Below are positions 1-37,756 of a stretch of DNA of 37,756 nt, in pieces (within the stretch, counting starts at the first letter, position 1; every line of letters starts with the position of its first letter). The stretch comes from Nemertoderma westbladi. Taxonomy: Eukaryota; Animalia; Xenacoelomorpha. The notes under the pieces are model-generated. The model had not been told where the DNA came from, searched no databases, and saw only the letters and a program-made list of their open reading frames with translations. A program made the translations under genes and the position numbers. The stretch spans positions 1 to 37,756 of the forward strand of contig JAUCBJ010006979.1 in assembly GCA_032718475.1 (NCBI GenBank), given 5' to 3'.

Positions 1-1065
1 ATCGTAATGGTACGTATATGGACTTCTTAACTACCGGCCACCCTATCGATTTACACGATACGGACGATGTGGATACCGAAAGGGAAATGGTTTTATTTAA
101 ATATCATACCCAACGGAATCGGAACGATAAGCCAAGAATGGAACACGAGAATTCTATTCGAAATCAACTCGAAGGATAGAACGTGGAAGAAGGTTGATAC
201 AGACAAATAAAGGAGAACCACTGGAGAAGAGACATGGGTTAATGTCCAGGGTCCATAATGTGAATAGTTTTCCCCGGGGCACGGGTGCTCGCGGGCGGTC
301 TCCTTCGGGAGGCTGTAACTTTCTCTTCCTTCATCGTTTTCCTGTAATTATTGTGATCAGTGTCACAATTAAAAGGCAAGAATGAATGATGATGTGACGG
401 AAAACACATCCATTGTGGTATCTTATGGATACTATCGTATATCCTCCCTCCTCTCTACTCCTCTTACCCTCTTATACATTGTTACTAAAGATACGACATA
501 TTTCGTCCCACCTTCTCTTCCCAACGTGCTCGGAGCTTTGGGAGACGATCGACCAATTAGTGCCGTATCTTGGTATGGATCATACCTCCTCTTACTAAAC
601 CCCCACACTTTAAAAATCATCTGGATGCTCATATGGTGTCCGCACCTCCTGTCCATGTGCCATTCTGTTGATATTTATGATATCAACTTCCACCCTCTCG
701 TTGTTGATTAGATAATCAACCACCACTAGGGATTTCCTTTAAAGTCCACGACCGTGATTCAAGGACTGAAAAGATACGCGGCTAATCTGTGAACAACTGG
801 TACCATTGTGTGTCATAAATCTGGTTGTTCACCTCCCTCAATGATTGGAGATATAAATCTTATAATCTTATGTAGAACAACTGAGGCATTGAACTGGTTG
901 TTCCCTCATCGCACTGGGGATAAATTCAGTTGGAGATAGTCCTCGAATGTTACAATCCTCCTACTGAGATCGTATTTCTTAATATTTTAGAATGCGAAAT
1001 AGTTTTTTCCTCTGCTCTACCATCACTGTCACTGTCGGAAAACATATTGGGCATACAACAGGAAT

Positions 1066-2841
1066 ATGGAGAACATTCCCTACCCCTTCGTTGATACTCA
1101 GCTGATTGCTCCTTGGGCAGAAGGCCGAGGTTTCTTCCGCACTATGTATGCCAATACACCCAGCGACATTACTAAAGTACAACGGACATCCATCGGACAT
1201 CTTGCCTTTCAAGAATATGGATGGAATTTCAAAGTTGGAAATCCTATCAATTACCAGCAAGTATATGGAGATCATTACTCTCGTTTATATTTTGATGGAC
1301 CATTAACTGCGCCTGGTGCCGTATATAGCTTTATGAGTGTTCCACTTCGCCCTTCCTTAGCTATATACACGATCTTTGAAAACGCAGCACTTGCCGGTTG
1401 GCTAGCCGATGTGTGCAGTCGTACCATACGCGCTCACCCATTAATACTTGGAACTAAACTCGCCAAGTTAGACGAACACAATAAGTTCATACGTTTCGAA
1501 TGTTTCCGGCGCTTTCTGACTCCGTTCCGTAATGTCGATAGTCAGTTCAAGGACCGCGCGCTGACCAAACTCAGTCTGAGAGACTCAGCTGCGGAGAAAC
1601 TGAGTAGCGCTGGATTTGCCGTTTTTCAAGACGTTTGTATACAGAACTTACATTCATCTGTTATACAAAGACCCCGAATACCTACAGGTTATTCTGTCGT
1701 GGAAATACAGACAGTGGATCCACTTACTGAGACAGACGCACCCACTTCGTCTATACAGCTGGAAGATGAACCAGTATGCTTGGAATCAGAAGCGATTCAG
1801 CCTACAGCTTCCCGGAGCAGTGACAATGATTATGTCATAGAGTGGTATCAAGGTCCACAACGTCTCACAGCGTACGATTATCGACACGCCAACTACGTTT
1901 CTCGAAAACGTTGTCGATTATGCGCATCGAGAGACCACTTCACCCCTCTAGACTCGAGCGTACCTTGTTCCTATTTCCTCGAACAACCGATGATGGAAAT
2001 ATATTGTGCTTATTGCAGGCTTAATAACTCTCATATTTTTGCCGTCTGCCCACAATTTATGACTCAATGTCACTACTGTCAACTTAAAGGACATGAAAGT
2101 TACAATTGTCCCTTTAATCGCGATTTAGAGAGCGTAGACGAGATGATCACCCTGCGATACATCCGAGCTTGGGAAGCGAACGCGGATTTACATTGCGAAT
2201 CCCGACATCGCTATTACCCTGGACGAGCTTACGAGGGAGTTTACGCGTTCCATCCTTATCTATTCGCGTCGATTGAACAGAAAACACGCGTACCAAGTTA
2301 CGAGTTAATGAAGCGTGTTGGTGAGTGTATTTCCACCAAGTTTGTCAGAAAATACCTTAGAAACGTTAACCCTAATGATATAACCACATATCACCTGATC
2401 AATTTTATCCGTCAGGACCCTGAGTATGGCGACATCTTTGTGAACTCGCATCCTGAACTACAGGAAGTATCTCGGCGACCATATGAATATCGAACCCGAG
2501 AACGCGAGCTGGAGAGAACCATTAAACAGAGAAAGTTCCTCACCACTCACGGTCCACCCACCACTAGTGTCCAGACGACCCGTCAAGGACCCGTAGGAGC
2601 TGCTGTCCTGAGACGCGCTCTAAAGGCCGTTAGACCTCGCTCCACTGAGGTTGATATTAATCAACCAGGTACTTCGACCGGCGGGTATACCGATCGTAAC
2701 CCTACACCTTCTGATGCAATTGTATTGCACCCTTCGCCTAGGAGCTACAGCCCTCCTCGTAAAGTGGCTCGCCCCAAAGAGAAAAGGACTCTTGCTAGCC
2801 TCAAGAAACTGCGTAAACGCCGTCCGCGTAAGAAAGACTAA
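1066..2841 (+). CDS. Retrotransposon accessory protein, copy A: C-terminal part of a DEDDy-type 3'-5' exonuclease domain, triple CCHC zinc-knuckle module and basic NLS-like tail (5' part degenerate upstream of 1066)
   Basis: 591-aa ORF. FVDTQLIAPW..F.R...SIGHLAFQEYGWNFK..YQQVY...IYTIFE aligns by eye with CVDTQTLLAW..F.R...GIGYLAVLNGGIDFK..YNKIY...IYVVME of the 23181 ORF. Knuckles CRLC..H, CAYCRLNNSHIFAVC and CHYCQLKGHESYNC; ends KKLRKRRPRKKD. Confidence 0.75.
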   Translation: MENIPYPFVDTQLIAPWAEGRGFFRTMYANTPSDITKVQRTSIGHLAFQEYGWNFKVGNPINYQQVYGDHYSRLYFDGPLTAPGAVYSFMSVPLRPSLAIYTIFENAALAGWLADVCSRTIRAHPLILGTKLAKLDEHNKFIRFECFRRFLTPFRNVDSQFKDRALTKLSLRDSAAEKLSSAGFAVFQDVCIQNLHSSVIQRPRIPTGYSVVEIQTVDPLTETDAPTSSIQLEDEPVCLESEAIQPTASRSSDNDYVIEWYQGPQRLTAYDYRHANYVSRKRCRLCASRDHFTPLDSSVPCSYFLEQPMMEIYCAYCRLNNSHIFAVCPQFMTQCHYCQLKGHESYNCPFNRDLESVDEMITLRYIRAWEANADLHCESRHRYYPGRAYEGVYAFHPYLFASIEQKTRVPSYELMKRVGECISTKFVRKYLRNVNPNDITTYHLINFIRQDPEYGDIFVNSHPELQEVSRRPYEYRTRERELERTIKQRKFLTTHGPPTTSVQTTRQGPVGAAVLRRALKAVRPRSTEVDINQPGTSTGGYTDRNPTPSDAIVLHPSPRSYSPPRKVARPKEKRTLASLKKLRKRRPRKKD

Positions 2842-2865
2842 CTGTTTAGAGTATCTTTAGGTTTT

Positions 2866-3570
2866 AGAAACTGTGATTTTTATATTTTATAGACTGAAAT
2901 CCCATTTTCTGGGAGCGGTGTAAAAGCCTTTGCTGAATTGCCCCGTTATTTTTATTATTTTTACATTAAAATACTCTGTAGTTGATTTCATAGGTGTAAG
3001 AGACCGTATTATTGCTGTATCGGTGTTTTTTAGAGGATCTAAGAGCTATTTCCTCCGTATGTGTACTGTGGAAGGCATAGTTGATGATTCTATGGCAATT
3101 CCGTGACGCAAAAGGGGATAGATACTCTTGAACAGTAGTTACTATGACGACGGTTAACAGCTGATATTCATACGTGTCGATTTTCTTTGTTCTACGGCAT
3201 CTCTTAGTTCAGTCAGCCAATCAGAGCATTTTTATGGCTCTTGTACAGAAATTTCCTAGAAATCACGCAATGCATTATGGGCAGTGTTTACATTCTGTCC
3301 TGAGCCAGGAAAGAACGGCTTTGGAATATTTTGTGCTTTTCTGCTTTTAGCCTAACACTAGTAGGCTTAATTATAAGGACATATATCCGTTATCTCACTG
3401 ACTTAATATCTCACTGGTTATCTCACTGCATTTATCTTACTTAACATTACTGCTTTGCTGTCGGTTATTCATTATATTTGTTGATGAATTATTATATTTG
3501 GAATAACGATAAATAACCCCGAAAACCCAATATTCTTGATATACAGAAGGTAAGAGAGAGACAGGTTACA
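2866..3570 (+). mobile_element. Probable 3' end of a second BEL/Pao-like element: stem-loop (2866-2910), PPT-like GGGAGCGG (2911-2918) and candidate 3' LTR starting TGTAA at 2919
   Basis: Same layout as the complete element (accessory ORF, AT-rich spacer, stem-loop, purine tract, TG). The LTR end is uncertain (TTACA at 3570 or TTTACA near 3292) because the partner LTR is outside the window. Confidence 0.4.
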
Positions 3571-4117
3571 TATAACGATTGTGACTTATGTTAAAGTGGT
3601 TTGAAGTGAATCTAATGTTATTTGATAGACCCTACATAGTCGGTCTGTGTTCCTTTTATATGTGTGACTAAAATCAGTGAAGATCGGCAGATTAGTGTGC
3701 AGTATTGTGCAGCGTTGTGTATGAGCGAGACTGATAACGAAGCATTTCCTAAAGAATGCGCCATATATGTGAATTGTAACTAAGCCATATCGTTGTGAGT
3801 AGTTTAAGTCATAACTCTGTTTATATAGATAGAGCGCCACGTCCTAAAGGAACTGTTAATATTCCCCGAAGGTGAATAATATTGTCAGAGATTATATAAT
3901 ACTGTCAGTCGAATAATACATTAGGCTTACATAGCAATAAGATTAAGCTGTCGAAGTCAATCTCCCGGGTATATCCAGCGGGTGAATGATCGCGCACAGA
4001 TTGGTTTCAACTAGTGTAGTGAATCAAATACTTGTCAGAGGCTAAAAGCGATTTATTATCTAGAAGACATCCTAATTTGGCGGGTTAAACTGCCAAAGGT
4101 CTGAAAGCGCGAACATT

Positions 4118-4465
4118 GGTGCTAGCACCAAATTTTGAAAACCATCAAATATATCAATTGAGTGTGTCACCTTGTTTCTTGCGTTATACGGGTTTGTGAT
4201 GGTTCTGAATTCAATGGAATCAGTAAAAATTTCATACGAGTTCTCAAACTTGTATTTTTCGCCGGTGGGTGAAAATTGTTGTGCCAGCACCAAATTTTGG
4301 AAAATATGCAAATTGATAAGTAGATAGTATCACCTTGTTTCTTGCGTTATACTGGTTTATGAGGGTCCTGAATCCGATGGAATCAATAAAAACAGCACTG
4401 GACATCGCAAACTTATACTTTTTGGTGATGGGTACGAAATTAGGTGCTAGCACCAAAATTTGCCA
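4118..4465. repeat. Degenerate ~162-bp tandem repeat, about 2.2 copies
   Basis: GTGC(T/C)AGCACCAAA recurs near 4120, 4281 and 4444; CACCTTGTTTCTTGCGTTATAC occurs twice. Confidence 0.7.
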
Positions 4466-5439
4466 AATTACGCCGAAAAATACAAGTAGCAATGATCTGG
4501 CATATTAGAAATGTATTCCATTAGAATCAGCGCCCTCGAAAACCTGAAAATGTGAATTTATAGCATCGTATAAGTGAATTACAAATTTTGTATTCTAAAT
4601 GAAAAGTGCTGGTTACTTGTTTTTTTCATTTTTTTCCTACGCAGAGAGGACTAAACAGCCATTTATAGTAATCATATCTTTTTTAATATTTTCCAATGTA
4701 TTTTGCACCCCAGAAAACCTGTATTGAAAAATAATTAGCCGAAAATGAAACTTTCAAATTTGGTGAAAATTGTGCACTACTGGTAATTTTGGTGCTGCAA
4801 TATAACCACCCAAGTACATTTTTTGAAAATTTTTTTTCGGTCGGATTCAGACAAGTGATACCTTAGACAAGAGTAGGTCGAAAAGATTTACCCCAACTAC
4901 ACCCAACTTTCATCCAACTACACCAAACTTCCACAAATTACAATATGTACAGTAAAAAACTCTGAACTTCTTCGAGGAATTGCTGAGATATGAGCTTTTA
5001 AAAGTTTCATGTACTGTATGTTGCCCCCACTGCTGAGCAATTATGAAAATAACAAACTAACGTTTTATATTTAATGCAGGTTGGTTCTAGAATAATTGAT
5101 GAATTTAGCAATAAATATACAAAGGAGAGACGCAGAGACTATTGACGAACGATCCAAGCTACAGTATAAAACTAAACTGGCGCTATGGGATTGTGGTGAA
5201 AATGAAAACGTTATTGATACACAGGAGGGTCACCGTCACAGCCTTAACGACGAAATCGCATTGGAAACTTCTGTTATGGGAATAGCAATGCAGATCATTC
5301 GTACAAAGTTAATGAACATAAGTTTTATATTATACAGTATGTTTAAAATGCAATTATAATAATGTAATTATCCTTTTATGTATCATAGAATACAAGAAAA
5401 AGAACTGTAACATTATTTTCAGCAGCTTTATTTTAATCT

Positions 5440-5700
5440 TGGGCCCATGTGAAGAATACCAGACTTTCTGCCGTTATATATCTTACTTTACAGTTGCCCC
5501 CATGTGAAGAATCCCAGGTTTTCATCAAAATCACAGGTTACAAAAGGGCTGAATCTAACCAAAACAATAAACGAAATTTAGCCGTATCAAAACGAAACGT
5601 ATCAAAAAGATAAATTAAAAAAAAATAAAAAATCTTCATATATAAAATTCCAATAAAATGTCGACCAAAAAGTGAAATCCTGGTATTATTCACATGGGCG
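5440..5700. mobile_element. Small MITE-like insertion in the left palindrome arm
   Basis: GCCCATGTGAAGAATACCAG ... CTGGTATTATTCACATGGGC inverted ends; the segment is absent from the right arm. Confidence 0.55.
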
Positions 5701-6559
5701 AACTTTATGGCCTTTATATTAATTAATTTTTAACGAAACAACAGCAATAATTTTAGAACATTTTACATTTTTGATAAACTAAAAGGGGATCTGGTAAGAT
5801 CTGTACAGGTCAAGGGAATTTCTGCAAAGAACTTATTATGATCTTCACATACAGGCAATGCCAGAATGGACAAGATCTCTACAGTATGAGAATCGATAAG
5901 ATCGTTATACATTACAGATCTTACAGTAGTAGAAATAATAATTCATCACACTAGGGTAGAGAATTGCAGACGTTGATCAACGTAATCATATAGACGCGGC
6001 TTGTGGTGCTCTAGTACATACAGTATAATATGTACAGTAGGATATGACAATATTCAGCTTATTTTATTACAAACAACGAAATGGGAGAAGTGTATTTAAT
6101 CTTTCAGACATTCCACCCATTCGAAAATCCTCATGTGATCAACATTGAGGTTTCCAAGCTAAATGCTCACATGTGAATGAATAATGTCACACCCTTTAGG
6201 TATGTTGCTACATAGTCGGATCCCAAGTGAGGTTTCTCATCGGGCTTTAATGTGGATCAGTTGGTGAAAATCTTCAAAAGTTACTTAAGAATGAATTTTT
6301 CATTACAGGCAGACAAGCGGACAGAACGACCGACTGGAGATGAAATTTTGCTCTATTTTTACTAATTGCAATTGTGCGCTAAAGCTCGCCCTGACTGCGT
6401 GACTCCGACCCACAGAAGACAAATCGCTCCAACCAACTACACTCAACTTTGACTCACTTTCACCCAACTACTCTCCACTTCCACCTAACTCTCACCCAAC
6501 TACACCCAACTACATATTGTTATTTTATTACAGAATAAACGTTATTTTCAAAATTTCGT

Positions 6560-8303
6560 GATCGAGGTTTTCTGCGCTTGTGGGGCGAGCCACGTAGTAA
6601 AGGTGAGCCTTAACGCACAATGATAATTAGTAAATACGTGAAAAAACAGACGGACGTGCGTCCGTCTGTCTGTAATGAAAAATTCCTTCGTAAATAACTT
6701 TTGAAGAATTTAATCATTTTCAACTAAATTTTGTATAGGCACAAAAGAGAAAAAAGTTCCAATATTTAGTTACGGGCATATACCTCTCGAACTTTTGCCT
6801 CCAGATCAAATCGAACTTGTTTCGAACTTGCTAAAGTTCGCGTGCTGCGTGACTCCCCACGAATGTGTAGTACGTAAAAACAAGTATTTTTTTTTAATTA
6901 TAGAGATAATTTAATTATAGTTCAGGCACTAAAAATTCCGATATTCAAGGGGAAATCTCCAGGGGAAATTCGACGCAAATAACAGCTGATTACTCTCAAA
7001 AATAAAACTATAACCTGTTCTATTGTGTTTAGTTTATTGTTTTGGTTAAAATAACGTGACACTGTAACCTGTTCCTTTCCCTAAATTGAGAATTTAACAT
7101 TGAGACGGGATATTACTTCGCCAAGGCGGGTTTTGCGTCCAGTCCCCCCCCCCCCCCTGTCTCAAAATTACTGCATCCATGATGAAACCCCACGTCGCCA
7201 AGTGATCCACATTAAACCCTGATGGGAAACCCCACTTGGAATCCGGGTATGTAGCAACACACCTAAAGGTTGTGACATATTCCCATGTGAGGATTTAGCG
7301 TGGAAACCTCATATTGATCACGAGGATTTCCGAATGGGTGGAATGTCTGAAAGATAAATACACTTAACCCATTTCGTTGTTTGTAATAAAATAAGCTGAA
7401 TATTGGCATATCCTACTGTTCATATACTGTATGTACTAGAGACCACAAGTCACGTCTATATGATTACGTTGATCAACGTACGCAATGCTATACGCAATAT
7501 GTAAAGATCTTGTCCATTCTGGTATCGCCTGTATGTGAAGATCATAATAAATTCTTTGCAGAATTTATCTTGATCTGTACAGATCCCATTTTAGTTTATC
7601 AAAAATGTAAAAAGTTCTAAAATTATTTCTGTTGTTTCTTTACAAATTAATTAATACAGTATAAAGGCCATAAAGTTTAAGATAAAGCTGCTGAAAATAA
7701 TGTTACAGTTTTTTCTTGTATTCTATGATACATAAAAGGATAATTACATTATTATAATTGCATTAAACATACTGTATATGTATAATATAGAACTTATGTC
7801 CATTAACTTTGTACGAATTATCTGCATTGCTATATTCCCACAGCAGAAGTTTCCAATGCGATTTTGTCGTTAAGGTTGTGACGGTGACCCTCCTGTGTAT
7901 CAATACCGTTTTCATTTTCACCGCAATCCCAAAGCGCCAGTTTAGTTTGTACTGTAGCTTAGTTTGGAGTTTTTATGCGTGGTATGTGTAGACATCTATA
8001 GGTATCTGGATCGTTCGTCAATAGTCTCTGCGTCTCTCCTTTGTATATTTATTGCTAAATTCATCAATTATTCTAGAACCAACCTGCAATAAAAATAAAA
8101 TGTTACACGTTACATCCCGTTACACTAACTACACACTACAAACACAACAAATTCCATCAAATTTCCACGAGCTGTTAATGAGATATTGACGATCAAAATT
8201 TGATCCAGGCAGAGAGAGGGACAATGCCAATTTGTCCATTCTAAACTGTAAGGTTCATTCACTTCGTGGCTCGCCCCTTAGTTATTGATTATGTTATTGT
8301 TGA
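6560..8303 (+). mobile_element. Helentron/DINE-1-like non-autonomous element (HINE-type)
   Basis: Sub-terminal inverted repeats GGGGCGAGCCACG (6582-6594) and CGTGGCTCGCCCC (8265-8277); GTCCGTCTGTCTGT microsatellite near the 5' end; the 3' 190 bp recurs at 37508-37701. Confidence 0.5.
6950..7140 (+). repeat. Dispersed repeat family, also at ~28005-28175 (+) and ~33095-33215 (-)
   Basis: Shared CCAGGGGAAA..GACGCAA.TAACAGCTGATTAC...CACTG.AACCTGTTCCTTTCCCTAAATTGA...CCAAGGCGGGTTTTGCGTC. Confidence 0.75.
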
Positions 8304-8744
8304 ATATGTTATGCTGCTATGCGGGATGTTATACAATCGTGATTTTGGTTGAAACATTAATTTTATGCCGTAGAGTGATTTTTTTCAATTTTAAACTTTA
8401 TATTTAATTTGGTTTATTCTAATAAAGTAATTTAATGACCTATTCGTTGTACAGCGGATGTGGACGTTAAATATTATAGAAGAAGATTAAAAAAGATTGT
8501 CTTGTTCCTTTTCATTGTTTAAATTAATTGACGGTGGAGTAAAATGCATCACGGTTTATTTCGGTATTATTATTTTGATTTAGACAGGATATATGTTGGC
8601 CTAACTAATTAAATAATTATTAGGAACAGATTATCATTGTTTGTTAACTTTGTTTACTATCATGTTGCAAATTTTGTTTATAAATGCTCAACATGTGCAA
8701 ATTACAGTATTAATATGGTTAGTGCTGGCTGGTAAAAAGTTTAG

Positions 8745-9285
8745 CTGACACTCAGATTTGTAATTGAGTACTTGAATTCGTTACTGGATATTTTGATATT
8801 CTCATGGCATTTGTTACTGGGTTCTTGGATTTGTTTCTGACAACTTAGATTTGTAACTGGGCAGTTGAATTTATTACCTGGAACTCAGATTTAAAAATGG
8901 GTGCTCTGATCTGTAACCAGTAACTACAAATCATAACCAGAGACATAAATTCGTAACTGGGTGCTCATCTTTGTAACCAAACACTGATTTTACGTGGGAA
9001 CACAGATTTGTAATCAGGTACCGAGATTCGTAACTGGGAACTCCCATTCGTAACCAACCAGGTTCTCAGATTCATTAATGGTAACTCAGATTCGAAAAAG
9101 AAAATGTCAGATTCACAACCATAAACTAAGATTTGTAACAAGGTGCTCCAATTTCATTTCATTTCATTGATCATTATCATAATTGTGAAAACAGATTCGT
9201 ACCAAGGTGCTTCGATTTGTAACCGAGAACACTAAATTGTTACAGGAATCTCAGATTTGTAACCAGAAAGAGATTTGTAACTTGG
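8745..9285. repeat. Degenerate ~21-bp minisatellite
   Basis: Recurrent CTCAGATT(T/C)GTAAC(T/C)GGG-like unit, roughly 20-25 copies. Confidence 0.85.
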
Positions 9286-9393
9286 TAACGGCAACCAATT
9301 GACAGTTTTTATGAAATAAAATGTCAGTTCCTTATCGGGCCGCTAGACCAGTCCCTAGACAACCTTTATTAATCATTATAACAAGAGTTGTAG

Positions 9394-10361
9394 TGTTCGC
9401 GGTATTTCAACTTTTCATAACGCGAGTTGAATACTTTTTGTATTTATTTAAAATGATTATTCCGATATCACTACTGGGTGCGGGACCATGGGTTTTGGGC
9501 ACATTCTATGAACTGGGGGCGATTTATGGGCGAACATTGGGGCAACTTACAGGGTATGGGAATAATTTCATATTTATAAGGGCCAGGGGTGGGAGGCAAA
9601 GTTAAGCAGTATTCAGGTTAGCCTGAGTACTATTAGGCCCTGGCCAACTTCCTGCTGCCTGTAGAGGTGGATTTGGTAACGTGCCAGGCCTAAAGGACAA
9701 GGACTGCCCTTAGCGGCCCCTGGCCAACAGCAGTTATTACGAGCCTGAAAAGGACATCGGAACGCCGGCTGCTTGTGCCAGGGATTTGCGACGGGAAACG
9801 ACAGCCCCCTTAGCTAAGCCGTACTGGTTCTCGATGATCGAACCCTTCGGGGTTCGGGAGGGGTGGGACGGATACGCGAATGGGTCCACTGACACGACAG
9901 ACTCCGAGCCAAGCCATACTGGTTCTCAATGATCGATCCCTTCGGGGTTCGGGAGGGGTGGAACGGACATGCGACAGGGTCGACCGACACCGACACTACG
10001 GCACTAAGACCAGGACCGAGGGAAAATCTGGGGAACATTAGGTAGGCTAAAATCTGAGCGAACAGTGGGTAATTAAATAATATACTGTAGGGATTTATAT
10101 TGTCGTGTATAATTATTGTGAATATTTGGTGTATATTGATTTGGGGAAGCCCAATTAATTATCAATCAGGATTCAACAGTAGGAAGTTACATTAAAGAGT
10201 ATATCCAACCAATGCAATTTTTCCTCAACCGCAATCCTGCATTCAAGATATCATTCCTTCTCCACAATCAATATCCGGTGACTGGCCGGGACTCTGTGGT
10301 CTGTAAAGTCACGTCTCCAGCATCGGCGTTTTCCCCCCTGGTGTTTGGGATAACGGCAACA
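9394..10361 (+). repeat. 5' LTR of BEL element (968 bp, 2 hairpin-repeat units)
   Basis: Near-identical to 25966-27457 apart from two internal deletions of 428 and 95 bp. Confidence 0.97.
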
Positions 10362-10434
10362 AAATTGAAAATTAAACGCGGCCAACTTCAACTGGTGGAA
10401 GTTGGGAATTCTACAATACTCTTCAAACAAAAGA

Positions 10435-10607
10435 AATTTCGCACTGTTGTGTCCCTAGGCAAGACACCTTAGACATTAGTGCCTACGCCAACCCAGCGGT
10501 ATAATGGGAACCTGGCTTTGCTGGGGTAATGATAATAAAAGCGCTTTGAGTATGCTGGGCGTAGAAAAGCGCTATATAAATAACCAATATTATTATTATT
10601 ATTATTA
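10435..10607 (+). mobile_element. 5'-truncated SINE (Nin/Deu-type central domain, L2-like 3' tail) inserted in the BEL leader
   Basis: GTTGTGTCCCTAGGCAAGACAC and ACCCAGCGGTATAATGGGAACC core motifs; AAAGCGCTTTGAG...GAAAAGCGCTATATAAAT stem-loop tail; (TAT)n end. Confidence 0.75.
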
Positions 10608-10751
10608 AACTCTCTCTGTGCTTACCCAGCACCCACTACGAGGAAACTCTGGTATTTGAGTTAAGACAAAGTCGTGGTTTAATTAATCAACAAACTCGAT
10701 CTAACCAACTCGTAGTCGGCAGATCACATATTGGAGAGTTGTTAACAGGGA

Positions 10752-10943
10752 ATGGAAGTATCGATCACACCCATTGATATCATCCAAGTTGAGCCAGGAA
10801 TCTGGCACGTTGAAGTGGAAGTACAAGGAACGAACGTCGGACGATTCAGGATTACCGTTCGGGTGGTCCAGGCTGAGTACGATACCTACGAGGAACTATT
10901 CTACGACATCGCATATCTAGCTATCAACGAGGCATTGGAATGA
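10752..10943 (+). CDS. Small 63-aa upstream ORF overlapping the gag start (ATGA)
   Basis: ATG-initiated; alternating hydrophobic beta-strand pattern followed by an acidic helix; stop overlaps the gag ATG by 4 nt. Confidence 0.4.
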   Translation: MEVSITPIDIIQVEPGIWHVEVEVQGTNVGRFRITVRVVQAEYDTYEELFYDIAYLAINEALE

Positions 10944-13900
10944 TGGCGAACAATGTATCCGATACCGATGAGATGGACCACCACACAGATTCGGAAGCCG
11001 ACGAGGTACCGAACGTCAAGAACATGACCCGTCGACTAGGGGCTCTCAAGGGCGGAGTAACTCGAGCGTATCAACGGATAGAGAAACAACTCAAGGAAAT
11101 TAAAACCCCCCTCAACGAGATACAAACTCAGCTTCAGAGTATCCGAAACATCCTGCAGCGATATGAAAGAATGATACAGGCGTACCAAGAGCTCGTTCCC
11201 TCCACTGATCAGGAAAACTACCCCAGGTTAGAAGAACATGTTGTACATCTAGATGGGTTCCGCAAACAACACCGGAGGACCCTTAGCCTTGTGAGAGGCT
11301 ACGAAGAACAGTACTACAAGAGAGCCGAAAGAACAGATGCAGAATCAGTGCGAACCTCCAGCACCAGGACAGCAATACATCGAAGGAAATCGGGGTCCTC
11401 GAGAAACCAGCACTCCAGCGCTAGGAGCGCGGTGTCCGGTTCAGCACACAGCTCTCAAGGGGGTCAACCACTCCGAGACCAGCTATGAGAACGGAAGGCA
11501 TTAGCCCTCAAAGCTCGGATGGAAGATGAGTATATTCAACTGCAAGCCGAGCAAGACGTATTAGCCGCCAAAACACAAAAACGAGAGGCCGAACAAGCGG
11601 CCGAACGGCAGGCCGAACAACGCGAACAGGAGGCTGAACAACATAGACGAGAGGCTGAACGACGCGAACAGGAGGCTGAACAACGTGGACGAGAGGCCGA
11701 ACGAGAGATCGAACAACGTAAATGGGAAGCAGAAATGCGTAAACAACACGCCGAGGCCCAAGCGATTCTCATCCACAAAAAGAATGCGGATATTGCAAAA
11801 CTCGCGGAATACGAAGCCGCACTTATAGAACGAGATATTCAACTCTACGAGGACTGGGAAAGGGATATAGATCAGGAATATGAACCAATCCCGGTACCGG
11901 AATTAGAGAAGTCATTTATACCGACAGCGGCGAAACTTCCGAAACCCGAGAATACGCCTACCAAACAGTCCACGTTATCGGCACAAGCACCAGTGTTCCA
12001 TCCCCCACCGGTTACACTTAAAAATGAGGAACCGTATTTCCCGTCCAACCCCACGGCAACGAGTGTACCCAAGTACGAGCCTGAAAGGGACTCGGAACGG
12101 GACGCCACTCCTCGATCCAACAACCTGTTTACATCCACACCACAAACCCATAGTCACGTCACCATTAAAACTCCACCTATCATTGATCCATCGAGTATGG
12201 GAGAGAGTGCCAATAACTATAACCCTCCGAGTCACTCCAGTTCAGACGACGTCGGCCTTATCCGGGCATTGGAAAACCGCCTTGCCATGCCCAAGATGGA
12301 GATCCGCACCTTTGAAGGAGATCCCGTCGATTACCTCAGATTCAAGAAACGGTTCTTTGCGCAGATTGGTTCAACAGATATAGCATAGTAGAAACTAGTA
12401 TATTTATCACAATACCTGGGTGACAAACCACGCCGAATTATTGCATGTTTTGAGGGAGGTTCTCATGAGGCATACTATGACGCATGGAAAACTCTAGATA
12501 AAAGATATGGAAATACCGGAACTATAATTAATAAAACTCTAGAGAGACTGATACAGGACGCGGGATCACTAGGGGACCCACAGAACATCCAGGAATTCAC
12601 CGACTCTATGAAGGATGCCTACTATACTCTGAAACCCTTAAATAAGGAGGACCAGGTGAACAACATTCTAAACCTCCGACAGATCGCCCGGAAGTTCCCC
12701 GGATGGCTACATAGTAAGTGGGCCTATAAATGCGTAGATCTCCAGCGCAGACATCCAGATCGAGATCCAAGCTTCCTTGAAATGTCGGCATTCCTGGACG
12801 ATATCTCCGAAGCCATGAATGACTCAATGTTTTCAAAACAGAGTCTTGCCAAGTTGGACGGAATAGAGAGCAACTCCAGGAGTAAGATACCCCCTCCGAA
12901 ACCGAGATTCCGCCCCCCACCGGTGAGTACGATGGCCATCACCATGGCCGAGGATTCCGACGACGAAGACTATGAGGAACCGACATCCGCCGAGGAATGG
13001 GCATGTTATCTCGCGAATTGGGCACCCGAGAGGGAAGGCATCACAAACTCCCTGCTCTGTCTCTATTGTGGAGAGAAAAATAAAGTTGAATTCTGCAGGA
13101 AGTTCCAGTTTGCCGAACTCGTCCCACGCTTCGAAGCGATTATGAAACACCGAGGATGCTTCCGGTGTCTTGGTACAGGTCACTACGTTCGGGAGTGTGA
13201 CCAAAGGTCGTGTTGTGCGGTTTGTAACGACCTACGTCATCACACGCTCCTCCACATCCCCGCGAACTTTGACTTCACTACCCTCCCCTTTCGGATTGAA
13301 ACAAAGCGAAGAGGAGAAACGAACCTCGTTTCTAAAGGATCCCGGACAACCCAACGGAGAGAAACCAACCCGTTTAAAACCTCCACTAACGCATCACAAG
13401 TGACAAATATCTCAGCCACGATCAACCTGATAAATCGCCATTACATGGTCTTCGCCAAAGTAATCCCAGTAAGAATTCAGGGAGTCGGCAAATCCTTGAC
13501 GACGCTCGCGTTCCTTGATAACGGGTCGGACGGAACCATCATCGACCGGGATTTCCTCGAGCAACTCGGCCTAGACTATGAACCTTACAAACGGCCCATA
13601 CAAACTATCACCGACAACAGAGAGGTAGACTCCAGGGAGGTGCAACTCCAGATGGAAGGAGTAATGAAGGGCTACGAAACGGTTAAGTTGACCATCAAGA
13701 ACGCCTTGGTACACATAGACCTCCGAGTGCGGTTCCGACAATCGGCCGAGTACGCCCCCCTCATACAGCTAGATCGAGACGACGTAGACCTAAGGTGCCC
13801 GCCATTGGATGTAAACCGCATCACTCTACTGATCGGACTTGATACACCGGAACTACACATCCCCACCGGAGATATCGCCCGATCTATAAAACAGGATGAC

Positions 13901-16553
13901 GGATTTTATGCTGAACGAACAATAATGGGATGGACACTCTGCGGCATTAAGGAGGAAACTACTGACACCTATACCTACCTTCCCAAATGTCAGATTAAAG
14001 AGAATGCAACCTCCGTGGGTTATTGCTCAGCTACGGACCTTGACGAGGATTTGTTTCTGGAGACCGAGAAAACCTAACAAGAGATGACGAAATATTTTAA
14101 TCTAGAGACCCAGGAATTCGCTGAAAAGGACGAAAACCCGTCCGAAGAGGATCAATATTGTATGAACGTTCTCGACCAGGCCACGTTCAAAGACGGACAC
14201 TGGTGTTCACCTATGTTATGGAAGGACCCAAACAAACCGATGGCAAACAACGCCAGCATGGCACTTAGGCGACTTAAGGGGATTCTACGCCGGCTGAATG
14301 ACCAACCCGAGATAAAGGAGAAATATAATACCGTTATCCAAGGATATCTCGACGATGGATTAGCAGAAATGGTACCACGGTATGAACTGCAAGGTGGTAA
14401 AAGAACATATTATCTCCCAACCCACTATGTGGTAGAAGCCCGGAAGGGTGGGAAAATCCGAGTGGTAAATGATGCCGCCGCTATGTACCAGGGTGAATCC
14501 CTAAACAGTCAGCTTTACACGGGACCCAACATATATAGTACACTCATCGGCGTATTGATCAGGTTCAGGGAAAACCGGGTAGCATTCACCTGCGACATCA
14601 AGGCCATGTTTCATCAAGTTCGTACGCTACCAAGAGACTCAGACTGTCTACGTATCCTATGGACGGATAAAACACTAACTCAACAGGAGATTAGTCAACT
14701 TACGATAAAGGACGTAGACATAATGCGTATGGTCGTCAGGATCTTCGGCGCTAAGGACTCGCCGGTAGCATGCAGTGACATGCTGAAGAGGACGGCAACT
14801 ATGTGCGAAAACGAGTTCCCTCCAACCGTCATAGAAACCATCCGACGATGTTTTTACGTGGACGACGGATGCGCTGGCGCAGATAATGTGGACGAGGCAT
14901 ATCAGCTAGCAATGGGGATGGTAGAATGTCTAAAGAAAGGAGGTTTTCCGCTCGTGAAGTTCAGATCCCACGACAAAACACTTATGGAAAAGTTTCCGGA
15001 GGACATCCGACTGGAAAATAACAAAATGTATTCGGAGGATGTGGAACACCGTGTACTCGGGATTGAATGGGACATAGAATCAGACGAATTCATTTTCAAA
15101 TATAAACCCCTACCCAAGCCTATGACAAAAAGGGGATGTTTGTCGATAAAAAGCGCCATCTTCGACCCACTAAATTTCATATCTCCAGTAACCTTGGCCG
15201 GAATGAACCTGATTAAGGAAATGTGGATAGAAGGACTGGGATGGGACGAAGAACTCCCCCCACACCTCAGCGTCAAATGGAGAAAATGGACGGAGCAGCT
15301 CGAACACCTACATCTTATGCGGATACCTCGACCGTTTTTCCTCGATAAACTACCCACCGATATCTTCCAGCTCCATACCTTCTCGGATGCTTCGAATACC
15401 GGAATTGGCGTAGTCACCTTCTTACGAAGACTAAGCAACGACGGAAATGGTGATACGAGCTTCTTATTTTCTAAAGCTAAGACAGTATCCGGGGAATTCG
15501 TAGCAACGATTCCACGACTCGAGCTTCAGGCTGCAGTTTGGGCAGTAAGACAGAATCGCATGGTCATGCGGAACCTACGAATCCCCATCGAATCTTAACA
15601 CTTCTGGGTCGATTCGAGTATAGTTCTCTATTATCTCCACTCTCCATCACAGCGTCACACTACGTTTGTTGCGAACCGAGCCACGGAGATTAAACAGTGT
15701 ACCGGCCGGGAACAGTGGCACCACGTGAACGGGAAAGAAAATCCAGCGGACTTATCAAGCCGAGGCGCCACACCAAAACAACTCGGTAAAAGCAAACTCT
15801 AGCTTACAGGCCCGGAATTCCTACAGCAGCCACAATTAACATGGAGTACCCGATTCGACCCCGAACTCGATAGCGGAAAATACTCCGAGGACAATAAAGA
15901 GATCCGCAAAATCCATAGAAGCAATGCAGTGGAAATTTATAGTTGTCTGACTGAGCCTGCAAAGGACTCGGGCAGGCACTATAACGTCGCGACGATCACT
16001 CAACCAGCGGCGTCTTTACATCTGTTGATCGAGCGAACTTCATCAATGAGACGGCTCATCCACCACATTATAACCCTTCGCAACTTCCTACGGTGGAAAG
16101 ACAACAAACCGATAGTTCAACAAGAACTCATTATCGCGGAGAAGTGTATCGTTGGATATGTCCAGAGAGAAAGTTTCCCCGATGAGTGGGAACAACTTAG
16201 TGCGGGCAAAACCTTGAAACCGGACAGCCCAGTCTACCAGCTGAGACCAATGATGGGAGAGGACGGACTGATCCGACTAAATACCCGGATGGCAAACGCC
16301 CCGGTCGAATATGAGGTTAAATACCCAGCGCTTCTGCCCGGAACGTCAACACTAGCCAAGCTATTAATTCAACAATGTCACGAGGAAAACCATCATGCAG
16401 GACAGAACTGGATTATAGCTAATATAAGACAAAGATATTGGATCACCAACATCCAGCCACTGATCCGGAAAGTGTTGAAACGTTGCTTTACCTGCAGAAG
16501 ATATCTAGCGCCACCACTCACCCAAAAGATGGCCGACTTACCAGCCACCCGCC
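10940..16553 (+). pseudogene. BEL gag-pol polyprotein, 5' part (Gag, protease, RT, RNase H, integrase zinc finger)
   Basis: ORF pieces at 10940, 11519, 12608, 14084 and 15929 share one frame, separated by point stops at 11486, 12386, 14075, 15596 and 15800. Motifs: CFRCLGTGHYVREC / CAVCNDLRHHTLLH, FLDNGS, YYLPTHYV, KIRVVNDA, DIKAMFHQV, FYVDD, FSDAS, TIPRLELQAA, HEENHH..CFTC. Confidence 0.96.
11580..11735 (+). repeat. Coding ~21-bp repeats (EAEQ/REAE coiled coil) in BEL Gag
   Basis: Repeated GAGGC(C/T)GAAC(A/G)AC units. Confidence 0.8.
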
Positions 16554-16725
16554 TATAAGATATAAATGTGTCAGTTATTCAAAATGTATTAATCTTATAA
16601 TCATCTAGCACTGTCAGACTACAAACCGCACAATCCTGCAATGACCAGAATACCAACCACCACCACAGTTACACTCAGCAGTCCGCAGCCTATAATAATC
16701 CATCCATCTATCTCACCCATATCTT

Positions 16726-16781
16726 ATATTCCCCCCAGTTTGTAAAATAAACTATCTGTGTTCTCATATTCCCCCCAGTTT
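16726..16781 (-). promoter_or_regulatory. Polypurine tract of the Gypsy element, present twice
   Basis: AAACTGGGGGGAATAT on the minus strand at 16726-16741 (at the LTR junction) and again at 16766-16781. Confidence 0.85.
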
Positions 16782-16842
16782 ATAGTAAACGTATATTTAA
16801 CACCATGTTCAAGTAAATAGCTCCAATCGATATTTAGCTAAT

Positions 16843-19800
16843 CTAAATCCCATATCTCTCCGGTGGTTTCGAATTTCTCCCCGCTCGAGTTACATATCCT
16901 AACTCCGGAACGACCTCAATATCATTTGCATTACTTCTATCATCTATATTGTCGTTGTCATCATCCTCATTGTAATTCACTGTAGTGTCATCATCATTTA
17001 CAGTTTCATCATCTGAACTGTCCGTGTCCATCTCATCTTCAATGTCAATATTCCTGTCAATGTTCCCATTGTATGTCACGTCCAGTTGGTTACCGACGTG
17101 AATCTTTCTAACATCCTGTAGATGATGTCTGATACCCTTTACTACAACCGACCATTCATCTGGAATTTCCTCTACTTCCATTGGTCCTTTCCACCTTTTG
17201 TAGCAACGCCACTTCTGTTCAGGCTTGACGTAAATCAAATCTCCAATTTTATATGGGTTGTCTATTACCTCTCTGTCTTCTAGCAGCTTTGTTATGCCAG
17301 GCAACTTTTCCACTCGTTCACCCATGACTTTCTGAATTGGTGTCTGGTTATCTTTTACTGATGTTCTGTTGTACCAGAATGTAACTTGAACTGGATCTTT
17401 CTTAGATCTTGACGCCCACGCTTTTATAGTTCGATGCATTCTTTCGACGGGATTTCCCCTAGGTCTGTATGCGCACGAAGGCTTCAGTTTCACCTCCCAT
17501 TTATTTAAGAAACTTTTAAACTCATTGCTGCGGAACGCAGGACCATTATCGGGTATAATTTCTTCAGGGGGTCCCCACTCTATAAATATTCGCTGTAGAA
17601 TTTTAACGGCCTGTGCGCTTGTTTTATTAGGCACTTGATTCCAAATAGTAAAATTAGAGTTACAATCCATAACTGTTAGATAACTGTGAGTCCCATACTC
17701 AGAAAAATCAGTAGATAATCTTTGCCAACTCCTATCAGTTTTACAGCTGCCTGGTTTCAGTTTCACTGGTACAGGGTCGATGCTCTTACATTCTTCACAC
17801 TTTCTACAAACCTCTTTAATTGCTTCTTTACAATGGTCTGTTACACTGCCTAGATTCCTGTCTGCTTTACATAGATTCTTTAGTCTATCAGATCCCACAT
17901 GTACCACTTCGTGTAATTCCTTCACTCTTTCCTCAATGTCCGCATAATCTGCGGTTCCATTGGTCTCTGTAACAGTTACTGCAGCTACTTCGACTTCTGG
18001 TTTTTTTAGCCATTTTTTTGGTATACGAGTTAAACAGTCAGCTCGATTCTGCTCTGATGGAACTAGATGCAAAGTTGTTTTTAACTGAAATTCGTCCACA
18101 GTTTTCTTGAGAAGTTCCAATCTTCGTCTTATTAACATTTTAGACATTCCCTTAGTGCGAATGCGGTGTTCATCTTTCAGCATTGCATTTACCCATCCAT
18201 ATACCGGTGCCGAGTCAGTATATAATTGTATTTCTGTTAATTCCCACTGTATTGCCATATTTACCCCTTCAATTAATGCGCTAAGCTCGGCTGAGTTTAT
18301 GTGTTCTGGGTGATCGTTTTTACGTAACCATGATCCATCCTCAGCTGTCTGTCCCCCGATTCTCACCATCGCCCCAATGGCCAAGTTACTAGCGTCAGCC
18401 CAAACTTCGCCACGTTTCGTATCACTTATAGGCCACGAACCACCCACTGGATCTGCTCGTTGCACTCGGTTAACCACCTCAACTAATTTATCTCTAGTTC
18501 CCTTGTCTATTACTGAATCCATTGGAACATTTGCTGCCTGGCGTTGCAGCCAACTCAATGACACTCGCAACCATCCCTCGATCAAATAGTTTCCTCGTAA
18601 TTGTCCTACCACTGATAGCAGTTTTCTATGAGTTAATGGGTTCTCGATCTTTTCTGGGTCTGGAATGTCACTATCTCGTTTCCACTTCCCCCCTTCCACA
18701 GCGACTCCGAGGACTCTGGCCCCACCTTTAATTTCTATTGCTTCCTTGGTTTCAAGTCCGAACTTTTTAAGATGTTGCCTTACGTCATCTGCTGTTACAC
18801 CTGTTTGTAAATCTGCATATATGTCATCCCTAAAACTGTCTGTCGATTCCTTAATTCGATCATTCTGTCCCAGTACTTTTTCTACAATAGTATCCAATAT
18901 TTTGGGTGCCGGGCCCAACCCAAACCCAAGTCTAGTCATGCAGTACCTTTTTCCTTTGTAACTGACTGTTTGGTATGCCTGTAGTGCCGGTGCTATTCTT
19001 ATCTGCATGTACGCCCACTTTAAGTCGATTATTGCTGTATTCTCGCCCATTCTTATCCAGTGCCTTAACTTTTCGTTACTTGCTGCTGCCTCCACCCCTG
19101 GTTGCTTTATTAAGTATTCGTTTAATTCTCTAAAATCCATAATGGGGCGCACTCGATCTTTGCGGGGTTCATTTTTATACATCAGAGGTATCAGTGCCAT
19201 ATAATCACCCTCAAATTCTTGCAACCATCCCTTCTCTATCCACTCTCCTACTCCTTTCTCATACTTGCTACGTAGTTCTGTTGGAATATGATATTCCCGT
19301 ACTGTATTGTTTAGTCTACCTGGTGGAGAGCCAGCTTCGAATTTGTACTCCACTTGCCAATTAGTACCATCGAAAACTGCACAAAAATCGTCTTTATCTA
19401 TTCTTAGTATTGGTTCTGTAGTCGTTTTGGCTACTGCTGATACTGACCATTGTCCCCCTGACCCGACACTTACTTCCATTTTACCGTCGTCTGTTCCTAT
19501 AAATGAAATGCCGTTGCTTTTCTTTATTAAGTCCCACCCATATATCATATTTAATTCTCCTACTATATGATCAACAACCAAGAATTCCCAAACAAACTCC
19601 GGCATCCTGTCAATCTGTAACACAGTACTAACCTTTCCTACCAACTGCGTAGCTGTAGACCCGTCTAACATAGTTATGTTTGATTTATTACCTGGTTCCT
19701 CAAATGTTCCATTAATTCTCGCTGCGAACTTCCGCGATAATATACTCCTGCTACACCCAGAATCGACCAATGCTTCCACAAATTTCCCTCCACAATTCAC

Positions 19801-19881
19801 ATTTTTCGTCGGAAGATCACCGACTTGTCCTCCGGGGAGACGACCGCTGGCACACACGACGCCTCCCCCTATTCGTTTCCC
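16843..19881 (-). CDS. pol: Gypsy Pol (protease, RT, RNase H, integrase), expressed by -1 frameshift
   Basis: Uninterrupted ~1010 codons. Motifs: LVDSG; MDFRELN, IDLKWAYMQI, RLGFGL, FRDD; WADAS, INSAEL, YTDS, NRADCLTR; HEVVH..CEEC, STDF, PDNG, VERMHRTIK. Confidence 0.93.
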   Translation of the reverse strand, partial: GKRIGGGVVCASGRLPGGQVGDLPTKNVNCGGKFVEALVDSGCSRSILSRKFAARINGTFEEPGNKSNITMLDGSTATQLVGKVSTVLQIDRMPEFVWEFLVVDHIVGELNMIYGWDLIKKSNGISFIGTDDGKMEVSVGSGGQWSVSAVAKTTTEPILRIDKDDFCAVFDGTNWQVEYKFEAGSPPGRLNNTVREYHIPTELRSKYEKGVGEWIEKGWLQEFEGDYMALIPLMYKNEPRKDRVRPIMDFRELNEYLIKQPGVEAAASNEKLRHWIRMGENTAIIDLKWAYMQIRIAPALQAYQTVSYKGKRYCMTRLGFGLGPAPKILDTIVEKVLGQNDRIKESTDSFRDDIYADLQTGVTADDVRQHLKKFGLETKEAIEIKGGARVLGVAVEGGKWKRDSDIPDPEKIENPLTHRKLLSVVGQLRGNYLIEGWLRVSLSWLQRQAANVPMDSVIDKGTRDKLVEVVNRVQRADPVGGSWPISDTKRGEVWADASNLAIGAMVRIGGQTAEDGSWLRKNDHPEHINSAELSALIEGVNMAIQWELTEIQLYTDSAPVYGWVNAMLKDEHRIRTKGMSKMLIRRRLELLKKTVDEFQLKTTLHLVPSEQNRADCLTRIPKKWLKKPEVEVAAVTVTETNGTADYADIEERVKELHEVVHVGSDRLKNLCKADRNLGSVTDHCKEAIKEVCRKCEECKSIDPVPVKLKPGSCKTDRSWQRLSTDFSEYGTHSYLTVMDCNSNFTIWNQVPNKTSAQAVKILQRIFIEWGPPEEIIPDNGPAFRSNEFKSFLNKWEVKLKPSCAYRPRGNPVERMHRTIKAWASRSKKDPVQVTFWYNRTSVKDNQTPIQKVMGERVEKLPGITKLLEDREVIDNPYKIGDLIYVKPEQKWRCYKRWKGPMEVEEIPDEWSVVVKGIRHHLQDVRKIHVGNQLDVTYNGNIDRNIDIEDEMDTDSSDDETVNDDDTTVNYNEDDDNDNIDDRSNANDIEVVPELGYVTRAGRNSKPPERYGI
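19834..19881 (-). promoter_or_regulatory. -1 programmed ribosomal frameshift signal
   Basis: G GGA AAC heptamer (19881-19875) in the gag frame, 6-nt spacer, then GGGGAGGCG/CGTCTCCCC stem. Confidence 0.88.
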
Positions 19882-20744
19882 GGCTTCGTCGTCGGGATGA
19901 ATGCCACGCACCCTCTCGCTAAATGGTCAGCACCCCCGCATCTAAAGCAACCCGTGTTCGGTTTAACAGTCCCTGTCGCAGTTCCGCTCTGGTTTCTATT
20001 CCCTAAATTTCCTACGTCGCTGTAGCACTCACGCGCAAAGTGGCCGGGTTTACCGCAACGGAAACATCCTGACCCTCTACCCTGATCTCCTCCCCGTGAC
20101 TCCATACCACTGTCCCGTCGCCAGTTCCCTTTATAATCTCGATTCGAATCCGCAGTTGGACGATAATATCCCTTGTTTCCCTGCCTATCCCCGTATCTCG
20201 CCGCCGCCCCTACCAGCTGAGCTTCGCTTCGCTCCGACTCAGACAATAACCGCCTTGCCTGTGCTAACAGTTTACTCAAATCCGTCTCACCTGCTAACGC
20301 CTTCGTCTCGTTTTGTATTTCATCCGGTAGTCCACTCACGAATTGAACCGCCAATATCTGCTGCGCGCACCTAGATTGAACATCGCCCCCAGTGACCAAC
20401 CCTAATAACCTCTTCAGTTCTGCCAGAAACGTATCTGGCGATTCCTTTTCCTTCAGTCGACGCTGTTTGTATTGCTCGAACGCCGTATATTCGTTGATTG
20501 CGAATGCTGTTATCAATGATCGTTTCAGAATATCATAGTCCGCCTTTTCTGCATCCGATAGCTGACTAATTACGTTGTACGCTGCGCCCTCCATTGACAG
20601 TCGCAAATAGGTTGCCCGCGATTCCTCTTTCAATCCGGCCTCCGCTTTCATCACGTCGTAAGTGTCATCGAACCTCATTAGCCAAGCAGATGGATCACCC
20701 GTACCATTGTACTTTTTAACATAATCCGAAAGTTTCGGAGCCAT
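19869..20744 (-). CDS. gag: Gypsy Gag with two CCHC knuckles
   Basis: ATG at 20744; capsid-like region (RRLKEKESPDTFLAELKRL..QFVSGLP); CFRCGKPGHFAREC and CFRCGGADHLARGC. Confidence 0.93.
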   Translation of the reverse strand: MAPKLSDYVKKYNGTGDPSAWLMRFDDTYDVMKAEAGLKEESRATYLRLSMEGAAYNVISQLSDAEKADYDILKRSLITAFAINEYTAFEQYKQRRLKEKESPDTFLAELKRLLGLVTGGDVQSRCAQQILAVQFVSGLPDEIQNETKALAGETDLSKLLAQARRLLSESERSEAQLVGAAARYGDRQGNKGYYRPTADSNRDYKGNWRRDSGMESRGGDQGRGSGCFRCGKPGHFARECYSDVGNLGNRNQSGTATGTVKPNTGCFRCGGADHLARGCVAFIPTTKPGNE

Positions 20745-20755
20745 CACTGCTGCAA

Positions 20756-20767
20756 GGCCGGTTAGCT
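20756..20767 (-). promoter_or_regulatory. Putative primer-binding site complementary to nt 1-12 of tRNA-Ile(AAU)
   Basis: AGCTAACCGGCC directly follows the 5' LTR; metazoan tRNA-Ile(AAU) begins GGCCGGTTAGCTCAG (from memory). Confidence 0.65.
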
Positions 20768-20947
20768 TATAAGATATAAATGTGTCAGTTATTCAAAATG
20801 TATTAATCTTATAATCATCTAGCACTGTCAGACTACAAACCGCACAATCCTGCAATGACCAGAATACCAACCACCACCACAGTTACACTCAGCAGTCCGC
20901 AGCCTATAATAATCCATCCATCTATCTCACCCATATCTTATACCGCC

Positions 20948-21918
20948 TACAAGCAGATTCCCCACCATCCTACGTCACCGGAGTGGACTGCTTCGGACCG
21001 TTTACGGTCATCAAACGGCGATCCAACATCAAATGCTGGGGAGCCATCTTCACCTGCCTTAGGTCTAGGGCAATCTACCTAGACATTGTGGTAAACCTGA
21101 CGCAACACGCATTCATCAACGCTCTGCGTTGTTTCGTGGCGAACAACGGGACATGTCGCCACATGTATTCCGATAATGGTACAAACTTTGTGGGAGGAGA
21201 ACGAGAACTTAGAGAGGCGATCGAGGGATGGTTTACCGACAACACCGCATCCCAAGTCTGGAAGGAACACCAGATACAGTGGCATTTCCAGACCCCCTTA
21301 GCACCCCATACGAGCGGGGTATGGGAGAAACTGATCGACTTTAGGAGACACCCGGGTAACCCATGACACCCTCCGCACAACATTCTGCGAGATCATGGCT
21401 ACCCTGAACAACCGGCCCATTGTCCCTATCCGCGACGACCCCACAGACCTGGAGCCCCTCACTCCTAACCACCTACTGGGGAAACCCAAAACCCATGTTC
21501 TCCCAGAGACCATGTTTCCGGATCCCAGCGATATCGCGAGACATACAAATTGGAAGAAGGCCCAAGCCTGGCAGCGCATTGGTGGAGAATCTGGGCCCAG
21601 GAATATCTCATAACCCTCCGGACCAGGAGGAAGTGGAACAACACCTACAGGAATGTTGCAGTTGGCGACATGGTATTAGTAAAAGAAGATCTCAAAGACC
21701 GCGTCCACTGGCCTGTGGCGCGAGTCGTGACCATACACCCGAGCAAAGACGGACTTGCGAGGACTGTGACGATACGTACGGCAAAGGGCCACTACCAACG
21801 CCCTATCCAGAAGCTGTGCCTTCTTGAAGGCAATGACAGTGGTGATTCTACGAGAGGTGATAAGTTCCCTACTACGGATCCTGCTGCGGACATTGGTGAC
21901 AATGATAAACCCGTTTAA
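20948..21918 (+). pseudogene. BEL integrase core and C-terminal (DUF5641-like) domain
   Basis: GVDCFGP, FTCLRSRAIYL, YSDNGTNFVG, GVWEKLI, LNNRPI, LTPNHLL, WWRIWAQEYL..L..R.KW, WPVARV, RPIQKLCLL; deletion/frameshifts near 21335 and 21565. Confidence 0.95.
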
Positions 21919-22187
21919 ACCCTTCTCATCCTGTTGACAAACTTTAAACTGTGATTTACTGACAATGAAAATGGACCCCCCTTAAACCAACTGTAACCAC
22001 GCAATGGTATTTGTGTTTCCTCGTGTGTTATGTGGAGTCCAGCGTCACCCTGCAGATGTTTCGACTGACGCAGGGTCGTTTATGTATTGTTTACCCTGAT
22101 TTTGGTCATCGGGACCAATGATATTGGATTATTGGAAATGGTAAAGATTTGAAGTGGAATTCATTGTATCCATTGTAGTATGTTATG

Positions 22188-22612
22188 TTGTCCGTTGCGT
22201 GCGCAGTTCGGGGCGTAGGCGGTGTAACGAGTCCAGCTGTAGATCCCGGATTGCCGCGCAACACCCCCTCTATCCCGTTATTCTGGTGGGTCCATGGTGC
22301 ATCCACATGACTTCGACGACAGGGGGTTTTATGTTCTCAGTCGCGTTATTCTGGTGGGACTGTTGCGTGGATTTTGGGGCGTAGGCGGTGTAACGAGTCC
22401 AGCTGTAGATCCCAGAATGTTGCGTAACCCCATCCCACATGACTTCGTTGGCTGAGCTTTATGTTGTTGGGAGTATTATTCTGGTGGGTCCCTGGTGCAT
22501 TCCACGTGACTTCACTCCCAGGGTCTTCATTGTCCGTTACGTGTGCAGTTTGGGGCGTAGGCGGTGTAACGAGTCCAGCTGTAGATCCCAGATTGCCGCG
22601 TAACACCCCTTT
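22188..22612 (+). repeat. Modular tandem repeat in the BEL pol-accessory intergenic region
   Basis: Identical 38-mer GGGGCGTAGGCGGTGTAACGAGTCCAGCTGTAGATCCC at 22210, 22376 and 22552, interleaved with TTATTCTGGTGGG x3 and CCAC(A/G)TGACTTC x3. Confidence 0.9.
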
Positions 22613-23180
22613 CACAACAAAAATTTACCAAAGAAGATGATTGAATGTAGTTGGAAATGATGAAAAGAAACAGACAACTCTACTATAAACCGAATGATGA
22701 CGCGTATGATGATGAAAATGTAATGATGCGCACCCTGGTGCTGCGCTTATAACAAATGATGATAGCCGGGGGGCTATAACCCCAATGATGACGTGGAAAT
22801 AAATGAAATGTGAAATAAATGTGAAATAAATGAATAAATGGTGGAACTAAATGATGAAATATGTGTTGAAATAATGAAATGTGAAGTGAAATAATAATGA
22901 GAAATGGAAAAAGACAAAAAAAAAATGTATAAAATGTATTAATAAAGAATTGGAAAAAGAAGAGGACATAAAAAGTCATAAAACTGGTTGGATATTAATG
23001 TATAGCTATAGTAACTGTAAATGCTGAATGTATTAGCAATAAGATGGTAGATGCCTATATAGCAATGTTATTTAATAAACTGAATTAAAATTAAACTGAA
23101 TTATTCTGCAATCACTATAGTTTCAGACTTTCTGGACTTATAATTAATTGATCTAATTTGCAACGGACATAATCGTAAAT

Positions 23181-25787
23181 ATGGACCCAAATCGCCAAAT
23201 TATCGGCGAATTACGTAATACGATAGATCTACTGGAATATCCGCAACCTGGATCCCCTAACTTTGATACAAATTGGAACGCCCTGATAAATGAGAACGTG
23301 CGAGTCGTTAAATTCACCGGGCGAGAGGGACCGGACTCCAAGAATCTACGAGCCCTCCGGTTGGCCGATGCTAGTACGAGACTGAAAACAACTCGGAACG
23401 CAAAGGCCACCGGAGAGGACGAGATGTCGTACTGGGATACGTTCCGGCAAAGCGTCTACAAATCCCGATGTCTGATATACGACAACGAAGGAAACGCGAC
23501 GCCTACCTCAAAAGCGATTACGTTGGCGAGATGTCAAAGTTTCGTCGACGATAAGAGTACGTACCTCGCCCACTGGAGAAACCTGTCGGAGTGTACGGCG
23601 ACGCTACGAGAGGAACGTATATCGATCATCCAGAATCGCGACGACTACCAGGAAAAGTACGGGGCGAAAGAATACGGTCGATCCTTGGTCGTCGTCCTCG
23701 GAACCCTGGACGGTTTGGTATTGGTGTGTCGAATATTCCTGACACCCAGGCAGGAAGTGCAGGCAGCCGGAGCGATCTGGTTACTACCTCCGGAAGTCCA
23801 AAAGATCCTCTTCGACTTCGACATCATTAAAATTGGGTCGGATATAAAGGCAGACGTCCGGAACGACTACGCGAACGCTCCTTTAGGAAGAGACCGTTGA
23901 GACGACCTCAACGCCCTTAGTCATTGCGTCGACACCCAAACGCTATTAGCCTGGTTACGATTCGCCGAGTTCATGCGAGGTTTCCGCGAGGTGAGACCGA
24001 CGAAATCCGGGATCGGCTACCTCGCCGTGCTAAACGGCGGCATCGACTTCAAACCTCAGAAATTCCGGGATTATAATAAAATATATGATGGATACCCGGG
24101 ATTAGAAATAAAGAGCGAGCGAGAGGGTCGATGGAAGGACGTTGAGAGAAAGTGGACGTTACACCAAAGGTTGGAGAATCCAGATCGACGGAGCTACATC
24201 TACGTCGTTATGGAATCATACACCGTCGCTAAGTTTATATGTAAAACTCTCGACAACCTCATTACGGCGGTTCCTCTTTCCTTCGTCGACTATGACTGGA
24301 ACGAGGTTATAAACCACGCGTTTAAAGCGGTCGAGAACATTACACCGGGAGAGACGAAAACGCTCACCGTTATCGATTCCTGGGACAAGAAAGGAACCTT
24401 ACAACATCCCTACGATTACCGATCTTCTCGGCGCGGAGGAGCCTCTGATTTCTTCGGAAGGGGAAGAACTATGGCTACAGGAGGGCGTTCTATTAACCAC
24501 CCCAAAGCGACAACTCGAGCCGGAAGCCGCGTACGGACCGGCTGCCAAACGGGTTGCCTCCGCCGAGCCTGCGACGGAAGCGGGCGCTTCCTTCCCACGC
24601 GGCTCCGGTAGCCCTGCGAGGGAGGTAGCCACTACCTCCGCATTGAGCGACTTCGGTGACATATGCCAAAGGTTATCCCCATATCCTTTCCCGGGTGGCG
24701 AAGAGTGGTCTTTGGAGATTCCGAGTACCAGCAATCAACGGTCCCGCTCAGCGATACTGGTTGAAAAAGGTCCCAGCGCTGCGCCGACTCCCGACGATCT
24801 CCTCGGTATCCCTCCGTCGAAAACCCCGGCACCTCTTCGCCGACCAGTGGTGGCTACTACACCTTCCGTTCCTCAGGATCCTATGCGATTAACCCGTTGG
24901 TACCCGAGCAAACCGAATGGATCCACCGTCAGAAACGGTCGTCCGAGTTGAGACCGGCAGGACACAAAGAAGGTTATCGGAGCGAGAACCTACTACGCAA
25001 AAGCCCAGCCTTTCGCGGGCTACCGGCCACTGCGAATATTCAAAAGAGCGATCGACGACTCGAGTACTACGTCGGCATTCCGATTCCAATATTCCCCGGT
25101 CGAGAGATGCAGCTGGAGGTGTGCGGTAACTGCGGTTCGGAGCAGTGCCCACGTGGTAGTAGAAATCGGGTTACCGATTCGTGTCTCCAGCTCATCGGGA
25201 TACTTTATTGCCCATACTGTGCGACATCGGGCCACGACGTTTCTGTCTGTCCGATCCTATATAACCTCTGCACTACGTGCGGGTTCCGTGGACATTCCGC
25301 TAGCCCCCGCTGCTATATCAAATGTCCTACTAAAGACGTTACCGCTATGGGAAATATGGTCATGTTTGAAACCTACGCAAACAGCCACATAAGGACCAAG
25401 GTTCGGAGAAACGCTCGGAATATCGCGCAGGAGATGCAGATGGCGTGCGGGTATTTCTCCTTCCCGGAACGCCTCCACACGTCGGCCACGCTACCTTTCC
25501 ATTACATGGATCTGTTGCTGAGCGCCGGATTATTCGGCCCATTCGAAGTCATTAGACGCTTATACTCGTATAAAGAGGAGTTCGGTGACGGAGAGTGGTT
25601 CCTAGAGGCGCGCAACACCGAGTTGGAAAGACGAACCGATATGATCCCGATGCCATCGAAAGGAAGAGCCGCCAGGAGACAAGCCGAAGCGTTGCTCACG
25701 ATGGATGTTGACGCTCCCCTTCCAGCTCTAGCGATCGATGAGAGTCGACGGGCGAAGAGGAGAAAGGCGTATCAAAGAAAGAAATAG
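23181..25787 (+). pseudogene. BEL accessory ORF, copy B (~869 codons): DEDDy/WRN-like 3'-5' exonuclease, Pro-rich linker, triple zinc knuckle, basic tail
   Basis: ExoI-like IYDNE (23481-23489); LPPEVQKIL.D.DIIKIGSDIKAD (ExoII); VDTQ; GIGYLA...GIDFK; ExoIII-like YVVME (24201-24215); knuckles CPYCATSGHDVSVC and CTTCGFRGHSASPRC. One in-frame stop (23898) and two mutually compensating frameshifts (~24400, ~24920). Confidence 0.8.
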
Positions 25788-25965
25788 TGGACCGGGATAT
25801 TCCAGGAACATTTATTGAACATTTATTTTTATACACATATATATCTATAAACTCTAGGCCAAATTAATTAAGACTATGCAATATTAAATTTGGGTTTTTT
25901 ATATTGGGAATGACCTACGCAAACTCAATCTACCGATAGACCTCACGAAGGTCATTGGGGGGGAC

Positions 25966-27457
25966 TGTTCGCGGTATTTCAACTTTTCATAACGCGAGTT
26001 GAATATTTTTTGTATTTATTTAAAATGATTATTCCGATATCACTACTGGGTGCGGGACCATGGGTTTTGGGCACATTCTATGAACTGGGGGCGATTTATG
26101 GGCGAACATTGGGGCAACTTACAGGGTATGGGAATAATTTCATATTTATAAGGGCCAGGGGTGGGAGGCAAAGTTAAGCAGTATTCAGGTTAGCCTGAGT
26201 ACTATTAGGCCCTGGCCAACTTCCTGCTGCCTGTAGAGGTGGATTTGGTAACGCGCCAGGCCTAAAGGACAAGGACTGCCCTTAGCGGCCCCTGGCCAAC
26301 AGCAGTTATTACGAGCCTGAAAAGGACATCGGAACGCCGGCTGCTTGCGCCAGGGATTCGCGACGGGAAACGACAGCCCCCTTAGCTAAGCCGTACTGGT
26401 TCTCGATGACCGATCCCTTCGGGGTTCGCGAGGGGTGGGACGGACATGCGAAAGGGTGGCCGACTAACAGAGGACGGGTTTGACGAGGACTGCCCTTAGC
26501 GGTCTCTGGTCAACAGCAGTTATTACGAGCCTGAAAAGGACATCGGAACGCCGGCTGCTTGTACCAGGGATTTGCGATGGGAACCGACGACAGACCCCTT
26601 AGCTAAGCCGTACTGGTTCTCGATGATCGATCCCTTCGGGGTTCGTGAGGGGTGGGACGGACATGCGACGGGGTCGAAAGACAAAGGACTGGACGCTACT
26701 GGCCTACCGACTGTTCGGAGCAGTTTCTCGGCTGCCGAAGCGACTACGAGCCTGAATAAGGACTCGGAAAGCCTAGGTGGTTGGGTCTCTGCGATGAACC
26801 GACGGACCCCTAGCCAAGCCGTACTGGTTCTCGATGATCGAACCCTTCGGGGTTCGGGAGGGGTGGGACGGATACGCGAACGGGTCCACCGACATGACAG
26901 ACTCCTAGCCAAGCCGTACTGGTTCTCGATGATCGATCCCTTCGGGGATCGGGAGGGGTGGGACGGATAAGCGACAGAGTCTACCGACTGGACCGACCCT
27001 TAGCCAAGCCGTGCTGGTTCTCGATGATCGATCCCTTCGGGGTTCGGGAGGGGTGGAACGGACACGCGACAGGGTCGACCGACACCGACACTACGGCACT
27101 AAGACCAGGACCAAGGGAAAATCTGGGGAACATTAGGTAGGCTAAAATCTGAGCGAACAGTGGGTAATTAAATAATATACTGTAGGGATTTATATTGTCG
27201 TGTATAATTATTGTGAATATTTGGTGTATATTGATTTGGGGAAGCCCAATTAATTATCAATCAGGGATTCAACTGTAGGAAGTTACATTAAAGAGTATAT
27301 CCAACCAATGCAATTTTTCCTCAACCGCAATCCTGCATTCAAGATATCATTCCTTCTCCACAATCAATATCCGGTGACTGGCCGGGACTCTGTGGTCTGT
27401 AAAGTCACGTCTCCAGCATCGGCGTTTTCCCCCCTGGTGTTTGGGATAACGGCAACA
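25966..27457 (+). repeat. 3' LTR of BEL element (1492 bp, 5 hairpin-repeat units)
   Basis: Follows the PPT; ~68-bp core starts at 26383, 26600, 26811, 26906 and 27001. Confidence 0.97.
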
Positions 27458-27462
27458 TGTAG

Positions 27463-29349
27463 CAGCCCTCCCAGCCAAAAAAATCAAGAAAAAAAAGGAA
27501 AAAAGGATTTCATATTTTCAAAAATAAAGGAAAAAAAGGATAGGATGCAGTTTAAAAAAAAGGAAATAAAGATAGGATGCAGTTCAAAAAAAAGGAAAAA
27601 AAGGATAGGATACAATTAAAAAAAATGGAAAAACTGAATAGATATTATCTTTACAAAAATAATACTGTAGTAAACATTATGTCTTTGTGCTGTTTCTTGA
27701 TTTATTTTATTAACATTACTGAGTGTATATACTATGAAGAATCCCATTAAGAAACTGTTAATGAAAGTTAAGAAATATAAACACAGAGGAAAGAGAACAA
27801 CAGCAATGGCAATATAATTAATATTAATTATAGGTAATACATTAATATTATTAATATAATTATACTACACAGATATTTTCACCTTTTTTGCCTACAGTAG
27901 TTATCAGAGATGGTCGAGCTCCGCCGATTGATGGTCATTGATAGAGGTTTATCAAACGCACAAAAAAGTTATATAAAACCTTTGGTACGGATTTCCGGCT
28001 ATATCCAGGGGAAAATGGACGCAATTAACAGCTGATTACGAGCAAAAATGAAACTGTATCCGTGTTATAGACTTTCTTTTATTGTTTTGGTTCGAATAGA
28101 CTGCCACTGCAACCTGTTCCTTTCCCTAAATTGAAAATCATCATTGTTGATTCTCCAAGGCGGGTTTTGCGTCAATTATAATAAATCACACGCTAAAAAT
28201 GTAGCTGTGGAGAGAACTTTAATATACATATTTTATACACAGATTCCACACACTTCAGCGCCAAAACGCACTCAGCACGAGTCACCATATCAAGAGGGGG
28301 CAGTGAATGGGGGATAAGTGTTTGCTTGGATACGGTTATAGCAGGTTGTATTTCTAAACAGTCTAGATTATTCTCACTCGATGAAGCAGACAGAGGAGCG
28401 CTAGAAGATAAAATAGGTTGTTTGCTAATGATAAGCCGGGGAACGCCAGCCATTGACTTGATGTTCTTAACATGTGCTGGAGCTCGATGGTGCTGGTGTA
28501 TTGCAGAGATTCCACCTGACTTTATTGATATAGTCTTACGACATGGTATACAAAATGTTAAATGATTATCTTCTTTCACAGAACGGAAGACTTGTTCGAC
28601 TTTCAGGTGGGGTTCAGTGGGTAAACTCAAGGAGTTCCATTCAGTTCGCCACCTTGACATCATGCGAATTCGGAACAAATTAAAATAAATCAACAGGCAA
28701 AAATATATAATAGTGATACTAAGCACCAAGCGAAGGCAACAACTATAAACTTCCAGATAGGCACTATCTACTATAGAATGACAGGGATACGTAACATGTG
28801 CAGTGCTAATTAGTTACATCGGTATAGTTAAGTATGATTGCAGATAACAGGAAAATCACTTGTTCACGTATGTAATAGAGGATAGAGCTGTATCTGCCAT
28901 TTGCCAATTAATTTAATATTTATGACTATGGCAGTATGGTAATTGTAAAGGTAACGATACCGGTACATTGTTATATTAGTTTATTACCAAGGAGTATGCA
29001 GTATGGTAATTGTAAAGGTAACGGTACTACAGTACAATACTGATAGTATATAGTAAGTACTGAAACCATCATATGGAACTACAGTCAGACAGTGGTACAG
29101 TAGGCCTAGGGTACCGGTATTTGATTAGTCTGCAAGACCTGTCCAGCTATCTCCCCGCTGCCCTGTAGTGAATAGAACATGTTATTGTTACACTTACTGC
29201 CGGCTATTTTCTGAACTAAAAAAAGGAAAAAAAGGTGTGAAAATGGACAAAAAAAAAGGAAAAAAGGAAACATTCTAAAAAAAAGGTAAAAAAGGAAACG
29301 TTCTAAAAAAAAGGAGAAAAAAGGAAAAAAGGAAACTCTGGGAGGCCTG
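27463..29349 (-). mobile_element. Internally deleted hAT-like DNA transposon with 6-bp TSD
   Basis: 12-bp TIRs CAGCCCTCCCAG / CTGGGAGGCCTG (11/12 match); ATGTAG on both sides (27457-27462, 29350-29355); AAAAAAGG subterminal repeats at both ends. Confidence 0.75.
28225..28665 (-). pseudogene. N-terminal fragment of a hAT-type transposase (BED-like zinc finger)
   Basis: FCIPCRKTISIKSGGISAIHQHHRAPAH followed by VTRAECVLALKCV; no catalytic domain remains. Confidence 0.7.
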
Positions 29350-29488
29350 ATGTAGTACTGACTGACATATAGCAGTTCAATCTACAACCAACGCCATATA
29401 TAGTTTACTAGTTTAAACCGCAACCAGGGAGCAATTGGGTCTACCAATATACATGAAAGTTGAGAAACGTTCCTGACAAACATTACAG

Positions 29489-30066
29489 TTACCGAGTCTC
29501 CCCACTACGGATACATTTGTGGCGCTTTACATGATGTCGGTGGGAGAAACATTTCCCGCATGTATCGCAGCTAAACGGCCGTTCACCTGTATGTGATCTC
29601 TTGTGGCGCATTAGATTGCTACTCTCCGTAAATTCCTTCCCACACGTGTCGCACACGAACGGACGCTCTCCGGAATGCGTCCGCTTGTGCGAGGTTAGGT
29701 GGCCTAGTCGAGAGAAACGTTTCTGGCACTCATTGCAGTTGTACAGTCTCTCCCCATTGTGGGTCCGCTTGTGCTCGGTTAGGTTGCTTAGTCGAGAGAA
29801 TCGTTTGTTACAGATGCCGCATTGGTAAGGACGCTCTCCGGTGTGGATCCGTTGGTGTCTAATTAGGTCGCAGTTATATGCGAACGTCTTATCACAAGTA
29901 TCACAGCTGAGCGGCTTCTCATTGCTGCGGCTTCCTTTCATAATGTCCTGCGGTTGAATCCCAGAGGGACCAGGTTGGTCGAAGGAATTATTCATACTTC
30001 CCGGTGTTACGTCATCATCGGAAGCGAGCATGTCTGGATCATCAGGGGATGGTTGAGATTGGTCGC
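29489..30066 (-). CDS. Last exon of a host C2H2 zinc-finger gene (4 C2H2 + 1 C2HC fingers)
   Basis: Five fingers with TGERP-type linkers; acceptor TTTTCTCTAG before 30066 (phase 1). Confidence 0.9.
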
Positions 30067-30448
30067 CTAGAGAAAATAATGGCGTAGATTGCAAATGTAG
30101 AATATTGGAAACGAGAATAATTGAAGTAATTGATGTAATAATTAGTCAATAGAACTTGCTAATTACTGTAGTTTTAAATTCATATATGTAAATAAATAAG
30201 ATTTTCGATTCGACATTGTAAATTAATACGTGTGAGGTTTGATACTTAAATTACTAAAAAAACATAAAATATAAAATAAGCACCATTAATTACTGATACT
30301 GACTGAAATATTATAACCTGTAAAGGGATATTAGAAAATATTGCAGCACTGATTAATGTGATTATGGAGTGTCTCGGAAAAACGGAATATTTTAAGTGAT
30401 AGACGCAATAGTTAGGACTTATTTATAAGACAGCGATTCAGATATGAA

Positions 30449-30899
30449 CTCTGGAGTCCCGAATAGACGGGGTGGGTGGAAAAATTTTATTATGCTAATA
30501 GTCGGGGTGGCTGGAATAAACGTCGTGGGTGGAAAATTTAGGCCTACTTACTTAACATACAGTATAGGCGTACAGGTACAGTAGTATCTACGGCTACCGG
30601 TGGTATACTCGGCACACGTTGTTTTCTTTCACTTTCAAATCTAAATTATTATGAGAATAAACGTTTATTTACTTAATAAACGTTTATCGTTTATAAACGT
30701 TTATAAACGTTTAATAAACGTTTATAAACGTTTATTTTCTTTTTAGAATAAACGTTTATTTACTCATAATAAAAAATGTACTAATTTTTTTTAGAAAAAC
30801 TTAATAGTCGGGGTGTCTGGAATAAGAGAATTGTGGGTGGATTTTTTTACAAAAAATAATAGCCGTGTCGCCTCGCCCCGTCTATTCGGGACTCCAGAG
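30449..30899. mobile_element. Tc1/mariner (pogo-like) MITE in the zinc-finger gene intron
   Basis: 24-bp TIRs CTCTGGAGTCCCGAATAGACGGGG; right flank TA, left flank AA; internal ATAAACGTTTAT palindromic repeats. Confidence 0.85.
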
Positions 30900-31250
30900 T
30901 AATCGCAATAACTTGTGCGACGCAGAATGAATTCCCTTGTATTTGTATTTCTTCATCTGGATAATAGAGTCCAGCTATTTCTCTGACAAAGCTAAAAATG
31001 GGATGTCTCTATTCTGGAGTATTGTTTGCAATTCGGCGAGTTTGGGAAATAGGCTTCGTATATTATATTTGTTATTTGGTGAGAAAGGCTTCAGGCTAGA
31101 TTGAATTTAATTAAACCAGATAAAAACCCTAAAAAACAAAAACTAAATTCAGAACTATCATAACTGTCACTATAAATAAACAATTACTCTGACCAGTTTG
31201 GGGGCAATACGGACTAAACGATGTTTACAATACAAATAATAGTAACTCAC

Positions 31251-32320
31251 CGATACTGGAAACTGTCGATTTAGAGGCCAACAGGAGGTTGTAGGTGTTG
31301 GGAAGGTTTAAGTTGAAGTCGTCTAGAGACTGAGTAGTGAGGGTTGGTGAAGAGTTAGTGTCTGTTAGGGGACCATGAGCGGTGTTGGGAGACAGGGAGT
31401 TAGAGTCCGGGAGGAGATTCTGCTGAGCTGAGTGGGTGGTCGAAGCATTAGTGTCTGTACTGTTCCATATGCTACATCTATAGGGGAGAATAAATGGCCC
31501 AAGCCATCGCCAACCTCGTTTAGGTCGGGTTTATATTCCAGTTCGTCTTCCGTCTTAATGCGTAGGATTACCGGAACATCTGACTGGTCTGCTGATAGAG
31601 GTTGGGTAGAATAATGGTTTGAGTTGGTTGTGGTAACTGCGGGGGTCCGTATAGGAGGATATGTTGTTATAAGATAATAAAGTTGAACTGGCTGTATTAT
31701 TACTCGATTCAGATTCAATGAGGTTTGGTTTGGTGTCTATCGGACTCAGTTTGGGATCCACTTGTCTTTGTTCTCCCGGGAGGTCTGTCTGGTTGAGATG
31801 TTGTAACCTCACCACAGGGTGCATAGAGGAGGGTTCGGTAGGTGGCGTGGGTTGATTCGAGTATCGAGATTGCGGATGCTTTCCTGTCGCAGGATTGTAA
31901 TTGTGGTGGTACGTAGTTGTCGACGCCGATTCCGTCAATGGACACTGTGGCATACTGGTCTCGTGGTACCCGGCAGTCGGTACAGTGTCCGGTGATTGGG
32001 TCGTGTTGTGAGACAAATCCGTGGTGGTGGCGGCGTTGTTAGACCCAGAGGTGAGTGAACGCAGCAGCCACTCGGTAATATGACCTGCCGTACATTTATT
32101 AACAACATAATCGTCCAGAAAACTCGAGTTCGCGTCCAGGTATTCTTCGAGAAACGTCCGCACAAACGGACCATTTTCCGAACAGATGTTCGCGAACATA
32201 GATTTGGTAATTAGCAGTGCGTTGCCCGACTCACAAGTAAACCGTTCCATTATCTGACAGTCTGATTGTTGTCGCTTAAAGAGTTCAGGTCCTCCCGGTT
32301 CGAGAAGCAATGGATATTAA
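31251..32320 (-). pseudogene. Upstream Ser/Thr/Pro-rich exon of the zinc-finger gene, with apparent frameshifts
   Basis: Donor G|GTGAGT at 31251 is phase 1, matching the 30066 acceptor. Coding-like sequence (IKTEDELEYKPDL, IDTKPNL) is spread over three frames; candidate acceptor TTCAACAG before 32320. Confidence 0.55.
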
Positions 32321-33449
32321 CTGTTGAAGATTTAATATAGGCCTAATGAGCTAGGTGTAGGACTGTAGGTGCTAGGTAATACAGTAATACTGTAATATGC
32401 AAGGCCTATAAAAGAAAGGCTGTGCAGCCGACTGCAGACTGGTACGTCCTGACAATTGAGGGCCTAGACATTTATTAAGACGTAGGCCTATACAGGTACT
32501 GTATAAGAACAAATTACATCAACTTCAAAAAAAAAATTTCATCTGTTCATGTCTACGTTCTACGTAGGACTGTTGCTCCTATGCTCTAAGAGCAAAGAGG
32601 GTCGGGATGAGACAGCGGGGTTTGGGAGAGGTTTTGGGTGCGGTGAGGCGGCGGCTTCAGTTTGGTCTCCTTCGGGCGACCTCTCTGTGTCTCCGGGGTG
32701 GTAGGAGGCCGTGGCGGGGCCTCGGGTTTGGGGATGGGGCGGGGATTCGGGGTGTTGACCCAGATATGTACTGATTGCATATCTGTTTCTTTATTGTAAA
32801 TATTTATTGTTAACCTGTGCTTCAATCTTAATTATTCTACTTAATTAATTTGTGATCATTTGAGCTTCGCCAGATTTTATATTTTATTTTATTAATGGAA
32901 TAATAAATATTAGTTGTGTGTATTTTGCCTGTATATAATAAATATAAATAATTTTATCTACGTAGGACTGTAGGATTAAAGGCACAAATTGAACTTACAC
33001 TTAAAACAAAACTACTATATTTAAAGCAACAGTATTCTGAATTTCAATTTAGATAATAATGTTCAGTTATCATTCATACAGTATGCGTACCTGTGACAAA
33101 AGGAGCAGGTTACAGTGGCGGTGTTTTCTAACCAAAACAGTAAACTAAACTAGATTACTTAATTAACGGAAAGGAGCAGGTTACAGTGGCGGGCTTTTTA
33201 ACCAAACAAATAAACAATATCTCAATAACATAGGTTACTTCATACTTACAATCTTATTTTTGCAATACGAAAATACCATATGAACTATAACTTAATGTTA
33301 TACTGTAATTTAGATAAAACCATTTTATTTCTTCGACAATAACCCCCCCCCCCCCCCCCCCCCTTATTATTACAGTATTACTGAGTCCACTGTATGCATA
33401 AAGTTTTCGGTCTGCCCCAACCAAAAATTTTGACCATGGACCACCACTG

Positions 33450-34472
33450 ACTGACTAGAGGAAGTCGCTAGGAAAGAGGGGAGGGAGGCAGCAGGTAGAG
33501 AGGCAGATATAAGGGGAGGGGAATATGATTTTGAGGCCCAAGATTTGGATGAGTTGAGGTGGGGATTGGAGGCCTCGGGTGAGTTTCGGCTAGGGATGAG
33601 GTGGATTGGATGGAAGAGATACCGATACAGTCAACATCTGGACTGCAGGGAATGCCGATACCTGGGGGGACCGAGGGCGACTTTGGGAGGAAGAGACCGA
33701 GAGCGATGGAGGGGTGGAGGGTTACGGGCGAGTACCAGGCCGGGAAGGGACATGGTGGATCAACCAGGATCCCGGGCTTGGAACCGCTTGTGGCAGAGGA
33801 AGTAGAGGAGGACGAGTTCGGAGAGATGCCGCCGATAGCAGATAGAGAGGATCGGCCGGCCGGACACGGTCTGGGTGTACGGGAGAGTGGTGACAGCCAG
33901 CGGGGCGAGAGCCTTCTGGGACGCACCCGGCAAGCGAGCCTGGGAGCACAGGGAGCCGTCGTCCGGCAAACACGATTCGGCTAGGCGAGCAACCAGGGGT
34001 GGCACCACAAGTAGTATTTGGGGAGACGATGCCGAGGGAAGAGGATGGCATCGACATGGGTAGGGACGATAAGGTGGAAATGTTGATGTATCAACGGCTC
34101 CATAGACCCAGGAGGCTACGCGGAGCCAAGGATGAGTGTGACAGACAGTGATAGACGGTTGCGACTACTGTGGGAGATTAACCCATCAGCAGAAGAATTG
34201 TCTGTATCGTTACCAAACAGCCAAAAGGGGGCGACATGTCTATATTGTCACGAGTCTACCGATAGAATGGGCGCATGCCCGAGGCTGCACCATAGGTGTA
34301 CGAAGTGTAAGTTTAGGGGGCATTTTGAGCGCCAGTGCGACTGGATCGACAATGAGGAGAAGTTCCGTATTTACGAGGACTGGGCCGACGTCGGAGTCAT
34401 GAATAGGCAAAGGATGAAGGCCCAGAGGAGTTCCGGTGGGGGTTTTTCAACATCACCAGGAGATTACTAAGA
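33450..34472 (+). pseudogene. Degenerate accessory ORF, copy C (linker and triple zinc-knuckle module), 5' part
   Basis: CDYCGRLTHQQKNC, CLYC.....RMGACPRLHHRCTKCKFRGHFERQC...YEDWADVG..R.R....WGFF across frameshifts; collinear with copies A and B. Confidence 0.7.
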
Positions 34473-34480
34473 GGAGACTA

Positions 34481-36653
34481 CAGGCCCGTATCGTGCGGGG
34501 GGGCTTTGGGGGCACTGCCCCCCCAGACAAGTCCCACTGCCCCCGCAGACATGTCTTGTTCACTCGTCTTGTTCACAATTAATTTAAGTTGACAGTGTTG
34601 ACCCCAGTGATCAATATTATTGGATACACATTGATACACTTATAATAGGAGGATACACACTTCTACACACTGGTGGCATTGCCTGACTCCCTACCATCCC
34701 ATTTTGGTCCAATAATACTACATGACATTAACCTACCTACATGTAAATTACTAACAGTACCCGAAAGCTCCAGGTTCTCTCATTGGCTACCAGGGCGGAG
34801 GGGTTGTTTGTCTAATTGTCTGCAATTTGGGAAATTTGGGAAAAGCTTGCAGCTAAAAGGCTAGGCGCTGAGGGTTGCTTGCGCTGGTATCCATATCTAT
34901 AATTTGTTGTAACTTAACCTTAACCATATTATACCTGAAGTGGGTCCTTAGCACAGCACGTGACATAAACTTATGTAAGTGCCAACTCGAAAGAAATATA
35001 AGCAAAATCTAAGCAGATATCCCTTGATCACTTTACACCTAGAGGCAGTCTGGAATATTGCAGTCGATCTTTAAGACCTCAGAAAAAGTTTAAATGACAC
35101 AGCTAATACTACTACTACTTCTAGGATCGGCATGCTGCATTGCAGCTGCATTTTTAAGAATGCTGTGCCGGCTTGTCAACAAAATTGCACCGCCACAACT
35201 CCCTATCACCCATGACATTTGCTAGATCATCCGCATCTTTAAGGCCAGTGTCCTTTAAGATGCGTCTCAAGAAAGTCATGGGCTGTCCACCATGCTTATT
35301 CACTCCATGAGGCTGCCAAAGTACAAGATTATGCACTGGCTGGTCCTCACGGCGAAAGCAATGTCCTGCAAAGCGGAGGCATTTTGTTCTAGTGTCAAGC
35401 TTGGGGGAACCAATGAGACACCTCCAATGTTATATAGTGTCTGGTTGGAGATGTGTGCATTGTACTTGACACAATGAACTTGGCGTAGCATTCTTGTGAA
35501 TGTGCTATCCAGAGATTTGGTGTCCTCAGCAGTTAGAGCCCAGCATGGACTCCCGTAGAGGAGTACTGGAACTACTGCTGCTCTAAATAATCGGACCTTA
35601 AGTTTCCGATTAATTCTCGGTGACTTCCAAATCCTGGAAAGCCTATTCAAGGCTGCCCATGCCTTTCCCTTACGTATTCGAAGGTCCTCACCTGACTTCC
35701 GGATCCATGATCCCAGGTAACAGAAGTCGTCCACATGCTCAAGCATACCATCCTTTGAGCTTATGCTCATCCGATCAGAGACTTGCTGAGGACTTTCAAA
35801 GTTAACTGTCAGAATTTTGGTCTTTCTGGAGTTAATAAAAAGACCAACACTAGAAGCAGCATGTTCTAATGAGCTGAGGAGCCGTTGGGCTCCCTCTAAT
35901 GATTCTGAGAGTACTCCTAAGTCATCAGCAAAGTCTAGATCAGTTAGGTACTTGGCAGGATTTCCTCGACTTCTGGAGCCAGTAGGTGGAGTTATCATCA
36001 CCCCATCATCATTATGATGATCTAAGGACATGCGTAGAACATAGTCAACCACAATAATGAACAAGAATGGTGCAAGTGTGTCTCCTTGGAGGACGCCCCA
36101 TAACACTTCAAATGGTTCTGTGTCACCGTCAACAGTAGACACAAATGTTGTCGAACCATCGTCTAGTACAATGGTCTAGTACAATTCTGCCAAGTTTCCG
36201 CTTTAACGGATTAAAAGCAAAGAAATGGGACGACATTTATTGTTTAGACAAGTAGCCATCTAGCAGGAAGACTGTTGAACTGTTGGTGTCAAAAGTCGCT
36301 AAATAATGTCAAGTTTTGGACATATTTATGCCTACAAATTTTCAATTCGACAGCTTTAAATCTGACAAAGTTATTTTAAAAAGTTAAAGAATGTTACGTT
36401 AATTAAATCGTTACGTCAACAACTAGATATTTGCCATTATTGACATACTCCAACAGTGTCAGTTCGCCAAGGCTCCGCCAATTTCGTGGCTCGCCCCATA
36501 CACCGTTCAACAATATTGATTATATTTATGTACTAAATTAACTCTCACTTTGTTGTATGCTCCCCAAATCCCAGTAATGGGTTTGCCCCCCCAGATTTGT
36601 CCTCTGCCCCCCCCCCCCCCCCCCCCAGATATTATGATCACCATACGGGCCTG
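34481..36653. mobile_element. Non-autonomous hAT element with 8-bp TSD, carrying a LINE fragment
   Basis: 11-bp TIRs CAGGCCCGTAT / ATACGGGCCTG; TSD GGAGACTA at 34473-34480 and 36654-36661; TGCCCCCC subterminal motifs. Confidence 0.92.
35103..36165 (-). mobile_element. 5'-truncated RTE-like non-LTR retrotransposon (RT C-terminal half)
   Basis: GVLQGDTLAPFLF, LDFADDL, FCYLGSWI, KVRLFRAAVVPVLLYG; frameshift near 35370; (AGT)n 3' tail at ~35103-35119. Confidence 0.9.
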
Positions 36654-36661
36654 GGAGACTA

Positions 36662-37265
36662 GCATTCACATATCAGGAGGTAGCGACAGCGGCATCACAT
36701 GGAGGGGTTATTAACACCCAAAGATATCTCGACAGATGGTCGCCAGAACAGGATGGAATTCAGGAACTTTCTGGCGGAGCATGTGCCGCGTGGAATGAAG
36801 ATGATCATGTGGGACGCTACCAGAGGGAAGCAGGAGGGGCACTCAGTGGGACCGCCGGCGAAACGATACCGTGAAATGATAGCGCCCGCGCCCAAGGATC
36901 CAACTACGGGGCTTGGCAAGACGGTATCAGTGCGGATGAGTAGCCTGAAGGGTAAACACGAGGAAAGAAAACGCCCGAGACAGGACGATGATAGGGGCAA
37001 GGAGATGAGTAATAATGATGGTAATAATTAATATATTGAATTCAGTAATTATGTATTAATAGGTATTAATTATTTATGTATGTATTTTACAGTATATCAA
37101 TCGGTGCTGAATTAGTATCACATAGAACTTGGATTTAGGGTAGTAGATAGGCCTACTGTTTGTAATTTATTTCACCAATTAATTTGGTAGCGGTTGGTTT
37201 GTATTATTTTATTATTGTAATTATTAAGTACACCTTGTACGGAGTTAGAGCACACAAGGTCATTG
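36662..37265 (+). pseudogene. 3' continuation of accessory ORF copy C and its BEL-like 3' UTR
   Basis: Joined across the hAT TSD it reads RRLAFTYQEV (compare TLPFHYMDL in copy B); basic tail RKRPR; ends in stem-loop ACCTTGT/ACAAGGT plus AAGGTCATTG, as at 25948-25957. Confidence 0.55.
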
Positions 37266-37507
37266 AACCTTAGCGTAGCATACAGTTTTAGAACCGACCA
37301 AATAGGCAATGTACGCAAATGTTTGAATATATTAATTTTGGTAAACATTGATTGCTCTTTGTATAGCCAACTCTAAACAAAATATTTTGGAAAGATATAT
37401 AAAGTTACCCAAAACCCGTTTCATATATCTAATTAATAAAAATTTGATTCGAAATTATCCCGATTCCCAAATTAGGGATCCCGGGAGTGGAAATCCCGAA
37501 ATGTCTG

Positions 37508-37701
37508 ATCCCGTTACACTAACTACACACTACAAACATAATACATTTCATCAAATTTCCACGAGCTGTTAATGAGATATTGACGATCAAAATTTGATCC
37601 TGGCAGAGAGAGGGACAATGCCAATTTGTCCATTCTAAACTGTAAGGTTCATTCACTTCGTGGCTCGCCCCTTAGCTTGTTATTGATTATGTTATTGTTG
37701 A
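37508..37701 (+). repeat. Second copy of the 3' end of the HINE-like element (8114-8303)
   Basis: Near-identical 190-bp direct repeat ending CACTTCGTGGCTCGCCCCTTAG..TTATTGATTATGTTATTGTTGA. Confidence 0.9.
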
Positions 37702-37756
37702 CAGCCGCGTAGCCAGGAATTTCCTACGGTAGGGTCCCAGACCCCAAATTGTAATT

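What the first reader, a model, noticed from the sequence alone, without database searches (positions are those of the whole stretch)
1066..2841. Second, highly diverged homologue of the exo-knuckle gene
Seen: no recognisable DNA similarity to 23181-25787, yet protein motifs are collinear: VDTQ....W....F.R, IG.LA...G..FK.....Y...Y, IY...E, YC.YC....H...VCP.....C..C...GH, (W/F)E..A..H....R, G.(Y/F), basic C-terminus. It is followed by a stem-loop, purine tract and TG, like the complete element. Inference: the gene is an ancient, selected component of a whole BEL clade rather than a one-off host-gene capture.
Basis: partly seen in the sequence, partly recalled or inferred. Interest (0 to 1): 0.8.

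Follow-up and report, generated by a model that had tools for sequence, protein, structure and literature searches.

The report
Second transposon-borne nuclease-like knuckle gene
A long, intact reading frame in this animal DNA is a distant relative of the extra gene carried by a nearby BEL retrotransposon and lies in its own multi-copy repeat family, so it is likely an old accessory RNA-binding gene of mobile elements, although its nuclease-like ancestry and its BEL membership remain unproven.

Summary
The homology holds. ORF 1066-2841 (591 aa) matches the BEL element's extra gene (23181-25787) in two collinear blocks: 0 of 1000 shuffles reach either score, and 8 of 1000 do when Cys/His are held fixed. 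There is no DNA similarity. A third copy of the knuckle module lies at 34231-34461. Public contigs show that the ORF belongs to a diverged multi-copy repeat whose listed copies keep the frame (0 of 9 contigs gapped inside it, 15 of 23 outside), so it is not a single-copy host gene. RNase D-like ancestry has only marginal support (hhalign 1-2%, expected register). Best reading: an old accessory RNA-binding gene of LTR elements, probably nuclease-dead here. 'Whole BEL clade' is untested; rotifer precedent favours a gene pool shared between element types. New variant of a known kind.

The parts
3..179 (+). Coding stub (58 aa, open from the window edge) of the same repeat family; identity unknown (N-terminal part of the accessory gene or end of an upstream gene)
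   Evidence: 7 of 7 listed differences in 1-160 fall on third codon positions, 6 synonymous (p 4.6e-4); highest summed depth; a contig joins 160 to 1813; no match to the element gene or to pol
161..1056 (.). Lower-depth, indel-rich, apparently non-coding segment standing upstream of the ORF in a subfamily of copies
   Evidence: Summed depth about 10-50 times lower than both sides, no codon phase in 33 differences, gapped contigs; bridged at both ends by contigs of other copies (table 8); no Pfam hit in six frames
1066..2841 (+). The ORF: 591 aa, intact from ATG to stop; probably 5'-shortened relative to most copies of its family
   Evidence: loose ends before 1061/1066 in three runs; 9 of 9 listed contigs over it ungapped
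1090..1443 (+). Block 1, residues 9-126: homologous to the second half of the element gene's nuclease-like region (VDTQ ... Y-x3-E)
   Evidence: RNase D-like register only marginal
1912..2256 (+). Zinc module: an upstream Cys cluster (C283, C286, C301), knuckles CX2CX5HX4C (314-328) and CX2CX4HX4C (335-348), then E..A ... R ... G motif
   Evidence: weak matches to Air2 and nucleocapsid knuckles (E 0.085 and above)
2758..2838 (+). Lys/Arg-rich tail, candidate nuclear localisation signal (inferred)
   Evidence: Sequence; the element gene also ends in a basic run
2901..2918 (+). Small hairpin and G-rich tract, candidate polypurine tract
   Evidence: weak on its own
2919..4115 (+). Candidate 3' LTR, TGT...ACA, about 1.2 kb; right end tentative
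   Evidence: Multi-copy, indel-rich; other copies continue into a different shared sequence behind 4117 in two runs; no second copy in the window; the 163-bp array starts at 4110, so the end may be a truncation
23181..25787 (+). Comparison gene: extra gene of the complete BEL element, broken by an in-frame TGA (23898-23900) and at least two frame changes between about 24430 and 24960
9394..27457 (+). Complete BEL/Pao element: LTRs 9394-10361 and 25966-27457 (96-98% alike), 5-bp TGTAG duplication, gag-pol with DUF1759, Peptidase_A17, DUF5641, nested Gypsy on the minus strand
34231..34461 (+). Third copy of the knuckle module, in a broken fragment
   Evidence: tblastn E 5.5e-4 and 1e-4; score 74, 0 of 1000 Cys/His-fixed shuffles

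Best explanation
ORF 1066-2841 is a conserved gene of a multi-copy repeat family and a distant homologue of the extra gene of the neighbouring BEL element; it likely is the third (accessory) gene of a second LTR retrotransposon family, and its product likely binds the element's own RNA in the nucleus through a half RNase D-like domain, two CCHC knuckles and a basic tail. Shown: homology in two collinear blocks, multi-copy status, frame-preserving divergence, a third related module in the window, and that this copy differs from other copies upstream of about 1060. Inferred: LTR nature of 2919-4115; RNase D/Rrp6-like fold; loss of catalysis (this ORF has no counterpart of the N-terminal half where the first catalytic motifs lie, and the element gene shows no clear D-x-E motif there); role in protecting, trimming or exporting element RNA against host RNA surveillance. 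Unknown: whether the carrier is BEL or another LTR type.
For: Homology. Repeat family: 30,846, 8,175, 418 and 83 contigs of four runs laid on 1-5200, most under 99% alike. Selection: 0 of 9 listed contigs gapped in the ORF (146 substitutions) against 15 of 23 outside (Fisher p 0.001); the 12 listed indels all lie outside the ORF. No intron is needed: one open frame. Position: ends 78 bases before a G-rich tract and TGT, as the element gene ends 179 bases before its 3' LTR. A contig joining 160 to 1813 shows internally deleted derivatives, typical of mobile elements. Nuclease lead: against a 42-sequence RNase D/PolA exonuclease alignment both proteins align in the expected register (VDTQ on the family's FDTQ-type strand; the element's KIGSDIKAD on the second acidic motif), 11 of 300, 7 of 300, 2 of 60 and 1 of 60 shuffles as good. 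Precedent: DEDDy ORF3 in rotifer LTR elements (PMC5408684).
Against: No pol, 5' LTR or target-site duplication in view. Nuclease assignment has hhalign probability 0.9% and 2.0%, no Pfam, NCBIfam, PHROG or PDB sequence hit, and both folds were too poor to use (pLDDT 31.6 and 40.0). No homologue among 1.84 billion representatives or. The contig tables show only 32 of 39,729 pieces and 12 of 64 indels, picked by the tool for length and support. Summed depth is not copy number. The LTR end at 4115 overlaps another repeat. Function is wholly untested.
Confidence: 0.6

Rival explanations
1. One reading: the carrier is a second BEL/Pao family and the gene has been inherited vertically through a whole BEL clade.
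For: The only homologue with a known context is BEL-borne; same orientation and position before a TGT-starting repeat of about 1.2 kb, within the BEL range of 0.2-1.2 kb (PMC8742986); the host BEL RT is only 29-40% identical to its 120 best listed relatives, so an unsampled clade is plausible.
Against: No BEL pol next to this copy; candidate LTR has no similarity to the BEL LTR; the one outside knuckle hit lies beside Gypsy-type fragments; rotifer DEDDy ORFs were gained independently and exchanged between element types (PMC5408684).
Confidence: 0.35
2. The carrier is a non-autonomous LTR-like or other mobile element (Gypsy-related, Penelope-like, DIRS-like) that has only this gene or took it from a pool shared by unrelated retroelements.
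For: Deleted derivative joining 160 to 1813 and uneven depth along the family; L001 context; published sharing between LTR and Penelope-like elements; unchecked scan notes on exonuclease-knuckle third genes in Gypsy elements.
Against: Frame conservation over 1.8 kb suggests the gene serves an autonomous or helper element; L001 match is only 17-25 residues and degenerate.
Confidence: 0.3
3. The N-terminal block is not nuclease-derived; the family is an orphan zinc-knuckle nucleic-acid chaperone, a second nucleocapsid-like protein.
For: All library, structure and atlas searches for the N-terminal block were blank; the atlas saw only knuckle families at 0.86 or less.
Against: Two separate segments fall in the expected register of the RNase D-like alignment; Y-x3-E sits at the start of a predicted helix in both proteins.
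Confidence: 0.25
4. A single-copy or domesticated host gene that the BEL element once captured.
For: Intact frame while the element's copy is broken.
Against: Thousands of diverged contigs, no introns, deleted derivatives, variable 5' context; no conserved orthologue in any protein library.
Confidence: 0.04
5. The similarity is chance plus generic CCHC knuckles.
For: Each block alone is modest (E 3e-4, 7e-6); post-knuckle motifs not significant against the element gene.
Against: Two independent collinear blocks; Cys/His-fixed shuffles 8 of 1000 and 0 of 1000; other knuckle proteins score 27-33 against 74.
Confidence: 0.04

Closest known systems
DEDDy (RNase D-like) ORF3 of bdelloid rotifer LTR retrotransposons Juno and Vesta and of Athena/Terminon elements (PMC5408684: first fifth of the text and passages; PMC6431247: passages)
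   Same: Extra non-env gene between pol and 3' LTR; proposed RNase D-like domain; present in unrelated element families.
   Different: Rotifer ORFs keep the catalytic residues and are described with a Cys-His-Cys motif in two families, with no mention of CCHC knuckles ('cchc' 0 occurrences); carriers are not BEL; here the nuclease signal is marginal, catalytic motifs look lost or absent, and a double knuckle plus basic tail follows.
Belpaoviridae / BEL-Pao elements with a third gene (PMC8742986: whole text; PMC3118150: passages)
   Same: The complete neighbouring element has BEL domains, paired LTRs and a third gene in the env position.
   Different: Described third genes are env-like; neither text mentions an exonuclease. 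This ORF has no shown link to a BEL pol.
Rrp6/RNase D family and catalytically dead DEDD derivatives (Maelstrom, EXD1; as named in PMC5408684)
   Same: Candidate shared fold and RNA-binding role without catalysis.
   Different: Homology not established; Rrp6 itself was not among the reference sequences tested, only bacterial RNase D and PolA exonuclease domains.
Air2 and retroviral nucleocapsid double zinc knuckles
   Same: Two adjacent CCHC-type knuckles.
   Different: Only weak matches (E 0.085 and above); longer first knuckle, an extra upstream Cys cluster and a family-specific motif after the knuckles.

Membership tests
BEL/Pao (Belpaoviridae) element, for the carrier of ORF 1066-2841 | [quoted passage not shown] | tested here: inconclusive
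   None in six frames of 1-1065, but the family runs off the left edge and no genome is held
BEL/Pao (Belpaoviridae) element, for the carrier of ORF 1066-2841 | Paired LTRs of 0.2-1.2 kb with TG...CA ends | tested here: inconclusive
   One candidate 2919-4115; no second copy in the window; shared different continuation behind 4117 in other copies
BEL/Pao (Belpaoviridae) element, for the carrier of ORF 1066-2841 | Polypurine tract of about 10 nt before the 3' LTR | tested here: inconclusive
   G-rich 2911-2918 with one pyrimidine; such a tract precedes 11 of 668 TGT sites
BEL/Pao (Belpaoviridae) element, for the carrier of ORF 1066-2841 | tRNA-Arg/Gly primer-binding site after the 5' LTR; target-site duplication | not testable with these tools
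   5' end outside the window; contigs cannot be fetched
BEL/Pao element, for the complete element 9394-27457 | BEL domains, paired LTRs, target-site duplication, purine tract | tested here: met
   DUF1759, Peptidase_A17 E 9e-36, DUF5641 E 2e-29; LTRs 96-98% alike; TGTAG duplication
DEDDy (RNase D/Rrp6/WRN) exonuclease | Significant sequence or profile homology to the DEDDy domain | tested here: inconclusive
   No Pfam hit; hhalign 0.9-2.0%, shuffle p 0.02-0.04, expected register
DEDDy (RNase D/Rrp6/WRN) exonuclease | All three acidic motifs (ExoI D-x-E, ExoII D, ExoIII Y-x3-D; motif pattern recalled) in one domain | tested here: not met
   ORF 1066 starts after the region aligned to ExoII and has Y-x3-E at the candidate ExoIII; a full domain may exist in other copies, left open
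DEDDy (RNase D/Rrp6/WRN) exonuclease | RNase H-like fold | tested here: inconclusive
   Models at pLDDT 31.6 and 40.0, no fold match at E 0.001
CCHC zinc knuckle proteins | CX2CX4HX4C spacing | tested here: met
   Residues 335-348 canonical, 314-328 with one extra residue; below Pfam cut-off

The most novel reading that the evidence does not exclude
An unsampled animal lineage hosts a radiation of BEL retrotransposons that replaced env with an ancient dead-nuclease plus triple zinc-cluster protein, kept under selection in several families for so long that DNA similarity is gone, and used as a dedicated counter-measure that shields element RNA from nuclear surveillance or piRNA processing; the family has no detectable relative in 1.8 billion protein representatives.
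Probability: 0.2. Interest if true: 0.7.

Novelty: new variant of a known kind. Interest (0 to 1): 0.42.

Why it matters
Non-env third genes of LTR retrotransposons are candidates for anti-silencing or RNA-export factors, and almost none has a known function. Three diverged relatives in one 38-kb window, one inside a BEL element and one in a separate high-copy family under selection, show that the gene is old and useful to its carriers. If the nuclease ancestry and BEL context hold, it extends the rotifer DEDDy ORF3 arrangement to Belpaoviridae, which eight paper searches did not find described, and supplies a naturally intact frame for biochemistry. Repbase, GyDB and subscription journals were not searchable, so absence from print is not established.

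Tried and rejected
Homologue searches with no result: ORF against 5.8 billion clusters (0 of 3800 candidates), against 1.84 billion representatives (0), knuckle alignment against longer proteins (0 of 186), metagenome contigs (0 of 45 stretches), viral contigs (0 of 4, 3, 40, 40, 43 stretches). Atlas: only knuckle-type clusters at 0.86 or less, with low recognition; none for residues 1-195. Idea that 1-250 is the tail of a BEL integrase: no significant match to the window's integrase tail or to 120 BEL proteins, while the control tail hit P0046 at 8e-12; rejected for now. Idea that 3-176 is the counterpart of the element gene's N-terminus: not significant (p 0.86-0.97). Idea of a LINE or RT remnant on the minus strand of 161-1056: best p 0.03 among 42 tests; rejected. 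Hammerhead or other RNA families in the LTRs: 0 Rfam matches; no tRNA genes. Structure prediction and fold search uninformative. In one search three of seven short reference domains were read from the wrong strand; that group's result was discarded and the test redone. Expression: no RNA holder listed; run X6 is only guessed to be RNA. Earlier notes by place and by sequence: none.

Full report
What is there. The window is animal DNA rich in transposons. It holds one complete BEL/Pao element (LTRs 9394-10361 and 25966-27457, 96-98% alike, TGTAG duplication; BEL domains; a nested Gypsy) whose region between pol and the 3' LTR carries an extra gene at 23181-25787, broken by one in-frame stop and at least two frame changes. 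The finding is a separate open frame, 1003-2841, with ATG at 1066, 591 residues. No whole genome is held.

Is the homology real? Yes. There is no DNA similarity. Residues 9-126 align to the piece 23901-24608 at 25% identity; the score of 62 was reached by 0 of 1000 shuffles, and the best unrelated score among 630 translated window segments and 120 BEL proteins was 41. Residues 312-382 align to the piece 24765-25787, score 74, 0 of 1000 plain shuffles. Because Cys-rich motifs inflate scores I fixed Cys and His and shuffled the rest: 8 of 1000 reached 74; the window's other zinc proteins scored 33, 29 and 27. The blocks are collinear (912 and 1278 bases apart in the two genes) and both proteins end in basic runs. 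Against this, the other two pieces of the element gene do not align at all, and the motifs after the knuckles are not significant alone against the element gene (p 0.72). A third copy of the knuckle module at 34231-34461 matches both.

Is it a host gene? No. Four public runs (three studies of the same species label, one of another) laid 30,846, 8,175, 418 and 83 contigs on 1-5200, most less than 99% alike. Among the 32 pieces listed (of 39,729), all 9 inside the ORF are ungapped despite 146 substitutions, up to 12.5% in one piece, while 15 of 23 outside are gapped (p 0.001); the 12 listed indels (of 64) all lie at 2876 or beyond. This is a multi-copy family whose frame is preserved. The listed rows are the tool's choice, the best run may be the window's own source, and summed depth is not copy number.

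The left side changes the picture. Summed depth is very high over 1-132, 10-50 times lower over 161-1056 and high again from 1057. In three runs, contigs that match from 1061 or 1066 onward carry a different, shared sequence before it, so ATG 1066 is probably not where the family's gene begins; a contig of depth 1579 bridging 981-1090 shows that the window's arrangement is itself a subfamily. In 1-160, 7 of 7 listed differences fall on third positions of the frame open from base 3, six synonymous, and one contig joins 160 to 1813. So 3-176 is a coding stub of the same family and internally deleted derivatives exist. The stub matches neither the element gene's N-terminus nor a BEL integrase tail. 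No pol is visible in 1-1065. What other copies encode upstream of 1061 is left open.

The right side. A G-rich tract (2911-2918) precedes TGT at 2919, 78 bases after the stop; such tracts precede 11 of 668 TGT sites. The hairpin is borderline here and not significant in the complete element. A candidate end ACA lies at 4115, and other copies continue behind 4117 into a shared sequence unlike the window in two runs, as expected if those are 5' LTR junctions, but also if the window copy is cut off by the 163-bp repeat that begins at 4110. The candidate LTR does not resemble the BEL LTR. An LTR is likely, not shown.

Is it an exonuclease? Pfam, NCBIfam, PHROGs, PDB sequence search and the atlas gave nothing for this block; two structure models were unusable. 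Against an alignment of 42 bacterial RNase D and PolA exonuclease domains, the ORF and the element gene scored better than all but 11 and 7 of 300 shuffles, and hhalign placed VDTQ on the family's DTQ strand and the element's preceding segment on the second acidic motif, at probabilities of 0.9% and 2.0% (2 and 1 of 60 shuffles). The register is right and the statistics are marginal. ORF 1066 begins after the second motif, so this copy cannot by itself hold a whole active site; both proteins have Y-x3-E where the family has Y-x3-D (pattern recalled). Eukaryotic Rrp6 or WRN references could not be tested.

Relatives elsewhere. None in the protein collections or viral contigs. One of 116 metagenome stretches passed: L001, a degenerate knuckle segment 65% identical over 17 residues to the third copy, about 2 kb from Gypsy-type fragments and with no BEL domain found in the parts scanned. 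The BEL RT's best relatives are 29-40% identical, so the lineage is poorly sampled and blanks say little.

How it likely works. A gene placed after pol, with a candidate RNase D-like half domain, tandem CCHC knuckles and a basic tail, reads as a nuclear RNA-binding accessory factor. The most likely role is to bind the element's transcript and help it escape surveillance or leave the nucleus; copies with a full domain might trim RNA 3' ends. All of this is inference from anatomy and from the rotifer precedent, where the authors also had no functional data (PMC5408684).

Comparison with what is known. Rotifer Juno, Vesta and Athena elements carry DEDDy ORF3s, gained more than once and shared between element classes. 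The ICTV profile and the BEL survey describe only env-like third genes. Eight searches found no paper on a BEL-borne exonuclease-knuckle gene; I read no supplements, and the BEL survey's sequence files could hold unannotated examples. Unchecked scan notes report Rrp6-like exonuclease-knuckle third genes in Gypsy elements of other genomes and other accessory genes in BEL elements; they are leads, and they point to a shared pool rather than a BEL-only trait.

Verdict. Observation partly confirmed; interpretation partly supported. A real, old, selected mobile-element gene family with three members in one window; BEL membership of this copy and nuclease ancestry unproven. New variant of a known kind, interest 0.42.

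Noticed in passing
window 34231-34461 (+), within 33450-34480: Third diverged copy of the knuckle module in a broken acidic, low-complexity fragment bounded by other repeats; its first knuckle has D in place of H.
   Followed up: partly
window 10362-10720: No TGG-type primer-binding site directly follows the 5' LTR of the complete BEL element; a SINE-like stretch with a (TTA)n tail appears to be inserted there (resemblance recalled, not tested).
   Followed up: no
window 9696-9990 and 26268-27084: The BEL LTRs contain arrays of 95-bp G+C-rich repeats with a hairpin closed by TTCG; copy number differs between the two LTRs (968 versus 1492 bases). No Rfam match.
   Followed up: partly
window 22188-22609 and 22690-23100: Between pol and the extra gene: three ~80-bp direct repeats and an A-rich stretch with TGATGA/TGAAAT repeats; possible splice or regulatory region for the 3' gene.
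   Followed up: no
window 16843-20792 (-): A compact Gypsy element with an open 1027-aa pol (DUF7047) nested in the BEL integrase, with ~178-bp LTRs 99% alike (16551-16728, 20765-20942).
   Followed up: partly
window 4110-4870: High-copy repeat with 163-bp subunits carrying the palindrome TGGTGCTAGCACCA; abuts the candidate LTR.
   Followed up: partly
window 5058-8105: Large foldback element with many nested inverted arms (87-100% complementary).
   Followed up: no
window 29489-30145 (-): Exon with tandem C2H2 zinc fingers, probably a host gene; used only as a negative control.
   Followed up: no
window 35300-36175 (-): Fragment of a non-LTR retrotransposon reverse transcriptase.
   Followed up: no
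L001:9115-9300: Degenerate knuckle segment like the third copy, followed in another frame by residues resembling the post-knuckle motif; Gypsy-type fragments on both strands upstream.
   Followed up: partly

Follow-up and report, generated by a model that had tools for sequence, protein, structure and literature searches.

What kind of protein does a BEL/Pao retrotransposon encode between its integrase and its polypurine tract? The third genes described in the Belpaoviridae occupy this position and are env-like glycoproteins, and the ICTV profile of the family names no nuclease (PMC8742986). The env-position gene of Atlas virus provides a comparison for the placement (excerpts of PMC9094657). 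In a 37,756-nucleotide stretch of DNA from Nemertoderma westbladi (contig JAUCBJ010006979.1, hereafter the window), a sense ORF of about 869 codons was originally predicted at this position and read as a separate, non-env third gene that combines a DEDDy-like 3'-5' exonuclease with zinc knuckles. The ORF, here called ORF3, runs from ATG to stop over 869 codons (Table 1), and the reading is supported, with the fold assigned through a homolog, P0002.

A BEL/Pao element with a separate third gene

The element that hosts ORF3 spans positions 9394–27457, with a 5-bp target duplication flanking both ends as judged by self-blastn and end sequences. It is about 13.7 kb long when a nested gypsy insert is subtracted, which exceeds the 4.2–10 kb given for Belpaoviridae genomes in the ICTV profile (PMC8742986). 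Pfam domains place it in BEL/Pao: the Gag-PR-RT-RH-IN order and BEL-type domains are present, with matches to DUF1759, zf-CCHC, Asp protease, RT, Peptidase_A17 (E 9e-36), and Integrase_H2C2 in gag-pol and to rve and DUF5641 (E 1e-29) on the integrase side. The primer-binding site criterion for BEL/Pao is tRNA-Arg or tRNA-Gly; downstream of the 5' LTR, a TGG lies 27 nt away inside a hairpin. In the window, an Rfam search gave no match and no tRNA was found, and six-frame translation of positions 1–1082 gave no Pfam match. Because the LTR pair has only 4 differences across the first 400 bases, the insertion is young, and the in-frame stops in gag-pol together with the gypsy-like insert in the integrase indicate that this copy is dead.

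Table 1. Features of the window, in order of position
Feature	Position	Strand	Remarks
Diverged second member of the family; lies outside the element	1003..2841	+	Nuclease C-terminal half, linker, knuckles, basic tail
5' LTR, TG...CA	9394..10361	+	Target-site duplication 9389-9393 just upstream; self-blastn, end sequences
BEL/Pao gag-pol as far as integrase zinc finger	10877..16553	+	Several in-frame stops; Pfam domains
Nested gypsy-like LTR element within BEL integrase	16554..20942	-	~175-bp LTRs, 5-bp duplication
Remaining BEL integrase (rve, DUF5641)	20943..21918	+	Pfam
Non-coding spacer	21919..23180	+	~80-nt repeats x3; A/T-rich stretch with six AATAAA
ORF3, 869 codons of span	23181..25787	+	ATG 23181 to stop 25787; one stop, two frame breaks
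Predicted DEDDy-type exonuclease domain	23290..24260	+	~57-residue insertion behind motif I
Motif I, D101-x-E103	23481..23489	+	By-eye assignment against P0002; unaligned in MAFFT
Motif II Asp (D225)	23853..23855	+
In-frame premature TGA in ORF3	23898..23900	+	Different reading in ~96% of summed contig depth
Motif III, Y341-x3-E345	24201..24215	+	Glu in place of DEDDy Asp; same in 3/3 family members
Pro/Ser/Ala-rich linker	24393..24960	+	Poorly conserved; frame break at either end
Zinc knuckles x3	25122..25313	+	Degenerate; CX2CX4HX4C; CX2CX4HX5C
Conserved post-knuckle module	25365..25520	+	FE.[YW]A..., G[YF]F.FP......LPF.Y..LL; fold unassigned
C-terminal basic tail of ORF3	25743..25787	+
Polypurine tract, G-rich	25957..25964	+	Immediately upstream of 3' LTR
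3' LTR, TG...CA	25966..27457	+	Five tandem UUCG-hairpin units; target-site duplication 27458-27462
Third family fragment	34087..34470	+	Knuckles and start of post-knuckle module only; E 7e-9

ORF3 is a gene separate from pol: 1.26 kb of non-coding DNA lies between it and the pol stop, and it ends 170 nt ahead of the G-rich tract. In the window copy, the frame is broken near 24.4 kb and near 24.9 kb, and the Pro-rich linker is read in a second frame. The exonuclease motifs that had been listed for this ORF are all present in the translation and in order: IYDNE (D101, E103), LPPEVQKILFDFDIIKIGSDIKAD (D225), VDTQ, SGIGYLA..GGIDFKP, and Y341-x3-E345. Behind them come the linker, three Cys/His knuckles, and the basic tail. 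Among the knuckles, the retroviral-type CCHC pattern CX2CX4HX4C occurs once exactly and once nearly so, and the pieces of ORF3 gave no Pfam match, zf-CCHC included. The basic tail is present in all three complete C-termini of the family and resembles a nuclear localization signal.

The absence of a signal peptide and membrane anchor, also part of the original prediction, agrees with a hydropathy scan of ORF3, which revealed no signal peptide-like N-terminus and no C-terminal anchor. A 19-residue stretch (residues 169–187, KD 2.3) is membrane-anchor-like by hydropathy; it aligns with two β strands of the nuclease profile, and P0002 has no comparable stretch (maximum 1.2). On hydropathy, an env-like reading is rejected, and the ORF3 product is not an envelope protein.

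Relatives of ORF3 and its probable nuclease fold

A phmmer search with the nuclease part of ORF3 among 1.84 billion representatives returned one match, P0002 (E 5.4e-6, 29% identity), an uninterrupted singleton of 648 aa. Although found via the nuclease part alone, P0002 also matches the knuckle part of ORF3 (E 2e-10), and its layout is the same: exonuclease, linker, three zinc knuckles with the post-knuckle module, and basic tail. Even at 29% identity, the two proteins share D, E, D, and Y across motifs I–III. The member at 1003–2841 matches P0002 in its nuclease half (E 1e-5) and its knuckles (E 1e-4); its N-terminal nuclease half was not found. Three diverged members thus lie within one 38-kb window, and because P0002 and the window members carry its parts, this type of architecture is old and recurrent. 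The family is defined below by three sequences: ORF3, P0002, and the 1003–2841 member.

Other searches yielded no further member. Word-index searches, which are weak negatives below 30% identity, gave 0 of 4572 candidates among longer proteins with the nuclease part, 0 of 3232 with the knuckle part, and only P0002 itself among 7988 when P0002 was the query. PDB sequence searches with the nuclease part gave nothing or noise, a plasmid search gave noise, and a scan of viral contigs gave nothing relevant. A 20%-identity match in a viral locus (L001) was put down to chance, and a metagenome locus (L002) was set aside in which a single 22-residue knuckle match lies amid decayed gypsy pieces with no nuclease match. 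The ORF3 sequence family is undescribed.

The nuclease part of ORF3 very probably has a DEDDy-type (RNase D-like) fold, as predicted from the sequence of its homolog P0002. The assignment is transitive, since P0002 scores against profiles and ORF3 alone does not. Against Pfam PF01612, P0002 gives E 0.2 and 11.9 bits, below the cut-off of 23.6. Profiles of PF01612 were built from 35 of 41 bacterial loci (28 short stand-alone domains and 7 RNase D; the other six lack the anchor pattern). On all three profiles, the nuclease part of P0002 scored above 500 of 500 shuffles, whereas the score of ORF3 was reached by 22, 500, and 40 of 500 shuffles, and the 1003–2841 member exceeded its shuffles on one of the three. 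When the three-row family alignment was compared by hhalign with a joint profile of the 35 bacterial domains, the probability was 83.6 (E 8e-6), and the score of 41.5 was reached by 0 of 100 column-shuffled controls (maximum 21.2); against two sub-profiles, the values were only 9 and 29, and ORF3 alone gave a probability under 1. In this match, the D-x-E of motif I is in register, as are the two strands after it, the Asp of motif II, and DTQ; motif III lies outside the match. The motif II Asp is aligned to ORF3. The placement of motif I in ORF3 follows a preceding helix and strand that match P0002, and it crosses about 57 extra residues.

In the ESM Atlas, where all of the evidence comes from P0002, its nuclease part gave matches of 0.94–0.95, 24 of 30 falling in the PF01612 set; this set carries PF01612 on 34% of the members of its best cluster, and the scores are uncalibrated for protein parts. 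The top three matches are unnamed fungal clusters, and a search with the P0002 knuckles stayed below 0.9. Two AlphaFold models, made from a shallow alignment, reached only pLDDT 32 and 40, and Foldseek on the first gave nothing.

The family is related to the cellular PF01612 enzymes (RNase D/Rrp6, WRN exonuclease, Mut-7/Nibbler, EXD1/2, and Egalitarian) by the shared motif order and the profile match via P0002, but it is very distant from them, has Glu in motif III, and has a C-terminal knuckle module of its own. An HRDC domain, as in RNase D/Rrp6, gave no signal after the nuclease in the three members (89–105 of 300 shuffles reach their scores) with a profile of 11 bacterial rows, which may miss a diverged HRDC. 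The knuckles of P0002 resemble HIV-1 nucleocapsid (E 1e-4) and give a weak match to Air2 (E 0.06). All three members read Y-x3-E at motif III, where the DEDDy criterion is Y-x3-D, and this Glu for Asp makes catalysis by the ORF3 product uncertain. On balance, we lean toward a site that has kept its ability to bind metal and RNA 3' ends in spite of the change.

Purifying selection among copies

The stretch is present in four public runs (X1–X4) from three studies, and one of the runs is possibly the source of the window itself. Variant contigs span ORF3 along its length in many forms, with 5056 contig records on 4.8 kb in run X1, and the host is a multi-copy BEL/Pao family; summed contig depth in these runs is not equivalent to copy number. 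By this measure, 96–97% of depth reads otherwise at the ORF3 stop in both runs compared, and at the first frame break an indel sets 88–100% of it apart from this copy. Most copies in the public runs are thus without the stop and the first break. The second break is absent from 1–50% of depth in X1–X3 and from 100% in X4, with loose contig ends at this point in X1; given the 1–50%, it may be common to many copies.

Forty of the 41 differences between positions 23440 and 24240 were listed, the row at the stop was omitted, and the other 39 were classified singly. The count is 28 synonymous and 11 non-synonymous, where 30% synonymous is expected (p 6e-8; ω about 0.17), and adding five more rows (2 synonymous, 3 non-synonymous) makes it 30 versus 14. 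Read in the two other frames, the same 39 differences are synonymous in only 8 and 5 cases. This synonymous excess indicates that ORF3 is under purifying selection. The original prediction would have been undermined by copies that lacked the ORF or by an ω near 1; variant contigs cover it along its length, and the ω obtained between positions 23440 and 24240 is not near 1. None of the 39 classified differences is non-synonymous on a motif codon. Outside this region, among 40 of 756 rows, synonymous differences make up 7 of 8 in the C-terminal part, 2 of 6 in the first 86 codons (4 of 6 being non-synonymous), and 1 of 2 in the linker. In X4, a contig with about 80% likeness retains the nuclease and knuckle parts but differs in its linker.

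Precedents and possible roles

DEDDy third genes in LTR elements are already known from rotifers, and in this respect the novelty of the locus had been overrated. Rodriguez et al. described such ORF3s in 2017 in the bdelloid rotifer LTR retrotransposons Juno1/2 and Vesta2/5 and in Athena/Terminon elements (excerpts of PMC5408684), and reviews restate the observation (PMC5718144, PMC6431247, and PMC6338049, in excerpt). As excerpted, the rotifer genes resemble the window ORF3 in being free-standing RNase D-like DEDDy genes after pol, in having no membrane or coiled-coil domain and an altered catalytic tetrad, and in being shared among diverged elements (PMC5408684). The same excerpts name hosts other than BEL/Pao (the lineages Juno, Vesta, TelKA, and Mag), give a DEED tetrad as opposed to D-E-D-E in ORF3, and describe no C-terminal triple knuckle, which sets the window ORF3 apart by description (PMC5408684). 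DnaQ-like exonucleases are also carried by the DNA transposons Dada (DEDDy; PMC3706591) and KolobokD (DEDDh; PMC9587614); in the excerpted text, neither has a described knuckle fusion, and the domain of Dada lies inside the transposase, unlike the separate ORF3. What is new in ORF3 is the BEL/Pao host, the triple-knuckle module, the Glu in motif III, and an undetected HRDC.

Within the BEL group, a nematode Cer element may carry an exonuclease, so that a BEL precedent is possible. A search of paper titles and abstracts found no BEL-borne exonuclease or exonuclease-knuckle ORF3. Thus, on the question of whether the architecture was already catalogued, the DEDDy ORF3 as such was known from rotifers, and its fusion to knuckles in a BEL/Pao host was not found in print. 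In the main text of PMC3118150, "nuclease" at a word start has 0 occurrences, and its sequence file might hold such ORFs unannotated. The excerpts of four BEL/Pao-related papers name no BEL-borne exonuclease (PMC554778, PMC9094657, PMC11662393, and PMC3985635); one mentions a cluster of Caenorhabditis exonucleases that are uncharacterized (PMC3985635).

We tentatively favor the view that ORF3 is an accessory BEL/Pao gene under selection whose predicted product, a soluble DEDDy-type 3'-5' exonuclease with flexible linker and knuckles, is likely nuclear and acts there on transcripts of its own element, at their 3' ends. The knuckles, of a kind that binds single strands, would load the protein onto element RNA, the basic tail would carry it into the nucleus, and there it would trim or shield the RNA 3' end, so that the transcript might escape host decay and silencing. 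This reading is ranked first because of the nucleocapsid-like knuckles, the basic tail, and two precedents. A DEDDy domain binds stem-loop RNA in Egalitarian (excerpt of 10.1101/2025.08.03.668247), and the CERV protein of C. elegans Cer1 is a nuclear accessory protein that acts on RNA of its own element, a functional analogy with no claim of homology (excerpt of PMC10309623). A candidate docking site for the ORF3 protein is offered by the LTRs, which contain UUCG hairpin units in tandem (2 in the 5' LTR, 5 in the 3' LTR). Their internal loop fits a kink-turn pattern, and the hairpin is not significant by folding energy (z −0.8 to −1.7) or covariation. The order adopted here (own nuclear RNA, counter-silencing, dead adaptor, proofreading) is our own weighing, and no result presented here discriminates among the four; the choices of substrate (RNA or DNA, self or host RNA) are likewise guesses from family precedent.

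It is somewhat unlikely that ORF3 instead encodes a counter-silencing nuclease that degrades or over-trims host piRNAs, siRNAs, or their precursors in trans and thereby protects the family. Its cellular relatives mut-7, EXD1, and Maelstrom work in small-RNA pathways (excerpt of PMC5408684), a separate gene can act in trans, and the family is abundant, to judge from the X1 contigs and the three members in the window. However, small RNAs still cover the rotifer elements that carry ORFs of this kind, whose copy number does not clearly track the ORF (PMC5408684, as excerpted); moreover, nucleocapsid-like knuckles suit binding of the element's own RNA at least equally.

We consider it unlikely that the protein is a dead or weak adaptor, likened to EXD1, Exuperantia, or the transport role of Egalitarian, whose nuclease fold would only grip RNA while the protein exports or localizes genomic RNA. 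The Glu of motif III and the large insertion behind motif I would be explained, and RNA binding by Egalitarian does not require the catalytic residues (excerpt of 10.1101/2025.08.03.668247). The tandem LTR hairpins could supply a target here as well. Conservation of the D, E, D, and Y at such low identity and the motif codons free of non-synonymous differences argue against an adaptor, as do the rotifer ORFs, in which an altered tetrad was judged possibly active (excerpt of PMC5408684).

A more elaborate scheme, which we regard as doubtful, is that ORF3 is a BEL/Pao-encoded, single-protein mimic of Rrp6 and Air2, a pair that serves nuclear RNA surveillance (a DEDDy nuclease plus a knuckle array), that docks on kink-turn-like LTR hairpins and either shields element RNA or destroys silencing RNAs. 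Protein and RNA would then together form a counter-defense system of an undescribed family, passed among several element lineages.

Proofreading or polishing of cDNA ends, in which the protein, packaged with the RNA, would excise mispaired or protruding 3' nucleotides while the long genome is reverse-transcribed, is improbable. In its favor, the element is longer than the range given for its family (PMC8742986), single-stranded DNA is a possible substrate of DEDDy enzymes, end processing has been proposed for Dada transposons (excerpt of PMC3706591), and the knuckles could draw the protein into particles. Yet ORF3 is not fused to Pol, its basic tail suggests the nucleus, its DTQ motif aligns with RNase D, and much longer LTR elements have been described with no such domain named in the excerpted review (PMC6431247).

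Finally, a passive captured fragment of a host gene or an env-like membrane protein, as might be suggested by the env position, the one hydrophobic stretch, and the broken window copy, is highly improbable given the lack of signal peptide and C-terminal anchor by hydropathy, the absence of a close cellular homolog among 1.84 billion proteins, and the strong purifying selection among copies, which largely refutes the passenger reading.

Overall, the locus is a caution that BEL elements may have a third ORF other than env. Few accessory proteins are known from animal LTR retrotransposons, and ORF3, a selected nuclease-plus-knuckle gene, carries the rotifer observation over to the BEL/Pao superfamily. 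With P0002 as an intact natural homolog suitable for assay, ORF3 makes testable the question of what lets large and abundant families survive small-RNA silencing.

Hairpin units in the LTRs

The LTRs of the BEL/Pao element carry tandem units with a UUCG hairpin, seven of them in the window (9830–9958 and 26402–27053), unequally divided between the 5′ LTR (two) and the 3′ LTR (five). The hairpin contains an asymmetric loop with a 3-nt bulge and tandem G-A pairs, which fits a kink-turn pattern. A search of Rfam gave no match to the units, their folding energies correspond to z values of −0.8 to −1.7, and among the hairpins one pair has changed on both sides, a level of covariation that shuffles also reach. 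Directly 3′ of the 5′ LTR (10362–10410), no obvious tRNA primer site was found; the stretch does contain a TGG, some 27 nt past the LTR end and enclosed by an 8-bp hairpin (z of −2.3).

Within the N-terminal region of ORF3, the predicted exonuclease and zinc-knuckle gene of the element, about 32 nt (23370–23405) are similar, by chance or through shared origin, to part of the LTR repeat unit.

Repeats and other features of the window
Feature	Coordinates	Strand	Remark
LTR stretches similar to the ~32-nt ORF3 stretch	26300–26335 and 26514–26549	same as ORF3 stretch	
Three direct repeats	22188–22609		~80 nt each; spacer between pol and ORF3
Long nested inverted repeats	5058–8105		arms ~1.2 kb, 83–97%; foldback- or MITE-like
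C2H2 zinc-finger array ORF	29489–30145	−	judged by eye
Non-LTR reverse transcriptase fragment	35300–36175	−	judged by eye
Nested gypsy-like element	16554–20942	−	

Possible transcript ends

Contigs of X4, a public sequencing run matching ORF3, have, within 26146–26176, a loose end before position 26176, 30 nt past a TATA-like box, and this loose end resembles a cDNA template-switch oligo. X4 may be a cDNA library that hints at a start in the LTR, with the reservation that the run is recorded without an RNA label and that contigs cannot show ends. Beyond 22923, where several AATAAA motifs precede it, the X4 contigs also show a run of A; under the same two reservations, this run may hint at a 3′ end in the spacer that separates ORF3 from pol.

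Other elements

The LTRs of the nested gypsy-like element are 99% identical to each other and have the termini TA...TA, not TG...CA. Its pol is long and open, with DUF7047, and its separate gag has two knuckles. In a metagenome contig (L002), a short knuckle-like match at 9115–9180 had no nuclease match nearby; the contig is eukaryotic, and decayed gypsy pieces surround the match. Downstream of the diverged ORF3-family ORF at 1003–2841, a purine-rich stretch is followed by TGT (2905–2925). No partner LTR for this site was found within the window, but the two could be the polypurine tract of a second element and the beginning of its LTR.

Follow-up and report, generated by a model that had tools for sequence, protein, structure and literature searches.

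Juno and Vesta, two LTR retrotransposon lineages of bdelloid rotifers, are of the Ty3/gypsy type. Like the Athena/Terminon elements, they carry an extra ORF downstream of pol that encodes a DEDDy-type exonuclease, an ORF3 documented for LTR elements of rotifers and for Terminons (PMC5408684, PMC6431247, PMC5718144, PMC6338049; partial texts). The available text of PMC5408684 calls DEDDy ORF3s previously unreported in retrotransposons, describes their invariant residues as intact, proposes that they process the 3′ end of element RNA, and names EXD1 and Maelstrom as proteins in which binding was kept after catalysis was lost. The BEL/Pao ORF described here likewise follows pol and lacks a membrane segment, but it belongs to BEL/Pao rather than to rotifer-specific LTR lineages, a comparison drawn from descriptions rather than sequences, and it ends in a triple-knuckle domain of which the same text makes no mention. 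The DEDDy ORF3s of rotifer LTR elements were known already; the occurrence of such a gene in BEL/Pao and its fusion to a zinc module we have not found reported.

Cellular proteins resemble one or other half of the gene product. In TbRND, the RNase D of Trypanosoma brucei (PDB 7c45, 7c42), as in the BEL/Pao ORF, an exonuclease is followed by a linker and then by C-terminal CCHC fingers, which according to the available part of PMC7797062 bind RNA and raise cleavage. Unlike the BEL/Pao protein, TbRND is the product of a cellular gene, with four extended, independent fingers and no helical extension. The knuckles alone matched our module (E 3.5e-5), and the structures matched at E 4.5 and TM 0.19; TbRND is thus an analogue from outside the family. 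EXD2, the WRN exonuclease and Egalitarian, all cellular, resemble the N-terminal domain in the positions of ExoI D-x-E, ExoII D and ExoIII Y-x3-D/E; none matched the zinc module, and over the C-terminal half of that domain the alignment with them is poor. Egalitarian binds RNA through its exonuclease domain, linker and C-terminal domain, as stated in the accessible portion of 10.1101/2025.08.03.668247.

Accounts of BEL/Pao elements list gag, pol and, in some cases, env; a conserved, vertically inherited gene combining a nuclease with a zinc module is a new class of accessory gene for them. Our literature search found neither an exonuclease ORF in BEL/Pao nor this domain, and the word 'exonuclease' does not occur in the available main texts (supplements excluded) of PMC3118150, PMC13524379 and PMC2774666. 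The search extended neither to Repbase, Dfam and GyDB nor to most subscription journals, and an earlier annotation may exist.

Three damaged copies in one window

The window analysed here is the forward strand of contig JAUCBJ010006979.1 from 1 to 37,756 (37,756 nucleotides), in assembly GCA_032718475.1 of Nemertoderma westbladi. The DNA is repeat-rich, and its elements are probably those of an animal. It holds three copies of the gene, A, B and C, all of them damaged. Copies A and B comprise the following features.

9394..27457, + strand: complete BEL/Pao element holding copy B, with LTRs at 9394-10361 and 25966-27457 and a 5-bp duplication
10877-21918, + strand: gag-pol of element B, interrupted at 16551-20942 by a gypsy-type element
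23181..24296, + strand: DEDDy-type exonuclease domain of copy B, with one internal stop (59.2 bits, E 1e-19)
25116..25514, + strand: triple-knuckle/helix module of copy B, in the last ORF 5′ of the polypurine tract and 3′ LTR
1078..1443, + strand: what is probably the C-terminal half of the copy A exonuclease domain, a weak assignment from similarity to B
1900..2256, + strand: triple-knuckle/helix module of copy A, within the open ORF 1003-2841

Element B has LTRs with TG...CA ends and a short target duplication, as expected of BEL/Pao, and its domains follow the BEL order: gag (DUF1759), protease, RT, Peptidase_A17, integrase and DUF5641. Its exonuclease domain, scored with a profile free of window rows, has ExoI D-x-E at 23481, ExoII D and ExoIII Y-x3-E at 24201, with the acidic positions present. 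Over about 125 aa, the corresponding half-domain of copy A is 25-26% identical to that of B (E 0.005-0.019); with the family profile it scored -2.4 bits. The pol of copy A would fall outside the window.

Copy C, the third homologue, occupies 33453-37031 and is frameshifted, apparently truncated at its 5′ end and split by an insertion.

33453..34159, + strand: decayed, low-complexity upstream stretch, likely linker, covered by many related contigs
34160..34201, + strand: knuckle 1, C-x2-C-x4-H-x4-C, in a frame different from that of knuckles 2 and 3
34237..34338, + strand: knuckles 2 and 3, linked through C-x6-C (tblastn, profile)
34354..34463, + strand: helical extension (E..A..G...R) with GF motif, interrupted by a frameshift (extension-only profile)
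34473..34480, no strand: left 8-bp target-site duplication, read from the sequence
34481..36653, no strand: non-autonomous hAT-like DNA element of 2173 bp, assigned from its perfect 11-bp inverted ends
35105..36169, - strand: high-copy non-LTR RT fragment of 1065 bp nested in the DNA element (RVT_1, DUF6451)
36654..36661, no strand: right 8-bp target-site duplication, a perfect copy of the left, read from the sequence
36662..37031, + strand: remainder of copy C, a LAFTY-like motif and a basic, low-complexity tail ORF, covered by related contigs
37245..37265, + strand: short match to sequence just 5′ of the element B polypurine tract (blastn E 0.12, suggestive only)

All the motifs that a preliminary description had named for copy C were found where expected: CDYC at 34160 in frame 2; CLYC at 34237, CPRL at 34276, CTKC at 34297 and YEDW at 34372, all in frame 1; WGFF at 34437 in frame 3; and LAFTY at 36659 in frame 2. 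In knuckle 2 of copy C another residue replaces the His. The homology to A and B proposed there also held. At the DNA level, self-blastn gave no match among the three copies. As protein, copy C is 23-27% identical to A, and tblastn within the window matched it to B at E 3e-6 and to A at E 4e-5. A 93-row profile built without window sequences found exactly three matches in the window, C (50.7 bits), B (50.7 bits) and A (37.5 bits), the next scoring -3.2 and 20 shuffles no more than 0.6; because its protein rows had first been retrieved by an A/B/C profile, it is not fully independent of the window. Reading copy C with an X at each break raised its score from 52.8 to 72.8 bits. Among pieces chosen by eye, the knuckle-1 piece beat 500/500 random pieces narrowly (59.8 vs 59.6), as did the WGFF piece (61.0 vs 60.9). 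The LAFTY piece, which had been counted as part of the match, was not above chance, 107/500 random pieces doing equally well. With an extension-only profile, the copy C pieces were the two best matches in the window and in order, at the low scores of 4.7 and -3.7 bits (shuffles ≤1.9). Copy C is almost certainly a member of the same accessory-gene family as A and B.

By homology, copy C was probably once part of a BEL element itself. The window holds no pol or LTR adjoining it; on its 3′ side, neither a polypurine tract nor an LTR follows the 21-column match at 37245-37265. The family profile found no exonuclease signal in the upstream stretch (best -3.3 bits), and two contigs of one run (X2) diverge 5′ of 33453, which suggests that copy C is truncated at about that position. 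Contigs of 85-100% identity cover 33370-34600 in three runs belonging to two studies (618, 798 and 757 contigs), so the copy C lineage appears to be multi-copy in its host.

The interruption had been placed at 34481-36661 and called a hAT insertion. Its start stood; the proper insert ends at 36653, the remainder being one of the two target-site duplications. An 8-bp duplication and short inverted ends are hAT hallmarks, and the insert has both. Other DNA transposon superfamilies also produce 8-bp duplications. No transposase ORF was seen among the long ORFs of 34481-36653, so the hAT label derives from the ends and from nothing else in the element. The sole ORF of at least 100 aa is the nested RT fragment, presumably RTE-like, which matched Pfam RVT_1 (2e-10) and DUF6451. 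A joint between 35104 and 36170 that skips this fragment occurs in 7, 3 and 1 contigs of three runs. The left boundary at 34481 is joined to unlike flanks in 17 contigs of one run (X3), and no empty site was present among the joints listed.

A zinc module fused to an exonuclease domain

The preliminary description had proposed an unnamed domain of three knuckles and a helical extension, and this proposal fared well. The whole module has no Pfam or PDB match. A Pfam scan of 27 module proteins left 26 without a family and gave one sub-threshold zf-CCHC match. AlphaFold modelled the module as one compact domain (pLDDT 94.1, pTM 0.87), and we predict that it folds as such; a single-sequence model of copy A had a pLDDT of 32. 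Of the fixed C-P-x5-C spacing claimed for knuckles 2 and 3, the C-x6-C part is invariant in 33 rows of alignment A6, but the proline, present in 71/86 matched rows, is common rather than fixed.

The likeness to Nanos and Air2/ZCCHC7 suggested at the same time proved to be a weak resemblance. Nanos (zf-nanos) was the top Foldseek row, yet at E 2.6 and TM 0.16 over 47 columns and with no sequence match. It shares with the module tandem CCHC sites joined by C-P-x-L, and has two sites with other spacings. Air2/ZCCHC7 and Lin28 have consecutive CCHC knuckles, as the module does (12-row profile: Lin28 E 3e-6, Air2 E 1e-3), but their arrays are without the helical extension; the matches of both were confined to the knuckles and were lost with a 96-row module profile. 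In the Atlas, where all matches for the module were below 0.9, Air2/ZCCHC7 reached 0.76-0.80, and DUF8363 (PF27939) gave a lead there (0.87 and 0.80) and no match with Pfam models up to 2025.

The A/B/C profile matched 66 proteins among 1.84 billion. The whole module was present in 30/66 and the downstream extension in 29/66, so the matches were not only generic knuckles; the module was absent from 36/66, and those of the 36 that were scanned had mostly generic knuckles. Cluster names of the 30 whole-module proteins were 'hypothetical protein' or none. Word-index protein searches, which are weak evidence, returned no match with copy A, none with the module alignment and two with a sub-alignment. 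A degenerate DNA pattern found at least 120 metagenome loci; among viral contigs it had no matches, and query P0008 found no related loci there. The pattern required C-x6-C, LH and RGH, and conservation of these residues in the metagenome loci is therefore circular. Taken together, the 30 proteins and at least 120 loci agree with the earlier suggestion of an abundant family, although many loci have the same few contig-name prefixes and may derive from few hosts.

We examined the surroundings of the module in 80 loci with flanks among the matches listed, 71 of which hold the module. By tblastn, and again among the matches listed, BEL proteins lay upstream on the same strand in 40/71 loci overall, and BEL pol in 38/46 loci whose flank ahead of the ORF is at least 500 bp long and in 24/26 where it reaches at least 4 kb. 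DUF5641 (Pfam) was found upstream in 2 further of the 8 tblastn-negative loci, which brings BEL pol to 40/46 informative loci among the matches listed, as expected from the proposed link to BEL elements. No BEL protein was found in 6/46 loci, 3 of which have just 513-671 bp upstream and 3 of which have broken ORFs; locus L012 gave no BEL match in 10 kb of upstream sequence. The gypsy and RTE proteins of the window, the two other classes queried, matched 0/71 loci among those listed. Terminal repeats were present in 6/22 long loci among the matches listed, the remaining contigs being about the length of an element.

The preliminary description made no mention of an exonuclease domain to which the module is fused as the C-terminal part. 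Among the matches listed, an exonuclease domain precedes it in 53/55 ORFs with room for one, with a linker of 53-458 aa, and is undetectable in 2/55. The N-terminal domain was present in 12/30 whole-module proteins, and its profile, which was iterated on the same metagenome loci, matched EXD2 best in the PDB (E 2.6e-10; 1e-11 with 46 loci), then the WRN exonuclease (2e-5) and, weakly, Egalitarian (E 0.58). Pfam DNA_pol_A_exo1 matched weakly in 2/12 proteins. Of 91 aligned rows, 60 were non-redundant and 9 of these were dropped for gaps; in the 51 that remained, the acidic tetrad was intact in 29 and lost in 22. Copy B has the catalytic acids and the ExoIII Tyr, as do the 29 intact rows. The N-terminal domain can be classed as DEDDy, either a putative nuclease or a pseudonuclease. 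The ten non-catalytic rows present in the RT tree formed one clade there (support 100/98).

Both domains have been inherited together with the RT. Of 26 loci with RT, 22 also have the exonuclease and the module; across these, with RTs down to 27% identity, RT distance correlated with exonuclease distance (rho 0.85) and module distance (rho 0.86; 0/2000 permutations); since related elements have all three distances in common, this shows joint inheritance, not co-adaptation. The window RT lies on a long branch and is at most 32% identical to the RTs of the loci. The exonuclease gave dN/dS values of 0.03-0.30 (18 pairs) and the module values of 0.02-0.43 (27 pairs), dead-clade pairs included; the pairs were filtered from 1035 each (dN <0.35, dS 0.1-2) and are non-independent, and the ratios are biased down. 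Both domains are under purifying selection, including in the clade without catalytic residues.

Possible roles of the intact protein

CCHC knuckles bind single-stranded nucleic acid, and we consider it likely that the intact protein binds nucleic acid, probably RNA. Because one RT clade keeps both domains despite having lost the catalytic residues, the main function is probably to bind RNA. On balance we lean slightly towards the reading that copy C is a decayed fragment of a BEL/Pao accessory gene whose intact product binds RNA and blunts small-RNA silencing by the host. The gene, placed between pol and the 3′ LTR, encodes a DEDDy exonuclease domain, a variable linker and the triple-knuckle/helix module. 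The module would hold RNA upstream of its 3′ end in the manner of the TbRND fingers; catalytic members would trim or destroy the bound RNA, and members with a dead nuclease would merely bind and sequester it, much as Egalitarian binds through its exonuclease domain. A suppressor of small-RNA silencing is favoured because an accessory gene that can be dispensed with, and that functions whether or not catalysis is kept, fits either trimming or sequestering. As to the target, host small RNAs or silencing RNPs are a tentative choice, somewhat short of an even chance, and the element's own RNA comes close behind; the observations fit either target. The broader proposal, that a deep BEL/Pao lineage encodes a suppressor trimming piRNAs or siRNAs, with one clade reduced to a nuclease-dead RNA sponge, is unlikely on present evidence. 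If it were true, the protein would combine a 3′-5′ exonuclease with a three-zinc RNA-binding fold not described before.

Other readings of the same data must be weighed against silencing suppression. The protein might instead act in cis as an RNA chaperone, recognising a structural feature of the RNA of its own element and protecting, transporting or packaging that RNA or trimming its 3′ end or primer. The ORF diverges closely with RT, catalysis is dispensable in a ten-member clade still under purifying selection, Egalitarian, the weak third PDB match, binds localisation signals, and the available text of PMC5408684 proposes a similar 3′-end role; against this, BEL Gag already has a packaging knuckle array, and the BEL/Pao overview, as far as its text is available, describes no such gene, suggesting that many elements manage without one. 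We regard a cis-acting role as rather unlikely. An improbable reading is that of an EXD2/WRN-like exonuclease acting on DNA, which would trim cDNA ends or remove cytoplasmic cDNA while the module binds ssDNA. EXD2 and the WRN exonuclease are indeed the closest solved relatives, WRN-type DEDDy domains act on DNA too, CCHC knuckles can bind ssDNA, and the basic tails of 27/34 ORFs could be nuclear signals; however, persistence of the dead-nuclease clade under selection is hard to reconcile with a trimming job, and integrase already processes the ends.

Two further readings concern what the sequence is rather than what it does. That the ORF is an ORF3 of env type, or a host gene that was captured and is decaying as a passenger, is very improbable: it occupies the position of env, PMC13524379 in its available text records env-like genes in BEL/Pao, and every window copy is damaged, but hydrophobic segments occur in just 2/50 long ORFs among the matches listed, the N-terminal domain is homologous to exonucleases, and selection and vertical inheritance extend across the divergent RTs. 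Copy C might, finally, consist of stray Gag knuckles or generic zinc knuckles, with the domain itself pattern noise. It does match the BEL Gag knuckles of the window by tblastn (E 3e-4), its extension scores poorly when taken by itself, and over half of the profile matches are without the module. The 93-row profile nevertheless gave those Gag knuckles -8.6 bits against the 50.7 of copy C, hhalign gave the Gag Cys-His array a probability of 1.2%, the knuckle-1 and GF pieces are collinear, and the single-domain model is confident; the profile scores and the hhalign result refute this reading, which we find hardly credible.

Copy C is a dead fragment and matters solely as a pointer to the family, for which dozens of intact ORFs are available. 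The module, at 150 residues and confidently modelled without a solved match, is a small structure target. The role of DEDDy ORF3s in retrotransposons, a question raised in the available text of PMC5408684, becomes testable here because natural catalytic and dead versions coexist.

Insertion, spacer and LTRs of element B

The complete BEL/Pao element that holds copy B (9394-27457, plus strand) is interrupted in its integrase region by a gypsy-type LTR element at 16551-20942. The repeats of this insertion are 178 bp long and 99% identical, and its gag and pol are both open on the minus strand. Between the BEL/Pao pol and the accessory ORF lies a 1.2-kb spacer (21919-23156) that has no long plus-strand ORF. 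Three repeats of 80 bp are found in it, along with an AT-rich segment, and the spacer may include the promoter or a splice acceptor. The 3' LTR exceeds the 5' LTR by ~520 bp because a 95-bp unit is repeated more often in it (26268-27090).

Other repeats and ORFs of the window

Directly 5' of the decayed copy C, positions 33099-33449 comprise a high-copy repeat fragment, a poly-C run and a DNA-transposon-like end, for which no partner was found within the window. Three further features were identified:

5058-8105: foldback-like element of ~3 kb with long inverted repeats
29489-30145, minus strand: ORF with a C2H2 zinc-finger array
30448-30900: small element with 25-bp perfect inverted ends and AT-rich tandem repeats inside

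In addition, a minus-strand fragment at 28193-28813 had no Pfam match; we take it to resemble the start of a BED-finger transposase.

Variant architectures among relatives

Among the metagenome loci holding a module ORF, L008, L032, L072 and L016 form a divergent subgroup with changed catalytic positions, and no extension 3' of the knuckles was detected in these four. The exonuclease domain was not detected in the BEL-linked module ORFs of L059 and L047, where a different N-terminal domain may take its place. The accessory ORFs of L005, L043 and L051 are 1400-1600 aa long, with ~900 aa lacking annotation N-terminal to the exonuclease domain. Finally, the protein P0002 has a degenerate exonuclease domain followed by the whole module twice in tandem.
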